Under the pieces are notes generated by a model, which saw only the letters and a program-made list of their open reading frames with translations, was not told the DNA's origin and made no database searches. From an uncultured Clostridia bacterium (GTDB lineage: Bacteria > Bacillota > Clostridia > TANB77 > CAG-508), in contig CAKPCG010000006.1 of the NCBI GenBank assembly GCA_934141475.1, forward strand, positions 601 to 64,600: a stretch of 64,000 nt of DNA. Direction: 5' to 3'. The first letter of the stretch is position 1. The number at the start of each line of letters is the position of its first letter. This document shows, piece after piece, positions 1 to 64,000 of the stretch. Made by a program: the position numbers and the translations under genes.

Positions 1-916
1 AATCATATATATTATTTGCAACTCTACCAGCAATCGACATAGCAATAGTAAAAAATCTTTGTACAGTATGTTTATGACCTTTAAAAGCTTCTTCTCTTGT
101 TGTTGTATTAAATTCTCCCAGTTCGTTAATGCTTGCTGCTTCAACCGCATGGTCACTTAAAATATTTCTCTTTAAAGAATTATTGTTTTTTACATACTTA
201 ATGTTGTCTTGAAATAAATCAGATTCTTTCAAATCAGAAACCCAATCTCCACCAATTACATAACAACTAAATTTATTTGGATTATTAAACATTTTTATTT
301 TTTCGTCAGTATTTAATAAATCTTGTGAAATGTGTTCAGGATTAATTACAAATGCATTTCCAATACTATCTGTATTTTCTACCATAATATGTTCAACTAA
401 ATTTCCTCCAAGCGAATGCCCAAATAGAAAATTGGAATTATCTCTACCTGAATATTGTGTAAAGAATTCCATTGCCTGTTCAACTTGTGTATCACTATTT
501 GTTATGTATTCATTTGCATCTGTTAATGAGTCTAATGCCAATTCCTTTGGACTTGATACATCTGTTCCTCTAAAAGTTATTCCTGTATTACCAGAGCTAT
601 CTAAAAGTGCCATAGCATAAAATCCAGTTTTTGTATCTTGCTGAACTCCCTTTATTTCAAAATCTCCTAATCCACTATCAATCATTTCTTGAATTAGCTC
701 TTTTGAAGATATTTTTATTCCTGTGATTTTTTCAGCAGCACTTCCTAAATATGGTGTGTTTTCATCTTGTAACATTTGTGAAAGCTGACTTATTTTAATA
801 TTTTCACCATTCTTTATTTGTTCATATTTTACTAAATCTAAATTAATATAAGCTAACTGTGTTAGTAAAGTTTTTTGTTCGTCGCTTAATTTATTAAATG
901 TAACATTATTATTCAT
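1..916 (-). CDS. alpha/beta-hydrolase, lipase-like (DUF2974/Mbeg1-like); 3' end runs off the window
   Basis: Open minus-strand frame from ATG (rc of cat at 914-916; MNNNVTFNKLSDEQKTLL...) to the window edge. The nucleophile-elbow motif GHSLGG is encoded at ~404-421. It is absent from the ORF track because there is no in-window stop. Confidence 0.7.
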   Translation of the reverse strand, partial: MNNNVTFNKLSDEQKTLLTQLAYINLDLVKYEQIKNGENIKISQLSQMLQDENTPYLGSAAEKITGIKISSKELIQEMIDSGLGDFEIKGVQQDTKTGFYAMALLDSSGNTGITFRGTDVSSPKELALDSLTDANEYITNSDTQVEQAMEFFTQYSGRDNSNFLFGHSLGGNLVEHIMVENTDSIGNAFVINPEHISQDLLNTDEKIKMFNNPNKFSCYVIGGDWVSDLKESDLFQDNIKYVKNNNSLKRNILSDHAVEAASINELGEFNTTTREEAFKGHKHTVQRFFTIAMSIAGRVANNIYD

Positions 917-954
917 TAGTTTTATTTCCTTTTCTTATTGATTATAATTTCTTT

Positions 955-2673
955 TTAATAGCTTTTTCTTATTTTTTCTATCAATTTAATTGCCTTTTGA
1001 TTCCCTGCAGTTGCTGATTTTTCTAACATTTGGATGGCATAATCAATATTCTTCTTTACATCTAAACCATTTTCTTCTCCATAATAGTATATTTCTCCAA
1101 GTATATATTGGGCGTCACTATTTCCATTTATAGCTGATTTTTCAAACCAAAAAATAGCTTTTTTATCATTTGATTCTATTCCATCCCAATACAAATATGC
1201 GTCTCCTAACATCATTTGGCTAACTGCATCCCATTCATTATTTTCTGCATGTTTTTTAAATTGATAAAATGCTAATTTGTAATTTTGCTTTGTTCCATTT
1301 CCATAATAATACATCCAAGCTAAATAAGGATATTTTAGTGTTACATCATAGTTATCTTCAATATCCTTAGCATATTGAAAAGCTTTGTTATAATCCTTTT
1401 GTACATAATTTCCATGATAATACATATCAGCCAATATCTCTTTAGTTTTATAGGTTTCATCTTGGTCTAAAAAATCTATTGCAATATTATAAGCTTTTTT
1501 ATAATCACACTTATCTCCCCAATAATATTCATAAAGTAACAATCTTATAGCTTTTTTATATTTATACTCTTTTAAAAGAAACTCAAAAATTTCAATTGCC
1601 TTATCTATGTCTTTATTTAAATAATATCCATAGTAATACATTAATCCTATATAATATTTTGCATCCTTATCATTTGGCGCCAATTCTTGGAAAATATTGT
1701 ATGCTTTTTCATAATCTTGCTCTAAATAATATCCATAATAATACATTAATCCAATAAAATATTTTGAATCCTTATCATTTGGCGCCAATTCTTGGAAAAT
1801 ATTGTATGCTTTTTCATAATCTTGCTCTAAATAATCTCCATAGTAATACATTAATCCTATATAATATTTTGCATCTTTATCATCATACTTTTCAACTAAC
1901 TCATTAAAAATTTCATATGCTTTTTTATTATCTTTAGCAACATATTTTCCCAAATAGTACATTTCTCCTAAATAAAATTTTGCATTCTTATCATCAGCAT
2001 TAGCAAGTTCACTAAATATTTCAAAGGCTTTTTTATAATCGCATTCAATGTAATGACCATAATAGTACATTCTGCCTATAAAATATTTTGCTTTTTTATT
2101 ATCATATTTTTCGACTAATTCTTCGAAATTGTTATAGGCTCTTTCTAAATCTTTTTCCATACCCCTGCAATAATACATACAAATTGCTAATTTAAGTTTA
2201 GCTTTAATATTTCCCAACTTTGTTGCTTTTTCAAAATATTTAATAGCTACTTCATAATTTTTATCCGTATTTATTCCCTCATAATATCTTCTGCCTAGTT
2301 CATATATAAATTCAGGTTTACAATCATTACTATCAACCATTTTCTTTAATTCATGTAACTCAAATATATTCTCATATATTTGTTCTATATATTTTTCTAC
2401 TGAATATATTTCTCCATAAAGAGTTTCTTCACTAATATCGCATTTTTTAAACTTATTATCAACAGTATCATAAATGACAAATATGTTGTCTCCTAAATCT
2501 ATTAATGGTATCATTTCAATAGTAACATTTAAATCTTCTTTATAATTCTCAATTTCGCTTTTTGATAACACTCTTTTATTATCCTTTAGAAATATTGGTT
2601 CTTCTTGAAACAATCCTAATAATTCTTGTAATTCACTGTTTTTAATTGAATCAATTATTTTTTTTAGTTCCAT
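955..2673 (-). CDS. Sel1-like (SLR/TPR) repeat protein
   Basis: 572-aa ORF with more than 10 repeats of the type K(A/Y)xYxxGxMYYxGxxVxxDxxKAxxxF, including near-identical 35-aa units. Confidence 0.85.
   Translation of the reverse strand: MELKKIIDSIKNSELQELLGLFQEEPIFLKDNKRVLSKSEIENYKEDLNVTIEMIPLIDLGDNIFVIYDTVDNKFKKCDISEETLYGEIYSVEKYIEQIYENIFELHELKKMVDSNDCKPEFIYELGRRYYEGINTDKNYEVAIKYFEKATKLGNIKAKLKLAICMYYCRGMEKDLERAYNNFEELVEKYDNKKAKYFIGRMYYYGHYIECDYKKAFEIFSELANADDKNAKFYLGEMYYLGKYVAKDNKKAYEIFNELVEKYDDKDAKYYIGLMYYYGDYLEQDYEKAYNIFQELAPNDKDSKYFIGLMYYYGYYLEQDYEKAYNIFQELAPNDKDAKYYIGLMYYYGYYLNKDIDKAIEIFEFLLKEYKYKKAIRLLLYEYYWGDKCDYKKAYNIAIDFLDQDETYKTKEILADMYYHGNYVQKDYNKAFQYAKDIEDNYDVTLKYPYLAWMYYYGNGTKQNYKLAFYQFKKHAENNEWDAVSQMMLGDAYLYWDGIESNDKKAIFWFEKSAINGNSDAQYILGEIYYYGEENGLDVKKNIDYAIQMLEKSATAGNQKAIKLIEKIRKSY
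1600..1900. repeat. near-identical 105-bp tandem units inside the Sel1-repeat gene
   Basis: The string catttggcgccaattcttggaaaatattgtatgctttttcataatcttgctctaaataat recurs 105 bp apart (~1671 and ~1776). It encodes APNDKD(S/A)KY(F/Y)IGLMYYYGYYL... Confidence 0.85.
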
Positions 2674-2685
2674 ACTTATATCCTC

Positions 2686-3402
2686 CTAAAATCCAATTTT
2701 CTTTTCTAAATTATCTGCTATTAATTTTTCATATTGAGCATCTACTTTCTTTATTCTATACATATCTTCCTTATAATAATTTATTTCTTCATTTTTAGCA
2801 TGTTCTATTAATAACTTTTGGTATAAACTGTTTATATATCTGGCATTTCCAAAATTTTCAATTTTTGATGAATCTCTAATAATTATTTTTATCTTTTCTA
2901 ATGCTTCATCTGAAATTTCTAAATTATTTCTTTTAACTAGTTTTAAAAATATGTTAGTTAATTCATCTAAACTATAATCTGGAAAATCTATTTTATATCC
3001 TATTCTAGAAGCTAAACCTGGATTTGTTTTTATAGATTTTTCCATTTCTTCTTTATATCCCGCAAATATAATAATTAATTTTAAAAGTGTGGTACTACAT
3101 TTACTACCATATAAGGCCGTTCCAGTACCTGAATTACCAGTAAATATCATATGTAAATTAAAATTTTCTATATTTACTTGTGCCTTTTTGTTAAATTTTA
3201 AAAGACTTGCAAAATCTTTTATTTGAATTTTTATGTTTGATAATCCTGTTAATGCGTTTAAATCATTCAAAATCGTAGGAAGATCCCTTTCATTAAATTT
3301 TTTTGGGATATCTTCCAAAGTGATTTTATCTTTAACACATTCTGAATACGACATATCTACTATTTCTCGATTATATCTCTGTATAGCATAATATGCTCTC
3401 AT
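2686..3402 (-). CDS. SpoVK/CbbX-type AAA+ protein with degenerate P-loop and internal deletion
   Basis: The N-terminal part and the lid region (NPGLASRIGYKIDFPDYSLDEL...) match SpoVK-like AAA+ proteins. Walker A reads GNSGTGT (no Lys), and the segment up to the IIFAGY strand, including Walker B, is missing. Length is 238 aa, shorter than full-length family members. Confidence 0.55.
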   Translation of the reverse strand: MRAYYAIQRYNREIVDMSYSECVKDKITLEDIPKKFNERDLPTILNDLNALTGLSNIKIQIKDFASLLKFNKKAQVNIENFNLHMIFTGNSGTGTALYGSKCSTTLLKLIIIFAGYKEEMEKSIKTNPGLASRIGYKIDFPDYSLDELTNIFLKLVKRNNLEISDEALEKIKIIIRDSSKIENFGNARYINSLYQKLLIEHAKNEEINYYKEDMYRIKKVDAQYEKLIADNLEKKIGF

Positions 3403-3604
3403 TATATTTTCCTCACTTTTTATACAACAGGTTAATGTTATTTTATTAAAATTAAATGTCTTATTTTTCTTTTTATCTAAAAATTTATAATATGCTACTT
3501 ATATAATATACCATTTTGACTTTATTGGCAATATCTGTTTTCCAACAATGTATTTTGAATTTGTAGTGTTACAATTGATGTGAAACAAAAAATATAGAAA
3601 AAAA

Positions 3605-3922
3605 GTGATTCAAGTAGATAATGGAATAGAATTTACTTATAATCAAGCAAAAATAAAAAAAGAACATCCAATGGACATATTATTGAATAGTTTAAATATA
3701 AGGCATCATAAAATAAGACCAAGAACACCAGAACACAATGAAAAGGTTGAAAGAAGTCATAAAAACGACAATGAAAGATTTTACAGTTAGCTTACATTTT
3801 ATAGTTTAGAAAATTTAAGAAAACAAGGAGTAGCATATTTAAAAAGATCCAATAGGATACCAATGGCTGTTTTAGGCTATTTAACACCAAAAGAAAAAAG
3901 GGCGAAATTAATGTGTGCATAA
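3605..3922 (+). pseudogene. 3' fragment of a DDE (rve-type) IS transposase
   Basis: VDNGIEF...IRPRTPEHNEKVERSH matches the second Asp and the Glu region of an integrase-core DDE domain. The frame breaks at 3790 and continues in another frame (SLENLRKQGVAYLKRSNRIPMAVLGYLTPKEK). There is no N-terminal half. Confidence 0.7.
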
Positions 3923-4084
3923 AATATCTATTATCTTAAATAATGCCTCGACTTTATCATACGATAACTTGTTTATTTTTTTCAAAAATTTTAATTTTCT
4001 GTTTCAATTCAGGATTCGTAATAAACTCTTTATACAAAATATTAGGTTTTTAATAACTAGAAAATTTATCAAATTCAAATTGTT

Positions 4085-4561
4085 CTATCCTGCATACTGT
4101 CTACTTTGAAATCTACCTTCTGGTATATCATGCAAACATATCGCAATTGCAAGACCTATTCCTAATTTTGTTGAAGCTTCAAATCCTGAACCAATTGCCA
4201 AACCTTCTGGAAAATTGTGTATTGCAAGACCTATACTTACAATTATTCCTGTTTTTAGTAAATTGTTGTTTTTTAATTTATTTTGTTTGCTAAATTTGTT
4301 TGTAACTAATAAATCGCAAATAATCATTGTTATTATTCCCACTACTATTCCTAGCATCACAACTAAAATATTTGCAATTTTTAATGCTTCTGGTAATAAA
4401 TCAAAGCATATTATAGACATCATAAGACCTGAAGCAAATGATAATATGAAACTTAAAAATTTATTTGATACATTTTTTATAAAGCATCCTATTATCCCTC
4501 CTAGTGTGGTTCCAAAAGTGCCAAAAAATAAGCCTAATAGGGTTGTTTTTATTATTTCCAT
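4085..4561 (-). pseudogene. ZIP-family metal transporter (ZupT-like), C-terminally truncated
   Basis: Carries the HNFPEGLAIG and HDIPEG motifs. After HDIPEG the sequence diverges (RFQSRQYAG*) and the last TM helices are missing. It abuts the IS fragment. Confidence 0.65.
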
Positions 4562-4674
4562 AACTTCACCTCTATTAGACTTTATTATTATAGCTTGCCT
4601 TTTATTCTTTTCAATTTGTCAGTTTATTTTATTAGTTAATTTTACTAATATACTTTTTTATCTATTGTTATTTT

Positions 4675-5115
4675 TTAGTTTAATAATTCTTTTACTACTT
4701 CATTTATTGCTCTTCCGTCAGCTGCTACTCCTATTTTTGCTTTTGCTTCTTTCATAACAGGTCCCATATCTTTTATTGAAGTTGCACCTAAAGTAGTTAT
4801 TATATCTTTTACAATTTCAGTTATTTCTTCTTTAGTTAATTGTTTTGGCAAATATTTTTCTAATATTTCTATTTCTTTATTTGTTTGTTCTATTAAATCA
4901 TTTCTTCCGCCTTTTTCAAATTCTACTAAAGCATCTTTTTTTCCTTTTACTTCTTTTGCTATAATTTCTATTATTTTGTTATCATCTACTTCTATTGCCT
5001 TATCTTTTTCTATTTGTAATATAGCTGCTCTAACCATTTGAACAGTGTCCTTTTTTATTGTATTTTTTTCTTTCATTGCATCTTTTAAATCTTGCATTAA
5101 TTCTTCTTTTAACAT
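4675..5115 (-). CDS. yqeY: GatB/YqeY domain protein
   Basis: 146 aa, MLKEELMQDLKDAMKEKN...VRAAILQIEKD...; typical YqeY length and sequence. Confidence 0.85.
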   Translation of the reverse strand: MLKEELMQDLKDAMKEKNTIKKDTVQMVRAAILQIEKDKAIEVDDNKIIEIIAKEVKGKKDALVEFEKGGRNDLIEQTNKEIEILEKYLPKQLTKEEITEIVKDIITTLGATSIKDMGPVMKEAKAKIGVAADGRAINEVVKELLN

Positions 5116-5160
5116 TTTTATTCCTTCTTTCTAAATTTTTATTTACATTTTTTATTTGCA

Positions 5161-5304
5161 TTATTTTTTATCTTCTTTTTTATCTTCTTTTTCTTCGACT
5201 TCCTCTGTTTCGTATCCTTTTCCTGTTTTCTTTAAAATTCCATTTATACTGTTCATTATATCATCTAAATTTTCATCAAAATCATCTCTTTTTACTTCTA
5301 GCAT
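5161..5304 (-). CDS. small acidic hypothetical protein (47 aa)
   Basis: ATG at 5304 preceded by GGAG. Sequence MLEVKRDDFDENLDDIMNSINGILKKTGKGYETEEVEEKEDKKEDKK. Fills the tatD-yqeY gap. No family recognised. Confidence 0.25.
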   Translation of the reverse strand: MLEVKRDDFDENLDDIMNSINGILKKTGKGYETEEVEEKEDKKEDKK

Positions 5305-5322
5305 TTTTTTCATCTCCAATCT

Positions 5323-6111
5323 TTATTTTATAAAAAGTTTTTCTGCATTTTGGTATGTTATTTTTGCCATTTGCTCTGAGGTAATATTTTTAAATTCTGC
5401 TAATTTTTGTACTACATATTTTAAGTTGCTTGAATCGTTTCTAGTTCCTCTTACTGGCTCTGGTGCTAAATATGGTGCATCTGTTTCTATTAGCATTTTT
5501 TGAATAGGAACCATTTCTACTATTTTAGAAACATTTTTTGAACTTTTAAATGTTGATGTTCCACCAAATGCAATATATAGTCCAGCTTCTAATCCATGCC
5601 TTACAAGTTCTGGATTAAATGGGCAGCAATGTAATACTCCAGATTTTTGTATTTTATTTTCTTTTATTATTTTTATTGTATCATCTATCGCATCTCTTGT
5701 ATGAATTGATATTGGTAGGTTTAGTTCATTTGCAAGTTCGATTTGTTTTTTAAATATTATTTTTTGTGTTTCTTTATTTGTTTGAACCCAATGGTAATCT
5801 AATCCAATTTCACCTATTGCAATAACTTTCTTATTTTTAATTGCCAATTCTTTTATTATTTCTATTTTTTTCCACAATTCATCCATTTTTTGTGGATTTT
5901 GATTTGGTAAATTTTCAGGATGTATTCCACAAGAAGCATATATAAAATCATTTTTGTTTGCAAGTTCTATTGCTTTTTTAGATGATTTTATATCACATCC
6001 TATATCTATACATTTAGTTACTCCTGCATTCCATATTTTTTGTATTACTTGATTCCTATCTTCATCAAATTTTTCATCATCTAAGTGCATATGTGTATCA
6101 AAGTATTCCAA
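5323..6111 (-). CDS. tatD: TatD-family metal-dependent hydrolase
   Basis: 262 aa with MEYFDTHMHLDD..., IGEIGLDYHW, SIHTRDA and ETDAPYL motifs. Confidence 0.9.
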   Translation of the reverse strand: MEYFDTHMHLDDEKFDEDRNQVIQKIWNAGVTKCIDIGCDIKSSKKAIELANKNDFIYASCGIHPENLPNQNPQKMDELWKKIEIIKELAIKNKKVIAIGEIGLDYHWVQTNKETQKIIFKKQIELANELNLPISIHTRDAIDDTIKIIKENKIQKSGVLHCCPFNPELVRHGLEAGLYIAFGGTSTFKSSKNVSKIVEMVPIQKMLIETDAPYLAPEPVRGTRNDSSNLKYVVQKLAEFKNITSEQMAKITYQNAEKLFIK

Positions 6112-6133
6112 TTTTTTCTCCTTATAAATAAAT

Positions 6134-6517
6134 TTATTTATATAGCACTGTTACATTTGCTATAGCATATTCTTTACAATGTGATATGCTTACATCTACA
6201 TTTTCTACTTTATTATTTTTTAAAAATAGTATTTCTATTTTTGGTCTTCCATTCTCATCATTTATTGTTTCAACATCTTTCCATGTAATTGCATATTTGT
6301 CTTTTACCCCTTCAGATACGGCCTTAAAAGCTGCTTCTTTTACTGCAAATCTTGCAGCATAATGTTCGTATTTTGATATTCCCTTGCTTTCGCAGTATTC
6401 TATTTCTTTTTTTGTAAATACCTTTTTTAAAAATGGATCTCCTAATTTTTCTATACTTTCTTTTATTCTACTTATTTCTATTATATCTACTCCACATTTT
6501 ACCTTCATAGCAATCAA
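6134..6517 (-). CDS. acpS: holo-[acyl-carrier-protein] synthase
   Basis: 127 aa, GVDIIEISRI...AARFAVKEAAFKA...; the start may be the internal Met (MKVKCGVD). Confidence 0.9.
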   Translation of the reverse strand: MIAMKVKCGVDIIEISRIKESIEKLGDPFLKKVFTKKEIEYCESKGISKYEHYAARFAVKEAAFKAVSEGVKDKYAITWKDVETINDENGRPKIEILFLKNNKVENVDVSISHCKEYAIANVTVLYK

Positions 6518-6622
6518 CCTTTCTTTTTACAATTTATAGTATAGCATATTTTTTTATTACTTTAAAGCTTTTTTATTATAATAATACCGCTACAATAATT
6601 ATCTTTTGTAACGGTATTATTT

Positions 6623-7867
6623 TTATTTTAAGCAAATTATAAAGTTTACAATGTTAAATGCTAATGTGGCTATTAATATTGCTATTATAAACCCTGACAT
6701 TTTTTCACTTTTTTCTATTTTTAACTCACTATATAAAACATTATACTTGTTTTTTACATCATTATATAGTTTTTCTATTTCTAAAACTTCTTTTAAATAT
6801 GAATAATATAAACTTCCCATATCATCTGATGTTATTTCTTGAATCCATAACTTTTTTGTAAAATCTATAAATTTTTTTCTTGTTATTTCTATATCTTTAG
6901 AGTCTTTTGCTTCTTTAAATTCATAGTTTAATTTTTTTAAGTATATTTTTAGGTATAATGATAATATATATGTGTAAAAATATTGTTTTTCAAATTCTTC
7001 TGGCAATACTGTGTAGTTTTTTAAATCACAATCAGAGCTTAATAGGTTTACTCCTAATTTTGATATTCCTATTTTAGCATATTTTGATGTTCCTATTACT
7101 TTTGAGTTTTCACATATAACTGAACTTGCACTACTATCATTTGGTAGTATATTTATATATTTTAGAAAATCTCCTTTTATGTTATCAAATACTGTATTTA
7201 TATTCCATGCTTCTTGTTTTATACATGTATATGAATATGTATAAAATCTTTCTATATCAAGGTTTAATTTTAGAGCATCAATGTTTGGTCCTGTTATATT
7301 ATTTATGAATTCTTGTATTTCTTCTATATTTTCTAAAGTGTTGGCTTGTACTTTTATATTTTCGTAGTTTTTTAGGTTATTACATTCTTGATTTATGTCT
7401 CTAAACTTATAATTAAAGTTTAAAATATCTGAAAATTCTTCGCTTCCTTCTATATTTGTTTTTAAGTATATAAAGCAAATACCAGTATTAAAAAGTACTA
7501 AACCTATTTTTTGTATTTTGAAAAATATACTATTTTCGTCTACTGTTTTTCCTTGTATGTCATTTGATAACTCATATTCAAATGTTATACTTGGATATTT
7601 ACTAAGTATTGCTGCTCTTGTTTCTATTGGAAGTTCTTGTAATTTTGATTGTTTATATCTATCATCTAGTTCAAATGTTCCAAATAAAAATTCTTTCATT
7701 TTTGGTAAAAAGTGTGTGTATATTTCTAAGTCTTGATCTTTTTTAAAAATTTTTAGTTTAAATCTTTTGTCTTTTAGTAATCTTAGTATATATTTACTAT
7801 ATTTATTTTCTTTTACTATAAAAGTATTTATAAAATATGTATATTGATACCTTGTCTTTAGCTCCAT
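6623..7867 (-). CDS. hypothetical protein with C-terminal TM anchor
   Basis: 414-aa ORF with consistent coding bias and a single C-terminal hydrophobic helix (FIIAILIATLAFNIVNFII). No recognised domain. Confidence 0.6.
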   Translation of the reverse strand: MELKTRYQYTYFINTFIVKENKYSKYILRLLKDKRFKLKIFKKDQDLEIYTHFLPKMKEFLFGTFELDDRYKQSKLQELPIETRAAILSKYPSITFEYELSNDIQGKTVDENSIFFKIQKIGLVLFNTGICFIYLKTNIEGSEEFSDILNFNYKFRDINQECNNLKNYENIKVQANTLENIEEIQEFINNITGPNIDALKLNLDIERFYTYSYTCIKQEAWNINTVFDNIKGDFLKYINILPNDSSASSVICENSKVIGTSKYAKIGISKLGVNLLSSDCDLKNYTVLPEEFEKQYFYTYILSLYLKIYLKKLNYEFKEAKDSKDIEITRKKFIDFTKKLWIQEITSDDMGSLYYSYLKEVLEIEKLYNDVKNKYNVLYSELKIEKSEKMSGFIIAILIATLAFNIVNFIICLK

Positions 7868-7888
7868 TTTTTTATTCTCCTCTTATAT

Positions 7889-9403
7889 TTATTTATCACA
7901 ATAGTAGTTCATATTTAAATCTAATCCTAAGTGCCATTTTCCAATAAAATCTATTACTAGATTTTCGTCTAAGTTATATGTTGGTTCAATTACAACCTCT
8001 CCATTACTATTTATTGCTCCCCATTTTCCATCTTGCTTTACGGCTGCATATCCATAGCTGTTAAATTCTGTTGCATCATCATATTTATTTTCTACAACTT
8101 TGTTTTGTTTATTATCTATATATCCATATTTTCCATCTTGTTTTTGAACAAATAGTTTATTGTTTGGCAATATTTCTTGTACTGTTTTTTCTTCAAATTT
8201 AAAGTTGTAATATTTGTAATCTTGGTCTTGTTTTATTTTCATGTATCCGTCATCAGTGTTAATTTCTGAAATAATTCCTGTTATTTTTTCTTCAAAATCT
8301 TGGTTTAATATTTTAGATGTATAATCTTCGTTTTCTGCTATATATATACCGGCTTTTTTGTTATATGTTACATTTTTATATTCGTATGGTAATTTTTCGT
8401 TTTGATCTATATCTATTATTCCGGCTTTTCCTTCTTTTACTGCTTCAAATATATCTTGATTTAATTCTTTTAATCCATCATATTTAGGCTCTATTTTTAT
8501 ATTTCCATCGAAATCCATTAAACCGTATTTATTTTGCTTTGTATATATAATTCCTGAATTTGCAATTTGTTTTATTTCGTCAAAGTTTTCTGTTACTTTT
8601 TTGTTTCCTTGGCTATCTATTAGTTGCTCTTTCCCATTTTCTTTTATTACAAAGTATTTTTCACCATAGATATTTTCTATTTTTTCATATTGGTTTGGTA
8701 AAATACTTTCACCAGTAAAACTTATTACTCCATATTTGTCTTCTTGATTTATCGTTATATATCCATTTTTGTAGTCATCTCCAAAGCTTTGTATTTCCTT
8801 GTATTCAGAATCTATTATTTTGCTTCCTTTGTCATTTAGTAATCCTTTTTTCCCATCTTTTTCAACTACTATACTATTTTCTACACCTTTTAATGTTGAG
8901 ATATTGTCATAAATTGGTTCTACTATTTCTTTTCCATCTATGTCTATTAATCCCCATTTTTCATTTTTTTGTACTTTTAGTACATTTTCTTCATACCATA
9001 TGTTTTCAGAAGAATTATAGTTATCTAATGCTTCTATTTTGTCATAGTTTGTATATATTTCTTCATTTTTGCTGTTTATTGCCTTTGTTTTATATGTTCC
9101 ATTTTCTTCATCTATATCATATGTGCATAAAAAGACATCTTTTTCTTTGTCTATAATTATTGGCATTTCTTGGTACATTGGATCTATTACAATTTTTCCA
9201 TCTGATCCTAGTACCCCCCATTTGTTATCACTATATACTGCAAAGTAGTTTATTTTCTCTAGTGGTTTTGTATTTTTTGCTTTTGTTAGGATTTTTTTTA
9301 CTGCTATTATTGCTATTATTAGTACAACTATTGCTATAATAACTGCAAATACTTTTTTATAGTTTAGTTTTGCTTCACTATCGTACCTTTTTCCCCTACT
9401 CAT
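7889..9403 (-). CDS. WG-repeat (KWG) containing membrane-anchored protein
   Basis: N-terminal TM, then repeated KWG(V/L)(L/I)xxDGKxxIxPxY modules. Confidence 0.8.
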   Translation of the reverse strand: MSRGKRYDSEAKLNYKKVFAVIIAIVVLIIAIIAVKKILTKAKNTKPLEKINYFAVYSDNKWGVLGSDGKIVIDPMYQEMPIIIDKEKDVFLCTYDIDEENGTYKTKAINSKNEEIYTNYDKIEALDNYNSSENIWYEENVLKVQKNEKWGLIDIDGKEIVEPIYDNISTLKGVENSIVVEKDGKKGLLNDKGSKIIDSEYKEIQSFGDDYKNGYITINQEDKYGVISFTGESILPNQYEKIENIYGEKYFVIKENGKEQLIDSQGNKKVTENFDEIKQIANSGIIYTKQNKYGLMDFDGNIKIEPKYDGLKELNQDIFEAVKEGKAGIIDIDQNEKLPYEYKNVTYNKKAGIYIAENEDYTSKILNQDFEEKITGIISEINTDDGYMKIKQDQDYKYYNFKFEEKTVQEILPNNKLFVQKQDGKYGYIDNKQNKVVENKYDDATEFNSYGYAAVKQDGKWGAINSNGEVVIEPTYNLDENLVIDFIGKWHLGLDLNMNYYCDK

Positions 9404-9443
9404 ATTTTTCCTCCAATATTTATATTTTTACATGCTTATTCTA

Positions 9444-10317
9444 CTATAAAAGATTTTTATTGTCAATTTTTTCTTTAAATCCTGTACCTAAAACTTCTCT
9501 TGAATTTGTAATTATTAAAAATGCTTTTGGATCTATTTTTTTTATTTCTTGTTTTATAGCAACTAAATCATTTCTTCCTATTGCACACATTAATACTAAT
9601 TTTTCTTTGTTTGTATACATTCCTTTTCCATATATTCCTGTAATTCCTCTTTTTATATCTTTTTCTATAAATTTTGCTATTTCTGGTGTTTTATCTGATA
9701 TTATAAATATTAGTTTTGTAAAATAAATTCCTTCAAATACTATATCTATTATTTTTCCCATTAAATATATTGCAATTGCAGAATATAGACCTATTTCAAT
9801 TTTTCTTAAAAATATTACATTTAAAAGTACAATTATAAAATCTATTATTGTAATTAGATTTCCGTGTTCTAAGCATTGGTTTATATTCTTTAATTAAAAT
9901 TCCCGCTAAATCTGAACCTCCTGTTGATGAATGTGCTCTTAATATTAAGGCTGTTCCAATCCCTGTTAGAATTCCTCCATATACACAAGCTAGTATTTTA
10001 TCATTTGTTAATGGATTAAATTTATCTAATATGTCTATAAATATTGATAAGCTAATTGTACCAACAATTGATTTTTCTAAAAATTTTCTGCCTATTTTTA
10101 ATGTTGCAAATACAAATAATGGTATATTTAAAGCAAGTATTGTTGTTCCCATTGGAATTTTAAATATATAATACATTATTGTTGCAATACCTGAAAATCC
10201 TCCTGATGATAATTCGTTTGGTAATAAAAATAATGATACTGCTATTGCCATTATAAATGAGCCTATTATAGTTTCTATTATTTGGATACAAAATATTTTT
10301 ATTTCTTGTTTTTTCAT
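9444..10317 (-). CDS. YitT-family membrane protein (DUF2179 C-terminal domain), split by a +1 break at CGG
   Basis: The N-terminal ORF (start MKKQEIK at 10317, RBS GAGGAG) ends shortly after an in-frame CGG (9864-9862). The +1 frame from GGA (9863-9861) reads GNLITIIDFIIVLLNVIFLRKIEIGLYSAIAIYLMGKIID and runs into ORF 9444..9761 (DUF2179). Confidence 0.8.
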
Positions 10318-10364
10318 AAAAAATCTCCTCATTTGTTATTATTTGATTATAAGTCAATTTTATT

Positions 10365-11235
10365 CTATTTAAATTCATTTAATATCTCATTATAATTTGT
10401 AACCAAATTTGCTCCTTGTTTTATTAATTCATTTGTTCCAAAAGAATTTTCTGAATTTATGTTACCGAGGTATTACAAAAACTTCTTTTCCTTGTTCTAA
10501 CGCAAAATCTACAGTTATTAGTGTTCCACTTTTTTGCTTTGCTTCAATTACTAACACGCCTTTGGCAATTCCACTTATTATTCTATTTCTTGCTGGGAAA
10601 TTCATTTTTTCTGGTTTGGTTCCTATTGGATATTCTGAAATTATTGCACCATTTTTCTCTATAATTTTTTGTGCTAAATTGTAATTTTCTTTTGGATATA
10701 TTGTGTCTAAACCATTTCCAAGTACTGCTGTTGTTATACCATTTGCACATATTGCACCAAAATGGGCATAACTATCTATCCCTCTTGCTAGTCCACTTAC
10801 TATATTAATATTGTTTTTTGCTAATTTATAGCTAAATTCCTTTGCCATTTCTATTCCGTATTTAGTGCAGTCTCTACACCCTATTATTGCTATACTTTTT
10901 AGGTCAAATATTTTTTGGTTTCCTTTAATGTAAACACATATTGGTGGGTTGTAAGTGTTTTTTAGGTCTAGTGGATAGTTTTTATCTAAAATTGATATTA
11001 TTTCAATTTTGTTACATGTTATATATTTTAGATGATTTTTTGCAGTTTGTTTGTGTTTTACGTTTAGTATTTCTTGTATTATTTGATTATTTATTAGTTC
11101 GATTCCCTTTAAATCATTGTAACTTGCATTGAATATATTTTTGTTGTTTTTTAATCTTTTTATTAGATTTAAGTATCTTTTTACTCCTAGTTTTGGAATT
11201 AATGTTATCCATATTTTATAATATTTTTCTTCTAT
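10365..11235 (-). CDS. dprA: DNA-processing protein DprA/Smf, +1 break at CGG, no canonical start codon
   Basis: Motifs GLARGIDSYAH, FPARNRIISG and VIEAKQKSGTLIT. The 0-frame reads cct CGG taa (CGG at 10467-10465). The +1 frame gives GNINSENSFGTNELIKQGANLVTNYNEILNEFK* (stop at 10365-10367), restoring the family PGNI motif. The upstream frame is open to TAA at 11251-11253 with no ATG/GTG/TTG. RBS AAAGGAGAGG lies 5 nt before ATA at 11235. Confidence 0.8.
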
Positions 11236-11374
11236 GTTATCCTCTCCTTTTTATATGCAAAAAAGCAAAGAGAATAATTAAAAAATTATTCTCTTTGCCC
11301 CTTAAGCTTTGTATATAATAACATTTTTTTGGATATTTAGCAATATATTTATGCACATTTTTTTACTTATTCTA

Positions 11375-14300
11375 TTATAAATTTACATCTTTAAGCTTTC
11401 TAAATTTTATGTACATCACTGTTCCTACTAAAATAATTACAATTGTTATTAGTATAAACACTTTTTTAGAAAATCCTGTTTTAGGTAATATTTTATTATT
11501 AGACTTACTGTTGTCATTATTTGCTGATAGCTGTTCTTTATTTGTGCTGCTTGTGTCATTATTTTTTATTATTACACTATCATCGTCATATTCATCGTCG
11601 TCATCATCACTTTCTTCTGGTCTTACAGTTATATTAAATGTTGCTTTCTTTTCTTTATATATTACAGTAATTGTTTGTTCTCCTGTCTCTTCTGAATTGT
11701 AGCCTTGAATTGATACATCGTCTTCATCCATGTCTATTTCTTCAGATTCTCCATTTTCATATACTACCTTTATTTTTCCTCCTGTTACATCTAAGTCGTC
11801 GTCTATTTCATATATTAATTTTTCTGGGACCTTAGATATAATTATTTCTTCTACATCATTTTTTACTTTTACTTTATATGTTACAGTCTTTTTACCATAT
11901 GTAATTGTAATTGTTTGCTCTCCAAGTGTGTCTTTATCATATCCTGTTACCATATCTTCTGTTATGTCTATTTCTTTTGATGTCTTATCTTCATATATTA
12001 CTTTTAATTTTCCACCTTCTAAACTTAATTTTTCACCCTTTATATATATTGTTTTTGAAGGTATATTTTCAAGTTCAATTTCATCTACATTATTTTTTAC
12101 AGTTATTTTAAATGTTTCAGTATTTTTGCTATATGTAACTGTAATTGTTTGTTCTCCAAGTGTATCTTTATTATATCCTGTTATCATATCTTCTGTTATG
12201 CTTATATCTTTTGTTGTTTTGTCCTCGTATGTTACTGTTATTTCTCCCCCTGTTAAATCTAAGTCTTCACCTTTTATATATGTTGTCTTTGTAGGTTCAC
12301 TTTTTAATTTTATTCCAACTACTTCGTTTTTTACTACTATATTAAATGTTAATTTTTGCTCTGCATATGTTATAGTTATTAATTGCTCTCCTAATGTATC
12401 TTTGTTATAACCTGTTACCATATTTTCTGTTATATTTACATCATTTGTTGACCCATCTTCATATGTTACTGTTATTTCTCCTCCTGTTAAATCTAAGTCT
12501 TCACCTTTTATGTATGTTGTTTTGGTAGGCAAGCTTTTTATTTTTATTCCTGTTATATCATTTTTTACTGTTATTTTAAATGTTGTTGTATTTCCTTTTA
12601 ATGTTACAGTTAAAGTTTGTTCTCCTAGCATATTTTTGTCATATCCTGTTACCATATCTTCTGTTATTTCGGCATCTTTTGTTGTATCATCTTCATATAT
12701 AACAGTTATTATTCCACCTGATACATCAATTTTTTCACCTTTTATGTATGTTGTTTTAGTAGGTGCTTTCTTTACTTCGATTTTCTTTACGTCTTTTTCC
12801 AATACTTTTACATTACATGTAGCTTTTTTTGCTCCATCATCAGTTGTTACAGTTATTGTTGCGGTTCCTTCTGAAATAGCTGTTACCACACCATTATTTA
12901 CTGTTGCAACTTTTTCATTGCTACTACTCCATTTAACATTTTTGTTTGTTGCATTTTCTGGTAATATTGTTGCTGTTAAAGTTTGTGTTTTTCCTTCTTT
13001 TATTTCTAAATTTGTTTTGTCCAAATTTATTCCAGTTACAAATACTCCTGGTACTTTTATATCATATGTTATAGAATGCCCGTCGTGCTTAATTGTTATA
13101 GTAGAAGTTCCTGGACTTTTAGCAATTAGTTTACCATTTACAAATCTTATAACATTTTTATCTGATATACTGACATTTTTGTCATCTATTATGCTTTGAA
13201 CATTTTCCACTTTTTTCGATTGATATACTAACTGATAATTTACTTTTAGTTCTGTTCCTACAGTAATATTTTTGTTTTGGTCATCACTTCTAGATATTGA
13301 TTCAACAAAATCTAATGAACAAATATATTTCCACCAATTATTAAAATGTCCATCTTCATAATATCCTGTAACATGTGGAAATAGTGAAAGCCACCATCTT
13401 ACAAACATTCTATCTGAGCTCTTTTCTTCGTTTTTTCCTTGTAATTTATCTAGTTCTGTTTGATTCATCCATGCTGTATAATTTGTAAGTTCTTTTTTTC
13501 CTGTTAAGTTCGGATAATTTTTCCAATCTACCCATGTACTGTAAACACTCTTAGAATTTTCATAATCATATGAATCTTCCGCATTTGGTGGTAAATGGAC
13601 ATTTCCTACTCCTGCATAATCTCCAGTACAATTGAATTTACTTAATGAAAATTTTTCCCATAAATTTAATTTTTCATATTGCTCATCTGTTGTTACATCA
13701 TATCCGTCTTTGGTATAGTCTTTTTGTTCACCTGTATTTATATTAAATGCTCTTCTTACAACATTTTCAAATGCGTGACCCAAAGCATGCAGACTTGAGT
13801 CTCTCCTAGAAAAAGTAGGACTAAATATTATAAAATTAGGGCAATCTTTTTCTAACACCCCTCCATTTACAAAATATGGCGTTCTTCCAACCATCATGTC
13901 TTCATAAGCATCTGATGGATCTAATGAACATAACCACACTTGATCAAATTCTCCCGCATTTCTCTTGTTTACTAAATCATATTTTTCTAATAAATACTCA
14001 TAATCATATGTAAAACCTGTAGGGCTATATTTTCCTGAATATTCTTTATTCATAGCAAAATTATACCAGTCTCCCTTGTTGCTATTGTCTTTACTCCTAC
14101 TTCTTTCGATATATGTATTTTCATCAAAACTTTTTGCAGTTGTTGTATCATTTAAGTAAAATTCCTTTGTGTATTTTGGAAATTCATTTAATCTTTCTGT
14201 TTTTACTATATTAACGTCTAAATATCCGTGTGAAGAATATTCTAAATCTTCAACTAACTCATCTACCAGTGCTGTTTCACTCTGCCCAAACCAGTCTGTT

Positions 14301-14593
14301 ACCTTTGGATGATATCCATCATTATTAGGATATAAATTTTGATCTGTTATTGAATATAATGTTGGATTGATATTTATTACATATACCTTTAGTTCTTGTT
14401 TTTCTCTATTTCCATCTTCTTCTAAATTTGCATTACTAACTCTTAAAACCGAATCAGATTTAGAGTTATCTACTTTTGCATTTTGACTTGTATAATCGCT
14501 TGTTTTCGAGCTATTATATATACTAATTGCAAGTAATCCAATTATAAGAAAACTTAATAGTACCGAAACTATTATTATAATCTTTTTTCTCAT
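11375..14593 (-). CDS. LPXTG-anchored surface protein with Big_2 and six Ig-like repeats
   Basis: Start MRKKIIIIV at 14593 after AAGGAGG. Signal/TM, a ~480-aa uncharacterised N-terminal domain, one Big_2-like domain, six ~83-aa repeats (KTTYIKGEDLDLTGGEITVTYEDG...), an acidic stretch, then LPKTG + TM + basic tail. Confidence 0.8.
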   Translation of the reverse strand: MRKKIIIIVSVLLSFLIIGLLAISIYNSSKTSDYTSQNAKVDNSKSDSVLRVSNANLEEDGNREKQELKVYVININPTLYSITDQNLYPNNDGYHPKVTDWFGQSETALVDELVEDLEYSSHGYLDVNIVKTERLNEFPKYTKEFYLNDTTTAKSFDENTYIERSRSKDNSNKGDWYNFAMNKEYSGKYSPTGFTYDYEYLLEKYDLVNKRNAGEFDQVWLCSLDPSDAYEDMMVGRTPYFVNGGVLEKDCPNFIIFSPTFSRRDSSLHALGHAFENVVRRAFNINTGEQKDYTKDGYDVTTDEQYEKLNLWEKFSLSKFNCTGDYAGVGNVHLPPNAEDSYDYENSKSVYSTWVDWKNYPNLTGKKELTNYTAWMNQTELDKLQGKNEEKSSDRMFVRWWLSLFPHVTGYYEDGHFNNWWKYICSLDFVESISRSDDQNKNITVGTELKVNYQLVYQSKKVENVQSIIDDKNVSISDKNVIRFVNGKLIAKSPGTSTITIKHDGHSITYDIKVPGVFVTGINLDKTNLEIKEGKTQTLTATILPENATNKNVKWSSSNEKVATVNNGVVTAISEGTATITVTTDDGAKKATCNVKVLEKDVKKIEVKKAPTKTTYIKGEKIDVSGGIITVIYEDDTTKDAEITEDMVTGYDKNMLGEQTLTVTLKGNTTTFKITVKNDITGIKIKSLPTKTTYIKGEDLDLTGGEITVTYEDGSTNDVNITENMVTGYNKDTLGEQLITITYAEQKLTFNIVVKNEVVGIKLKSEPTKTTYIKGEDLDLTGGEITVTYEDKTTKDISITEDMITGYNKDTLGEQTITVTYSKNTETFKITVKNNVDEIELENIPSKTIYIKGEKLSLEGGKLKVIYEDKTSKEIDITEDMVTGYDKDTLGEQTITITYGKKTVTYKVKVKNDVEEIIISKVPEKLIYEIDDDLDVTGGKIKVVYENGESEEIDMDEDDVSIQGYNSEETGEQTITVIYKEKKATFNITVRPEESDDDDDEYDDDSVIIKNNDTSSTNKEQLSANNDNSKSNNKILPKTGFSKKVFILITIVIILVGTVMYIKFRKLKDVNL

Positions 14594-14737
14594 ATACATC
14601 CTCCTTATTTTTCTATGTAAAATTTTATCATATATTAGTTTTTCATTCAATTATATTTTTATTACATTTTTGTTACACTTTATATTTTTAACTATTTTAT
14701 TACTTAAAAAAAATAACAAAAATTAAAGATAAAAAAA

Positions 14738-14775
14738 CTTGTAATCTAGTTATTTCTAGTTTACAAGCTTTTTTA
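14738..14775. terminator. bidirectional rho-independent terminator downstream of cwlD
   Basis: Hairpin cttgtaa...ttacaag (14738-14767), flanked by an A-run upstream and a T-run downstream. Confidence 0.6.
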
Positions 14776-14795
14776 TATAATTATAAATTTAAGCA

Positions 14796-15350
14796 TTATT
14801 GATAAAAATAGTCTATAATTCCATTATAAATTCCCCACGCTAATTTGTTTTGGTATTCGTCTTCAAGTAATAATTTTTCCTCATCTGGATTTGATAAAAA
14901 ACCACATTCTACTATTGTTGTTGGAATTTCGACATGTTTTATTATATATATATTCTCAATACTTTTTGCTATTCTACTATTTTCTTTTTGTATAGCATTA
15001 TTTAAGTTATTTTGTATCGAAACTGCCAGTCTTTGCCCTTCTTGGCTTTTTTCGTTATAAAATGTTTGCCATCCATCATACTGACTTTGTGGAATCTTAT
15101 TTAGATGTATTGATACAAATATATCTGCCGAGCTCTCATTTCCTATTTTTACTCTATTTCTAATGTCTGACACTTTTTTTTGCTTTAAGGTTTTACTGTC
15201 TAAGTCATATATAGCATTTTCATCTGAACGAGTAAGTATTACTGTTGAACCACTTTGTTCTAGCAAATTTTGAAGTTTTAGTGCTATTTTTAAGTTTGTT
15301 TGTGCTTCTGTTGTTCCATTACTACTTTCTGCTCCCTCATCTGGCACACC
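14796..15350 (-). CDS. cwlD: germination-specific N-acetylmuramoyl-L-alanine amidase CwlD, 3' segment of a split gene
   Basis: GVPDEGAESSNGTTEAQTNLKIALKL...VSIHLNKIPQSQYDGWQTFY...VECGFLSNPDEEKLL matches CwlD from just after the GH of the DxGHG motif. There is no start codon of its own. The 5' segment is at 24753..24917. Confidence 0.85.
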   Translation of the reverse strand, partial: GVPDEGAESSNGTTEAQTNLKIALKLQNLLEQSGSTVILTRSDENAIYDLDSKTLKQKKVSDIRNRVKIGNESSADIFVSIHLNKIPQSQYDGWQTFYNEKSQEGQRLAVSIQNNLNNAIQKENSRIAKSIENIYIIKHVEIPTTIVECGFLSNPDEEKLLLEDEYQNKLAWGIYNGIIDYFYQ

Positions 15351-15375
15351 ATGTCCGAGTATCTTCTTAACAAGG
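15351..15375. repeat. element end (att half-site) next to the cwlD 3' segment
   Basis: atgtccgagtatCTTCTTAACAAGG. The last 13 bp are the perfect inverted repeat of CCTTGTTAAGAAG at 24732-24744. Confidence 0.8.
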
Positions 15376-15378
15376 AGA

Positions 15379-16992
15379 TTATACTAATTTTATAATGTTC
15401 AATTCAATGTCAATATCTCTAGTATTAGTATCTGGGTCAAGTTTTCCTATCCAGACTTTATCAATAAACTCATCTACTATTTCTTTATTAAGTTTATCTA
15501 TATGTCTATACTTTTTAAATATTGCCTCACTGTTTTGAACATTATCTTCAATTTGTTCGACTTTTTTCAATTCTTCTTCTATTATACTTATTCTGCTTTT
15601 GTAATCTTCAATTTCTTTTAAAAATTTTTTTCTGAACATCATAAATTCTTTTGAAGAAATAATTCCTTCAATTTTATCTTCATATAATGTTTTATAATGT
15701 TCATTTTTCCTGTCTATTTTGCTTTGCAAATATTGTTTTTCTATTCTTAAACTTCCAATCCTTGTATATGTAGATTTATCTAATTTTCTTTTTTGAAGTT
15801 CATATTGTCTTTCCAACTTATTTAAACTGTAATACTTATCTAATTGTTTATTCAATTCGTCTAATATTATTTGTTCTAAAACATCACATCTAATTGACCT
15901 ATCATTTATACATTCTTCTTTTTTTATTCTTCTACCTTTACATTTTAAATATGCTGTTTTACCATCTTTTGTTTTATATAATTGCCTATTGAATACTCTT
16001 TTACATTCTTTACAATATGTTTTTCTACTTAACATATATGCTTCTCCTGTTGTTCTACAAACTCTGGCTCTTTCATCAAATCTTTTATGAATACAATTCC
16101 ATGTTTCCATATCAATTATTGGTTCGTGTGTTCCATAGCTATAAGTCCATTCTTCTTTTGGTTTCTTTATGCACTTATGATTTTTATAACTAACATAAGT
16201 CTTTTTTCCTTGAACTAAATTTCCTATATAAACTTCATTCTTTAATATAGTACAAATAGTATCCATAGTCCATTTTGTATGTTCTACTCCATTTTTCGCT
16301 TGTCTGCATTGGTATCTACTTCCATTTTGTTTTTTATAATTACTCGGTGTTAGTACACCCTTATCATTTAGATACCCTGCTATTCTGTGATAACCATATC
16401 CTTTCTTTGATAATTCAAATATCTCTTTTACTACTTCACTCGCAACTGGATCAATTAGTAATTTATTTTTATTATTAGGGTCTTTTATATAACCATAAGG
16501 TGCAAATGAGCCTAAAAATAATCCATCATCTCTCCTATTTTGAAGTGAACTTCTAATATTATCTGATAAATCTTCCAAATACCATTCATTTATCAAACCA
16601 TTTATTTGTCTTGCTTTTTTATTGCCTCTAACTTGTGTATCTGCATTATCTACTATACTAACAAAGCGAACTCCCCATTCTATAAATTTATTATGGATAT
16701 ATTTTTCTATAACTTCCATATCTCTTGAAAATCTTGATTGTGTTTTACAAAGTACAATATCAATTTCTCCGTTTTCACAATCTTTTAAAAGTTCGTTAAA
16801 TTTAGGTCTATTTATATCTGCACCAGAATAATCATCATCACTATATACATTGATTACTTCCCAATTTTTATTAAGTGCATATTTCAATAGCATACTTTTT
16901 TGATTAGCAATAGATTCACTATCATCACTTTTATCTTTCTTGAATCTATCTTCATCAGATAATCTACAATATATGCCAACTCTATTCCCCAT
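15379..16992 (-). CDS. large serine recombinase
   Basis: Start MGNRVGIYCRLSDED after AAAGGAGGG. Resolvase catalytic domain (RLSD...SRFSRD), recombinase domain, Cys-rich zinc ribbon (CKECKRVF...LKCKGRR) and C-terminal coiled coil. 537 aa, intact. Confidence 0.9.
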   Translation of the reverse strand: MGNRVGIYCRLSDEDRFKKDKSDDSESIANQKSMLLKYALNKNWEVINVYSDDDYSGADINRPKFNELLKDCENGEIDIVLCKTQSRFSRDMEVIEKYIHNKFIEWGVRFVSIVDNADTQVRGNKKARQINGLINEWYLEDLSDNIRSSLQNRRDDGLFLGSFAPYGYIKDPNNKNKLLIDPVASEVVKEIFELSKKGYGYHRIAGYLNDKGVLTPSNYKKQNGSRYQCRQAKNGVEHTKWTMDTICTILKNEVYIGNLVQGKKTYVSYKNHKCIKKPKEEWTYSYGTHEPIIDMETWNCIHKRFDERARVCRTTGEAYMLSRKTYCKECKRVFNRQLYKTKDGKTAYLKCKGRRIKKEECINDRSIRCDVLEQIILDELNKQLDKYYSLNKLERQYELQKRKLDKSTYTRIGSLRIEKQYLQSKIDRKNEHYKTLYEDKIEGIISSKEFMMFRKKFLKEIEDYKSRISIIEEELKKVEQIEDNVQNSEAIFKKYRHIDKLNKEIVDEFIDKVWIGKLDPDTNTRDIDIELNIIKLV

Positions 16993-17060
16993 AAGAGTTC
17001 CCTCCTTTCGTACAGAATAATACATAATAATTTATTATATTTGAAATGTGCTATTTACTT

Positions 17061-17216
17061 TATTCATACATTTGACATCCATGAGAGTCATCACTTTTTT
17101 CAAAGGAAATTATAAGTTTTAATAGTTTTGAATTGAAAATATCACTTAATTCTTCCTCATTTGTAGTATTTGCCTTTATTATTGTTTTCACATTATATGT
17201 AATTCCATCATTCACA
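17061..17216 (-). CDS. small ORF upstream of the recombinase (possible directionality factor)
   Basis: GTG start 9 nt after GAGGAGG; 51 aa (NDGITYNVKTIIKANTTNEEELSDIF...). Position only, no family recognised. Confidence 0.25.
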
Positions 17217-17259
17217 TTTCAATACCTCCTCAACTAATGTATATGAAAAATTTTTAAAA

Positions 17260-17667
17260 TTAACCCTCATTTTTTAAATCCAGGAAAAAATTTGTGAGTA
17301 TTATTTCTGTCTCTTGCATTGTCTTTCTTGGATGATGTGAATGTATTTCTGATAAAAATTCTTTTACTATTTTTTCGCTAGTTATTTGAATTTCTCTATT
17401 TATCAATACATAAAATATGCAAATTGCATAAGCTACAAAATCATCTGCTGACAAAACCCAAGAGAAATGTATTCTTTTCAGTAGGTTTGTATCTAGTCCT
17501 GTTATTTCTGTTGCATTTATATTTTCTTTTGCGACTTCCAATATATCTTTCAAAATATCTCCAAGTCCATTTTGTGCTTTATCTTGTTCATATCTTTTAT
17601 AACCTAAAATATAATAGACAACTGCCTCTTCTATTAAATATTCTTTATTTCTTATATCTTTTTTCAT
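17260..17667 (-). CDS. hypothetical protein (element-encoded)
   Basis: 135-aa ORF, same strand as the recombinase, no recognised motif. Confidence 0.45.
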   Translation of the reverse strand: MKKDIRNKEYLIEEAVVYYILGYKRYEQDKAQNGLGDILKDILEVAKENINATEITGLDTNLLKRIHFSWVLSADDFVAYAICIFYVLINREIQITSEKIVKEFLSEIHSHHPRKTMQETEIILTNFFLDLKNEG

Positions 17668-17765
17668 CTAAAAATCCTCCTAACATAAAAACAAGCCCTA
17701 TCTGGACTTGTCGTTTCTTTCTTTTAACTTTTTTTGTTCTTTTGTGTATTCTGGGTATCTTATTT

Positions 17766-18030
17766 TTACTGCCTCATAAAAATATGGTGCATAACTACAT
17801 CTGTTTTTCCATATTTCTGTAATACTAAATTCTTTTCTTCCCAAAATAATTTGTGTTCTTTATCTATAAATTCCATACTCGCTCCTTTCTAGTTCGTCTA
17901 ACCATATTTCAAATTCTTTGTAAGTTTTTTTACCATTTACTATATCTTCTAAAAATTTTCGTGTTGTAATTTTACATACTTGATAACTTTTCCTGTAATA
18001 TGAATTATTTGGGTGTCTTTTTACTAACAT
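17766..18030 (-). pseudogene. two short overlapping ORFs, probable remnants of element genes
   Basis: ORFs 18030-17860 (MLVKRHPNNSYYRKSYQVCKITTRKFLEDIVNGKKTYKEFEIWLDELERSEYGIYR) and 17876-17766 (MEFIDKEHKLFWEEKNLVLQKYGKTDVVMHHIFMRQ). Each has an RBS, but they are very short. Confidence 0.3.
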
Positions 18031-18472
18031 TCCTTTTCTGTATGTTAATAATCTCTGGAAAAAGTTTGAAACAATTATGATATTAAAATGCCCTTTATAT
18101 TCCAGAGATTTTTTATTTTTATATTATTTCTTAATAATTCATTAGACAGATGTTAGCAAAACATCTTCATAGGAATTTCACCTGCCAGAACTCTGACTTG
18201 TATTCATTGCGTGGGACGGTTTTATCTCGCTCGTTCTATGACTATACAAAAGTTTCTCCCCCTATAATTACTTATCTTCGCCTTATTAGGTGCTAACTAA
18301 TATTTAAGTATTAGCAATATTTTATATTACTTTACTAGCTCAAATAATCAAGGGCTGTATCTAATGAATTTGATATTCAATTTTCAATGTGCCTTTTATC
18401 TCTTTTTTAAAGAAAAACAAGTAAGAGATTTTACCCTCTCACTTGTTTCCTACTTTTACCCCTTATTTGTTG

Positions 18473-18973
18473 CTAGTGAATTAAAAAATTTTCCAATTTT
18501 TTTTGTAATTTTTTTATTCCTGCCTCTACACTTCGCTTTACAACTGACCTATGGACTTTTTCCATTTTTGAAATTTTTGAATATGTAAAGCCATCAACCA
18601 CATACATATATACTCTATGATTTTGTAGCTCTGGCAAATTCCATATTTCCCTTATAATTGTTGTTACAACTTCATTCTCAATTACTTGGTCTTCTATACT
18701 TGGACTTTTATATTTTGCTCTTTTGTTCAATGTATTTTCATTTAATACTGAATGTTCTATGTACTTGTCATATTTATTCTGTTGCGACTTGTCCTCATTT
18801 TTAGCTTTACGAAAAGCTATTTTTATATTACTTTCTACTCTTGTAAATTTTCTTTTGCCCATTACATCTTTAAAAGTTGCAATATGTTTTGTTTCATTTT
18901 CATTACTAAAAACTATATAAGATTCAAGATTTTCTCTTTTTATCTTGTATTCTTTTTTCATACCTTTCTCCAT
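18473..18973 (-). CDS. sigma-70 region-4-like HTH protein (ICE/transposon regulatory type)
   Basis: The C-terminal part (LPELQNHRVYMYVVDGFTYSKISKMEKVHRSVVKRSVEAGIKKLQKKL) resembles sigma region 4. Followed by a hairpin plus T-run at ~18414-18452. Confidence 0.55.
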   Translation of the reverse strand: MEKGMKKEYKIKRENLESYIVFSNENETKHIATFKDVMGKRKFTRVESNIKIAFRKAKNEDKSQQNKYDKYIEHSVLNENTLNKRAKYKSPSIEDQVIENEVVTTIIREIWNLPELQNHRVYMYVVDGFTYSKISKMEKVHRSVVKRSVEAGIKKLQKKLENFLIH

Positions 18974-19173
18974 TCGATTTGTTTTTGTTCAAATCGAATA
19001 GAGGTGGTCTTCATTTGGTAGTTTATAGTGCGAGTATTTCTATTTGAATCATTTTAATTAAAACGCAAAAAGGCATACTTGTAACTTTATCTAAAAATTA
19101 CAGTATGTCTTATTTAATCTCATTTTAATTAAACCTAAATAATCCATCTTTTCCTACTATTTTCTAAATACTT

Positions 19174-19368
19174 TCATTTGGTTTTTTCCTCATTTACATC
19201 GTGTTCAAAAGAACTCAAATACCTTTCCCATTCTACTAAATTTGCATTTTTATCTTTTAGATAATATTCATCAAGTTGTTTTCTCTGTTTTCCAAATTTT
19301 TTTATATCTTTTTTTGTAAATTCTAACAAATCAATAGTTTTACTTCTTTATAAATCAATACACAACAT
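19174..19368 (-). pseudogene. small element gene with in-frame TAA at codon 7
   Basis: AGGAGG + ATG at 19368; MLCIDL*RSKTIDLLEFTKKDIKKFGKQRKQLDEYYLKDKNANLVEWERYLSSFEHDVNEEKTK*. The TAA is at 19348-19350. Confidence 0.5.
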
Positions 19369-19877
19369 ATTTACCTCCTGTATCTTCTTTTTATCTATTG
19401 TACTACATTATTTTTACTTATTTTGTCGAAAATTGTAATATAAATAAACAGAATAAGTATTTGTTTACTGTTTCAAAATATTGTTCATATATTTGTTCCA
19501 GATCCTGCATAACTTTTATCATCCTTTGCTTATATGACGACTGAAATTGCAATTTGTTACAACTTTATACTAAACATTTAAAAATTTCTACTCAATAATA
19601 TAATTTTATTATGACTTTCTGTAAAACAGTTACTGTTCACAGCTTATAAATATCTTTATTTATCAAGGATTTTATAAGTATAAAATGAAAAATAGCTCGT
19701 TTCAGTGCTTTCTTTTATAAATGAATTTTTATCAAATTCTTGAACTACTTGTAAATACTAACTTTTTTGTTTGAAATCGGCTGTGAATTGTAACGGAATT
19801 TCTAAAAACCTTGTTACTGTATAATATTTTCTTTTTGTATAATAGCTTAACTGTATCACTATAGATAAATCAATTAA

Positions 19878-21077
19878 TTAGTTTACAATCTTTTGAGTAA
19901 TCATTGGTGTATTTTCAGTAATTCTTTCAAAATTATATCCATTATCTTTTCCATATCTAATAATATCTCTTAGTGCATTTAATGTTTTGGTATTTCCAGA
20001 AAAGTCATGCATTAGAACTATGTTATTCCTATTCTTTCTTATTCCTTTAGTTACATTGTTGTAAACTGCTTCTTTAGTTTTTACATCTCCTGAATCTCCT
20101 GAGGCTACATTCCAATCATAGTATTTATATCCTTTTTCCAGTAAATTTACTGCTAAATTTGTCATTATACCTGGATTAAATTTACTAACTGTGTTTGAAC
20201 TTCCTCCTGGAAATCTAATAAGTTTCGTATCTATTCCTGTACTTTCTTTTACTTTATTATTTAAGTTGATAAAGTTATTTAATCCATTTTCTAGTGATCC
20301 ATAAATATCCTTATAATTATGTGAGACTCCATGAAGTCCTATTGAGTGTCCTTCTTTTGCTTCTCTTTTTACTAATTCTTCCTTTTTATTATTATAATCT
20401 AATATAAAAAATGTAGCTTTTACATTCTCTTCTTTTAAAATGTCTAAAATATGTGGAGTAATGTCTAGGCTTGGTCCATCATCAAAAGTTAAATAAATTA
20501 CGCTTTCATTTTGCTTAGGTTTGTTTTTTATTAATATCCTCTCGTTTTTTGTTTCATTTCCTGAAGAATCTTTTACCTTATATATTATTTTATATTCATC
20601 TTCATTTATATTTTCTTTTTGAATTATTACATTGTTTGTAATATCTCCATCATAATTATCTTTTGCTACATATCCCATTTCTTCATATTCTTCATTTTCT
20701 TTTATATTTATAATTTTACTTCCTTTAAGTTCTAAGTTTGGTGCAATATTATCATTTACTTCTATATTTCTAGTTGCATATGGTTTATTATTTATACAAT
20801 AGTTTATATTATATTTTCCGACTTTTGATGTGTCAACTTCACCTTTTACTTGAATTTTATCATTTATTTCTTTTTTGTGTACTGTTGCATTTGCTCCTAA
20901 TTCCTTATATTCGCTTCCAAGTGTTAATGAAATATTACTGTCACCAATTAATTTAACTTGTGGCTTTTCCATAAAATAGCAAATTAATTTTATAGCTACT
21001 ACTATTAGTATTACAATTATTACTACCAAAATGATTTTTTTCTTGTTTATCTTTTTTATATTTTTTGCTTCGTTCAT
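19878..21077 (-). CDS. membrane-anchored polysaccharide (peptidoglycan) deacetylase, PdaV-like
   Basis: N-terminal TM, two Ig-like modules, then a NodB domain (IYLTFDDGPS...HSIGLHGVSH...RFPGGSS...VLMHD). Confidence 0.85.
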   Translation of the reverse strand: MNEAKNIKKINKKKIILVVIIVILIVVAIKLICYFMEKPQVKLIGDSNISLTLGSEYKELGANATVHKKEINDKIQVKGEVDTSKVGKYNINYCINNKPYATRNIEVNDNIAPNLELKGSKIINIKENEEYEEMGYVAKDNYDGDITNNVIIQKENINEDEYKIIYKVKDSSGNETKNERILIKNKPKQNESVIYLTFDDGPSLDITPHILDILKEENVKATFFILDYNNKKEELVKREAKEGHSIGLHGVSHNYKDIYGSLENGLNNFINLNNKVKESTGIDTKLIRFPGGSSNTVSKFNPGIMTNLAVNLLEKGYKYYDWNVASGDSGDVKTKEAVYNNVTKGIRKNRNNIVLMHDFSGNTKTLNALRDIIRYGKDNGYNFERITENTPMITQKIVN

Positions 21078-21091
21078 ACTATATCTCTTTT

Positions 21092-22000
21092 CTATTTTAA
21101 TATTTCAAATTCTGGTGTTCCCATATATCCAGCTGCTATTGAATATTTGTCAAAGATTATTACTGGATTTCCGTTTTTATTTATATAAAATGATTGATTT
21201 TCAGATATTCCATGGAAATAATTATCTTCTCCTCTTATATATTCATCATCTGGATGAAAGTATCTTATGTTTTCATCACTTTTTTCTTGTTCTTCAATTT
21301 GTTTATAAATTTGTTTATCTATGATTTTTTTATAATCTTTTCCTAATATATCTTCTAATTTAATTTCTTTTTCTGTTTCTAAATTATAATTATATGTGTA
21401 TATATCTTTACTACTTGTATTTAGTCCTTCTTCCTTAATTAAAATAAATGATAACATATTATCTTTATTATATTTTACTTCATAGTCAATTCTTATATGA
21501 TATTTTCCATATATTGAACCATTAATATTGTTTTTTCCTATTTCTGCTGCTATTTGGTTTGCAGATTTTTCTGTTTCATTTAATAAGTCAACAATTTTTT
21601 GTGCTATTTTATTATTTATCTTATTTTGCAAAATTTCATTATCTAAGTGTGCTACTTCTGGTATTTTGATATCTCTTTGAGAATTCTCTGTTTCGTCATG
21701 ATAATCTGCCCAAGTTAAAATTTCAGCGACCTTTCCTATTACCGGTATGTTTTTAGCTGTTTCTGCAAATGTAACATTTGTGTTTAGTAATACTATGAAT
21801 AAAAAGCAAAATGACATCGCAGTTGATAATATGATTTTGCTTTGTTTTGTCAATAACTTTTTATTTATTTTCTCTAATATGTTTTTATTTCTATTTTCTT
21901 TATTCCTCTCATATTCATAAATTATATTTTCTACCTTTTGATTTAACTCTTTTGGTATTTTAGTTGATTTATAAAAATTTTTTATTTTTTTAAAATTCAT
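21092..22000 (-). CDS. anti-sigma factor, RsiV-like (DUF4163/DUF3298 ectodomain)
   Basis: Short cytoplasmic N-terminus, one TM, then an ectodomain ending ..FDKYSIAAGYMGTPEFEI, typical of RsiV. Its start overlaps the stop of the sigma gene (22000). Confidence 0.75.
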   Translation of the reverse strand: MNFKKIKNFYKSTKIPKELNQKVENIIYEYERNKENRNKNILEKINKKLLTKQSKIILSTAMSFCFLFIVLLNTNVTFAETAKNIPVIGKVAEILTWADYHDETENSQRDIKIPEVAHLDNEILQNKINNKIAQKIVDLLNETEKSANQIAAEIGKNNINGSIYGKYHIRIDYEVKYNKDNMLSFILIKEEGLNTSSKDIYTYNYNLETEKEIKLEDILGKDYKKIIDKQIYKQIEEQEKSDENIRYFHPDDEYIRGEDNYFHGISENQSFYINKNGNPVIIFDKYSIAAGYMGTPEFEILK

Positions 22001-22503
22001 TATAATTCGTCCTTTCCTATTTTTATTTTTAATTCTTTTAAAGCCTTATATAGTCTTGTTTTTACAGTGCTTAGGTTAGAATTTGTAATTTTAGAAATTT
22101 CAGCTAAACTCTTATCTTCAAAAAATCTTAAAATAATAACAGTTTTTAGTTTTGGTTTTAGACTGTATATTGCCTTATATAAGTCCATTATATCCGTTAT
22201 TTCTTTATCTTTAAAATCCTCTGAAGAAAATTCATAATCTTGAATATTAAATATTGGCTCTTTTTTTTGTTTTTTTAGATATTTTAAACTTTCATTTATT
22301 GCTATTCTATATATCCAAGTTTCAAGATATTTTTCTTCTCTTAATTTTTCAAAATTATCTAAAGCTTTTACTATAATATTTTGTATTATATCTAAAGCTT
22401 GTTCTTCATCTTTAATATAACTAAACACTAGTCTATAAAGCTTTTCTTGATTTTTATTTATATATTGTATTATTTGCTGATTTCTTTTATCTAAATTTTT
22501 CAA
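22000..22503 (-). CDS. ECF sigma factor, SigV-like
   Basis: 167 aa with region 2 (LYRLVFSYIKDEEQALDIIQN...WIYRIAINE) and region 4 (RFFEDKSLAEISKITNSNLSTVKTRLYKAL). Confidence 0.85.
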   Translation of the reverse strand: MKNLDKRNQQIIQYINKNQEKLYRLVFSYIKDEEQALDIIQNIIVKALDNFEKLREEKYLETWIYRIAINESLKYLKKQKKEPIFNIQDYEFSSEDFKDKEITDIMDLYKAIYSLKPKLKTVIILRFFEDKSLAEISKITNSNLSTVKTRLYKALKELKIKIGKDEL

Positions 22504-22751
22504 ATTTTTCTCCTCTTTCTTTGGCTTACATTTATTAGATATTTTTCTTTATAAAAAAGTTTGTTTTTTTTATTTATTTTTTATTTATTTATTATACTTC
22601 AATATTATAAATATTCATATAGTTATATATTTTTTGCTATACTTATAGATAAAATTTTATTTTTAATATATTACAATCTAAATTTCAATTTTAATATTTT
22701 AATTTAATGCCAATTTATCACTGTATAATCTTTTTTCCAGATGTACTTCAA

Positions 22752-23067
22752 TGAAAAGAATCAAATCAAAATCTATCATTGCTTTATGTTTATCTTTAGT
22801 TATGTGCTTCCAATGAATCAGGTTACCATAGAACGGTCAAACTTCAATAGCGACACTAGTATAGTGGTTGGTATCTTTAATAGTAACGGCACACGTGTTA
22901 TGGACGATATGTGGTTTACTGGAAACGGAAAAAAGGAAAATATTTCAATGACAGTTCCTGGTGCATTCATAAATGGTGGAACTTATACTATTAAGTATAA
23001 TATTTATCATGGAGGCACAACTCCTCTCGCTGGTGATGATGGCTGGATTGGTGTTTGGATTTACTAA
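22752..23067 (+). pseudogene. frameshifted small secreted protein
   Basis: A signal peptide, MKRIKSKSIIALCLSLVMCFQ*, lies in one frame (ATG 22752). The mature part (..PMNQVTIERSNFNSD...GWIGVWIY) lies in the next frame. The break is not at a CGG. Confidence 0.4.
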
Positions 23068-23117
23068 TCTTTGAGCCTTACTAATTTAGTTTAGTTAAAA
23101 AGACATCCTACATTGGA

Positions 23118-23150
23118 CTAAAGCTCTCACTTGAAAGCTTTAGTTTTTTA
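23118..23150 (+). terminator. rho-independent terminator
   Basis: ctaaagct-ctcacttga-agctttag followed by tttttt. Confidence 0.7.
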
Positions 23151-23309
23151 TATAAAAAGTTTTCTAAATAAAATAAGAGTGAAATTTATTTTTATATTTT
23201 ATAAATTATTATATAAATATATTCTTTTCAGTTGGTATAGAGTTGGTTTTAAAAGGGATTTGTAAGGGGGAATTTTTAAAAAAATACTCCCACATTTTTG
23301 GACATACTC

Positions 23310-24083
23310 CTAGCGTACATACTCTTTCCTTTTTTCCTCCCTTTGATTGTGTTCTTCAATGCACTTGATTACAAAATCTTCTGCTTGTTTTTCAGTTATT
23401 ATATATTTGGGGAGTACCTTATTTATTCTTTCTGCACTAAATTTTATATGCTCTTTTTGGTTAGGTTTAGGCTGTTGCATTATTTCTTCAATTTTTTCTG
23501 TTGTCAATCTTCCCTCTTGACTCAATTTTTTCAAATATTGTGCCTATGATAATGTCGGTGTTGCCTCATCATATTCATATATATTGAGTATGATATATTG
23601 TTCATCATCTTTTAAATATGATAATTCTACTGCTGGGCTAAATGATATACGCTCATCATCTACTAGTATTAATAATTCTGGTATTAGTTCAGTTAGTCTA
23701 ATGTATCTATACACTGTATCTTTGCTTTCTCCGAATTCATTTCCTATTTTCTTTGCTGTTCTTTCCTCATTCAACTTTGTCGCAAGTTGCGACGAAGTTA
23801 AATCCGTTCTTTTTCCTTGATGTTTTTGTGCCTCTAACTTCATTTTATACGCAAATGCTTTTTCACTAGGTAGTATCTTTTCTCTTTGCATATTACTATC
23901 TACCATTTGAATTATTGCCTCATCATCTGTTAAATTCCTTATAATACACGGAAGTTCTTTTATTTGTGCTAGTTCACTTGCTTTTTTTCTTCTATGTCCA
24001 GATATAATTTCATAATTGACATCACTTCTTTGTCTTACAATTAAAGGGTGCATAAATCCCTCTGTTTTTATGCTTTCTGTCAT
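23310..24083 (-). pseudogene. ParB/Spo0J-like protein (ICE/plasmid type), N-terminally deleted, in-frame TAG
   Basis: ISGHRRKKASEL...MQREKILPSEKAFAYKMKLEA...; in-frame TAG at 23544-23546 (..PTLS*AQYLKKLSQEGRLT..), where family members have Gln. Confidence 0.75.
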
Positions 24084-24107
24084 TCCTTTGGCTGATAAAT
24101 AATGTGC

Positions 24108-24545
24108 TTATACTGGTATTATTACACTATCACTACTCGCAAGAGCATTAAGAGTAATCATACTTAATGACGGTCTACAATCAATTATTACATAATCGTA
24201 TTTGTCTTTAATTTGGTTTAGGTAACTTTTCAATATAAATTCTCTACTCATTATATTTACAAGTCCTAGTTCTATTGTTTCTAAATCAATATTAGACAGA
24301 ACTAAATCCACTCCCTCACTATGATGTAAAATTGCTTCATCTTCTTTTATTGGAATATCTTTTATTACTTTGTTTAATACATCTGCTAATGAATTCTCTA
24401 ATTCGTCTTGATTTCTCCAGCCTAAACAAGTTGTCAAATCTCCTTGTGGATCTGCGTCAACAAGTAATACTTTCTTTCCATTTTTAACAAGTCATACTCC
24501 TAAATTTAATGCTGTTGTAGTTTTACCAACTCCTCCTTTCGTCTT
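24108..24545 (-). pseudogene. ParA/Soj-like ATPase remnant
   Basis: [35 protein letters not shown]... with TGA at 24492-24494. The N-terminus is missing. TAA at 24108-24110 falls in ..IIPV*AHYLSAKG, and the frame then fuses to the ParB-like sequence (internal deletion). Confidence 0.75.
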
Positions 24546-24731
24546 TTATTTAGTCATTTAAAAATGACTATGTTACTTCGCTGATATGTATAAAACAAAT
24601 AAAGCAAGTTGCTTTTATACAACCTGCTTATCTGTAATCTCTTTCTTTATGCTTAACTCTCTTTTCTTTTTAAAAACACAAAAGAGCCAATAATTCAATC
24701 GACTCTAATGTTTTATTCAATTTTAATTTTA

Positions 24732-24755
24732 CCTTGTTAAGAAGTATCCTTGATG
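24732..24755. repeat. element end (att half-site) next to the cwlD 5' segment
   Basis: CCTTGTTAAGAAGtatccttgATG. Inverted repeat partner of 15363-15375; the ATG is shared with 15351-15353. Confidence 0.8.
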
Positions 24756-24917
24756 CCCAGCATCTATTATTATTGTTTTTCCTGATGCTGGCAAACTTAC
24801 TGTTGAAATATAGCCATTTTGTTTTTCGTTTGTCTCACTAGTTAAAAAGAATATGAAAATTGATAAGAATATACCTGATAAAATTAATGTTATTCTTTTT
24901 TTGTTTAATATAATCAT
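24753..24917 (-). CDS. cwlD: CwlD, 5' segment of the split gene (55 codons)
   Basis: MIILNKKRITLILSGIFLSIFIFFLTSETNEKQNGYISTVSLPASGKTIIIDAGH, then reads into the element (QGYFLTR*). Signal anchor and the LPxSGKxIxIDxGH motif match CwlD. Confidence 0.85.
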
Positions 24918-24982
24918 AAAAACCTCACTTTTTGTTTTTGGTAAATTATATTCATTTTGCTTAGTTTTTATGATTTTAAATT

Positions 24983-25936
24983 TTATCTTTCTTCATCATT
25001 TATTTCTTTTTGAGTATTATTTATTTGCTCTTTATCTCCATTTTCTTTTTGATACTCATAATTTGTTACAGCATTAACTAAATCATTATAATAATTTTTT
25101 CTACTTGCTTGTGCTCTTGGAGAATCATAATCTTCTTTGTTATTCATTTCTGCATAATATTTAATTCCGTTTCCTATTACACTTGCAACTTCTGGTAAAA
25201 TTCCCTCTTCATAGCTTTGTACTGTTTCTTCTGAATCATATATATGAGTATATTTACCATTGTAGTATGCAACTATTTCTTCTGATTTTATATCCTTTTC
25301 TTCGTTTTCTACTCTTGCTGATATGGTATCTTTTTCAAATCCGTTTTCTATTCCATTTTTTTTATTTATTTTTCTTAAAATTTCATCTCCGTTTTCAGCT
25401 TTATCTTTATATATTGTATAAATATAACCATTGCTTCCTTCATATTGCATACTTAGTGTTACATCATCTGTTGTTATTTTTTCTTGATTTTCTTCGTTAT
25501 ATTCGTCAGTATAAAATTCTTTTAAATATGTTAATAGTTCATTAGGATCTTTTATTTTGCTAATTTCTTGACTTACATCTTCTTGTACTTGTTGTTTTGT
25601 CTTTTTGGCTTCTACATTGTATTTTATTTCATCTTTAAACTTTCTTTTATTTTCATCTTTTGTTGATTCATTCTCGCTTTGATTTTGGGCTTTACTTGTG
25701 CTAGCTGCACCTAATAAATATCCACCTCCACCAACTAAAGCTAATGAAATAGCTGATGCTGAAAATACTGCAACTAATTTTGCCTTTTTTGCATTTCTTC
25801 TTATAATTTTAATTTTTTCTTTTTTAGTTAATGGTCTTTGTTCTTCTCTTTCTTTTGCTCTTATATCTTCTCTACTTTTCTTATGTGTAAGTGATATAAA
25901 GATACTTCTTTTTCTGTTATGTGCTTCTTTATCCAT
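24983..25936 (-). CDS. hypothetical membrane-anchored protein
   Basis: 317 aa: basic N-terminus, one TM (LVAVFSASAISLALVGGGGYLLGA), acidic ectodomain. No recognised family. Confidence 0.55.
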   Translation of the reverse strand: MDKEAHNRKRSIFISLTHKKSREDIRAKEREEQRPLTKKEKIKIIRRNAKKAKLVAVFSASAISLALVGGGGYLLGAASTSKAQNQSENESTKDENKRKFKDEIKYNVEAKKTKQQVQEDVSQEISKIKDPNELLTYLKEFYTDEYNEENQEKITTDDVTLSMQYEGSNGYIYTIYKDKAENGDEILRKINKKNGIENGFEKDTISARVENEEKDIKSEEIVAYYNGKYTHIYDSEETVQSYEEGILPEVASVIGNGIKYYAEMNNKEDYDSPRAQASRKNYYNDLVNAVTNYEYQKENGDKEQINNTQKEINDEER

Positions 25937-26011
25937 ATTTTATCCTCCACTTTTTATTCATAGTTATTATATACTTTACTTAAGTATATATCAAGTATTT
26001 TTAATAAAAAA

Positions 26012-26048
26012 AACTTTTGCACATTTAATATGCAAAAGTTTTTTATAT
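26012..26048. terminator. bidirectional terminator downstream of hup
   Basis: acttttgca-catttaata-tgcaaaagt flanked by A-run and T-run. Confidence 0.65.
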
Positions 26049-26060
26049 ATTTAAATAAAA

Positions 26061-26339
26061 TTATTTTTTATTTACGATGTCTTTTAAAGCTTTTCCAGCT
26101 TTGAATACTGGAGCTTTTGAAGCAGGTATTTTTATTTCTTCTTTAGTTTGTGGATTTCTTCCTTTTCTTGCAGCTCTTTTTCTTACTTCAAATGATCCAA
26201 ATCCTACTAATTGAATTTTGTCTCCTTCTGTTAAAGCTTCTGTTACTACTTCGATAAATGCATTTACTGATGCTTCAGCTGCTTTTTTTGTTTCTCCTGT
26301 TTTTGCAGCTACTGCTGCTACTAATTCAGCTTTGTTCAT
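26061..26339 (-). CDS. hup: DNA-binding protein HU
   Basis: 92 aa, [15 protein letters not shown]...[42 protein letters not shown]. Confidence 0.95.
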
Positions 26340-26449
26340 TATAATTACCTCCTAAAATATGTGTGTATGTAGTTACTTTCCATGCTGTTTTCGCACTTTT
26401 ATAATCTACTTTAATTAATTTATTCGCCAATCTTCGATAAAATCCCTCT

Positions 26450-28060
26450 TTATTTAGAAATTTTTTTATTTTTATTTAATATTTTTATTTCTTTTAGTGA
26501 AATTATTCTTAAAATTACTATTAAAACTATATATATTAAAAGACTTGCAAATAGTGTTAATATTATAGACAAATAGCTATTTTTTATACACTTTGCATTT
26601 TGGTATATTAAACTTGATAATGTTATCATTATAATTGTTGCTATAAATGGTTTTATTATAACTTTTTTTATATTCAATTTAATTTTTATGTTTTTGTTAA
26701 GTATAATTATTCCTATTGTAAATGCAACTATATTACATACTATATTTCCAATTATAGCTCCATATATTCCTATCTTTGGATTTGGTAGTAATGTTATATT
26801 AATTACTAATTTAAATATCATTCCAATCCCGAATGCAATTGCTGGTACACCCACTTTTCCTATTGCTTGAAGTATTCCATTTATAGTTTGTGCTAGAATC
26901 ATAAATATTATAGATATACTACTTATTTTTAAATACATACTACCTTCCATAGCATTTGGAAATAATACCATCAATATTTCTTTAGAATATACGTACATGA
27001 TTGCTGTAATTGGAAATGCAATTAAAACACTCACCAAAATAAATATTTCCGATTTTTTTCTTACTTCTTCTATTCTTCCTTTTGCCATTGATTTAGAAAT
27101 ACTTGGAACCAGTGCTGTTACAAATGCTATATTTAATGAAAATGGTAAACTACATAAGCTGTCTATTTTTCCACTTAATATTCCATATTGAATTTTTGCT
27201 TCTTCTTCTGTTAAAAATCTTTTTAGGTATCTTACAATTGTAAATGAATCTATATTTTTATTAAATGATGATATTAAACTGCTTATTGATATAGGCATTG
27301 CAACTGTTAATATTTTTTTTAATGTTTTTCTTATTCTAGTTGGTTTGTAATTTACTGTTTCTGTGATTTCTTGTGCTATTTCTCTTCTTTTTAATCTGTA
27401 ATACATATATATGTATATAAAACTTGTAATTGTTGCAACTGTAGTTGCAAAATTTGCAGAAGCAGACATTATTTCTGTATTGTTTTTACCAAGTATAATA
27501 ACTATTTCTACTAAAACTATTGTAAATACTGTTTTAAATATCTGTTCTACAGATTGCGATTTAGCAGTTACTGAAAAGTTTTGTCTTCCATTAAAATATC
27601 CTCTTACAACAGATGTAATTGATACAAAAAATATTGATGGAGAAAGTGCAATTAGTGAGTATTTTGCCTCTGGTATTTGTAAAAACGCATTTGCTATTTT
27701 TTCTGCACCTAGAAATAATAAAATAGAACCTACTAAGCCTATAAATGCAAATGTAACAAATGCTATCTTAAAAATTTTATGTGCTCCTTTATTATCTCCT
27801 ATTGCTAATCTTTCAGAAACTAAATATGAAATTGCATTGGGAACACCAGTAGATGAAAATGTAAGAAGTAATGCGTATATTTGAAATCCACTACTATAAA
27901 TAGCGTTTCCTGCATCTCCAAATCCTTGTTTATTTGTTAAATATAATTTATATATTAGTCCTATTACCTTTATAAAAATTTGTGAAATTAATAATGACAT
28001 AATTCCTTTTATTATTCCCTCTTTTTTATTTTCCATAAAAATCGCTAAACCCCTTGACAA
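26450..28060 (-). CDS. spoVB: MOP-superfamily flippase, SpoVB/polysaccharide-biosynthesis type
   Basis: ~530 aa, about 14 predicted TM helices, N-terminal LISQIFIKVIGLIYKLYLTN pattern typical of SpoVB/MurJ-like proteins. The start is uncertain (TTG 28060 or ATG 28036). The symbol is tentative. Confidence 0.65.
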   Translation of the reverse strand: MSRGLAIFMENKKEGIIKGIMSLLISQIFIKVIGLIYKLYLTNKQGFGDAGNAIYSSGFQIYALLLTFSSTGVPNAISYLVSERLAIGDNKGAHKIFKIAFVTFAFIGLVGSILLFLGAEKIANAFLQIPEAKYSLIALSPSIFFVSITSVVRGYFNGRQNFSVTAKSQSVEQIFKTVFTIVLVEIVIILGKNNTEIMSASANFATTVATITSFIYIYMYYRLKRREIAQEITETVNYKPTRIRKTLKKILTVAMPISISSLISSFNKNIDSFTIVRYLKRFLTEEEAKIQYGILSGKIDSLCSLPFSLNIAFVTALVPSISKSMAKGRIEEVRKKSEIFILVSVLIAFPITAIMYVYSKEILMVLFPNAMEGSMYLKISSISIIFMILAQTINGILQAIGKVGVPAIAFGIGMIFKLVINITLLPNPKIGIYGAIIGNIVCNIVAFTIGIIILNKNIKIKLNIKKVIIKPFIATIIMITLSSLIYQNAKCIKNSYLSIILTLFASLLIYIVLIVILRIISLKEIKILNKNKKISK

Positions 28061-28194
28061 ATTTACTTTTTTGTAATAAAATTATTCAGTATTATGAGAA
28101 AATATGAATTAAATGTAAGACTTCTCCCCGGTGGTTTTAAATTTAATTATCATATAAATATATAATTAATTAAAATAGGAGGGTACATTTTACC

Positions 28195-28629
28195 ATGAAT
28201 AATATGACATATAGTGTTAAAAAAAGTGAAATACAAAGAAAATGGTATATAATCGATGCAGCCAACAAACCTTTAGGTAGAGTTGCTACAGAAGCTGCAA
28301 GATTACTTGCTGGAAAACATAAACCAATCTATACAAAAAACTTAGATACTGGTGACCATGTTATAATCTTAAATTGTAAAGATGTAGTATTAACAGGAAA
28401 CAAATTAAACCAAAAAATTTACAGACATCATTCTGGATATATTGGTGGAATGAAAGAAGTTCCTGCAAAAGACATGTTAGAAAAAAATCCTGAAAAAGCT
28501 ATGATGTTAGCTGTTAAAGGAATGTTACCTCACAACTCTTTAGGAGCTCAAATGCTTAAAAAATTAAGAGTATATGGTGGTAATGAACATGAAAACCAAG
28601 CACAAAAACCAGAAATATGGAATTTTTAA
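28195..28629 (+). CDS. rplM: 50S ribosomal protein L13
   Basis: 144 aa; [32 protein letters not shown]... Confidence 0.95.
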
Positions 28630-28649
28630 TTTAAAGGGAGGAAACATAA

Positions 28650-29051
28650 ATGCCTAAAGCTGAAAAAAAATATTATTACGGTACAGGTAGAAGAAAAGAT
28701 GCAGTAGCTAGAGTAAGACTTGTAGAAGGAACTGGAAAAATTACAATTAATGGAAAAGATTTAGATGAATATTTCGGATTAGAAACTTTAAAAGTTATCG
28801 TAAGACAACCTTTAACAGTTACTAATACAACAGCTAAATATGACGTAATTTCTACTGTAAAAGGTGGAGGATACACAGGTCAAGCTGGAGCTATTCGTCA
28901 TGGTATAGCTAGAGCTTTAAATGAAGCTGACGCAGAATATAGACCACTTTTAAAATCAAACGGATTCTTAACAAGAGATCCTCGTATGAAAGAAAGAAAG
29001 AAATATGGTCTTAAAAAAGCTAGAAAAGCACCACAATTTTCAAAGAGATAA
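28650..29051 (+). CDS. rpsI: 30S ribosomal protein S9
   Basis: 133 aa; [16 protein letters not shown]...[19 protein letters not shown]...[12 protein letters not shown]. Confidence 0.95.
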
Positions 29052-29074
29052 AAAGCTTTTATCAGAAGCAATTC

Positions 29075-29112
29075 AACCTCAGAAGTTTTACGACTTCCGA
29101 GGTTTTTATTAT
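29075..29112. terminator. bidirectional terminator between rpsI and the convergent gene
   Basis: aacctcagaagt-tttacg-acttccgaggtt followed by a T-run. Confidence 0.8.
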
Positions 29113-30992
29113 TTTTTAAATTTATCAAAAAAACTTTTTTTCTTCTTAGATTTGTCTTTATTATCTATTTTTACAAATTCATTTTCCCATGAATTATCAT
29201 TGTTTGTATTTTTGTTTTCTGTTTTTTTATTTTTTCTGCCTTTTGTTTTTTTATTATCTTTTGCTTCTAATTCTTCTTCGTCTATTTTATCCCATTCGTC
29301 ATCCCATTCGTCGTCTTCTTCCTCTACTTGTGTATCGTCATCATCTTCTTCATCCCATATGCTATCTACTTCGTCCTCTTCTTCATCATTGGCATCATGT
29401 TCTTCATATTCATCATCGTCGTCTTCATATTCGTCTTCTTCGTCTTCGTAATCGTCATCATCACCATCCCAGTAGTTTTCTTCTCCTCTTTTAGGATCGT
29501 TTCCCCATATGTCATATGATATTTCGTCATCATCTTCATCGCTATTATTGCTTTGCTCGTAGTCTTCATCTTCGTCTTCATCTTCATCAGTGTCAAATCC
29601 TAATATCATGTCTATTTTTTTATCTATTTCCGCTTTTACATCATCTTCCTTGTTTGATATGCTTTTTATTTTTCTTTTTGACTTTGTGTTTGTTTCTTTT
29701 TCTTTGTTGTTATCTTTTTCTTTAGTTGCTTTAGGTAGTATTTCTTCTTCAAAATCATCATCCCAGTCGTCATCATCATCTTCTTGTTGTAATTCTTCTT
29801 TTTCTTCTACAGGCATATACTGACTTAAGTCTCTACCATATTCTTCTGTAACATTTTTGTAAAATACATCATATATTTTTTTCATTCCTTCAATTCTCCA
29901 ATAATTTGGATTTATTATTGTTACAGGTAAATTTAATTTCTTGATTTCATTATCAAATTGTTCTGATTTCATTTCTAGTTTTTTTAGATAGTCAACATTA
30001 TATAGTTCTGCATATGATTTTTTTGTTACTTTTTTAGTTATTTCTTTTAATAATAATGTATACAAATTATTAATTTGCACTAAATCTTCATCTAAATTTT
30101 TGCAGGCTTCTTTCATTAACTTTTTATGTTCTTCTTCCCCATTTACAGATGTTAATCTTTCGTTGTCTAAAAATTGTATTAAATATTCTTTTAGTGCTCC
30201 TACAAATTCTAGTTTACATTTAGCATCTTTTATTATTTTTTTATGTTTTTCGCCCTTGGTTGTATTGTTTTTTATTTCTGTAAATAGTTTATTAGTCTTT
30301 TCATATATTCCTGTTAATATTTCTGTTTCTCTTTTTTGTATGTCTACATTTAGCGTAATTGCTTTTTTTATTACATCCATATCAAAAGGTATTTTTTCGT
30401 TTTGACCATTTTTTTGTATTTTTTCTTTTAGTTCGTTTTCTATTTCTTCTGTTTCTAAATCTACAAATTGCTTTGCTCTTTTTTCTATATTTATATCAAT
30501 TTCTTTGTAATCATCTAAAATTTTATTTAATCTTTGATTATATTCATTTTCTATAGTTCTTCTTGACTTGCCACAGTTTGTCCTTATTTTGCTCTTTTCG
30601 TTAAATTCTACAACTACATTTATAAAATCTTGTGCATTTTGTTTTACTTGTTCATTTAATTCTTCAATACTACTATGTACATTGTCAAATCTCTTTTGTA
30701 TCTTTTCTGAGTTTTCATCTATTGTTTGAAATATTTCATTTCTTTCTATTTGGTATTTTTCAATTTTTTTATTTAGCACTTCTTCTTTCTTTTGTATTTC
30801 TCTTATTTTGTTTGCGATCGAGTCATATTCTTGCATTATATTTTCTTCATCGTCTGATATTTCTCTATATTGTTCTAAGCTTTCAACTAAATCGCAATAA
30901 TCTTTAAAGTTCGTTTTTATGTTACTTTTCATGTTGTAACCAAACATTTGATTAAAATATCTTTCTAATACTATTGCGTTCCTCTCATACAT
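29109..30992 (-). CDS. coiled-coil protein with extremely acidic (D/E-rich) C-terminal region
   Basis: Start MYERNAIV after GGAGG. ~390 aa of heptad-like K/E-rich sequence, then ~200 aa dominated by D/E runs (EDDDDDWDDDFEEE, DEDEDEDEDYE, DDDDYEDEEDEYEDDDDEYEE) and a basic tail. Confidence 0.6.
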   Translation of the reverse strand: MYERNAIVLERYFNQMFGYNMKSNIKTNFKDYCDLVESLEQYREISDDEENIMQEYDSIANKIREIQKKEEVLNKKIEKYQIERNEIFQTIDENSEKIQKRFDNVHSSIEELNEQVKQNAQDFINVVVEFNEKSKIRTNCGKSRRTIENEYNQRLNKILDDYKEIDINIEKRAKQFVDLETEEIENELKEKIQKNGQNEKIPFDMDVIKKAITLNVDIQKRETEILTGIYEKTNKLFTEIKNNTTKGEKHKKIIKDAKCKLEFVGALKEYLIQFLDNERLTSVNGEEEHKKLMKEACKNLDEDLVQINNLYTLLLKEITKKVTKKSYAELYNVDYLKKLEMKSEQFDNEIKKLNLPVTIINPNYWRIEGMKKIYDVFYKNVTEEYGRDLSQYMPVEEKEELQQEDDDDDWDDDFEEEILPKATKEKDNNKEKETNTKSKRKIKSISNKEDDVKAEIDKKIDMILGFDTDEDEDEDEDYEQSNNSDEDDDEISYDIWGNDPKRGEENYWDGDDDDYEDEEDEYEDDDDEYEEHDANDEEEDEVDSIWDEEDDDDTQVEEEDDEWDDEWDKIDEEELEAKDNKKTKGRKNKKTENKNTNNDNSWENEFVKIDNKDKSKKKKSFFDKFKK

Positions 30993-31008
30993 AATTAATA
31001 CCTCCAAA

Positions 31009-31935
31009 TTATGACTTATGTCTTCTTCTATCTATTGCATAACTACTTCCCATTACAGCTTTTACAGCATGTTTTACTTGTGCTGCTGTGTCTCCAATTT
31101 CTAGTATGTTTGCAAACCTTCCTTTGTCTACAACTACTACAGCTATTGATATTGAAGTTAGTGGGAATTTTTCTATTATTCCTTTACGATTAGCAACTTC
31201 AATATAACCATCTTCTCTGTCTTTTTCGTTGTAAAATTTTAATACTCCATTATCGAAATTGTAGATTATTGCTTGACATAGTTTTTCTACGTCTTTGCTT
31301 GGCATTATTGCAATAAAGTCGTCTCCTCCTATGTGTCCTACAAAACCATTACCATAATTATGAACAGCATTTACTATTGTATTTGCCGTATATTCAATTA
31401 TTTGGTCTCCTTTCAAAAATCCATAAACATCATTATATGCCTTAAAGTTGTCTAAATCTAAATATAGTATTGAAAATTCTTCGTTTTTCATAAGATGTTT
31501 TTTTAATTCCGAATTTATTTGTACATTTCCTGGCAGTCCTGTTAGTGGACTCATTCTTCTGTTTATTGTAAGTAATCTCATTAAATTTTTAACTGTATAG
31601 TATAAATACCCTTCATCTACTGGCTTTCTTATAAAATATTCAACAGATTCGCTTAAAATTCTCATTCTATGATCTCTTATACCATTTGATGAAACCACTA
31701 TTACAGGTGTAATTTTGTTATCTTCATCTCTTCTTATTTTTTTACATACATCTATTACATCAATTTTTATTGCATCTTCGTTTATAACTATTAGTGATGG
31801 AATATTTTTTAATGCTATATCTATTTGTTCTGTTTTTACACTTATAAATTTGTATTCTTTATCATCTCTAAATAGTTCTCTAAATATTATAATTGAAGAT
31901 TCATCGTCATCTATTATATATACTTCATTTATCAT
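31009..31935 (-). CDS. response-regulator receiver + GGDEF-family domain protein (GGDDF variant)
   Basis: The N-terminal CheY-like fold starts IIDDDES, but the usual phospho-acceptor context reads LIVINEDA. The C-terminal nucleotide-cyclase fold has PLTGLPGN...LYLDLDNFKAYND...GHIGGDDFIAI. Confidence 0.75.
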   Translation of the reverse strand: MINEVYIIDDDESSIIIFRELFRDDKEYKFISVKTEQIDIALKNIPSLIVINEDAIKIDVIDVCKKIRRDEDNKITPVIVVSSNGIRDHRMRILSESVEYFIRKPVDEGYLYYTVKNLMRLLTINRRMSPLTGLPGNVQINSELKKHLMKNEEFSILYLDLDNFKAYNDVYGFLKGDQIIEYTANTIVNAVHNYGNGFVGHIGGDDFIAIMPSKDVEKLCQAIIYNFDNGVLKFYNEKDREDGYIEVANRKGIIEKFPLTSISIAVVVVDKGRFANILEIGDTAAQVKHAVKAVMGSSYAIDRRRHKS

Positions 31936-31939
31936 TATT

Positions 31940-32887
31940 TTACTCCTTAACGTATCTTACTTTCGCTGTTTTTGATAGTCCATTTTTGTTGTATATTGTA
32001 ACTATTAGCTTATTTTCTCCATCTACAAGGTCTACTGAACCTTTGTATGTTTTTTGATTTATTTCTTCTGTTTTTGTTTCATCAGAATTTAATGTTATTT
32101 CTATTTTTGATAGTTCTTCATCATCTGAACCTGTTATTGTAAATGTTTTTCCATCTGTTTGAACATCTAACTCTGGTTTGTTGTCTCCTATTACTTTTTG
32201 TGCTTTTGTTGATTTTACTCCATTTATGTCTTGAGCTACTAAGCTTAATGTGTGTATTCCTTCTTCTACATCTATTAATGTTTCTGTTTTAACATCGTTT
32301 ACTGTAAATTTCTTTGCATCTTGTTCGTTTTCATCCCAATAATACATTATAAAGTCTATATTTTCATTACTTGTTACTGTTGCTTTTATCTTTCCATCTA
32401 CTTGTTCTAATGTTATTGTTGGTTTGTCTTCTGTTTCTTGTGATGTTTCATATGATGAAGAAATTCCATTTATGTCTTTTGCTGTTATTTTTATTGTTGA
32501 GTTTCCAGATGGAAGTTCTACTTCTTGTTTTACTTCTGTTTTGTTTTTTCCATCTATTTCTACTACATCTTCATCATTTATTTGGTATGTAACACTTGCT
32601 ATTGCTTTATCGTGTGTTACTACTATATTTATTGTTGTAGCATCTTCTCTTTCTGTTGTAATTATTGGTTTTGAGCTTGCCGATGTCGCCTTTGCATTAT
32701 CTACATTATTTGTTACATTTTTATAACATGAGTATGCTCCAGAACATGTTAATCCTATACCAAATATTAATAAAATTACTGCAAAAACTACTATAACGGA
32801 ATGTATTTCTGTTTTATGTTGTTTCTTTTTTTTATTTTTTGTATTTTCTACTGATAATATTTGATTCATTTTCTTCTTTCCTTTCAA
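31940..32887 (-). CDS. membrane-anchored protein with tandem Ig-like beta domains
   Basis: Basic N-terminus, one TM (VIVVFAVILLIFGIGLTCSGAY), then ~3 repeats of ~85 aa (..I(T/K)(A/L).DINGxxS..). Confidence 0.55.
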   Translation of the reverse strand: MKGKKKMNQILSVENTKNKKKKQHKTEIHSVIVVFAVILLIFGIGLTCSGAYSCYKNVTNNVDNAKATSASSKPIITTEREDATTINIVVTHDKAIASVTYQINDEDVVEIDGKNKTEVKQEVELPSGNSTIKITAKDINGISSSYETSQETEDKPTITLEQVDGKIKATVTSNENIDFIMYYWDENEQDAKKFTVNDVKTETLIDVEEGIHTLSLVAQDINGVKSTKAQKVIGDNKPELDVQTDGKTFTITGSDDEELSKIEITLNSDETKTEEINQKTYKGSVDLVDGENKLIVTIYNKNGLSKTAKVRYVKE

Positions 32888-32998
32888 TATTTCTTTTAGA
32901 TTATAACATACCAGCTTTTTATTGTAAACATTTTTTTGAAAAAAGCTTTTGGTAAAAACTTGTATTTTCTTGCTTATTTTTTAATATTTATAAAGCAA

Positions 32999-33035
32999 AA
33001 AAGGAAAATCAGTTATTAAATGATTTTCCTTTTTA
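32999..33035. terminator. bidirectional terminator downstream of the adhesin gene
   Basis: aaggaaaatca-gttattaaa-tgattttcctt flanked by A-run and T-run. Confidence 0.75.
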
Positions 33036-33040
33036 TTTTA

Positions 33041-36000
33041 TTATAATACAAATTTCTTAATTAAAATTATTCCTGTAGTTAATACTGCTAGTATTACTGC
33101 TCCAATTGCTGTATACATTGCAACATGAGCTATTACACCTGTTTTTATTGATAGTAATACTTTTGCATCATCTATGTCGTCTTCTCCTGGTTTTTGGTTA
33201 TCTGGAGTTGAGTCTCTATCTGGAACACCTTCGTCATTATAGTCTTCTGATATTTCTGCTGTATTTGTTTTTAATCCAAGATTCGAGCTTCCATTTATCC
33301 ATCTTAGTATTACTGTTACTTGTGCACTTTCACCTGGTTGTAATAATGTGTTTTCTAGTAGTCTTGTTGATATTACATTATTTCCTTCATCTGTCCATCC
33401 TTCATTGTCTTCTGCATAGAATTTTAATCCTTCTGGAACATAGTCTGTTATTTCTTTAGCATAACCTGCTATATCTCCTTCGTTTGTTATTTTTATTGTA
33501 TATCCAAATTTTACTACAGTTGAATTTAATTTCTTTTTGTTTATTTCTACTTTTGGTATTTTATCTGTATTGTCATCTCCAGTATTTCCTGTTTGTGTTG
33601 TTGTTGTTTTACCATCTTCTGTTACATATACTGTAGAAACATATTTTAGTAAACTTAAGTCAAATGTTTTTATTAATATTACTTCATAGTCATCATCATC
33701 TTCATTTTTCTTGTCTACATTGTCTGGTGTTGAGTCTATATCTTTTGGTACATCATCACCATTTTTATCTTCGTATTTTGTTATTTCTGCAATGTTTACT
33801 ATATTTGTATTTGTTGGAGCTTTTTCATTTACTCTACAAAGTACTTGTACATCTCTATAATCTAATCCTGAACCTGCTCCATCATCTGTTTTCTTGTCAA
33901 ATGCTTTTAGTAGGTTTTTAGCTGATTCATCTTCTTTATTATATCCTAAATATGTTGTTGTTATTGTTTTTCCGTCTGTTCCAACTTTCCATCCATATTG
34001 TGTATTAAAGTCACAGTCTACATAGTCTAAGTAGTCTGGTAAGTGATCTGTTATTTCTCCTGCATATACATCTGTTTCTCCTTCGTTATATACTCTTATA
34101 TTATATAATACATATGCTTGTTCTGGAACAGTTAGTGGATCTTTTACCATTACATATGTTGCATCATGGCAGTCTTTGTTGTCTCTTAATGCTTTTGTAT
34201 CTACTCTTGTTGCTCTTGTATATGGATTTGTTTTGTTTCCTATTTTTCCATCTGCTGTTAAATATTCTCCATCTTCTATTTTTATGTCTTCACTTACTGC
34301 TGTAATGAATTTTGTTAATGCTAAGTCTACTTTCTTTTTCTTGATGTTTACTACTTCGTAGTCATCATCATCTTCTTCTCTTTTTTCTTTGTTTTTGTCT
34401 TTTAAATTGTCTGGTGTTGAATCTATATCTTTTGGTATATCATTTCCATCTTCATCTTGATATTTAGAAATTTGTGCAGAGTTTACTAAGTTTGTTGCTT
34501 CTGGTGCTTTTGAATTTACTCTACATAGTATTTGAATGTCTCTATAATCTAATCCTGAACCTGCTCCATCGTCTGTTTTCTTATCAAATGCTTTTAATAA
34601 ATTTTTAGCTGATTCATCTTCTTTGTTATATCCTAAATAGCTTGATTTTACTGTTTTTCCATCTGTTCCAACTTTCCATCCATATTGTGTATTAAAGTCA
34701 CAGTCTACATAGTCTAAGTAGTCTGGTAAGTGATCTGTTATTTCTCCTGCATATACATCTGTTTCTCCTTCGTTATATACTCTTATATTATATAATACAT
34801 ATGCTTGTTCTGGAACAGTTAGTGGATCTTTTACCATTACATATGTTGCATCATGGCAGTCTTTGTTGTCTCTTAATGCTTTTGTATCTACTCTTGTTGC
34901 TCTTGTATATGGATTTGTTTTGTTTCCTATTTTTCCATCTGCTGTTAAATATTCTCCATCTTCTATTTTTATGTCTTCACTTACTGCTGTAATGAATTTT
35001 GTTAATGCTAAGTCTACTTTTCCAAGAATAATGTTATCATAGTCTTCATCATCTTGATATTTTTTGTCTCCATCTTTTCCTGGCCAATTGTTTGTTTCAG
35101 AATCTCTATCTTTTAAGTCTGTTTCATCTTGTTTATTTCCATCTGCATCTTGTGCTTCTGTAATAGCTGCTTCGTTTCTGATTGTAACTCCTGCTCCATC
35201 TTGAGCTGAAACTCTATAAACTACTGTTACACTTAATTTATCTAAGCTTTCTCCATTGTGGTTTGTATCTTTTGAGCTATCATATGCTTTTAATAATTTA
35301 TTTGTTCCTCCTAAATAGCTTTTTACATCACATGTTATGCTTGTTGTATTTTCACCATTAAAGCTATCCATTGTTAATTTGTCATTTTGTGATTCTATTG
35401 TCCAATATGAATTATTCTTTTCTACTAGTTTGTAAGTTTCTTCATCTACTTCTATTTCTTCTGATTTTCCTTGTGAGTCACATGTTATTAAAGTTTTTCC
35501 ATCTGATGGTTCTTTTGGATAAACAAATTCAACTCCTGTTGGAATATTGTCTCTTATTTTGTTTACATATCCATCTACATCTCCTTCATTATATACTGTA
35601 AATGTGTATGTTACATAATCTCCGTGTTTTACACTAATAGGTGTTTTGTCTAATTCATATTTTGCTGTTGTTGCTGTTTTATTTGCTAAATCTGTTGTAT
35701 CAATTTTTGGTTCTTGTCTTCCTGCTTTTGTTGTTCCTTTTGAATATATGCTTGTTATATATTTTTGTAATGCTAAGTCGAATTGTGCTGGTTTTATTAC
35801 AACTACTTCAAAATCATCATCATCTTCTCTTCCTGGGAAGTAGTCATCATTATTTGTTCCATCTTTGTATACATCTTTTGAGTTGTCTCCATTTTTGTTA
35901 TCTCCACCATGATATCCTTCGTATTTATCTCCTGTTGTTTTTTGTTCTGCTGATGGAATTTTTGTTACATCAGAGTCTCTATCTTTTGTTACTTCTGTGT

Positions 36001-37939
36001 TTGTTTCTGTATTATATTCTTTTGATATATACGCAAGGTTTGTTAAATAAGTATTTTTTGATGCTGATGGTTCTTCTGTTATTTCACAATCTACTTTTAT
36101 TGTTTCACTAGAAAGTGTATCACTTCCGTTATATGCTGTTAATACATTTTTGCTTACATTTGTAAATGTTATTTGATTTGTTTCTTCATCATATACATAT
36201 GTATATTTTATATTGTCTGATTCATATGTTCCTGTTTTTTCACCTTTTAGTTTCATTCCTTGTGGTAATTTATCTACTATTTCTGCTGCATATCCATTCA
36301 TATCTCCTTCGTTGTATACTGTTATTTCATATGTTACTATGTCTCCTTTTTCTACAACTACTGGATCTTTTCTATGTTTATATGTGGCTGTTCCATTTTT
36401 TTCTATATCACTTGCTACATATGTTATTTTTCTTGTTGCTAATTTTCCGTCTTCATTTGATATTAATTTTGCATTCACTTCTGTGTTTGCTTGATTTTTT
36501 AATGCTACTATAGCTTTTCTTAAAGCTAAATCAAATTCTTTTTCTATTGGTGCTGTTACTGTTAGTTGGAATTTTTCATCTCCTGGTGTTACTTCTATAA
36601 TTGGTTGTTCTGTTTTTGTTGTTGATATCCATAATGTTTTTTGATTTGTTTTGTAACTTCCATCAAAATCTATTTTTATATTGTTTCCTGTTACTTTTGA
36701 TTTTGGTATAGATACATAAAATTCTTCTCTTCCTACATAATCTCCAACTTTTTGATTGCTATTTTTTGTTCCATTTGCATCTGATAAATATGCTCCAGTA
36801 TTTGTATCACCATTTACTGTTATTGTATCTAATAATGTGTATACTGATGTTCTTTGTGATTCTATTTTTACAGGTCCTACTACATAGTAATCTACATTAT
36901 CTACCTTTTTTTGTTGTATTTCAGCTGTTGAAGGTGTTATTTTTAATGGATTTCCTGTTGTTTCTGTGTCTGTATTTGATTCAGCGTATTTATTTGCTGC
37001 ATCTATTAGGTATTGGCTAAGTATTCCTGCTTGTTCTTGTTTCCATATACCTATTTTAACTTCGTTTCCGCCTTCATCTTCATCTGTAACTGCTTCCAAA
37101 TGAGTCCATTGAGATGTATTAGTATTTGTTGTACCATTTGAATATTTTAATGCTATCCATGGGTCTTTTATATTATATCCTTCACTCTTATTTGGATTAT
37201 TTTCTAAGTAGTTTGTAAAATACCATAAAGATGCTTGTTGTACTACTTCTACTAAATCATCAGATAAGCTAATATTTACAAGTTCTCCAGATTTATTAAA
37301 ATAAACATACCCTTGTTTTCCAGTATTAGAAACTTTTGATGAATAGTCATATCCTTCTTGAGCAATATATCTATATCCTTTTAAAGGTGTACCATCTTGT
37401 AGTTCTGCATCAACATTTCCATATACTAATCCTGCTTTTGCAAGTAAAGCCTCTTTTTGTGCTTTGTTTTGTTCTTCTGTTGCTGAACTATCTGGTATAT
37501 ATATGTTATCTAATATCCATAATATTTGTTTTATATATTTGCTGTTTACAACATTTTTATATGTTTCTGATAATGAAGTATCATTTTTTAATAATTCTAT
37601 ATCACTTTTTAAATTTAAATTATATGATCTGTTGTATGTTGCAGATGTTCCTATAGTTCCACTTAACCAACTTTCTCCTGCTGTTGCATTTAAACAATAA
37701 TAATTTGTTTTATTGCTAGCATTCATTATTTGGTATATTGGATGTGTAGCACTTCCTTTAGTATCTAAGGCATACCCATCTGTATATTTACCATTTGAAT
37801 ATCTAAAATATGACAATCTTAGTGTTACTGCATTGTCTCCTTGATAATCTTGCATTGCGAAACTTGAAGTTGTTCCTAATCCTAGAATAACTATTAACAT
37901 CGCAATAAGTAATTTGGTGATATTTTTTTTCATTTTCAT
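33041..37939 (-). CDS. giant surface adhesin: N-terminal thioester-like domain + multiple DUF11-type repeat domains + C-terminal anchor
   Basis: Signal peptide. YYCLN (Cys codon at 37694-37696) and VVQQASLWYF (~37222-37240) resemble the Cys and TQxA(I/V)W motifs of thioester domains. At least 6 DLAL.K......V..GD.V.Y.I.VYNEG....YA..I.D.LP.G repeats are separated by D.DSTPDN...EDDDDYE linkers. The C-terminus is SIKTG + TM + KK. Confidence 0.75.
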   Translation of the reverse strand: MKMKKNITKLLIAMLIVILGLGTTSSFAMQDYQGDNAVTLRLSYFRYSNGKYTDGYALDTKGSATHPIYQIMNASNKTNYYCLNATAGESWLSGTIGTSATYNRSYNLNLKSDIELLKNDTSLSETYKNVVNSKYIKQILWILDNIYIPDSSATEEQNKAQKEALLAKAGLVYGNVDAELQDGTPLKGYRYIAQEGYDYSSKVSNTGKQGYVYFNKSGELVNISLSDDLVEVVQQASLWYFTNYLENNPNKSEGYNIKDPWIALKYSNGTTNTNTSQWTHLEAVTDEDEGGNEVKIGIWKQEQAGILSQYLIDAANKYAESNTDTETTGNPLKITPSTAEIQQKKVDNVDYYVVGPVKIESQRTSVYTLLDTITVNGDTNTGAYLSDANGTKNSNQKVGDYVGREEFYVSIPKSKVTGNNIKIDFDGSYKTNQKTLWISTTKTEQPIIEVTPGDEKFQLTVTAPIEKEFDLALRKAIVALKNQANTEVNAKLISNEDGKLATRKITYVASDIEKNGTATYKHRKDPVVVEKGDIVTYEITVYNEGDMNGYAAEIVDKLPQGMKLKGEKTGTYESDNIKYTYVYDEETNQITFTNVSKNVLTAYNGSDTLSSETIKVDCEITEEPSASKNTYLTNLAYISKEYNTETNTEVTKDRDSDVTKIPSAEQKTTGDKYEGYHGGDNKNGDNSKDVYKDGTNNDDYFPGREDDDDFEVVVIKPAQFDLALQKYITSIYSKGTTKAGRQEPKIDTTDLANKTATTAKYELDKTPISVKHGDYVTYTFTVYNEGDVDGYVNKIRDNIPTGVEFVYPKEPSDGKTLITCDSQGKSEEIEVDEETYKLVEKNNSYWTIESQNDKLTMDSFNGENTTSITCDVKSYLGGTNKLLKAYDSSKDTNHNGESLDKLSVTVVYRVSAQDGAGVTIRNEAAITEAQDADGNKQDETDLKDRDSETNNWPGKDGDKKYQDDEDYDNIILGKVDLALTKFITAVSEDIKIEDGEYLTADGKIGNKTNPYTRATRVDTKALRDNKDCHDATYVMVKDPLTVPEQAYVLYNIRVYNEGETDVYAGEITDHLPDYLDYVDCDFNTQYGWKVGTDGKTVKSSYLGYNKEDESAKNLLKAFDKKTDDGAGSGLDYRDIQILCRVNSKAPEATNLVNSAQISKYQDEDGNDIPKDIDSTPDNLKDKNKEKREEDDDDYEVVNIKKKKVDLALTKFITAVSEDIKIEDGEYLTADGKIGNKTNPYTRATRVDTKALRDNKDCHDATYVMVKDPLTVPEQAYVLYNIRVYNEGETDVYAGEITDHLPDYLDYVDCDFNTQYGWKVGTDGKTITTTYLGYNKEDESAKNLLKAFDKKTDDGAGSGLDYRDVQVLCRVNEKAPTNTNIVNIAEITKYEDKNGDDVPKDIDSTPDNVDKKNEDDDDYEVILIKTFDLSLLKYVSTVYVTEDGKTTTTQTGNTGDDNTDKIPKVEINKKKLNSTVVKFGYTIKITNEGDIAGYAKEITDYVPEGLKFYAEDNEGWTDEGNNVISTRLLENTLLQPGESAQVTVILRWINGSSNLGLKTNTAEISEDYNDEGVPDRDSTPDNQKPGEDDIDDAKVLLSIKTGVIAHVAMYTAIGAVILAVLTTGIILIKKFVL
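33650..35022. repeat. 687-bp (229-aa) tandem duplication inside the adhesin gene
   Basis: Identical antisense ORFs at 34114..34305 and 34801..34992 in the ORF track. The core 33975-34333 is essentially identical to 34662-35020; the remainder of the unit is ~90% similar by eye. Confidence 0.9.
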
Positions 37940-38228
37940 AATTTCTCCTTACTACATATTTTTAGCTATATTTATTCTACTATGTTTATTTTGCTTTTTC
38001 AATATGTATATTTCAGTTTATTTTTCTATGCTTTATATAGCTTACGGACTGCGTATTTTAAGATTTTTTACAGTTCCTTTACAATTATATTACATTTTGG
38101 TCACAAAATCAATGTTTTGTTTTAATATTTTAGATTTTTTCGCTATTTTCCAATTGTTTTATTTGTTTTTAGTAATATTTTTTTATGTGTTTTATATATT
38201 TATATTAATTTTGTTTGGAGGGGTATTG

Positions 38229-39468
38229 ATGTATTTAAAAAAAATCTCTATATTGGTTTTATTTTTCATTTTTATACAATCTTCGCTAATTTCTTTTGCA
38301 GATGATTTTGATGATTATTATGAGGAAACTTTTTCACCTTTAAATAGTAACTTAACCACGTCCCATGATATTCCTGATATAAATGCAAGACACGCTGTTG
38401 TATTAGACAGGGCTTCTAAAACAGTTTTATTTGGTAAAAATGAAAATGAAACATGTAAAATGGCTTCAACAACTAAAATTATCACTGCGTTAATAGTTAT
38501 TGAAAATACTCCTGACTTAAATTCAATTACATCTATATCAAAAAAAGCTAGTCGGAACAGGTGGTTCGAGGCTTGGGCTTTCTTTTAATGACAAAATTAC
38601 TATAAATGATTTGCTTTATGGTTTACTTATGGTTTCTGGAAATGACTCGGCTGTTGCTCTTGCAGAATTTGTAAGTGGTAGTGTTGAAAATTTTGCAAAT
38701 CTTATGAATGAAAAAGCCTCTTTTTTAGGGCTTACTTCTACACATTTTGTTACTCCTCATGGTTTAGATGAAGACGAACATTATACAACTGCTTTTGAAC
38801 TTGCTAAAATTGCAGATTATGCTCTTAAAAATGAAATATTTTCTAAAATTGTAAGCACATCTTATTATACTGTAAAAATTAATGGAAAATCTAAAACATT
38901 GCATAATACTAACGAACTCTTAGGTAATTTCGAGGGCGTTTATGGTGTAAAAACTGGATTTACAAATGGTGCTAATAGATGTCTTGTTACCTCTTGTAAA
39001 AAAAATGATTTGGATATTATTTGCGTTGTTTTAGGATGTGATACGAAGAAAAACAGAACCCTGGATAGTGTAAAAATTTTAAATTATATATTTAATAATT
39101 TTCATATAATTGATGTAAAAAAAATAATAAATGATGATTTTACTAAATGGAATAATTCACAATCAAAATATATATTTTTTAATAAAGGTTCTTTTGCAAA
39201 TCCAGAGTATTATTTAGATGAATCGCAAATTCTGTATGATAAGGTTGCAGTTGATAAAAATTTAAACAATAATATTTTTACATCAGTTTACAGCGAAAAT
39301 TCTTTTGACACTCCTTTGTATTCTGATAGTGTAATTGGAAAAATTTCTATATTTAATGGAGATACAGAACTTTTTTCTGTTAATATTTTAAATAAAAACA
39401 CTATTGGAAGAAAGACTTTTCTTGAATATTTTAAAATTTTCTTTGAAAAAAATATTTTTGAATTTTGA
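38229..39468 (+). CDS. D-alanyl-D-alanine carboxypeptidase (PBP5-like, S11), +1 break at CGG
   Basis: RBS GGAGGGG + ATG at 38229. Signal peptide; SxxK (MASTTKI), SxN (VSGNDSA), KTG (VKTGFT). The 0-frame reads agt CGG aac (38553-38555) and stops at 38588. The +1 frame from GGA 38554 reads GTGGSRLGLSFNDKITINDLLYGLLMVSGND into ORF 38611..39468. Confidence 0.85.
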
Positions 39469-39519
39469 TGTTTTTGTATTGACTTTTGACTATTTTTTTG
39501 CTATCATAGAAAAGTGCTT

Positions 39520-39595
39520 GCGGGAATAGCTCAGTTGATAGAGCGCCGCCTTGCCAAGGCGGAGGTCGCGGGTTTGAGCCCCGTTTCCCGCTCCA
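39520..39595 (+). tRNA. tRNA-Gly(GCC)
   Basis: Cloverleaf folded by hand: acceptor GCGGGAA/TTCCCGC, D-arm GCTC/GAGC, anticodon stem CCGCC/GGCGG with loop TTGCCAA, T-arm, encoded CCA. Confidence 0.9.
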
Positions 39596-39641
39596 AATTT
39601 TAAGTACTATTTTTGCTTTTATAGCATATAATTTAATATAA

Positions 39642-39715
39642 GGCGACTTAGCCAAGCGGTAAGGCACGAGTCTGCAAAACTCTGATGATCGGTTCGACTC
39701 CGATAGTCGCCTCCA
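39642..39715 (+). tRNA. tRNA-Cys(GCA)
   Basis: Acceptor GGCGACT/AGTCGCC, anticodon loop CTGCAAA, T-loop GGTTCGACTCC, encoded CCA. Confidence 0.9.
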
Positions 39716-39722
39716 AAAAATA

Positions 39723-39762
39723 ATCGATAAAACGTTGGTATATCAACATTTTATCGATTTTT
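39723..39762 (+). terminator. rho-independent terminator after the tRNA pair
   Basis: atcgataaaacgttg-gtatat-caacattttatcgat + tttt. Confidence 0.75.
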
Positions 39763-40315
39763 ATATATTTTATGCTAAAAATAAAAATATAGTATTTTCA
39801 ATACTTTTTAAAGCTGAAAAGTAAAAAAATCAATTTATATGGGTTAAAAAATAGTTAAAATAAAACAGAAATGAATAATATCATTTCTGTAATGGTATGG
39901 GTAATGGATTCGAACCATTTTGACCTTTATCTATAACTTTTACCTATTTTAATCAAACATATTTATTTCGCAACCCATATATACAAAGGTCTTTTCCATT
40001 TTTGCTATTTATTTTTTTCATTTTATCTTTCTCCCTTATAAAAATTTTGTCTATTAAGTTAATCATTAAAGTGATAATTGTTGGTATTGTGTCCATTCGT
40101 ATAAGGATTATGAATAAAACTAGTTTAATTATTATAGGGAACATTATATGCAATGAATTTTTATGAATTTTAATAAAAACTATTGATTTTTATTAAAAAA
40201 ATCTGTATAATTAACTTAATAATTACATATTATAGTTAATAATTCCCCTGTTGATTCGAAGCTTTACGTTTAGTGCGTAAAAGATTTATGTAGATGAGAT
40301 GGGGGATTATTGATT

Positions 40316-41152
40316 TTATTGCTTTTTGGTAAGTTTTCTATAGTAAGTAGAATTACTTGGAATAAACTTCCAATGTCTATAAGGTATTGTCCATGTATTC
40401 ATATTGTGTAATCCTGTTGATACTCCTATATTAAAATTTGGATGAATTTCTCTAATTCTACTTAATATATGTTTATATAGTTTTTCTTTAGCTATTGTCT
40501 TTTTTCCTCTTTTATTACTATTAGGCAATTTCTCTTTATGAAAATTATTCAATCTAAAATTTATTGAGCCTAATATTATATCCATACATTGTAAAATAAC
40601 GTGATTATGAGAAATTACTTCTGCAATATTTTCTCTTTTAATATATATATTATTATCTTTAAAAATATTTACATTGTTTAATCCATAAACAAAATCTATA
40701 AAAGTGTTGTTTCTATTAGGTGTATTGGGCAATTTGTCAAAATAAAATCTAACTGAAATTTCTTTATTTTTTAAAGGATTACAATTTTCAAATCCAAAAG
40801 CCCATTTTACAAATTGATAATAAAGTAAATAATATTCATTATCTATTTGATTGTCTGTTAAATCATTTGCTATATAGCATACGGGTTTAAACATTATTCT
40901 AATTTTTATATTACTTATTTTAATATAATCAAAAAATAAGTCCATTATTTCTACATATTTTTCTAAATAGCTTTCTGTTACTTTAGACCATTTAATTTCT
41001 CCAAACAAATTTAATTCTAATTTCTTTTTATTTAAAGATGATGTTAATTTATCAATTTGCTTTGAATTAACAACAGCACCACCATAGAAATTTCCAAAAT
41101 ATTTTCCTTTTTTGGCAGACTCATCACAATAAACAATGTATTCTTCTTTCAA
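40316..41152 (-). CDS. DUF3800-family protein
   Basis: 278 aa. The N-terminal IVYCDESAKKG motif (Y.DES) and overall size are typical of DUF3800. Confidence 0.65.
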   Translation of the reverse strand: MKEEYIVYCDESAKKGKYFGNFYGGAVVNSKQIDKLTSSLNKKKLELNLFGEIKWSKVTESYLEKYVEIMDLFFDYIKISNIKIRIMFKPVCYIANDLTDNQIDNEYYLLYYQFVKWAFGFENCNPLKNKEISVRFYFDKLPNTPNRNNTFIDFVYGLNNVNIFKDNNIYIKRENIAEVISHNHVILQCMDIILGSINFRLNNFHKEKLPNSNKRGKKTIAKEKLYKHILSRIREIHPNFNIGVSTGLHNMNTWTIPYRHWKFIPSNSTYYRKLTKKQ

Positions 41153-41357
41153 GATTTATCCTCCTTTAGTTTAATAATCAAATTATAGCATAATAAGGAG
41201 AAATATACAATATTATCAAACATATTTTCTATATAATTTTACAATATATAATAATATTTTTATAATATTAAATTTATTGGGTTAAAAATGTGTTAAAATG
41301 AGATTTTTTCAGCACAAAAGTACAGAATACAAGAGGGATACAGGATACACTCAATAT

Positions 41358-41460
41358 GACTATCGCCTCCAATAAAAGAACGATAAAATGCTGTTACATC
41401 AACATTTTATCGTTTTTTATATGATTTTATGTGCAGAACAAGAATGTAGTATTTTCAATG
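41358..41460 (+). repeat. duplicated tRNA-Cys 3' end + terminator (att-like direct repeat)
   Basis: gactatcgcctccaataaaagaacgataaaatgctgttacatcaacattttatcgttttttatatgattttatg...gtattttcaatg aligns with 39702-39803 at roughly 75-80% identity by eye. Confidence 0.75.
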
Positions 41461-41611
41461 ATTTTATATATAAAAAAATGTGACAAAATTTTATATGTTC
41501 GCTTGAATTTTACCAATAAATGTTATATGATATCAAACATAGGAAATGAGATAGTAGATTTGTGTTACCACTTCAAATTGGATAGTTTTACTATCAGAAA
41601 GTGAGGTGGTG

Positions 41612-41811
41612 TTTATGAGTTTTTTATTATTTTCATTTTGCATGATTACTAAATATGGTATTAATTTTAATGCTTATGGTACATATTTTTTTATATTTGC
41701 TATTTCCTCATTTGATAAAAATAAATGTGTTGCATTTACCGAGTCTTCCCATACTTCTAGAAGTTTATTTATTATTGTTTCATTCCTATCTTTTACTTCA
41801 ATTATTCTCAT
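41612..41811 (-). pseudogene. GNAT N-acetyltransferase remnant (in-frame TAA, 3' truncated)
   Basis: MRIIEVKDRNETIINKLLEVWEDSVNATHLFLSNEEIANIKKYVP*ALKLIPYLVIMQNENNKKLI... The TAA at 41674-41676 falls where homologues have Gln. The acetyl-CoA binding part is absent. Confidence 0.6.
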
Positions 41812-41844
41812 TTTGTTTATTCACTCCAAACTTATATTTAAATT

Positions 41845-42459
41845 TTATTTTATATAAGTATTTAAAATAAAATAAATATTTTCTACAACTTTATCAGCAA
41901 AATCTTCTTTTAAATATCCTATATTTTCTTTTTTCATTTTTGAATATTTTGTTAAAGTGTATTTTATTTCATCTTCAATCATCTGTTTATTCATTCCGCA
42001 AATTGGTAAAATTTTTGCACTTTTTATTTTTTGTTTTACTTCTTGCCACCATTTTTGGTCTATATTATTGCATTCTAATTTAAATATTCCTTCTTCATAA
42101 TGTTTGTATGCTGTATTATAGTCAAAACCTTCTTTAATTAAATTTGGATATAATTCATTTTGATATATTTTATCACATATTATATCTGTTAAAACATGTA
42201 TTAGATATCCTTTTAGATATGTTTCTTCATAATTTTCTTTGTTTTTTTTATAGAAATCTATTATATTTTTTTGCCATTTATCTAAATTTTCATCTCTTAC
42301 ATGAGTTCTCCATCTATCTTCCTTACTTGCAAAACCATACGCATTTACGCTATCTGGCACCATTAGTCCTAAATAAAAATCATTTGTGTCTAAGTTTAAA
42401 TCGTTTTTGGCAATTTTATTTCCTACTAATTCATGAAATAGTATTGTTGGCATTTTCAT
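41845..42459 (-). CDS. hypothetical protein, possibly zinc-dependent phospholipase-C-like hydrolase fold
   Basis: 204 aa; H..L...., G.MVPDS, THVRD and HVLTDIICD motifs weakly recall the Zn-dependent PLC family. Confidence 0.4.
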   Translation of the reverse strand: MKMPTILFHELVGNKIAKNDLNLDTNDFYLGLMVPDSVNAYGFASKEDRWRTHVRDENLDKWQKNIIDFYKKNKENYEETYLKGYLIHVLTDIICDKIYQNELYPNLIKEGFDYNTAYKHYEEGIFKLECNNIDQKWWQEVKQKIKSAKILPICGMNKQMIEDEIKYTLTKYSKMKKENIGYLKEDFADKVVENIYFILNTYIK

Positions 42460-42498
42460 TCCTCCTTTTCATTTTTGACATTATACCACATTTATATT

Positions 42499-43212
42499 TT
42501 ATTTTACAGTTATTAAGTTTTTTATATTTTCAAATTTGTTTTCTCCTATTCCACTTACATTTTTTAAATCTTCTATATATTTAAATTTGCCATTTTGTTC
42601 TCTATATTCTACTATTCTTACAGCTATTGAAGCTCCTATACCCGGCAAAATTTGCAATTCTTCTTGTGTTGCTTTATTTATATTTATTAGTTTTGATTCT
42701 TTTTGTTTTATGTCCTCATTTTCTATAATTCCTTCGCCATTCTCTTTTTGAAAAATTTCTTCATCTTCTTCAATCTTTTCGTCATCGTTACTGTCATATT
42801 CACTGTAGTCATTATATTCGTCATAGTCATCATCTATATATTTTATAATCGGAATTTTTATTTTTACTCCATCTTCTAACATATATGCTAGATTGACTTT
42901 TGATATATCTGCCTCATCTGTTAGTCCTCCACTTGCTTCAATTGCATCTTCTATTCTGCTTCCTTCATTTAGTTCTACAACACCTGGATTTTTTACACCT
43001 CCTGTTATATGAACAAATATTTTTTTATTTTCTTCTTCTTCATCTTTTGTTTGGTTTTGTTTTGTTGTATTTGATACTAAAATCTCATCATCCAATTGAA
43101 TATTTTCATTTGTCTGATTTTTATTATATATTATTGCAATTATTCCTATTGATATAATTGCTGCTATTAATACTATTAATATTTTTTGTTTTTTGCTTAA
43201 ATTTTCTAACAT
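42499..43212 (-). CDS. comEA: competence protein ComEA (SLBB + helix-hairpin-helix)
   Basis: TM anchor, IFVHITGGVKNPGVVELNEGSRIEDAIEASGG, C-terminal ININKATQEELQILPGIGASIAVRIVEYREQNGKFKYIEDLKNVSGIG. Confidence 0.85.
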   Translation of the reverse strand: MLENLSKKQKILIVLIAAIISIGIIAIIYNKNQTNENIQLDDEILVSNTTKQNQTKDEEEENKKIFVHITGGVKNPGVVELNEGSRIEDAIEASGGLTDEADISKVNLAYMLEDGVKIKIPIIKYIDDDYDEYNDYSEYDSNDDEKIEEDEEIFQKENGEGIIENEDIKQKESKLININKATQEELQILPGIGASIAVRIVEYREQNGKFKYIEDLKNVSGIGENKFENIKNLITVK

Positions 43213-43308
43213 TTTTCCTCCTTATTTTTATTTTTTTCCTAAAATTATTGCAAAATTTGCATATATATTGTATATTTTAAATATTAAATTTTAAAAAGTG
43301 GTGAATTT

Positions 43309-44568
43309 ATGAAAAACAAGTTTTTAAGTATGCTTTTATTTTTTGTTTTTTGCATTTTTACTTTTCAAAGTAATTTTGTTTATTGTGCAAATGATAATAG
43401 TATATCTTCTAATGATAATATAAATATATATTCCGATGCGGGAATTTTAATAGATTTTAAGACTGGCAATGTTCTTTATTCTAAAAATGGTAATGAAAGA
43501 AGGTATCCTGCAAGTACAACTAAAATTTTGACTGCAATCCTTGCTATAGAAAAATGTAACTTAGATGATATAGTTACTGTTTCTAAAAGCGCTGTTTCAT
43601 CTATTCCTTCAGGATATTCATCTGCTTATTTATCTGCTGATGAAGAAATTTCTGTAAGAGATTTAATAACAGTGTTTTTAGTTCATTCTGCAAATGATGC
43701 AGGATATGTTCTTGCAGAACACATTTCTGGCTCTATTGATGCCTTTGCAGATTTAATGAATTCTAAAGCAAAGGAAATTGGCTGTATAGATACTCATTTT
43801 ACAAATCCAAGTGGTATTCATGATGAAAATCATTATACTACTGCTTCAGATTTAGCTTTAATTGCAAGATATTGCATGCAAAATGCAACTTTTAAAAGTA
43901 TAGTTTCTAAAAAGACTTGTACAATTAGCAGTACTAATAAATTTGGTGAAAGATCTTATATAAATACCAATGATTTGCTTAATCCTTCTTCTAAATATTA
44001 TTTGGAAGAATGTGTTGGCATAAAAACTGGTTATACAAGCCAAGCTAAAAATTGTTTAATTTCGGCTTGTTCTAAAAATGGACTTGGATTAATTTGTGTT
44101 ATTTTAGGAGCAAACCCCATAAATAATAGTGAAAGTTCTAGATATATAGATTCTATTAACTTATTTAAATATGGATATTCTAATTATTCTTTAAAGACTT
44201 TAATAAATAAAGGTGATGTAGTGGAAACAATTAAAATTTCTAATGGTTCTGATGAAACTAAAAGTCTAGACCTGATAGTAGAAGATTCAATTTCTGCTTT
44301 ATCAAATAACAGTGCTGTGGTTTCTGAACCTAAAATTGTATTAAAAGGTAATTTATCTGCTCCTATAGCAAAAAATTCTATAGTTGGTACTATTTCTTAT
44401 ACAATAGATGATACAACTTATACACAAAATTTACTTGCATCACATGATGTAGAGCAAAGTAATTACACTGTTTATATTTTAGGTTTTGTATTTATATTTT
44501 TAGTAATAATAAGTATTTTGACAATAATAATTATTATGAAATTTAAAAAAAGTAAATATGATTTTTAA
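43309..44568 (+). CDS. D-alanyl-D-alanine carboxypeptidase (PBP5-like, S11)
   Basis: Signal peptide, SxxK (ASTTKIL), SxN (HSANDAG), KTG (IKTGYT), C-terminal TM anchor. Confidence 0.9.
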   Translation: MKNKFLSMLLFFVFCIFTFQSNFVYCANDNSISSNDNINIYSDAGILIDFKTGNVLYSKNGNERRYPASTTKILTAILAIEKCNLDDIVTVSKSAVSSIPSGYSSAYLSADEEISVRDLITVFLVHSANDAGYVLAEHISGSIDAFADLMNSKAKEIGCIDTHFTNPSGIHDENHYTTASDLALIARYCMQNATFKSIVSKKTCTISSTNKFGERSYINTNDLLNPSSKYYLEECVGIKTGYTSQAKNCLISACSKNGLGLICVILGANPINNSESSRYIDSINLFKYGYSNYSLKTLINKGDVVETIKISNGSDETKSLDLIVEDSISALSNNSAVVSEPKIVLKGNLSAPIAKNSIVGTISYTIDDTTYTQNLLASHDVEQSNYTVYILGFVFIFLVIISILTIIIIMKFKKSKYDF

Positions 44569-44608
44569 ATTTTATTGAATTCAAATTTTATGAAATTTAA
44601 ATTTTATT

Positions 44609-44640
44609 TTGGGAGGGATTTTAAATCCCTCCTTTTTATT
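44609..44640. terminator. bidirectional terminator between convergent genes
   Basis: gggagggattt-t-aaatccctcc followed by ttttt. Confidence 0.75.
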
Positions 44641-46000
44641 TGTAATCTTTTCCTAGAATTATTTTTACATCTACTGTACTTGTGCTCGATGTACTACTAG
44701 ATATATTTCCTACTCCAAGAATTTCTTTTATTTTATCCGTTGTTTTGCTAGGAACTGCTGTCTTGTTTATTATTGTTGTTTTAGTTGTTGCTGTTGTAGT
44801 TCCTGTTTTATATACATTATATCCTTGTGCTTTTAGTGCTTTTGTTGCTTGATTTAAAAGTGCACTATTTCCACTTCCATTTAATAATTCTATTTTTATA
44901 TTTGAATTAGTAGTTTCGGTTGATTCTTCATTATTAGTTGTAGAAGATTTTATTTGATTTGTTGTATTACTTTTAGTTTCTATTTCATTTGTTTCTTTTG
45001 TTTCACTTGCTTCATTTTCTGATGATGTTACATTTTGTTCATTAAATATTTCTTCTACTAGGCTTTTTGTTTCTTTTTCGTTATATATAAAGAATGATAA
45101 TTTGTTATAGTAATCAGCTTCTCCTGGTATGCTTTCTGCTCTTATATTTTCTGTATTAAATTCTACTGCATATGGTATATAATCTGTTACCATTGACCAA
45201 TTTTTTATATTTGTTGTTACATTTTCTTTTACTATGTCTATAAAACTTCCTATTTTTGTTATATTTTTTAATTGTAATGTTTGTTTTGCAACTTCTGTTA
45301 TGAATTCTCTTTGTGTTCTCATTCTTCCTAAGTCATTATCTCCATAGCTTGATGGATATGATGTTCCATTGTTATTTTTTCTGAATCTTACTAATCCTTC
45401 TGCTTGTGTTCCATTTAGTTTTTGTTTTCCTTTTTTTAGGTGTATTGCTAGATCTTGTGAGCTATCATCGTAATTCATGTTTATTGGTACATCGAATTCT
45501 ACTCCACCTATTTCGTCTACTAATTGAACAAGTGCATTGTTGCTTATTACTACATAGTAAATTATATTTAGACCTGTTATTTTATTTACTGCTGCTAGCG
45601 TTTTTTCTGGGCTTGATTGGTATAAGGCATTTATTTTGTCATATGAAGTTGCCTTATTTTTGTTTGTTCCAACAAATGTATCCCTTGGAATTGATAGTAA
45701 TGCTGCTTTTTGAGTTTTTGGATTATATGATGCAACTATAATTGTGTCAGTAAGTTTTGAGCTTATGTCCTCACTTACTCCCATTATTAATACTGTAAAT
45801 GGCTCTAAATTTTGTAATTTTTTTTCGTCTTGTCCTACTGCTGTTTGTATCATTCCTTTTAGTCCCCATCCGTTTTTGTAGGTACTGTATCCAATAAATC
45901 CTCCTATGAATAGTACTATCATTAATAATATTATTAGTAATACTTTTAGTGCTCTATGTTTCTTTTTTATTTTTTTATTTTTTTCTACTTTTTTATTCAT
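44636..46000 (-). CDS. LCP (LytR-CpsA-Psr) family protein with LytR_C domain
   Basis: TM anchor, FTVLIMGVSEDISSKLTDTIIVASYNP...SIPRDT.., Ser/Thr-rich linker, C-terminal IKIELLNGSG domain. Confidence 0.85.
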   Translation of the reverse strand: MNKKVEKNKKIKKKHRALKVLLIILLMIVLFIGGFIGYSTYKNGWGLKGMIQTAVGQDEKKLQNLEPFTVLIMGVSEDISSKLTDTIIVASYNPKTQKAALLSIPRDTFVGTNKNKATSYDKINALYQSSPEKTLAAVNKITGLNIIYYVVISNNALVQLVDEIGGVEFDVPINMNYDDSSQDLAIHLKKGKQKLNGTQAEGLVRFRKNNNGTSYPSSYGDNDLGRMRTQREFITEVAKQTLQLKNITKIGSFIDIVKENVTTNIKNWSMVTDYIPYAVEFNTENIRAESIPGEADYYNKLSFFIYNEKETKSLVEEIFNEQNVTSSENEASETKETNEIETKSNTTNQIKSSTTNNEESTETTNSNIKIELLNGSGNSALLNQATKALKAQGYNVYKTGTTTATTKTTIINKTAVPSKTTDKIKEILGVGNISSSTSSTSTVDVKIILGKDYK

Positions 46001-46051
46001 TTGCTTATATTTTCCACTCTTTTCCTTCTAAATTAAAAACTATATGCTAAA

Positions 46052-46720
46052 TTATACCAAATATTTTCCTAAAACGCAATAGTTTACTATAATATTGTTA
46101 TTATATAGTACTTTTGTTACATATGATTCTTCTATTGCTGTTGATATTTTTTCATTTCCTTTTATTGATATAATAAAAAACATTATTGTTAATATTATAT
46201 AAACTATTACTAATCCCTTTATTGCTCCATAGGCTATTCCTCCAACTTCATTTAATTGTTTTATAATTGGAAATTTAGCAATACTTCCTGTTATAATTTT
46301 TAGAATAAATAGAATTGCTCTTATTACAATAAATAAAATTATTCCTGTAATCACTTCTACTACTTTTGTTGATATTTGTTTTGCAACAACTTCAGTCGCT
46401 TGTTTTTTTGCTTCTTCTGCTGTGTTTTGTATGGCATTTTGTATAAATATGTTTATATCTTTGCTATTTTTTTTCTCTTCTTTTTCTGTTTCGTTATCAC
46501 TGTTTTTTATTATTATTTCTTCTATTTTATTATCTATTTGAGTATTATTTATTATAATATTTGAAATAGGTTTATATAGTACTAATGTCGCAATAATTGC
46601 TATTAAAAATGCGCATATATTTAATATTACATTCATTAATCCTTTTTTGTACCCTATTATTATATTTATAATTAATATTGCAATTATAATTATATCTAAA
46701 AAAATTCCCATCTTTATCAC
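46052..46720 (-). CDS. cvpA: CvpA-family membrane protein
   Basis: DIIIIAILIINIIIGYKKGLM start and a 4-TM layout typical of CvpA. Confidence 0.7.
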   Translation of the reverse strand: MIKMGIFLDIIIIAILIINIIIGYKKGLMNVILNICAFLIAIIATLVLYKPISNIIINNTQIDNKIEEIIIKNSDNETEKEEKKNSKDINIFIQNAIQNTAEEAKKQATEVVAKQISTKVVEVITGIILFIVIRAILFILKIITGSIAKFPIIKQLNEVGGIAYGAIKGLVIVYIILTIMFFIISIKGNEKISTAIEESYVTKVLYNNNIIVNYCVLGKYLV

Positions 46721-46723
46721 CTA

Positions 46724-47941
46724 CTACAAATTTATTATTTCTATTCTGTCTTTATATATAATTATTGCTATATTGCTTGTTAACATTACATTTGTTATTT
46801 CTTGTTTTGAAGCGTATTTTTTTATTAGCATTCCATTTGTGTTTATAAAGTGCATTTCTGTTCCTATATTTATTCCTATTATGTTTTCGTTTGTATACAT
46901 TTCTTTTGCTATTTCATCGAAATTATATGATACTGTTTGGTTATTTTGTGTGTTTATTATGTTTAGTGTTGAACTTGAATCAAATATTCCTTTTTGTTCT
47001 TCTTTTATGTATGCTAAACTATTATTTAAATTTCCAGAGATAAATGTTGCACCTTCATCATCTTTTATTATTTCTGTTTCTTCATTATTTTTTACTATTG
47101 AAACAGAATTATCGTATACACAAACAAGTTCTCCTTTTTCTTGATATTTAACTTTTATTATCATTTTTGATGTTTCAGATTCTTTTGAATATACAATTGA
47201 TTCGCTTGAATTAGTTGTTGCTTTATCTACTGATATTATTTTTACATTTGATTTTATTAGTGTTCCAGAGGTATCCATTTCTCCAAAAGCTACATATTTG
47301 TTATCATTTGATATTGTTACATCAATTACTCTTGTAGATGATATAAAGTTTCTTAGCAATTGTTTTCCATTTGGATCATATAATGTGATTATTGATTTAT
47401 ATGTTGTATTTGTTGTAACTAAAGCAACATATCCGTTTTTGTTTATACTAATTTGTAAAATTTCTCCCTCTACTTGTTGTTTCCACTTGTAAGTTTTATC
47501 TGAAATTACACAAAATTCTTGTCCTCCTTTTTCGGCTATTGCTAAATATTTGTCGCTTGACGAAAATAAGGCTGTATTTATATCTATTGGTATATCTGTT
47601 ATATTTTCTCCATTTTGACTATATAATTTAAGATTTTTTTCATTTAATATACATATATATTTACTATAACAAAATATTTGATTGTTTTTTTCTACATTTA
47701 AGTCTATTGAAGCTACTTCTTCAGATGTTATATTTTTTCTAAGTACATTTTCATCTATCCATTTTCTAAAACTTTCGTCTGCTATATATATTGAACTTAT
47801 AATAATAATTGCTATTAGAAAAATTGATATTATTGCTACTATTACTATTTTTCTAATATTTAGTTCTCTTTGTATTTTGTATTGTTCATTATTTTCCTCT
47901 TCCATATTTGACTCCTTTTTAGGCTGTTTTATTTTGTACAT
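46724..47941 (-). CDS. hypothetical membrane-anchored beta-propeller-like protein (DUF5711-like)
   Basis: 405 aa with one N-terminal TM. Conserved in Clostridia next to cvpA. Family assignment is from memory only. Confidence 0.5.
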   Translation of the reverse strand: MYKIKQPKKESNMEEENNEQYKIQRELNIRKIVIVAIISIFLIAIIIISSIYIADESFRKWIDENVLRKNITSEEVASIDLNVEKNNQIFCYSKYICILNEKNLKLYSQNGENITDIPIDINTALFSSSDKYLAIAEKGGQEFCVISDKTYKWKQQVEGEILQISINKNGYVALVTTNTTYKSIITLYDPNGKQLLRNFISSTRVIDVTISNDNKYVAFGEMDTSGTLIKSNVKIISVDKATTNSSESIVYSKESETSKMIIKVKYQEKGELVCVYDNSVSIVKNNEETEIIKDDEGATFISGNLNNSLAYIKEEQKGIFDSSSTLNIINTQNNQTVSYNFDEIAKEMYTNENIIGINIGTEMHFINTNGMLIKKYASKQEITNVMLTSNIAIIIYKDRIEIINL

Positions 47942-47970
47942 TTTACCAAATATGTAATTATTTTACAAGT

Positions 47971-48979
47971 TTAATTTCTCATATTTATATAAAAAATCTC
48001 TATTAAGCCTAAAAATCCAAATAGTGGAAATAAGTTTCCAATAAGATTTGAGAATCCAATTGGTGATACTAAAACTGATATTACACATATTGCCATTGCT
48101 AACTTCTTAAATTTTATATTATTTTCTGCTGACATATTATTTAAAAAAACTATTCCAACTGAAATAGCTGTTGTAAATATTGCAATTAATACTGCTATTC
48201 CATATATAATATTGAATTTATTAAATGTATTATTTATAACATATATTATTGGCATTTCTATTTTTTCAAAATTTTTATCTACATTTGCTAGTAATAAAAA
48301 GACAAAAATTGATAATATGCTCATTATAATTCCTGTTCCAATTGATGAAAATATAATTTGTTTTTTGTTTTTTATTAATTTTTTTAAATTTATCAAAACT
48401 GGAATTAATAAAATTAAATTATAACTTGCATATAAAATCGCTTGTACAATCCAAATAAGATTATTTTTATCGGAAATTTGATATATTGTTTTATATATAT
48501 TTAAATTTTTCATATTTTCTATTCCAACAATAAATACTATTGTAATTAAAATAGGTATTATGATATCATTTACTTTTGTTATGCTTTCTATGTTTTTTAG
48601 AAAAATTATATATGAGATAAATGCTAATATTATGCTTCCTAATATTTTATTTAGTCCAATTGCTTGATTTAAATATGTTCCAAATCCTGATATCATTATA
48701 AAATATGTTGCACATAAAAATATATTTATTATATTATTTATTATTGAAATCAATTTTGTTTTGTCTTTTAATATATATTCTAAGAATTCTTTATATGAAT
48801 TTATATTATTTTTTTTTGCAATCATTAATGTTTTATATATTGTAATTGACATTATTAAATTACATATTATAATTCCAAATATTCCTTTTATGCCAAATCT
48901 ATAAAAAAATAAATATATTTCTTGTCCAGATGCAAAACCTGCACCGTATTATTGCACCTATTATTGTAAATAAAATCAT
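47971..48979 (-). CDS. YkvI-family membrane protein, +1 break at CGG
   Basis: ATG at 48979 (RBS AGGGG) gives MILFTIIGAII, then CGG (48946-48944). The +1 frame from GGT 48945 reads GAGFASGQEIYLFFYRFGIKGIFGIIICNLIMSITIYK into ORF 47971..48852, restoring the family GAGFASGQE motif. Confidence 0.8.
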
Positions 48980-49027
48980 AAATAAAACCCCTGTATTATT
49001 ATATACAGGAGTTTTTTATTTATGATT

Positions 49028-50557
49028 TTAGTATTTTCTTCTTCTTACATTCCATATTACAAGTCCTAATACTATTATTGCAATTGGAACTATAAATATT
49101 ATTCTCATTATTAATGCTTTTTGACTATCTGTTGTTTCAAAGCTACTTGTTTTTGTGTAATCTTTTCTAATTGTTATATCTTTATCATTATTTGTTAGAT
49201 ATGCTATTGAGTTTAAAGCTAAGTCTTTATTGTTCATTAAATATATCATTGGATGCACCTGGCTGTTTACTTGATAGTCTGAAACGAATGTATTATCTCC
49301 AATTATTACAAGTTTTGATTCAATTTGATTTTCATCTTCTGAACCTTCTTCTGATGAAGTTGTTATTTTTTTAGTGTACATTCCACCTACTGTAAATTCT
49401 CCTTGCTCATCTCCATCTGTATCTATAGATGTTTTTGATACATCTTTTCTAAAATATGATTTGTTTGATGATGTAAGTAAGGTTTGTTCTGTAACTCCTA
49501 AGTCTGAAAGACTATCTTTATTTACATTTATTTTTGTTGCATTTAATAACATTACATTTGTTAAATTTTTTGTTATATCTGCTGTTTTATCAGTAGATTC
49601 TACTATACAATTTGCATATCCTAGTGCACTTTTGCTTTCATCTGTTTCGTAAATATATCCTTCTTCAAATGGATTTATTCCATATAGTGCTAATACTTTG
49701 TTAACATTTGGTAAATCAATAGCTTTACTATAGCTTGAATTTAACCATAATATGTTTCCACCTTTGTTTATGTATTCTATAATTTTATTAGCTGTTAGTT
49801 CATCAAAATCTTTTGATGGTGTTGTTATAACTAATGTATCACAATCTTCTGGTATACTTCCAGTTACTAGCATATCTAAAGTATCGTATTCTAGTACTTC
49901 GTCTTTTAAATATGATGATAGATAATACATCCCTCCATCTTGGTCTAAGCTAAAGCTTGAATAACCTGTTAAGAAATATATTTTTGCTATTTTTTCAGAT
50001 GTTACATTTAATATTGCTGATGTGATTTTTTCTTCTGTTATATCTATTGTTTGATAGTTGCTATCATATGTATATAGTTCGTCTGAATATATTGTTTTTG
50101 ATTTTTCTCCATTTGTTACTATTATTGCTTGTGAGCTTGAAGATAGTTGGTATTTTTCTACTATATCTTGTCTTTCATTTAAATCAATTACTTCTACATT
50201 TATGTTTTTATTTGCTTTGCTGTATTGTTTTGCAAAACTTGTTTGAACTGCTGAGTCGTCATATCCTGCTAAATAAATTGTTACACTATTTTGAATGTCC
50301 TGAATTTTTTCTTTACTTTCTTTTGTTAATGTATATTCTTTATTTGTTGTACAATCTATTGCTGTTAAGTTAAGTGATTGTACAAATGTATTTATTAATA
50401 CTACTACTGCAATTAGTATTGCAATTAAAAGTATTGTATTTGTTCTAGTTATTAGCCACCTTTTTTTTATTGTATTTAGAAATTTTGTTCCGAATTTTTC
50501 TTTGTTTTCGTTATTTTTCTTTGTTTTTATTGGCTTTTTCTCTTTTTTCTCTTTCAA
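49028..50557 (-). CDS. GldG-like ABC-transporter auxiliary protein
   Basis: 509 aa with N- and C-terminal TM helices and a large ectodomain. It follows the ABC-2 permease and ATPase in an operon. Confidence 0.65.
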   Translation of the reverse strand: MKEKKEKKPIKTKKNNENKEKFGTKFLNTIKKRWLITRTNTILLIAILIAVVVLINTFVQSLNLTAIDCTTNKEYTLTKESKEKIQDIQNSVTIYLAGYDDSAVQTSFAKQYSKANKNINVEVIDLNERQDIVEKYQLSSSSQAIIVTNGEKSKTIYSDELYTYDSNYQTIDITEEKITSAILNVTSEKIAKIYFLTGYSSFSLDQDGGMYYLSSYLKDEVLEYDTLDMLVTGSIPEDCDTLVITTPSKDFDELTANKIIEYINKGGNILWLNSSYSKAIDLPNVNKVLALYGINPFEEGYIYETDESKSALGYANCIVESTDKTADITKNLTNVMLLNATKINVNKDSLSDLGVTEQTLLTSSNKSYFRKDVSKTSIDTDGDEQGEFTVGGMYTKKITTSSEEGSEDENQIESKLVIIGDNTFVSDYQVNSQVHPMIYLMNNKDLALNSIAYLTNNDKDITIRKDYTKTSSFETTDSQKALIMRIIFIVPIAIIVLGLVIWNVRRRKY

Positions 50558-50573
50558 TTTTATTAGCTCCTTT

Positions 50574-51257
50574 CTATTTTACACTTTTTCTTCTTTGCAT
50601 TATTATCATTGTGATTAATATACATGTAATTGTTAATGTTATAAATAGTACTACTGAGCCTATATTTATTTGACCATATAAGAAGTTTATAAATTGATCC
50701 ATTAAAGATATATTTGAAAAACTTGATACTAAATATGGTACCCAAGTTGCTGCAAATACAAATGCAAATGTTATTATTCCTGCAATTATAGGTGATTCTG
50801 TAATACTTGATGCAAGGATTCCAAATGATATATATGTCATTGAAAGTAGTAAAAAACCTAACATTGATGTTAAATATATTGGAATATTTGGTACTTCAAA
50901 GAAGCATAAAATTCCAAAATACATAAGTGTACATATAACTGGTATTACTATTAAAATAAAAGCTGATAAAAATTTTGCAATTACAACTCCTAGCATACTT
51001 ACAGGTGATGTTAATAGTAACTGTTCTGTTCCTGATTTTCTTTCACCTGAAAATGTCCACATTGTTAATAGTGGTGTTATAAACATTAATCCATATAATG
51101 CTGTATAGTAAAATAGATATGTTAAGTCTATACTTTGTTGATTTATTGTTGTTAGAAAGAAGAAACTACTAAATGCTAATAAGAATATTCCTATTACAAC
51201 ATATCCTATTGGTGATAGGAAATAATTTTTAAGTTCTTTTTTTATTACTGCTCCCAT
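50574..51257 (-). CDS. ABC-2 type transporter permease
   Basis: 227 aa, six TM helices, KKELKNYFLSPIGYVVIGIFLL N-terminus. Confidence 0.8.
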   Translation of the reverse strand: MGAVIKKELKNYFLSPIGYVVIGIFLLAFSSFFFLTTINQQSIDLTYLFYYTALYGLMFITPLLTMWTFSGERKSGTEQLLLTSPVSMLGVVIAKFLSAFILIVIPVICTLMYFGILCFFEVPNIPIYLTSMLGFLLLSMTYISFGILASSITESPIIAGIITFAFVFAATWVPYLVSSFSNISLMDQFINFLYGQINIGSVVLFITLTITCILITMIIMQRRKSVK

Positions 51258-52201
51258 TATTTATCTCCCCCTTCTTTTATTATTTTCATAAATGCGTCTT
51301 CAAGTGTTGCTTCTGCTTTTTTCATTTCTACTATTGTTATTTCTTCTTTTGCAAACTCGTTAAATATTGTTTTATTTAAGTTTACATCATTTTCTCCCGT
51401 TATTTCGTATTGTTTTGTGTTATCTTCATTTGTTTTTATTAGTTTGATTTCTTTTATACCTTTTATTTTTTCTTTTATGTTATCTACTTTTCCTTCTTTG
51501 TCTTCAACTGTTACATATATTAAGTTATTGTCTGATACTTTTCTTTCTAAGTTTTCAGGAGTATCTACAGCGACAATCTTTCCTTTATTTATTATAATTA
51601 CTCTATCACAAATTTGACTTACCTCTGATAAGATATGTGAACTTAGTATTACTGTATGTTTTTTTCCTAGATTTTTTATTAAACTTCTTATTTCTGTAAT
51701 TTGTTTTGGATCTAGTCCTACTGTTGGTTCATCAAGTATTAATATTTTAGGATCTGCAACTAGTGTTCCTGCTAAGCTTACTCTTTGTTTTTGTCCTCTT
51801 GATAGATTTTTTATAAGTTTATTTTGCATTGTGTCTAATCCAGTTTCTTTTAAAACTTCTTGAACTTTTTGTTTTTTTGTTTTTCTTTCTACTTTTCTAA
51901 GTTCTGCCATGTAAGTAACAAATTCTTTTACTGTTAAATCTGTATATAATGGTACTCCCTCTGGCATATATCCTATTTCTTTCTTTGCTTTTTTTGGTTT
52001 TTTTATTGTATCATAGCCATCTACTATAATATTTCCTTCTGTTTGCTCGATGTATCCTGTTATCATGTTCATTGTTGTACTTTTTCCTGCACCATTAGGT
52101 CCTAAAAAACCAACAACTTCTCCATCTTTTATAGTGAAGCTGATATTGTCTACGGCTACAAAGCTTCCGTATTTTTTTGTGATATTTTTTACCTCAATCA
52201 C
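51257..52201 (-). CDS. ABC transporter ATP-binding protein
   Basis: GTG start at 52201, 8 nt after AAGGAGG (VIEVKNITKKYG). Walker A GPNGAGKST, signature LSRGQKQR, Walker B ILILDEP. Confidence 0.9.
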   Translation of the reverse strand: MIEVKNITKKYGSFVAVDNISFTIKDGEVVGFLGPNGAGKSTTMNMITGYIEQTEGNIIVDGYDTIKKPKKAKKEIGYMPEGVPLYTDLTVKEFVTYMAELRKVERKTKKQKVQEVLKETGLDTMQNKLIKNLSRGQKQRVSLAGTLVADPKILILDEPTVGLDPKQITEIRSLIKNLGKKHTVILSSHILSEVSQICDRVIIINKGKIVAVDTPENLERKVSDNNLIYVTVEDKEGKVDNIKEKIKGIKEIKLIKTNEDNTKQYEITGENDVNLNKTIFNEFAKEEITIVEMKKAEATLEDAFMKIIKEGGDK

Positions 52202-52472
52202 TGGTGTTTCCTCCTTACTTTTTCTTTGATTTAACAAAATTATATTATCATTTATGCTTTTTATTGTAAACATTTTTCACACAATATTCACAAAAGATTG
52301 TTCTTTTCCTACGGATATTTTGTTTTTCGGTTTTATATCTTCTTAATTTTTTTATTATTTTAAATTTACTGCATAAATATTTCTAACTTTTTCTATATTT
52401 TTTTACTTTTTGTTGTAAATTTTGTTGACAATGTCATTTTTTTGTGATATTATTATTTCGTTGATTTGATAT

Positions 52473-52549
<77 letters not shown>

Positions 52550-52592
52550 TAACAGTCTTATACGAACCCTTTTGTATAAGTAATTATATAAA

Positions 52593-52632
52593 AAAAATCC
52601 TTACCAGTAAACGATACTGATAAGGATTTTTT
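52593..52632. terminator. bidirectional terminator
   Basis: aaaaatccttaccagta-aacga-tactgataaggattttt. Confidence 0.75.
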
Positions 52633-52771
52633 AAAACATTAAATATTATTACAAGAACAGATTTTAAATTTTATATTTTATTAATTAAATTAATATTATA
52701 CTTATTTCACAATATAAAGTTATTTAATTCTTACAGTTGGTATATCACATATTAAAAGAATTTTATCATTA

Positions 52772-53029
52772 TCAGCAATAAAATTTAACATCTTCTATTC
52801 CGTAAAAAGTTTTCCATTCAGATACAATATAGAAAAAGTTATATCTTATCGATTTTAGTATTTTGTTTAAGTCATTCTCGGGAATTTTACTATTATTATT
52901 AGATAATATGCAATCACCACTTTTAGTTATCCAAACTTTAGTTGCATTAGGTCCGTGGATTGCCTTTGCAAATGTGAACATGGATTGGTTCTCCATTTTC
53001 ATTTGCCCAGAAAAAGACAGTATATCCAA
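52772..53029 (-). CDS. small hypothetical protein (85 aa)
   Basis: ORF with plausible coding bias, tightly linked to 53044..53328. Faint resemblance to DUF4160-type proteins only. Confidence 0.4.
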   Translation of the reverse strand: MDILSFSGQMKMENQSMFTFAKAIHGPNATKVWITKSGDCILSNNNSKIPENDLNKILKSIRYNFFYIVSEWKTFYGIEDVKFYC

Positions 53030-53043
53030 GATATCTAAATAAA

Positions 53044-53328
53044 TTAGGCATTTTGTATTCCCCCTTTTTGAGCAGTTTCAAAAAAGTAGCTTGCACCTCT
53101 CTCTACAACACTCCTAAACATTTCAATTTCCTTCTCACTGTAATTCCCATCTTGTTTAACTATATTGTATGAAGGTAATTCAAATATTATAGTATCAAAT
53201 CCGTTTTCTGTTGGTCTTTCAAAGCAAACAATAAGATACTCTTCACCATTTTCTTTTTTTCTTATATCTGAAGAAACAACTAATGTTCCATCTGAATATG
53301 TTACAAATTCATGCATCATTATTATCAA
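53044..53328 (-). CDS. small hypothetical protein (~91 aa)
   Basis: ORF directly upstream of 52772..53029. No recognised motif. Confidence 0.4.
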   Translation of the reverse strand: MIIMMHEFVTYSDGTLVVSSDIRKKENGEEYLIVCFERPTENGFDTIIFELPSYNIVKQDGNYSEKEIEMFRSVVERGASYFFETAQKGGIQNA

Positions 53329-53415
53329 CTCCTATCCATATAGTTAGTATATCACATATTAAAGGATTTTTCCATTTTTCTAGCAATTTAAATTACTAAT
53401 TTATCACTATGCTGT

Positions 53416-54072
53416 TTACTCTAAAGTATATTGACTTATATCAGGTTCTGCAAATATAGAATCATCAACATTATCGAAATCATATTCATATTCTGCAACT
53501 GCATCTCCTTCGTCGGTTCTAATTAAAAGACCTGTATCTTTTTCTACATATATTTTTGCTCCTTCATATTCTAGTGATGTTGTAGATAAAAAATTTTTTA
53601 TAATATAACATTCTTTGTTATTATAATTTGTTTTTCTTACATTTGCTAAAATACTTCCTAAAAATGTTTGCCATTTGTTTTCATTTTCTAATTGATTATA
53701 AATTCCATCAGACATTATTTTTCCACTGTTTAATTTTGCAACTTTTGATTCTTTAGAGTCTATAAATATATCCACTCTATCTCCATTATCATACATAGCT
53801 ACTTGTTTTTTATTCTCATTTAAGTCTCTATTTATAAATACTGCCTGCTTATTATCTTTTTTGTAATATTTTACTGTTACTTTTGTTCCATCTTCAATTG
53901 TTGTTATAGTCGCTTTATAAAAATTTGTACTATTAGCATAGTTTGATATATTAGTTTGTAATTTTGTAATTATAATATAATTTCTAACTGTGTGAATTAA
54001 AATAATAACAATAATTACTAATAATATACATCCCAAAGTTTTTAAAAATTTTTTTTTACTCATAAAAAACAC
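53416..54072 (-). CDS. hypothetical membrane-anchored/secreted protein
   Basis: 218 aa with an N-terminal hydrophobic anchor (LGCILLVIIVIILIH). No recognised family. Confidence 0.5.
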   Translation of the reverse strand: MFFMSKKKFLKTLGCILLVIIVIILIHTVRNYIIITKLQTNISNYANSTNFYKATITTIEDGTKVTVKYYKKDNKQAVFINRDLNENKKQVAMYDNGDRVDIFIDSKESKVAKLNSGKIMSDGIYNQLENENKWQTFLGSILANVRKTNYNNKECYIIKNFLSTTSLEYEGAKIYVEKDTGLLIRTDEGDAVAEYEYDFDNVDDSIFAEPDISQYTLE

Positions 54073-54268
54073 TCCTTTTCTTTTGTGAAATACAGATCAT
54101 TTAACCTTTTATTATTCGCCTTTCACATTTAATTATATTTTTATTATAACATACTATAAACAAAAAGCAATTTTTTTCTACTAATTAACCTATTTATTTA
54201 TAAAAGTTATACACTTTTTTTAATTTTTATGATATTATATGATGGAATTTTTTATAAAGGGGCAATTT

Positions 54269-55787
54269 ATGTTGAAAAAAATAATTTATTTTTTTGGTGC
54301 AATATTTTTAGCACTAATTACTGGATTAAATTTGATTTTTACAGCTTCATTGGATAATTCTGAACAAATAACAATTTCTACAAATGGAATATTTTATGTT
54401 ATTGGTTTATTAATAACTGTTTTTCTTATATTTGGAATAAATAAATTTTTAAATTATAAATTTACTAATAAGAAAAAAAAGAATTTAATATTTAAGATAT
54501 CTATTATATTTTATGCACTTTTTAACATTGTATGGTGCATTGTAGTTAGACCTGCTATAGTTGCTGACCAAATTCATGCTTGTAATTTAGCTCAAACTTT
54601 TTATAGTGGCGATGACTCTAAATTCTTGTTTAATCAAACTTATGCAGGAATTCCTTTAATTGAATATATACAAGCATATTACCAACAAATTACTCTTGCT
54701 TTTGTTTTTAGCATATTTTTTAAAATAATACATTTCGACGGAATTGGAATTTTGAGAGTTTTAAATATTATTGGTAATTTAGGAATTGTGTTTGCGCTTT
54801 TTAAGATATGTACTCAATTAGACAAAAAATATAAAACAAATAAAGTTTTATTATTGTTTTTAATATTTACATTTTTCTCTTTAACAATGCTTTCTACATT
54901 TATATATGGTGATATACCAAGTATTGCTTTATGTTTATTTAGCGTTTATTTTATGATGAAATATGTAGAAAATAAAAAAATTTCTAATGCTATTTTAGCT
55001 TCTTTTTTAACTATGATTGCTTATATGATGAGAATGAATAGCTTAATTTTTATTATCGCAACTGTTATGTATTTGTTGTTTAGTTTTTTTAATAATTTTA
55101 AGACACATTCTTTAAAACATAATATTGTAGAATTAATTATTGTTTTTACATATATTTTAATTTCGATTTTGCCATCTAATTTAGTAAAATCTTATTATAT
55201 AAATAAATATAATTTAGATAGAACTAAGGCATACCCTAGTATAAGCTATTTTTTAATGGCTATGGAGGAATCTCCTAGAGCAAATGGTTGGTATAACGAA
55301 AGTATAGGTGAACCTGCATTAAAAAATCCTCAAGAAAAGAAAGTAGAATATGTAGATGAAATTAAAAATCGTTTAAATTATTTTAAGGATAATCCTCGGA
55401 TATTTTTTTAAATTTTATACGATGAAAATTGTTTCTATGTGGTGCGAAAATACATATTCTGCAATACATAATAATAGTATTGATTGTATTAATATAGATT
55501 TTTTAAGAAATCCTTTAACTTTTTACCAAAAATCATTATTAATATTTATTTGTTTATCTTGTTTTGTGGTTTTGTTACAGCAAAGAAAAAATATTTCTTT
55601 AGAACTTTTATTTTTAGTAACAATTTTTATAGGAGGATTTTCATTTCATTTATTATGGGAAGGTAAGTCAAGATATATAATTCCGTATATTATTGTTCTT
55701 ATTCCTATTGCATGTATAAATATTGAGACTTTAAAATTTAACAAATATATAAAAAATATTTATTTAAAGTTTTTTCATCATACATAA
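54269..55787 (+). CDS. polytopic membrane glycosyltransferase-like protein (GT39/ArnT-PMT-like), +1 break at CGG
   Basis: Start MLKKIIYFF after AAAGGGG; more than 10 TM helices. The 0-frame reads cct CGG ata ttt ttt taa (CGG at 55397-55399). The +1 frame from GGA 55398 reads GYFFKFYTMKIVSMWCENTY into ORF 55422..55787. Confidence 0.65.
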
Positions 55788-55790
55788 AAA

Positions 55791-55835
55791 GAACTTCTAA
55801 ATGGTAATAATTACTATTTAGAAGTTCTGTTTTTC
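55791..55835 (+). terminator. rho-independent terminator
   Basis: gaacttctaaatggtaa-taa-ttactatttagaagttc + gttttt. Confidence 0.75.
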
Positions 55836-55842
55836 ATATAAG

Positions 55843-56592
55843 CTATCTTATCTTTATTTTAAAGAATTCTGTTTTAAATGAAGATAAATTTTTCGGAACC
55901 TTCCATTCTTTTATATCCACAGTGCTCGTATAACAAAGATTTCTGTCTTCCATAAATTTTTCTATTGCAAATTCATTAAAGATTTTATATACCATTTCCT
56001 GGTATTCCTTCATCCACCGTCCCGCACCTAACTCTTCATTTGGATCTGTCAGCATATCAAATATTTTTTTTGATAAATAGAATTCTTTATTTTGTGTTAG
56101 CTTGCAGTCTCCATGCCAAATTGAAAAGTAGCCTGATGGACCCATTGCTGTTTCGCCATGGTAAATTAAATCATTTCTAGTAAATACCAGAAAAAAAATA
56201 TCGTTTAGCAATACATCTATACTATTTGCGTAGATATATTCAATTAATTCTTTTATCATCTTTGGCACTTGTTCTTTGATGTAATCTGATGGGTCATTTT
56301 CCATACGTTTGATTTTCTCTTCTTCCAAAGATAATTTTGAAATCATTTTGTTTCGCTTCTCAATAATTATTCCAGCTTTTTCTACAACTTCTGCTTCTTT
56401 TTCTGCAATTTCTTCTCTGCACTGCTTTGCTAATTCAGACTTACGGTCCTTGAGTTTTTCTTTGCACTCTTCAATCAGTTGCATTTCTTTTAAATAATAT
56501 TTGTTTATTCTATCTTCCTCAAGTTCCTTAATTGCTTTTTGTAACCGGTTTTTTTCCTCAACTGCTTTGAAGTATTCTTTTTCGAAGCTCAT
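55843..56592 (-). CDS. hypothetical coiled-coil protein (atypical composition)
   Basis: 249-aa ORF, visibly more GC-rich. It contains two in-frame CGG codons (56547-56545, 56019-56017) with no frame break. Confidence 0.55.
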   Translation of the reverse strand: MSFEKEYFKAVEEKNRLQKAIKELEEDRINKYYLKEMQLIEECKEKLKDRKSELAKQCREEIAEKEAEVVEKAGIIIEKRNKMISKLSLEEEKIKRMENDPSDYIKEQVPKMIKELIEYIYANSIDVLLNDIFFLVFTRNDLIYHGETAMGPSGYFSIWHGDCKLTQNKEFYLSKKIFDMLTDPNEELGAGRWMKEYQEMVYKIFNEFAIEKFMEDRNLCYTSTVDIKEWKVPKNLSSFKTEFFKIKIR

Positions 56593-56779
56593 ATTTTTTC
56601 CTCCTTATACATATGTTCTTGAACTTTACATAGTTTATTTTATCATCTTTTTAATTTTATGTAAAGTTTTTTGGTGCTTTTAACTTACACACTTCATTTT
56701 ATACTATCGCTAAAAAATTTAAACTTTAGTTTCTTTTTCGTAGTATAAAAATGTTTGAATTTGGTGCTGATATATATAA

Positions 56780-57499
56780 TTATTCTGCATAGCTATTACT
56801 TAAAGCATATTCGTTAATTAAGTGGTTTACGTCTGAATTATTGTATGTTTTAATATCGTTTTCAGCAGAAGACTTTTTTAAATTAATGCTAGACAATACT
56901 GATTTATATTTAGAATCAAGTTCTGTTTGGATAACTTCATTAGTATCAGTTAAAGAGCCATCTTCATTTATTGTTAAAGTTAATGTACCATTTGTTGCTG
57001 TTAAACTTACATCAGAACCACTTGAAAATAATTTATTCATTTGAATTTTATTGTCAACAATTATATAATTACCAACAAAACCTTGTTCATGATATATCCC
57101 AAATGTATAGTTAAATGTTCCATTTTCGAATAAACATAAATTATAGAAAGATGTTTCATCGTTGTTTAATTTTTTAGAATATGTATATATACCTTTTAAA
57201 TCGGCATAAGAAACTACTTTTGTGCTATTTTGTTGATTAGTATTTTTAGATGTATTAGCTATATTTTCAGATGCAGTAATTGTGTTTTCAGATGTATTTG
57301 CTATATTTTCGGATTGATCAATTTTATTTTGGTTAGCTAATTCAGAGGAATTACTATTTTGCACAGTTGCTTTTTCAGTTAGATTTAACTTTTCTCTATT
57401 TAGGTTATAAATAAAATATCCCATAATGCAAATAACAATAAGAGTAATAATTAGTAAAAATGTTGATAAGCTTATTTTTATACTTTTTCCTTCGTCCAT
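56780..57499 (-). CDS. hypothetical membrane-anchored protein
   Basis: 239 aa, one TM, short ENIANTS(E/K)NT repeats, RBS AAAGGCGGTG. Confidence 0.5.
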   Translation of the reverse strand: MDEGKSIKISLSTFLLIITLIVICIMGYFIYNLNREKLNLTEKATVQNSNSSELANQNKIDQSENIANTSENTITASENIANTSKNTNQQNSTKVVSYADLKGIYTYSKKLNNDETSFYNLCLFENGTFNYTFGIYHEQGFVGNYIIVDNKIQMNKLFSSGSDVSLTATNGTLTLTINEDGSLTDTNEVIQTELDSKYKSVLSSINLKKSSAENDIKTYNNSDVNHLINEYALSNSYAE

Positions 57500-57972
57500 T
57501 TGATTTTCACCGCCTTTTCTTAAATCTATATAGTTAGATTACTATATTAGAATTGTACTATAAAATAAAAATAATTTCAATAAAGCCGGGAAATTAAAAA
57601 AAATTGCTAAAAAGCACTTTTACACAATTATAAAATATCATCATGTTGTACAATTATGAAAATGGCATAAAACGCTGCGCTATTTATACATTTTCTCCAT
57701 TGACAACATATAATTTTGTGCATATATTTTTTTCTCGTGTGCCCTTTGAATTGAATTTTGGAACAAACACTTCAATCAATTTACATAATATTAATTATAC
57801 TATAATTTTTGGTATAGGTCTATTTTATTTATTGGGGACATTTTCTCATTTCTTTACTTAAGACATTATCACATTTTTCATAATTATGTAAAGTTTTTTC
57901 TTATAATCAATTGACATTTTTTGTATAATATGTTAAAATTTTTTGAAAATATTATTTATGGAGGTACAATAT

Positions 57973-58335
57973 ATGATTAAAGAGCTACGGGAAAATGGTG
58001 ATTTTCAGACATTAAAAGAATCTGCTGGTCACATTGCAAACAACCGAGAGCCTGAAAATAACATTCCTTTTTTCAGCAATCGGTATACAAGAGATAATGA
58101 ACATTCTGTTTCATATTTCAAAAATGTTTGCAAATACATAGGGAATCTCGATAACATGGAAATTCGGAATCTTGTTACTCTTCTTAAGAGCAAACATCAA
58201 AGACAAACGACTTTCTTTGATGGAGATATAATGTACGAGGTACTTATTTCCAATGAGATTTGCCGCAAGGTATGTGAAAAGCAGATGTATCGAAACTGGA
58301 ATGAAATTATTTCCCATTTTTCAACCGTATTTTAA
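57973..58335 (+). CDS. hypothetical protein (atypical composition)
   Basis: ATG at 57973 after GGAGG; 120 aa. It uses CGG three times in frame (57988, 58081, 58165), plus CGA and CGC. Confidence 0.5.
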   Translation: MIKELRENGDFQTLKESAGHIANNREPENNIPFFSNRYTRDNEHSVSYFKNVCKYIGNLDNMEIRNLVTLLKSKHQRQTTFFDGDIMYEVLISNEICRKVCEKQMYRNWNEIISHFSTVF

Positions 58336-58344
58336 AACCTTCAA

Positions 58345-58376
58345 AAAAAGGGCAGTGTTTATCACCGCCCTTTTTC
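58345..58376. terminator. bidirectional terminator
   Basis: aaaagggcagtg-tttat-caccgccctttt. Confidence 0.8.
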
Positions 58377-58379
58377 TTA

Positions 58380-59780
58380 TTAGTCTTTTGTCCAAAATGC
58401 TTTGTATGCTCTGTATGCTTCATAAATATCAAATTTACTTGTAACTTCATATGGTGCATGCATTGAAAGAACTGGAACTCCACAGTCTATTACATCTACG
58501 CCTTTGTTTGCAAGAATGTATGCAATAGTTCCGCCACCTCCAACGTCAACTTTTCCAAGTTCTGATACTTGATATTTTATATTATTTGTTTCTAGTAATC
58601 TTCTTACCCATGCTACAAATTCTGCATTTGCATCAGATGCTCCTGATTTTCCTCTTGCTCCTGTATATTTATTTAAAGTTATTCCTTTTGATAAATATCC
58701 GCAGTTATCTTTATCTGATACTGAAGCATATATTGGATCAAATCCTGCATCAACATCTGAAGATAACATTTTTGAATAGCAAAATACTTTTTCTAATAAG
58801 TTTACTCTATTTTCGCCTGTTTTGTTTAATAATTCTGATATAAAATAGTCAAATACATGTGATTCCATACCTGTATTTCCCATACTTCCTATTTCTTCTT
58901 TATCTGAAAGTATACATATTGCTGTTTTTTGTGGTCTTTCTATTTCCATAAGTGCTTTTAATGCTGTGTAGCTACATACCTTATCATCTTGACCATATGC
59001 AGCAACCATTCCATAATCAAATCCTAGTGAACGTGCCTTAAATGCTGGTACTAGTTCTAATTCAGAACTTACAAAGTCTTTTTCTGTTATTCCGTATTTT
59101 TCATTTAATATTTTTAATATATTTAGTTTCACTTTTGCTTTTGTATCGTCATTTAATATTGGAATACTTCCTACAAGTAGGTCTAAGTCTTCTCCTTCTA
59201 TTGCTTCCCTAAGTCTTTTTGATTCTTGGTCTTTTGCTAGGTGTGGTAATAAATCTGTTATTGTAAATATTGGATCATTTTCGTCTTCACCTATATTTAT
59301 AGCAATTTTTTCTCCATTTGCTTTTATTATTACTCCATGTATACTTAATGGTATTGTTGTCCATTGATATTTTTTTATTCCACCATAATAGTGAGTATTA
59401 AAATATGCAAGTTCTCCATTTTCGTATAATGGATTTGGTTTTAGGTCTAATCTTGGTGAATCTATATGTGCACCAACAATGTGCATTCCATTTTCCATTT
59501 TTTGTTCACCTATTACTGCAAAGTATATACTTTTTTCTCTATTCATAAAATATACTCTGTCTCCAGGGTTTAGTTTTTCTACTTGGTTTACATCTTTAAA
59601 TCCACTTTCTTCTGCTAATTTTTTTGCATTTGCTGCAAATTCTCTTTCTATTTTTGAACGGTTTAAAAATTCCATATAACCATTACAAAAATCAAATATT
59701 TTTCTAAATTTTTCATCATCTGTTTCTAACCATCCTGAATTTTTTTCGTTTAGTAACTCTTTTCTTTGATTCTCGTTCAA
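58380..59780 (-). CDS. M18-family aminopeptidase
   Basis: 466 aa; HIVGAHIDSPRLDLKP, YGGIKKYQW, SDKEEIGS, GGGGTIA and SMHAPYE motifs. Confidence 0.85.
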   Translation of the reverse strand: MNENQRKELLNEKNSGWLETDDEKFRKIFDFCNGYMEFLNRSKIEREFAANAKKLAEESGFKDVNQVEKLNPGDRVYFMNREKSIYFAVIGEQKMENGMHIVGAHIDSPRLDLKPNPLYENGELAYFNTHYYGGIKKYQWTTIPLSIHGVIIKANGEKIAINIGEDENDPIFTITDLLPHLAKDQESKRLREAIEGEDLDLLVGSIPILNDDTKAKVKLNILKILNEKYGITEKDFVSSELELVPAFKARSLGFDYGMVAAYGQDDKVCSYTALKALMEIERPQKTAICILSDKEEIGSMGNTGMESHVFDYFISELLNKTGENRVNLLEKVFCYSKMLSSDVDAGFDPIYASVSDKDNCGYLSKGITLNKYTGARGKSGASDANAEFVAWVRRLLETNNIKYQVSELGKVDVGGGGTIAYILANKGVDVIDCGVPVLSMHAPYEVTSKFDIYEAYRAYKAFWTKD

Positions 59781-59858
59781 ATCTTTTCCTCCTCCTTTGA
59801 TTTATTTTTCATTATTATATCACTATATATTGATTTTTACTATATTTTTTTATTTTTT

Positions 59859-64000: not shown

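What the first reader, a model, noticed from the sequence alone, without database searches (positions are those of the whole stretch)
14796..24917. Sporulation amidase gene cwlD is split by a 9.4 kb serine-recombinase element (skin-like intervening element)
The 55-codon 5' part (24917-24753, ..LPASGKTIIIDAGH) and the 184-codon 3' part (15350-14796, GVPDEGAESSNGT...GFLSNPDEE...) join seamlessly in frame. The result is a 239-aa protein collinear with Bacillus CwlD (..LPLSGKxIxxDPGHGGxDGGA..).

The intervening 9,402 bp carries an intact 537-aa large serine recombinase at one end, while most other backbone genes are decayed. The same pattern is seen in skin (sigK) and SPbeta (spsM): a domesticated element excised by its recombinase in the terminally differentiating mother cell to rebuild a sporulation gene.

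I am not aware of cwlD being a described target. cwlD is needed for cortex muramic delta-lactam and therefore for germination.
Basis: partly seen in the sequence, partly recalled or inferred. Interest (0 to 1): 0.85.

Follow-up and report, generated by a model that had tools for sequence, protein, structure and literature searches.

The report
Recombinase element splitting spore amidase cwlD
The spore-cortex gene cwlD of an uncultured gut Clostridia bacterium is cut in two by a 9.4 kb recombinase-carrying element, and related elements sit at the same codon of cwlD in about 28 other species while the split gene stays under strong selection, so it is probably rejoined during spore formation.

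Summary
cwlD is split after codon 55, at the zinc-ligand His of D-A-G-H-G, by a 9,402 bp element (15351-24752). An intact 537-aa large serine recombinase (LSR) sits at the edge next to the 3' fragment. The joined 239-aa protein passes the curated CwlD model. 80 of 80 related species have the gene uninterrupted, and two metagenome contigs of the same species carry exactly the predicted empty site.

It is not a one-off. 51 loci with related LSRs are followed by an amidase fragment starting at this His codon, and 29 of the 52 fragments (window included) are CwlD-type. In spore-forming Marasmitruncus massiliensis and a sister species, a 3.9 kb relative has co-diverged with the host (dS about 0.3). 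Split cwlD there has dN/dS about 0.04.

Best reading: a non-phage integrative element, excised precisely by its LSR, probably with a conserved 42-52 aa partner protein. Excision most likely occurs in the mother cell and rebuilds cwlD.

Excision and its timing are inferred, not shown. No sporulation promoter was found inside the element. The same LSR clade also splits non-CwlD amidase genes. cwlD was not found as a described target in the searchable literature.

The parts
24945..24973 (-). sigmaE-type promoter candidate of cwlD (TCATAAAA-N14-AATATAAT), 28-56 nt upstream of the start codon
   Evidence: The motif ATAWW-N12-16-[CA]ATAYAWT occurs upstream of cwlD in 34 of 77 related species, against 1.8 expected from shuffles. 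The sequence is identical in occupied and empty-site strains. Function is inferred from the B. subtilis and C. difficile sigmaE consensus (PMC3789822).
24753..24917 (-). cwlD 5' fragment: 55 codons, membrane anchor through ...IIIDAGH
   Evidence: It is collinear with intact orthologues and with the same-species intact allele.
24728..24767 (-). attL: host arm ...GATGCTGGG, core CA (24755-24754, first two bases of the His codon), element arm TCAAGGATACTTCTTAACAAGG
   Evidence: The core CA was deduced from family members whose attL and attR share only these two bases.
15351..24752 (-). The intervening element, 9,402 bp, with all long ORFs co-oriented with cwlD
   Evidence: The G+C content (about 26%) does not differ from the flanks.
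24602..24706 (-). Two intrinsic-terminator-like hairpins just inside the left end, downstream of the truncated cwlD 5' ORF
   Evidence: Consensus scan only; a role in stopping read-through from the cwlD promoter is inferred.
24063..24512 (-). ParA (AAA_31) remnant lacking the N-terminal Walker A region and the C-terminus
   Evidence: Pfam positions 45-147 of 177 only. It aligns to residues 41-190 of the 294-aa ParA of the related element in L084.
23325..24083 (-). ParB remnant, N-terminally truncated and broken into two ORFs
   Evidence: Pfam ParB_N positions 31-94 of 95. It aligns to residues 66-314 of 317 of L084 ParB across two window ORFs.
22000..22503 (-). ECF sigma factor, SigV-like (cargo)
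   Evidence: NCBIfam SigV 159 bits (cut-off 190); Pfam Sigma70_r2 and r4.
21092..22000 (-). Anti-sigma factor, RsiV-like (PdaC + DUF3298 domains) (cargo)
   Evidence: NCBIfam RsiV 176.5 bits (cut-off 250); Pfam.
19878..21077 (-). Polysaccharide/peptidoglycan deacetylase with Ig-like domains (cargo)
   Evidence: Pfam Polysacc_deac_1 + Bact_surface_Ig-like; the best NCBIfam hit is peptidoglycan GlcNAc deacetylase.
18473..18973 (-). 166-aa protein with a sigma-70 region-4-like HTH (element backbone)
   Evidence: NCBIfam and PHROG sigma-factor hits. Homologous to 113-226 aa proteins in related elements.
17260..17667 (-). 135-aa ORF of unknown function, shared with the closest relative L081 (68% identity)
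   Evidence: No family hit.
17060..17215 (-). 51-aa conserved ORF directly upstream of the LSR; candidate recombination directionality factor
   Evidence: A 42-52 aa homologue (..YNV...FN.KLLK.II..EK) lies immediately upstream of the LSR in all 10 close relatives examined, and in the 3.9 kb minimal elements of L157/L159. dN/dS is 0.30 in L157/L159. No known family matches. The role is inferred.
15379..16992 (-). Large serine recombinase, 537 aa, intact
   Evidence: Pfam Resolvase + Recombinase + Zn_ribbon_recom + DUF4368. The catalytic Ser in YCRLS aligns with TnpX and TP901-1 integrase. The identical protein is on record on 14 contigs of the collection, and all six places shown are the same cwlD context.
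15339..15378 (-). attR: element arm CCTTGTTAAGAAGATACTCGGA, core CA (15353-15352), host arm TGGTGTGCCAGAT
   Evidence: A 13-bp terminal inverted repeat, CCTTGTTAAGAAG / CTTCTTAACAAGG, is shared with attL.
14796..15350 (-). cwlD 3' fragment: 184 codons plus stop
   Evidence: TIGR02883 scores 211.7 bits on the His-to-stop fragment alone.

Best explanation
This is a non-phage integrative element of a previously undescribed clade of large serine recombinases. Its attB is the DNA encoding the zinc-ligand motif D-x-G-H-G-G of Amidase_3 genes, with crossover at the CA of the His codon. Here it sits in cwlD, the amidase that starts muramic delta-lactam synthesis in the spore cortex. In growing cells cwlD is broken, which costs nothing because the gene is sporulation-specific, and the element's SigV/RsiV/deacetylase-like cargo may benefit the host. 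During sporulation the LSR, probably directed towards excision by the conserved 42-52 aa protein encoded just upstream, recombines attL x attR. This releases a 9.4 kb circle and restores the 239-aa cwlD behind its sigmaE-type promoter. Excision most likely takes place in the mother cell, so the forespore chromosome keeps the element. Shown here: the anatomy, the att sites, the exact in-frame repair, the natural empty site, recurrence in many species, and purifying selection on split cwlD with host-element co-divergence. Inferred: that excision occurs, its mother-cell timing, the RDF role of the small ORF, and the lysozyme-resistance role of the cargo.
For: (1) The joined ORF passes the curated CwlD model. 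Intact orthologues occur in 80 of 80 related species, and same-species empty sites match the predicted attB exactly. (2) The LSR is intact and its catalytic Ser is aligned. It lies at the element edge, 28 nt upstream of the 3' fragment, which is the arrangement reported for spoIVCA in skin elements (10.1101/2022.02.25.481979). (3) Recurrence: 51 loci with related LSRs are followed by an amidase fragment starting at the His codon. 29 of the 52 fragments (window included) are CwlD-type. Both ends were found for 15 elements of 3.9-11.3 kb, all joining in frame. (4) All 29 CwlD-type 3' parts are full-length open frames, and pairwise dN/dS is 0.04-0.17. (5) The spore-forming type strain M. massiliensis (L157; PMC9584879) and a sister species (L159) carry the same 3.9 kb element. 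Element dS is 0.26-0.46 and flank dS is 0.30-0.37. Split cwlD shows 41 synonymous and 6 non-synonymous changes. (6) In the window's own lineage, cwlD shows 4 synonymous and 0 non-synonymous changes among occupied strains, and 8 synonymous and 1 non-synonymous against the empty allele. (7) Occupied strains were found in about 14 samples from several studies, empty sites in 2. (8) cwlD has a sigmaE-type promoter across the clade. In C. difficile cwlD is sigmaE-dependent, and its loss costs 2-3 logs of germination (PMC6021603, PMC3789822). (9) The logic for the mother cell: the gene is needed, as selection shows, yet the element persists in the germline. So repair must happen in a cell that supplies CwlD but not the spore's genome.
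Against: No excised circle or attP junction was seen. The exact attP search in JGI metagenomes gave 0 hits, though the species may simply be absent there, and no assembled contig showed attP. No sigmaE, sigmaK or sigmaG-like motif lies upstream of the LSR or the small ORF, and such motifs are not enriched in the element. The same LSR clade splits amidase-LysM genes in small-genome 'Bacilli' MAGs that may not sporulate, one of them a 1.34 Mb chromosome. Insertion in a sporulation gene is therefore not a universal property of the clade. The strongest selection evidence comes from a relative whose LSR is only about 45% identical. Within the window's own lineage the counts are small, and two of the four sites are shared with the empty allele, so recombination could have introduced them. 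A second cwlD elsewhere in this genome cannot be excluded from a 64 kb window.
Confidence: 0.7

Rival explanations
1. Excision is real but not developmental. The element excises stochastically or on some induction signal in vegetative cells, as a mobile element preparing to transfer or as a phase-variation-like switch. Only the cured subpopulation makes germination-competent spores.
For: No sporulation-type promoter was found in the element. The clade also lives in non-CwlD amidase genes of probably non-sporulating hosts. It is horizontally mobile: the LSR of L081 is 84% identical while the host CwlD fragment is only 72-74% identical, and closer host species lack the element. Empty-site strains exist. 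In C. botulinum the yabG element is found excised at all growth phases (PMC10747680).
Against: If only cured cells produced viable spores, the element would be lost at every spore-mediated transmission. Instead it co-diverged with its host over dS of about 0.3. It is also the majority form in this species (about 14 occupied samples against 2 empty).
Confidence: 0.15
2. This is plain insertional inactivation. A mobile element landed in cwlD and the gene is dead. The strains tolerate this because sporulation or germination is dispensable or compensated, for example by another amidase or a second cwlD.
For: No direct evidence of excision exists. The amidase-LysM targets of the same clade are often truncated by further insertions, which shows that some hosts tolerate loss. 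One locus has a paralogue next door (L083).
Against: None of the 29 CwlD-type 3' fragments carries a premature stop or frameshift. dN/dS is 0.04-0.17, indistinguishable from flanking housekeeping genes in L157/L159. The promoter is unchanged. The LSR itself is under purifying selection (dN/dS 0.11). M. massiliensis forms spores (PMC9584879). No assembly appears twice among the 80 best cwlD loci.
Confidence: 0.08
3. This is an assembly or binning artefact: a chimeric contig joining unrelated DNA inside cwlD.
For: None beyond the general risk with metagenome assemblies. Two related contigs do contain scaffold gaps that mimic frameshifts (L116, L125).
Against: The same junctions were assembled independently in about 14 samples and several studies at 99.6-100% identity. 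The att sites have the expected LSR architecture. The same architecture is present in an isolate genome (L157).
Confidence: 0.01

Closest known systems
skin elements (sigK-intervening; SpoIVCA in B. subtilis, CD1231 + RDF CD1234 in C. difficile)
   Same: A large serine recombinase gene sits at the element edge, immediately upstream of the 3' fragment of a mother-cell sporulation gene. Precise excision would restore the ORF. Element content varies apart from the recombinase. The element is retained in the germline.
   Different: The target is cwlD, not sigK. The LSR is a different clade, nearest by sequence to TnpX/TndX-type recombinases with DUF4368 (about 30% to TndX). There are no phage genes. 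The candidate RDF is an unrelated 42-52 aa protein. No sporulation promoter was found. Excision has not been demonstrated.
gin element in gerE of Bacillus cereus ATCC 10987 (PMC5595907)
   Same: A small, non-prophage gene-intervening element built around a site-specific recombination unit. This is the closest in life-style to the 3.9-10 kb elements found here.
   Different: Different target gene and host class. Here the clade is widespread (29 CwlD-type cases), carries varied cargo, and also inserts in non-sporulation paralogues.
SPbeta / SprA-SprB in spsM; vfbin in spoVFB; vrin in spoVR; yin in yabG (PMC4191935, PMC5499854, PMC10747680)
   Same: Serine-recombinase-mediated reconstitution of a sporulation gene. 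A small RDF controls directionality. The element is polymorphic among strains, with a conserved attB in strains that lack it.
   Different: Those are prophages or prophage relics. The present element has plasmid/ICE-like ParA/ParB remnants and a SigV/RsiV/deacetylase-like operon. Its attB is a catalytic-motif codon shared by a whole enzyme superfamily.
Tn4451/Tn5397-type clostridial transposons (TnpX, TndX)
   Same: The LSR has the same domain set, including DUF4368. The element is small, excises as a circle, and carries an accessory cargo gene set.
   Different: Identity is only about 30%. The clade here has one strict target, the amidase His codon with a CA core, rather than the TnpX/TndX targets. 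No mobilisation gene was found.

Membership tests
CwlD (NCBIfam TIGR02883, spore cortex N-acetylmuramoyl-L-alanine amidase) | The whole-protein score reaches the curated equivalog cut-off | tested here: met
   The joined 239-aa protein scores 226.2 bits against a cut-off of 221.55. The 3' fragment alone scores 211.7 bits.
CwlD (NCBIfam TIGR02883, spore cortex N-acetylmuramoyl-L-alanine amidase) | Sporulation-specific (sigmaE, mother cell) expression | tested here: inconclusive
   A conserved sigmaE-like motif lies upstream in 34 of 77 relatives, against 1.8 expected, and in the window. No expression data are available.
Large serine recombinase | N-terminal resolvase catalytic domain with the nucleophilic Ser, plus recombinase domain, zinc ribbon and C-terminal coiled-coil region | tested here: met
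   Pfam Resolvase, Recombinase, Zn_ribbon_recom and DUF4368. YCRLS aligns with the catalytic-Ser motif of TnpX and TP901-1 integrase.
Large serine recombinase | Short att sites with imperfect inverted arms around a non-palindromic 2-bp core, and no target duplication | tested here: met
   13-bp terminal inverted repeats. Only CA is shared between attL and attR in five family members. Joining is seamless.
Sporulation-gene intervening element (skin / SPbeta / vfbin / gin class) | Interrupts the coding sequence of a sporulation gene needed in the mother cell | tested here: met
   cwlD is split at codon 55. In C. difficile cwlD is sigmaE-controlled (PMC6021603, PMC3789822).
Sporulation-gene intervening element (skin / SPbeta / vfbin / gin class) | Precise excision restores the intact ORF | tested here: met
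   Met in silico, and by natural empty-site alleles with the predicted junction. Physical excision was not observed.
Sporulation-gene intervening element (skin / SPbeta / vfbin / gin class) | Excision occurs during sporulation, in the mother cell only | not testable with these tools
   Only indirect evidence exists: purifying selection on the split gene together with germline retention of the element. The attP search returned 0 hits.
Sporulation-gene intervening element (skin / SPbeta / vfbin / gin class) | A recombination directionality factor under sporulation-sigma control | tested here: inconclusive
   A conserved 42-52 aa ORF is always adjacent to the LSR. No sigmaE, sigmaK or sigmaG-like motif lies upstream of it. 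There is no homology to known families.
Prophage or prophage remnant | Phage structural, packaging or lysis genes | tested here: not met
   PHROG hits are limited to the integrase and a sigma-like regulator, plus one marginal hit at E = 0.008. Pfam shows none.
Integrative conjugative or mobilisable element | Relaxase, coupling protein or type IV secretion genes | tested here: not met
   None was found among the ORFs of the window element or of L081, L084 and L087 that were scanned or read. Only ParA/ParB, decayed in the window.
SigV-RsiV lysozyme-stress module (cargo) | Equivalog-level match to SigV and RsiV | tested here: inconclusive
   These are the best hits but fall below the curated cut-offs: SigV 159.1 against 190, RsiV 176.5 against 250. 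The adjacent deacetylase resembles the C. difficile csfV-rsiV-pdaV layout, which I recall from memory and did not test.

The most novel reading that the evidence does not exclude
A whole, previously undescribed clade of large serine recombinase elements in gut Firmicutes uses mother-cell-only genes as safe harbours. cwlD is the target in about 29 species, and a sister subclade sits in a CotJC-like manganese-catalase gene. The elements are inherited vertically and excised each generation in the mother cell with the help of a new family of 42-52 aa directionality factors. The attB is a catalytic-motif codon, so the same element lineage can hop between paralogous amidase genes and between bacterial classes.
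Probability: 0.55. Interest if true: 0.8.

Novelty: new member of a known kind. Interest (0 to 1): 0.72.

Why it matters
Developmental gene rearrangement in spore formers has been demonstrated for only a handful of targets: sigK, spsM, spoVFB, spoVR, gerE and yabG. This finding adds cwlD, a gene that decides whether a spore can germinate. It shows that the case is not an oddity. A family of elements is spread over dozens of mostly uncultured gut species, and it includes one cultured, spore-forming type strain in which the prediction can be tested directly.

It also supplies three further things:
- a new LSR clade with a defined short attB (..GAY-NNN-GGN-CA|Y-GGN-GG..) and a candidate minimal RDF, which could be useful as recombination tools;
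- an example of accessory cargo, a SigV/RsiV/deacetylase-like operon, carried at no cost to vegetative fitness;
- a warning for annotation, since cwlD will be scored as missing or pseudogenised in these genomes although it is probably functional.

Tried and rejected
- An exact attP junction search (AAGAAGATACTCGGACATCAAGGATACTTCTT) in JGI metagenome contigs gave 0 hits. This is uninformative, because the species was only seen in ENA and Logan data.
- I looked for circular-form contigs through exact-protein look-ups of the LSR and the ParA remnant. Every context shown was integrated or lay inside the element. Contig ends near the junction (L134 at 24727; Logan contigs ending at 24867-24911) do not coincide with the att site and were not interpreted.
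- The 548-aa version of the LSR is not on record. The 537-aa version is.
- Apparent frameshifts in the L116 LSR and the L125 cwlD 3' part are scaffold N-gaps, not decay.
- A pattern scan for sigmaE, sigmaK and sigmaG/F promoters on the gene strand of the element found no hit upstream of the small ORF, orf135 or the LSR. Counts were at or below shuffle expectation. A CATATACA motif 23 nt upstream of the small ORF has no matching -35 element and was not counted.
- The sigma-70 promoter scan was not enriched: 69 hits against 76.7 expected.
- An inverted-repeat search for attL in relatives found only 2 of 10. A D-x-G-H end-of-ORF search found more. Many elements exceed the 10 kb flank, or the contig ends first.
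- The small ORF and orf135 have no Pfam, NCBIfam or PHROG match.
- Base composition does not mark the element.
- The phage and plasmid collections hold nothing above 42% identity to the LSR.
- Structure prediction, the representative-protein search and RNA tools were not used. They would not bear on the open question, which is excision timing.

Full report
**1. The observation**

On the minus strand, an ORF starts at 24917 and reads MIILNKK...LPASGKTIIIDAGH. It then runs 7 codons into foreign sequence to a stop at 24729. A second frame, 15350-14796, reads GVPDEGAESS...IIDYFYQ*.

Joined, the two give 239 aa. The joined protein matches Pfam Amidase_3 over positions 1-173 of 174 across the junction. 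It scores 226.2 bits on the NCBIfam equivalog TIGR02883 spore_cwlD, above the cut-off of 221.55. No other cwlD-like sequence lies in the window.

The 9,402 bp between the two parts carries a 537-aa large serine recombinase (LSR) at 15379-16992. Its domains are Resolvase, Recombinase, Zn_ribbon_recom and DUF4368. Its YCRLS motif aligns with the catalytic-serine motif of TnpX and TP901-1 integrase. The LSR stop codon is 28 nt from the cwlD 3' part.

**2. The site is a real insertion site**

A scan of one genome per species returned 80 loci whose CwlD is 70-88% identical. All are uninterrupted and read GAY-GCN-GGN-CAY-GGN at the site.

A protein search with the joined sequence found two metagenome proteins, one differing at a single residue (S180N) and one at 99% identity. 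Their contigs, L121 and L122, have the window's own neighbouring genes. They carry an intact cwlD with the junction GATGCTGGGCATGGTGTGCC, exactly as predicted. Their flanks are 98.5-99.3% identical to the window, so they come from other strains of the same species and are not excision products of this strain.

The occupied form was assembled in about 14 samples from several studies, at 99.6-100% identity. This excludes an assembly artefact.

**3. Anatomy of the element**

On the gene strand:
- attL is ATAGATGCTGGG-CAT-CAAGGATACTTCTTAACAAGG.
- attR is CCTTGTTAAGAAGATACTCGGA-CAT-GGTGTGCCAGAT.
- The ends form a 13-bp inverted repeat.

From attL inwards the element holds:
- two terminator-like hairpins;
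- a ParA remnant and a ParB remnant, which align to residues 41-190 of 294 and 66-314 of 317 of the intact genes of the related element in L084;
- an intact operon of a SigV-like ECF sigma factor, an RsiV-like anti-sigma factor and a polysaccharide deacetylase with Ig-like domains; these are the best family hits but fall below the curated cut-offs;
- a 166-aa protein with a sigma region-4-like HTH;
- a 135-aa ORF;
- a 51-aa ORF;
- the LSR.

There are no phage structural genes and no conjugation genes. Composition does not differ from the flanks. The window also lacks the MazF gene carried by relatives L081 and L084. It is not true for the cargo or the recombination module.

**4. The element belongs to a large clade with one target codon**

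The ten closest LSRs in the species-representative genome collection are 64-87% identical. All ten have, about 25 nt after their stop codon...CA(T/C)GG(N)GG, the His-Gly-Gly of an amidase.

A profile-based scan added 78 more LSR loci at 43-55% identity. In total 51 loci have an Amidase_3 fragment beginning at that His codon, with no in-frame N-terminal part.

Of the 52 fragments (window included), 29 hit TIGR02883 at E <= 1e-35 on the fragment alone. The hosts include 'Clostridia', Acutalibacteraceae, Oscillospiraceae and Ruminococcus MAGs, 'Bacilli' MAGs, and the cultured type strain Marasmitruncus massiliensis Marseille-P3646.

The remaining fragments are mostly amidase + LysM genes without a signal peptide. 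Two near-identical attP arms are found in a CwlD-type gene in L136 and in another amidase type in L135. The LSR therefore recognises the motif, not the gene.

Both ends were located for 15 elements of 3.9-11.3 kb, and every one joins in frame. In five of them attL and attR share only CA. That places the crossover dinucleotide at the first two bases of the His codon, and CA is non-palindromic as serine integrases require.

**5. A conserved partner protein**

A 42-52 aa ORF (..YNV...FN.KLLK.II..EK..) lies directly upstream of the LSR in all ten close relatives and in the window. A recognisable homologue is present in the 3.9 kb minimal elements of L157 and L159, where it and the LSR are the only non-cargo genes. 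It matches no Pfam, NCBIfam or PHROG family.

By position, size and co-conservation it is the best candidate for a recombination directionality factor, by analogy with SprB, Skr and CD1234 (PMC5499854, PMC5025042, PMC10747680). This is inference.

**6. Is the split gene still used?**

Four lines of evidence say yes.

- *All fragments are open.* All 29 CwlD-type 3' parts are open from His to a normal C-terminus, 172-205 aa.
- *Selection between species.* Pairwise dN/dS between split genes is 0.04-0.17.
- *Co-divergence in Marasmitruncus.* M. massiliensis (L157) is described as spore-forming (PMC9584879). L159 is a MAG of another species. Both carry the same 3.87 kb element at the same site, and the loci are 91% identical over 11.2 kb.
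  - Element genes have dS of 0.26-0.46; flanking host genes have dS of 0.30-0.37. This argues for vertical co-divergence rather than recent independent acquisition.
  - The cwlD 5' part shows 9 synonymous and 0 non-synonymous changes.
  - The cwlD 3' part shows 32 synonymous and 6 non-synonymous changes (omega 0.042).
  - The LSR has omega 0.11. Flanking housekeeping genes have omega of about 0.06.
- *The window's own species.* cwlD differs from the empty-site allele by 8 synonymous changes and 1 non-synonymous change. Among occupied strains the 3' part shows 4 synonymous and 0 non-synonymous differences. These numbers are small, and two of the four sites are shared with the empty allele.

A gene that is permanently broken would not show this pattern.

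**7. Why the mother cell**

Upstream of cwlD, 34 of 77 relatives carry ATAWW-N12-16-[CA]ATAYAWT at a fixed distance, against 1.8 expected from shuffles. This matches the sigmaE consensus of an ATA -35 element with a CATA-type -10 element (PMC3789822). The window has TCATAAAA-N14-AATATAAT, identical in occupied and empty strains.

In C. difficile, cwlD is sigmaE-dependent, and its deletion costs 2-3 logs of germination (PMC6021603, PMC3789822).

Selection shows that CwlD is needed, and co-divergence shows that the element stays in the germline. The repair must therefore take place in a cell that supplies CwlD to the spore but not the spore's chromosome. That cell is the mother cell. This is an argument, not an observation.

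**8. What does not fit, or is missing**

- No attP or circular form was found.
- No sporulation-type promoter motif lies upstream of the small ORF, orf135 or the LSR.
- The clade also interrupts amidase-LysM genes in small-genome 'Bacilli' MAGs, one of them a 1.34 Mb chromosome. Sporulation is doubtful there, and these genes are often truncated again after NH(L/I)NAGG.
- The clade is horizontally mobile. The LSR of L081 is 84% identical to the window's, while its CwlD fragment is only 72-74% identical, and closer host species lack the element. It is polymorphic within the window's species.

'Domesticated relic' is therefore too strong. It is better described as a mobile element whose target choice makes it harmless, and in some lineages long-lived.

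**9. Comparison with the known**

The arrangement matches sporulation-gene intervening elements. In skin, spoIVCA likewise sits at the edge, next to the 3' fragment. Being non-phage and small, it is closest to the gin element of gerE (PMC5595907).

The LSR is at most 42% identical to anything in the phage and plasmid collections, and about 30% identical to TndX.

Full-text searches for cwlD together with intervening element, serine recombinase, or prophage excision found no description of this target. Papers listing the known targets do not mention cwlD. A survey of sporulation genes across Firmicutes reports only sigK-interrupting elements and does not mention cwlD in its main text. The library is incomplete, so prior description elsewhere cannot be excluded.

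**10. Verdict**

Novelty: a new member of a known kind, with a new target gene, a new LSR clade, a new candidate RDF family and wide distribution.

Confidence that the element is excised precisely to restore a functional cwlD is about 0.85. Confidence that this happens specifically in the mother cell is about 0.65-0.7.

Noticed in passing
L184, L190, L192, L199 (Anaerotruncus colihominis JM4-15) and L212, immediately downstream of the LSR stop; the same downstream motif is also seen in L191, L198, L202, L204, L209 and L211: A sister LSR subclade (about 44% identity) is followed at once by the C-terminal part of a manganese-catalase family gene, starting at ..IAAEQKAR.TYDNILRL (Pfam Mn_catalase positions 147-197 of 284). 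The fragment was read in five loci and Pfam-checked for two; in the other six only the first 70 nt were seen. This looks like a second sporulation-type target (CotJC-like) split by the same recombinase superfamily. CotJC identity was not tested, and the 5' parts were not located.
   Followed up: partly
L090, L162, L196 (also L161, L168, L171, L183 further downstream): Another LSR subclade (45-48% identity) in 'Bacilli'/Tenericutes MAGs is followed by an ABC-transporter ATPase fragment that starts at ..QRVALIRTLA, just after the position of the ABC signature motif. This suggests a third conserved-motif attB.
   Followed up: no
L082 11682-11939, L085 3067-3330, L086 11655-11906 (and L137, L142, L144, L147, L156): The amidase-LysM 3' fragments next to the LSR stop again after about 85 aa, right behind the second zinc-ligand motif NH(L/I)NAGG. 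In L086 a second LSR, only 32% identical, lies about 900 nt further on (12796-13899). In L082 a methyltransferase/restriction-like block follows. Amidase genes appear to be hit twice, at two different catalytic motifs.
   Followed up: partly
window 19878-22503 (-): The element's cargo is an intact three-gene operon: a SigV-like ECF sigma factor, an RsiV-like anti-sigma factor, and a polysaccharide deacetylase with Ig-like domains. The layout resembles lysozyme-resistance modules. A cortex-amidase gene is thus interrupted by an element that carries a peptidoglycan deacetylase. Related elements carry quite different cargo: ABC transporters in L084, and a radical-SAM enzyme with a repeat peptide in L087.
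   Followed up: partly
L135 and L136 (attP arms ...TTTTTGGGTATAACAGGTGCCAGC / CCGAGTTTG(G/T)ATAAACCCAATG): Nearly identical att arms and LSRs (54-55% identical to the window's) sit in a CwlD-type gene in one MAG and in a different, signal-peptide-less amidase in another. One element lineage therefore uses paralogous genes as attB.
   Followed up: partly
L157 7840-9702 and L159 2720-4579: The 3.9 kb Marasmitruncus-type element carries two housekeeping-looking genes, a 320-aa and a 294-aa ORF that by eye resemble a ThiF/MoeB-type enzyme and a PP-loop ATPase (not scanned against any family library). Both are under strong purifying selection (omega 0.05-0.07). It is odd cargo for an element that leaves the mother-cell chromosome.
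   Followed up: no
L083 7981-8847 (-): An intact second amidase-LysM paralogue (44% identical) lies about 1.2 kb downstream of the interrupted one, on the opposite strand. This may explain tolerance of the insertion in that host.
   Followed up: no
window 11375-14650 (-): Directly downstream of cwlD is a 1,091-aa ORF (called as 1,072 aa in the collection) with many repeats. Big_2 and Big_3 are recorded for the same gene on related contigs. It has a C-terminal membrane anchor and internal 75-79% identical DNA repeats.
   Followed up: no
window 26450-28060 (-) and 2686-3402 (-): Other sporulation-type genes lie in the window: a SpoVB-like flippase (best hit TIGR02900, 219.7 bits, below cut-off) and a partial SpoVK-like AAA protein. 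Both are consistent with a spore-forming host.
   Followed up: partly
L081 8983-9348; L084 9021-9479; L085, L086, L094: Most relatives carry a MazF/PemK toxin gene near the LSR. The window element lacks it: the corresponding about 420 nt (17678-18097) is unrelated sequence holding only short ORFs.
   Followed up: partly
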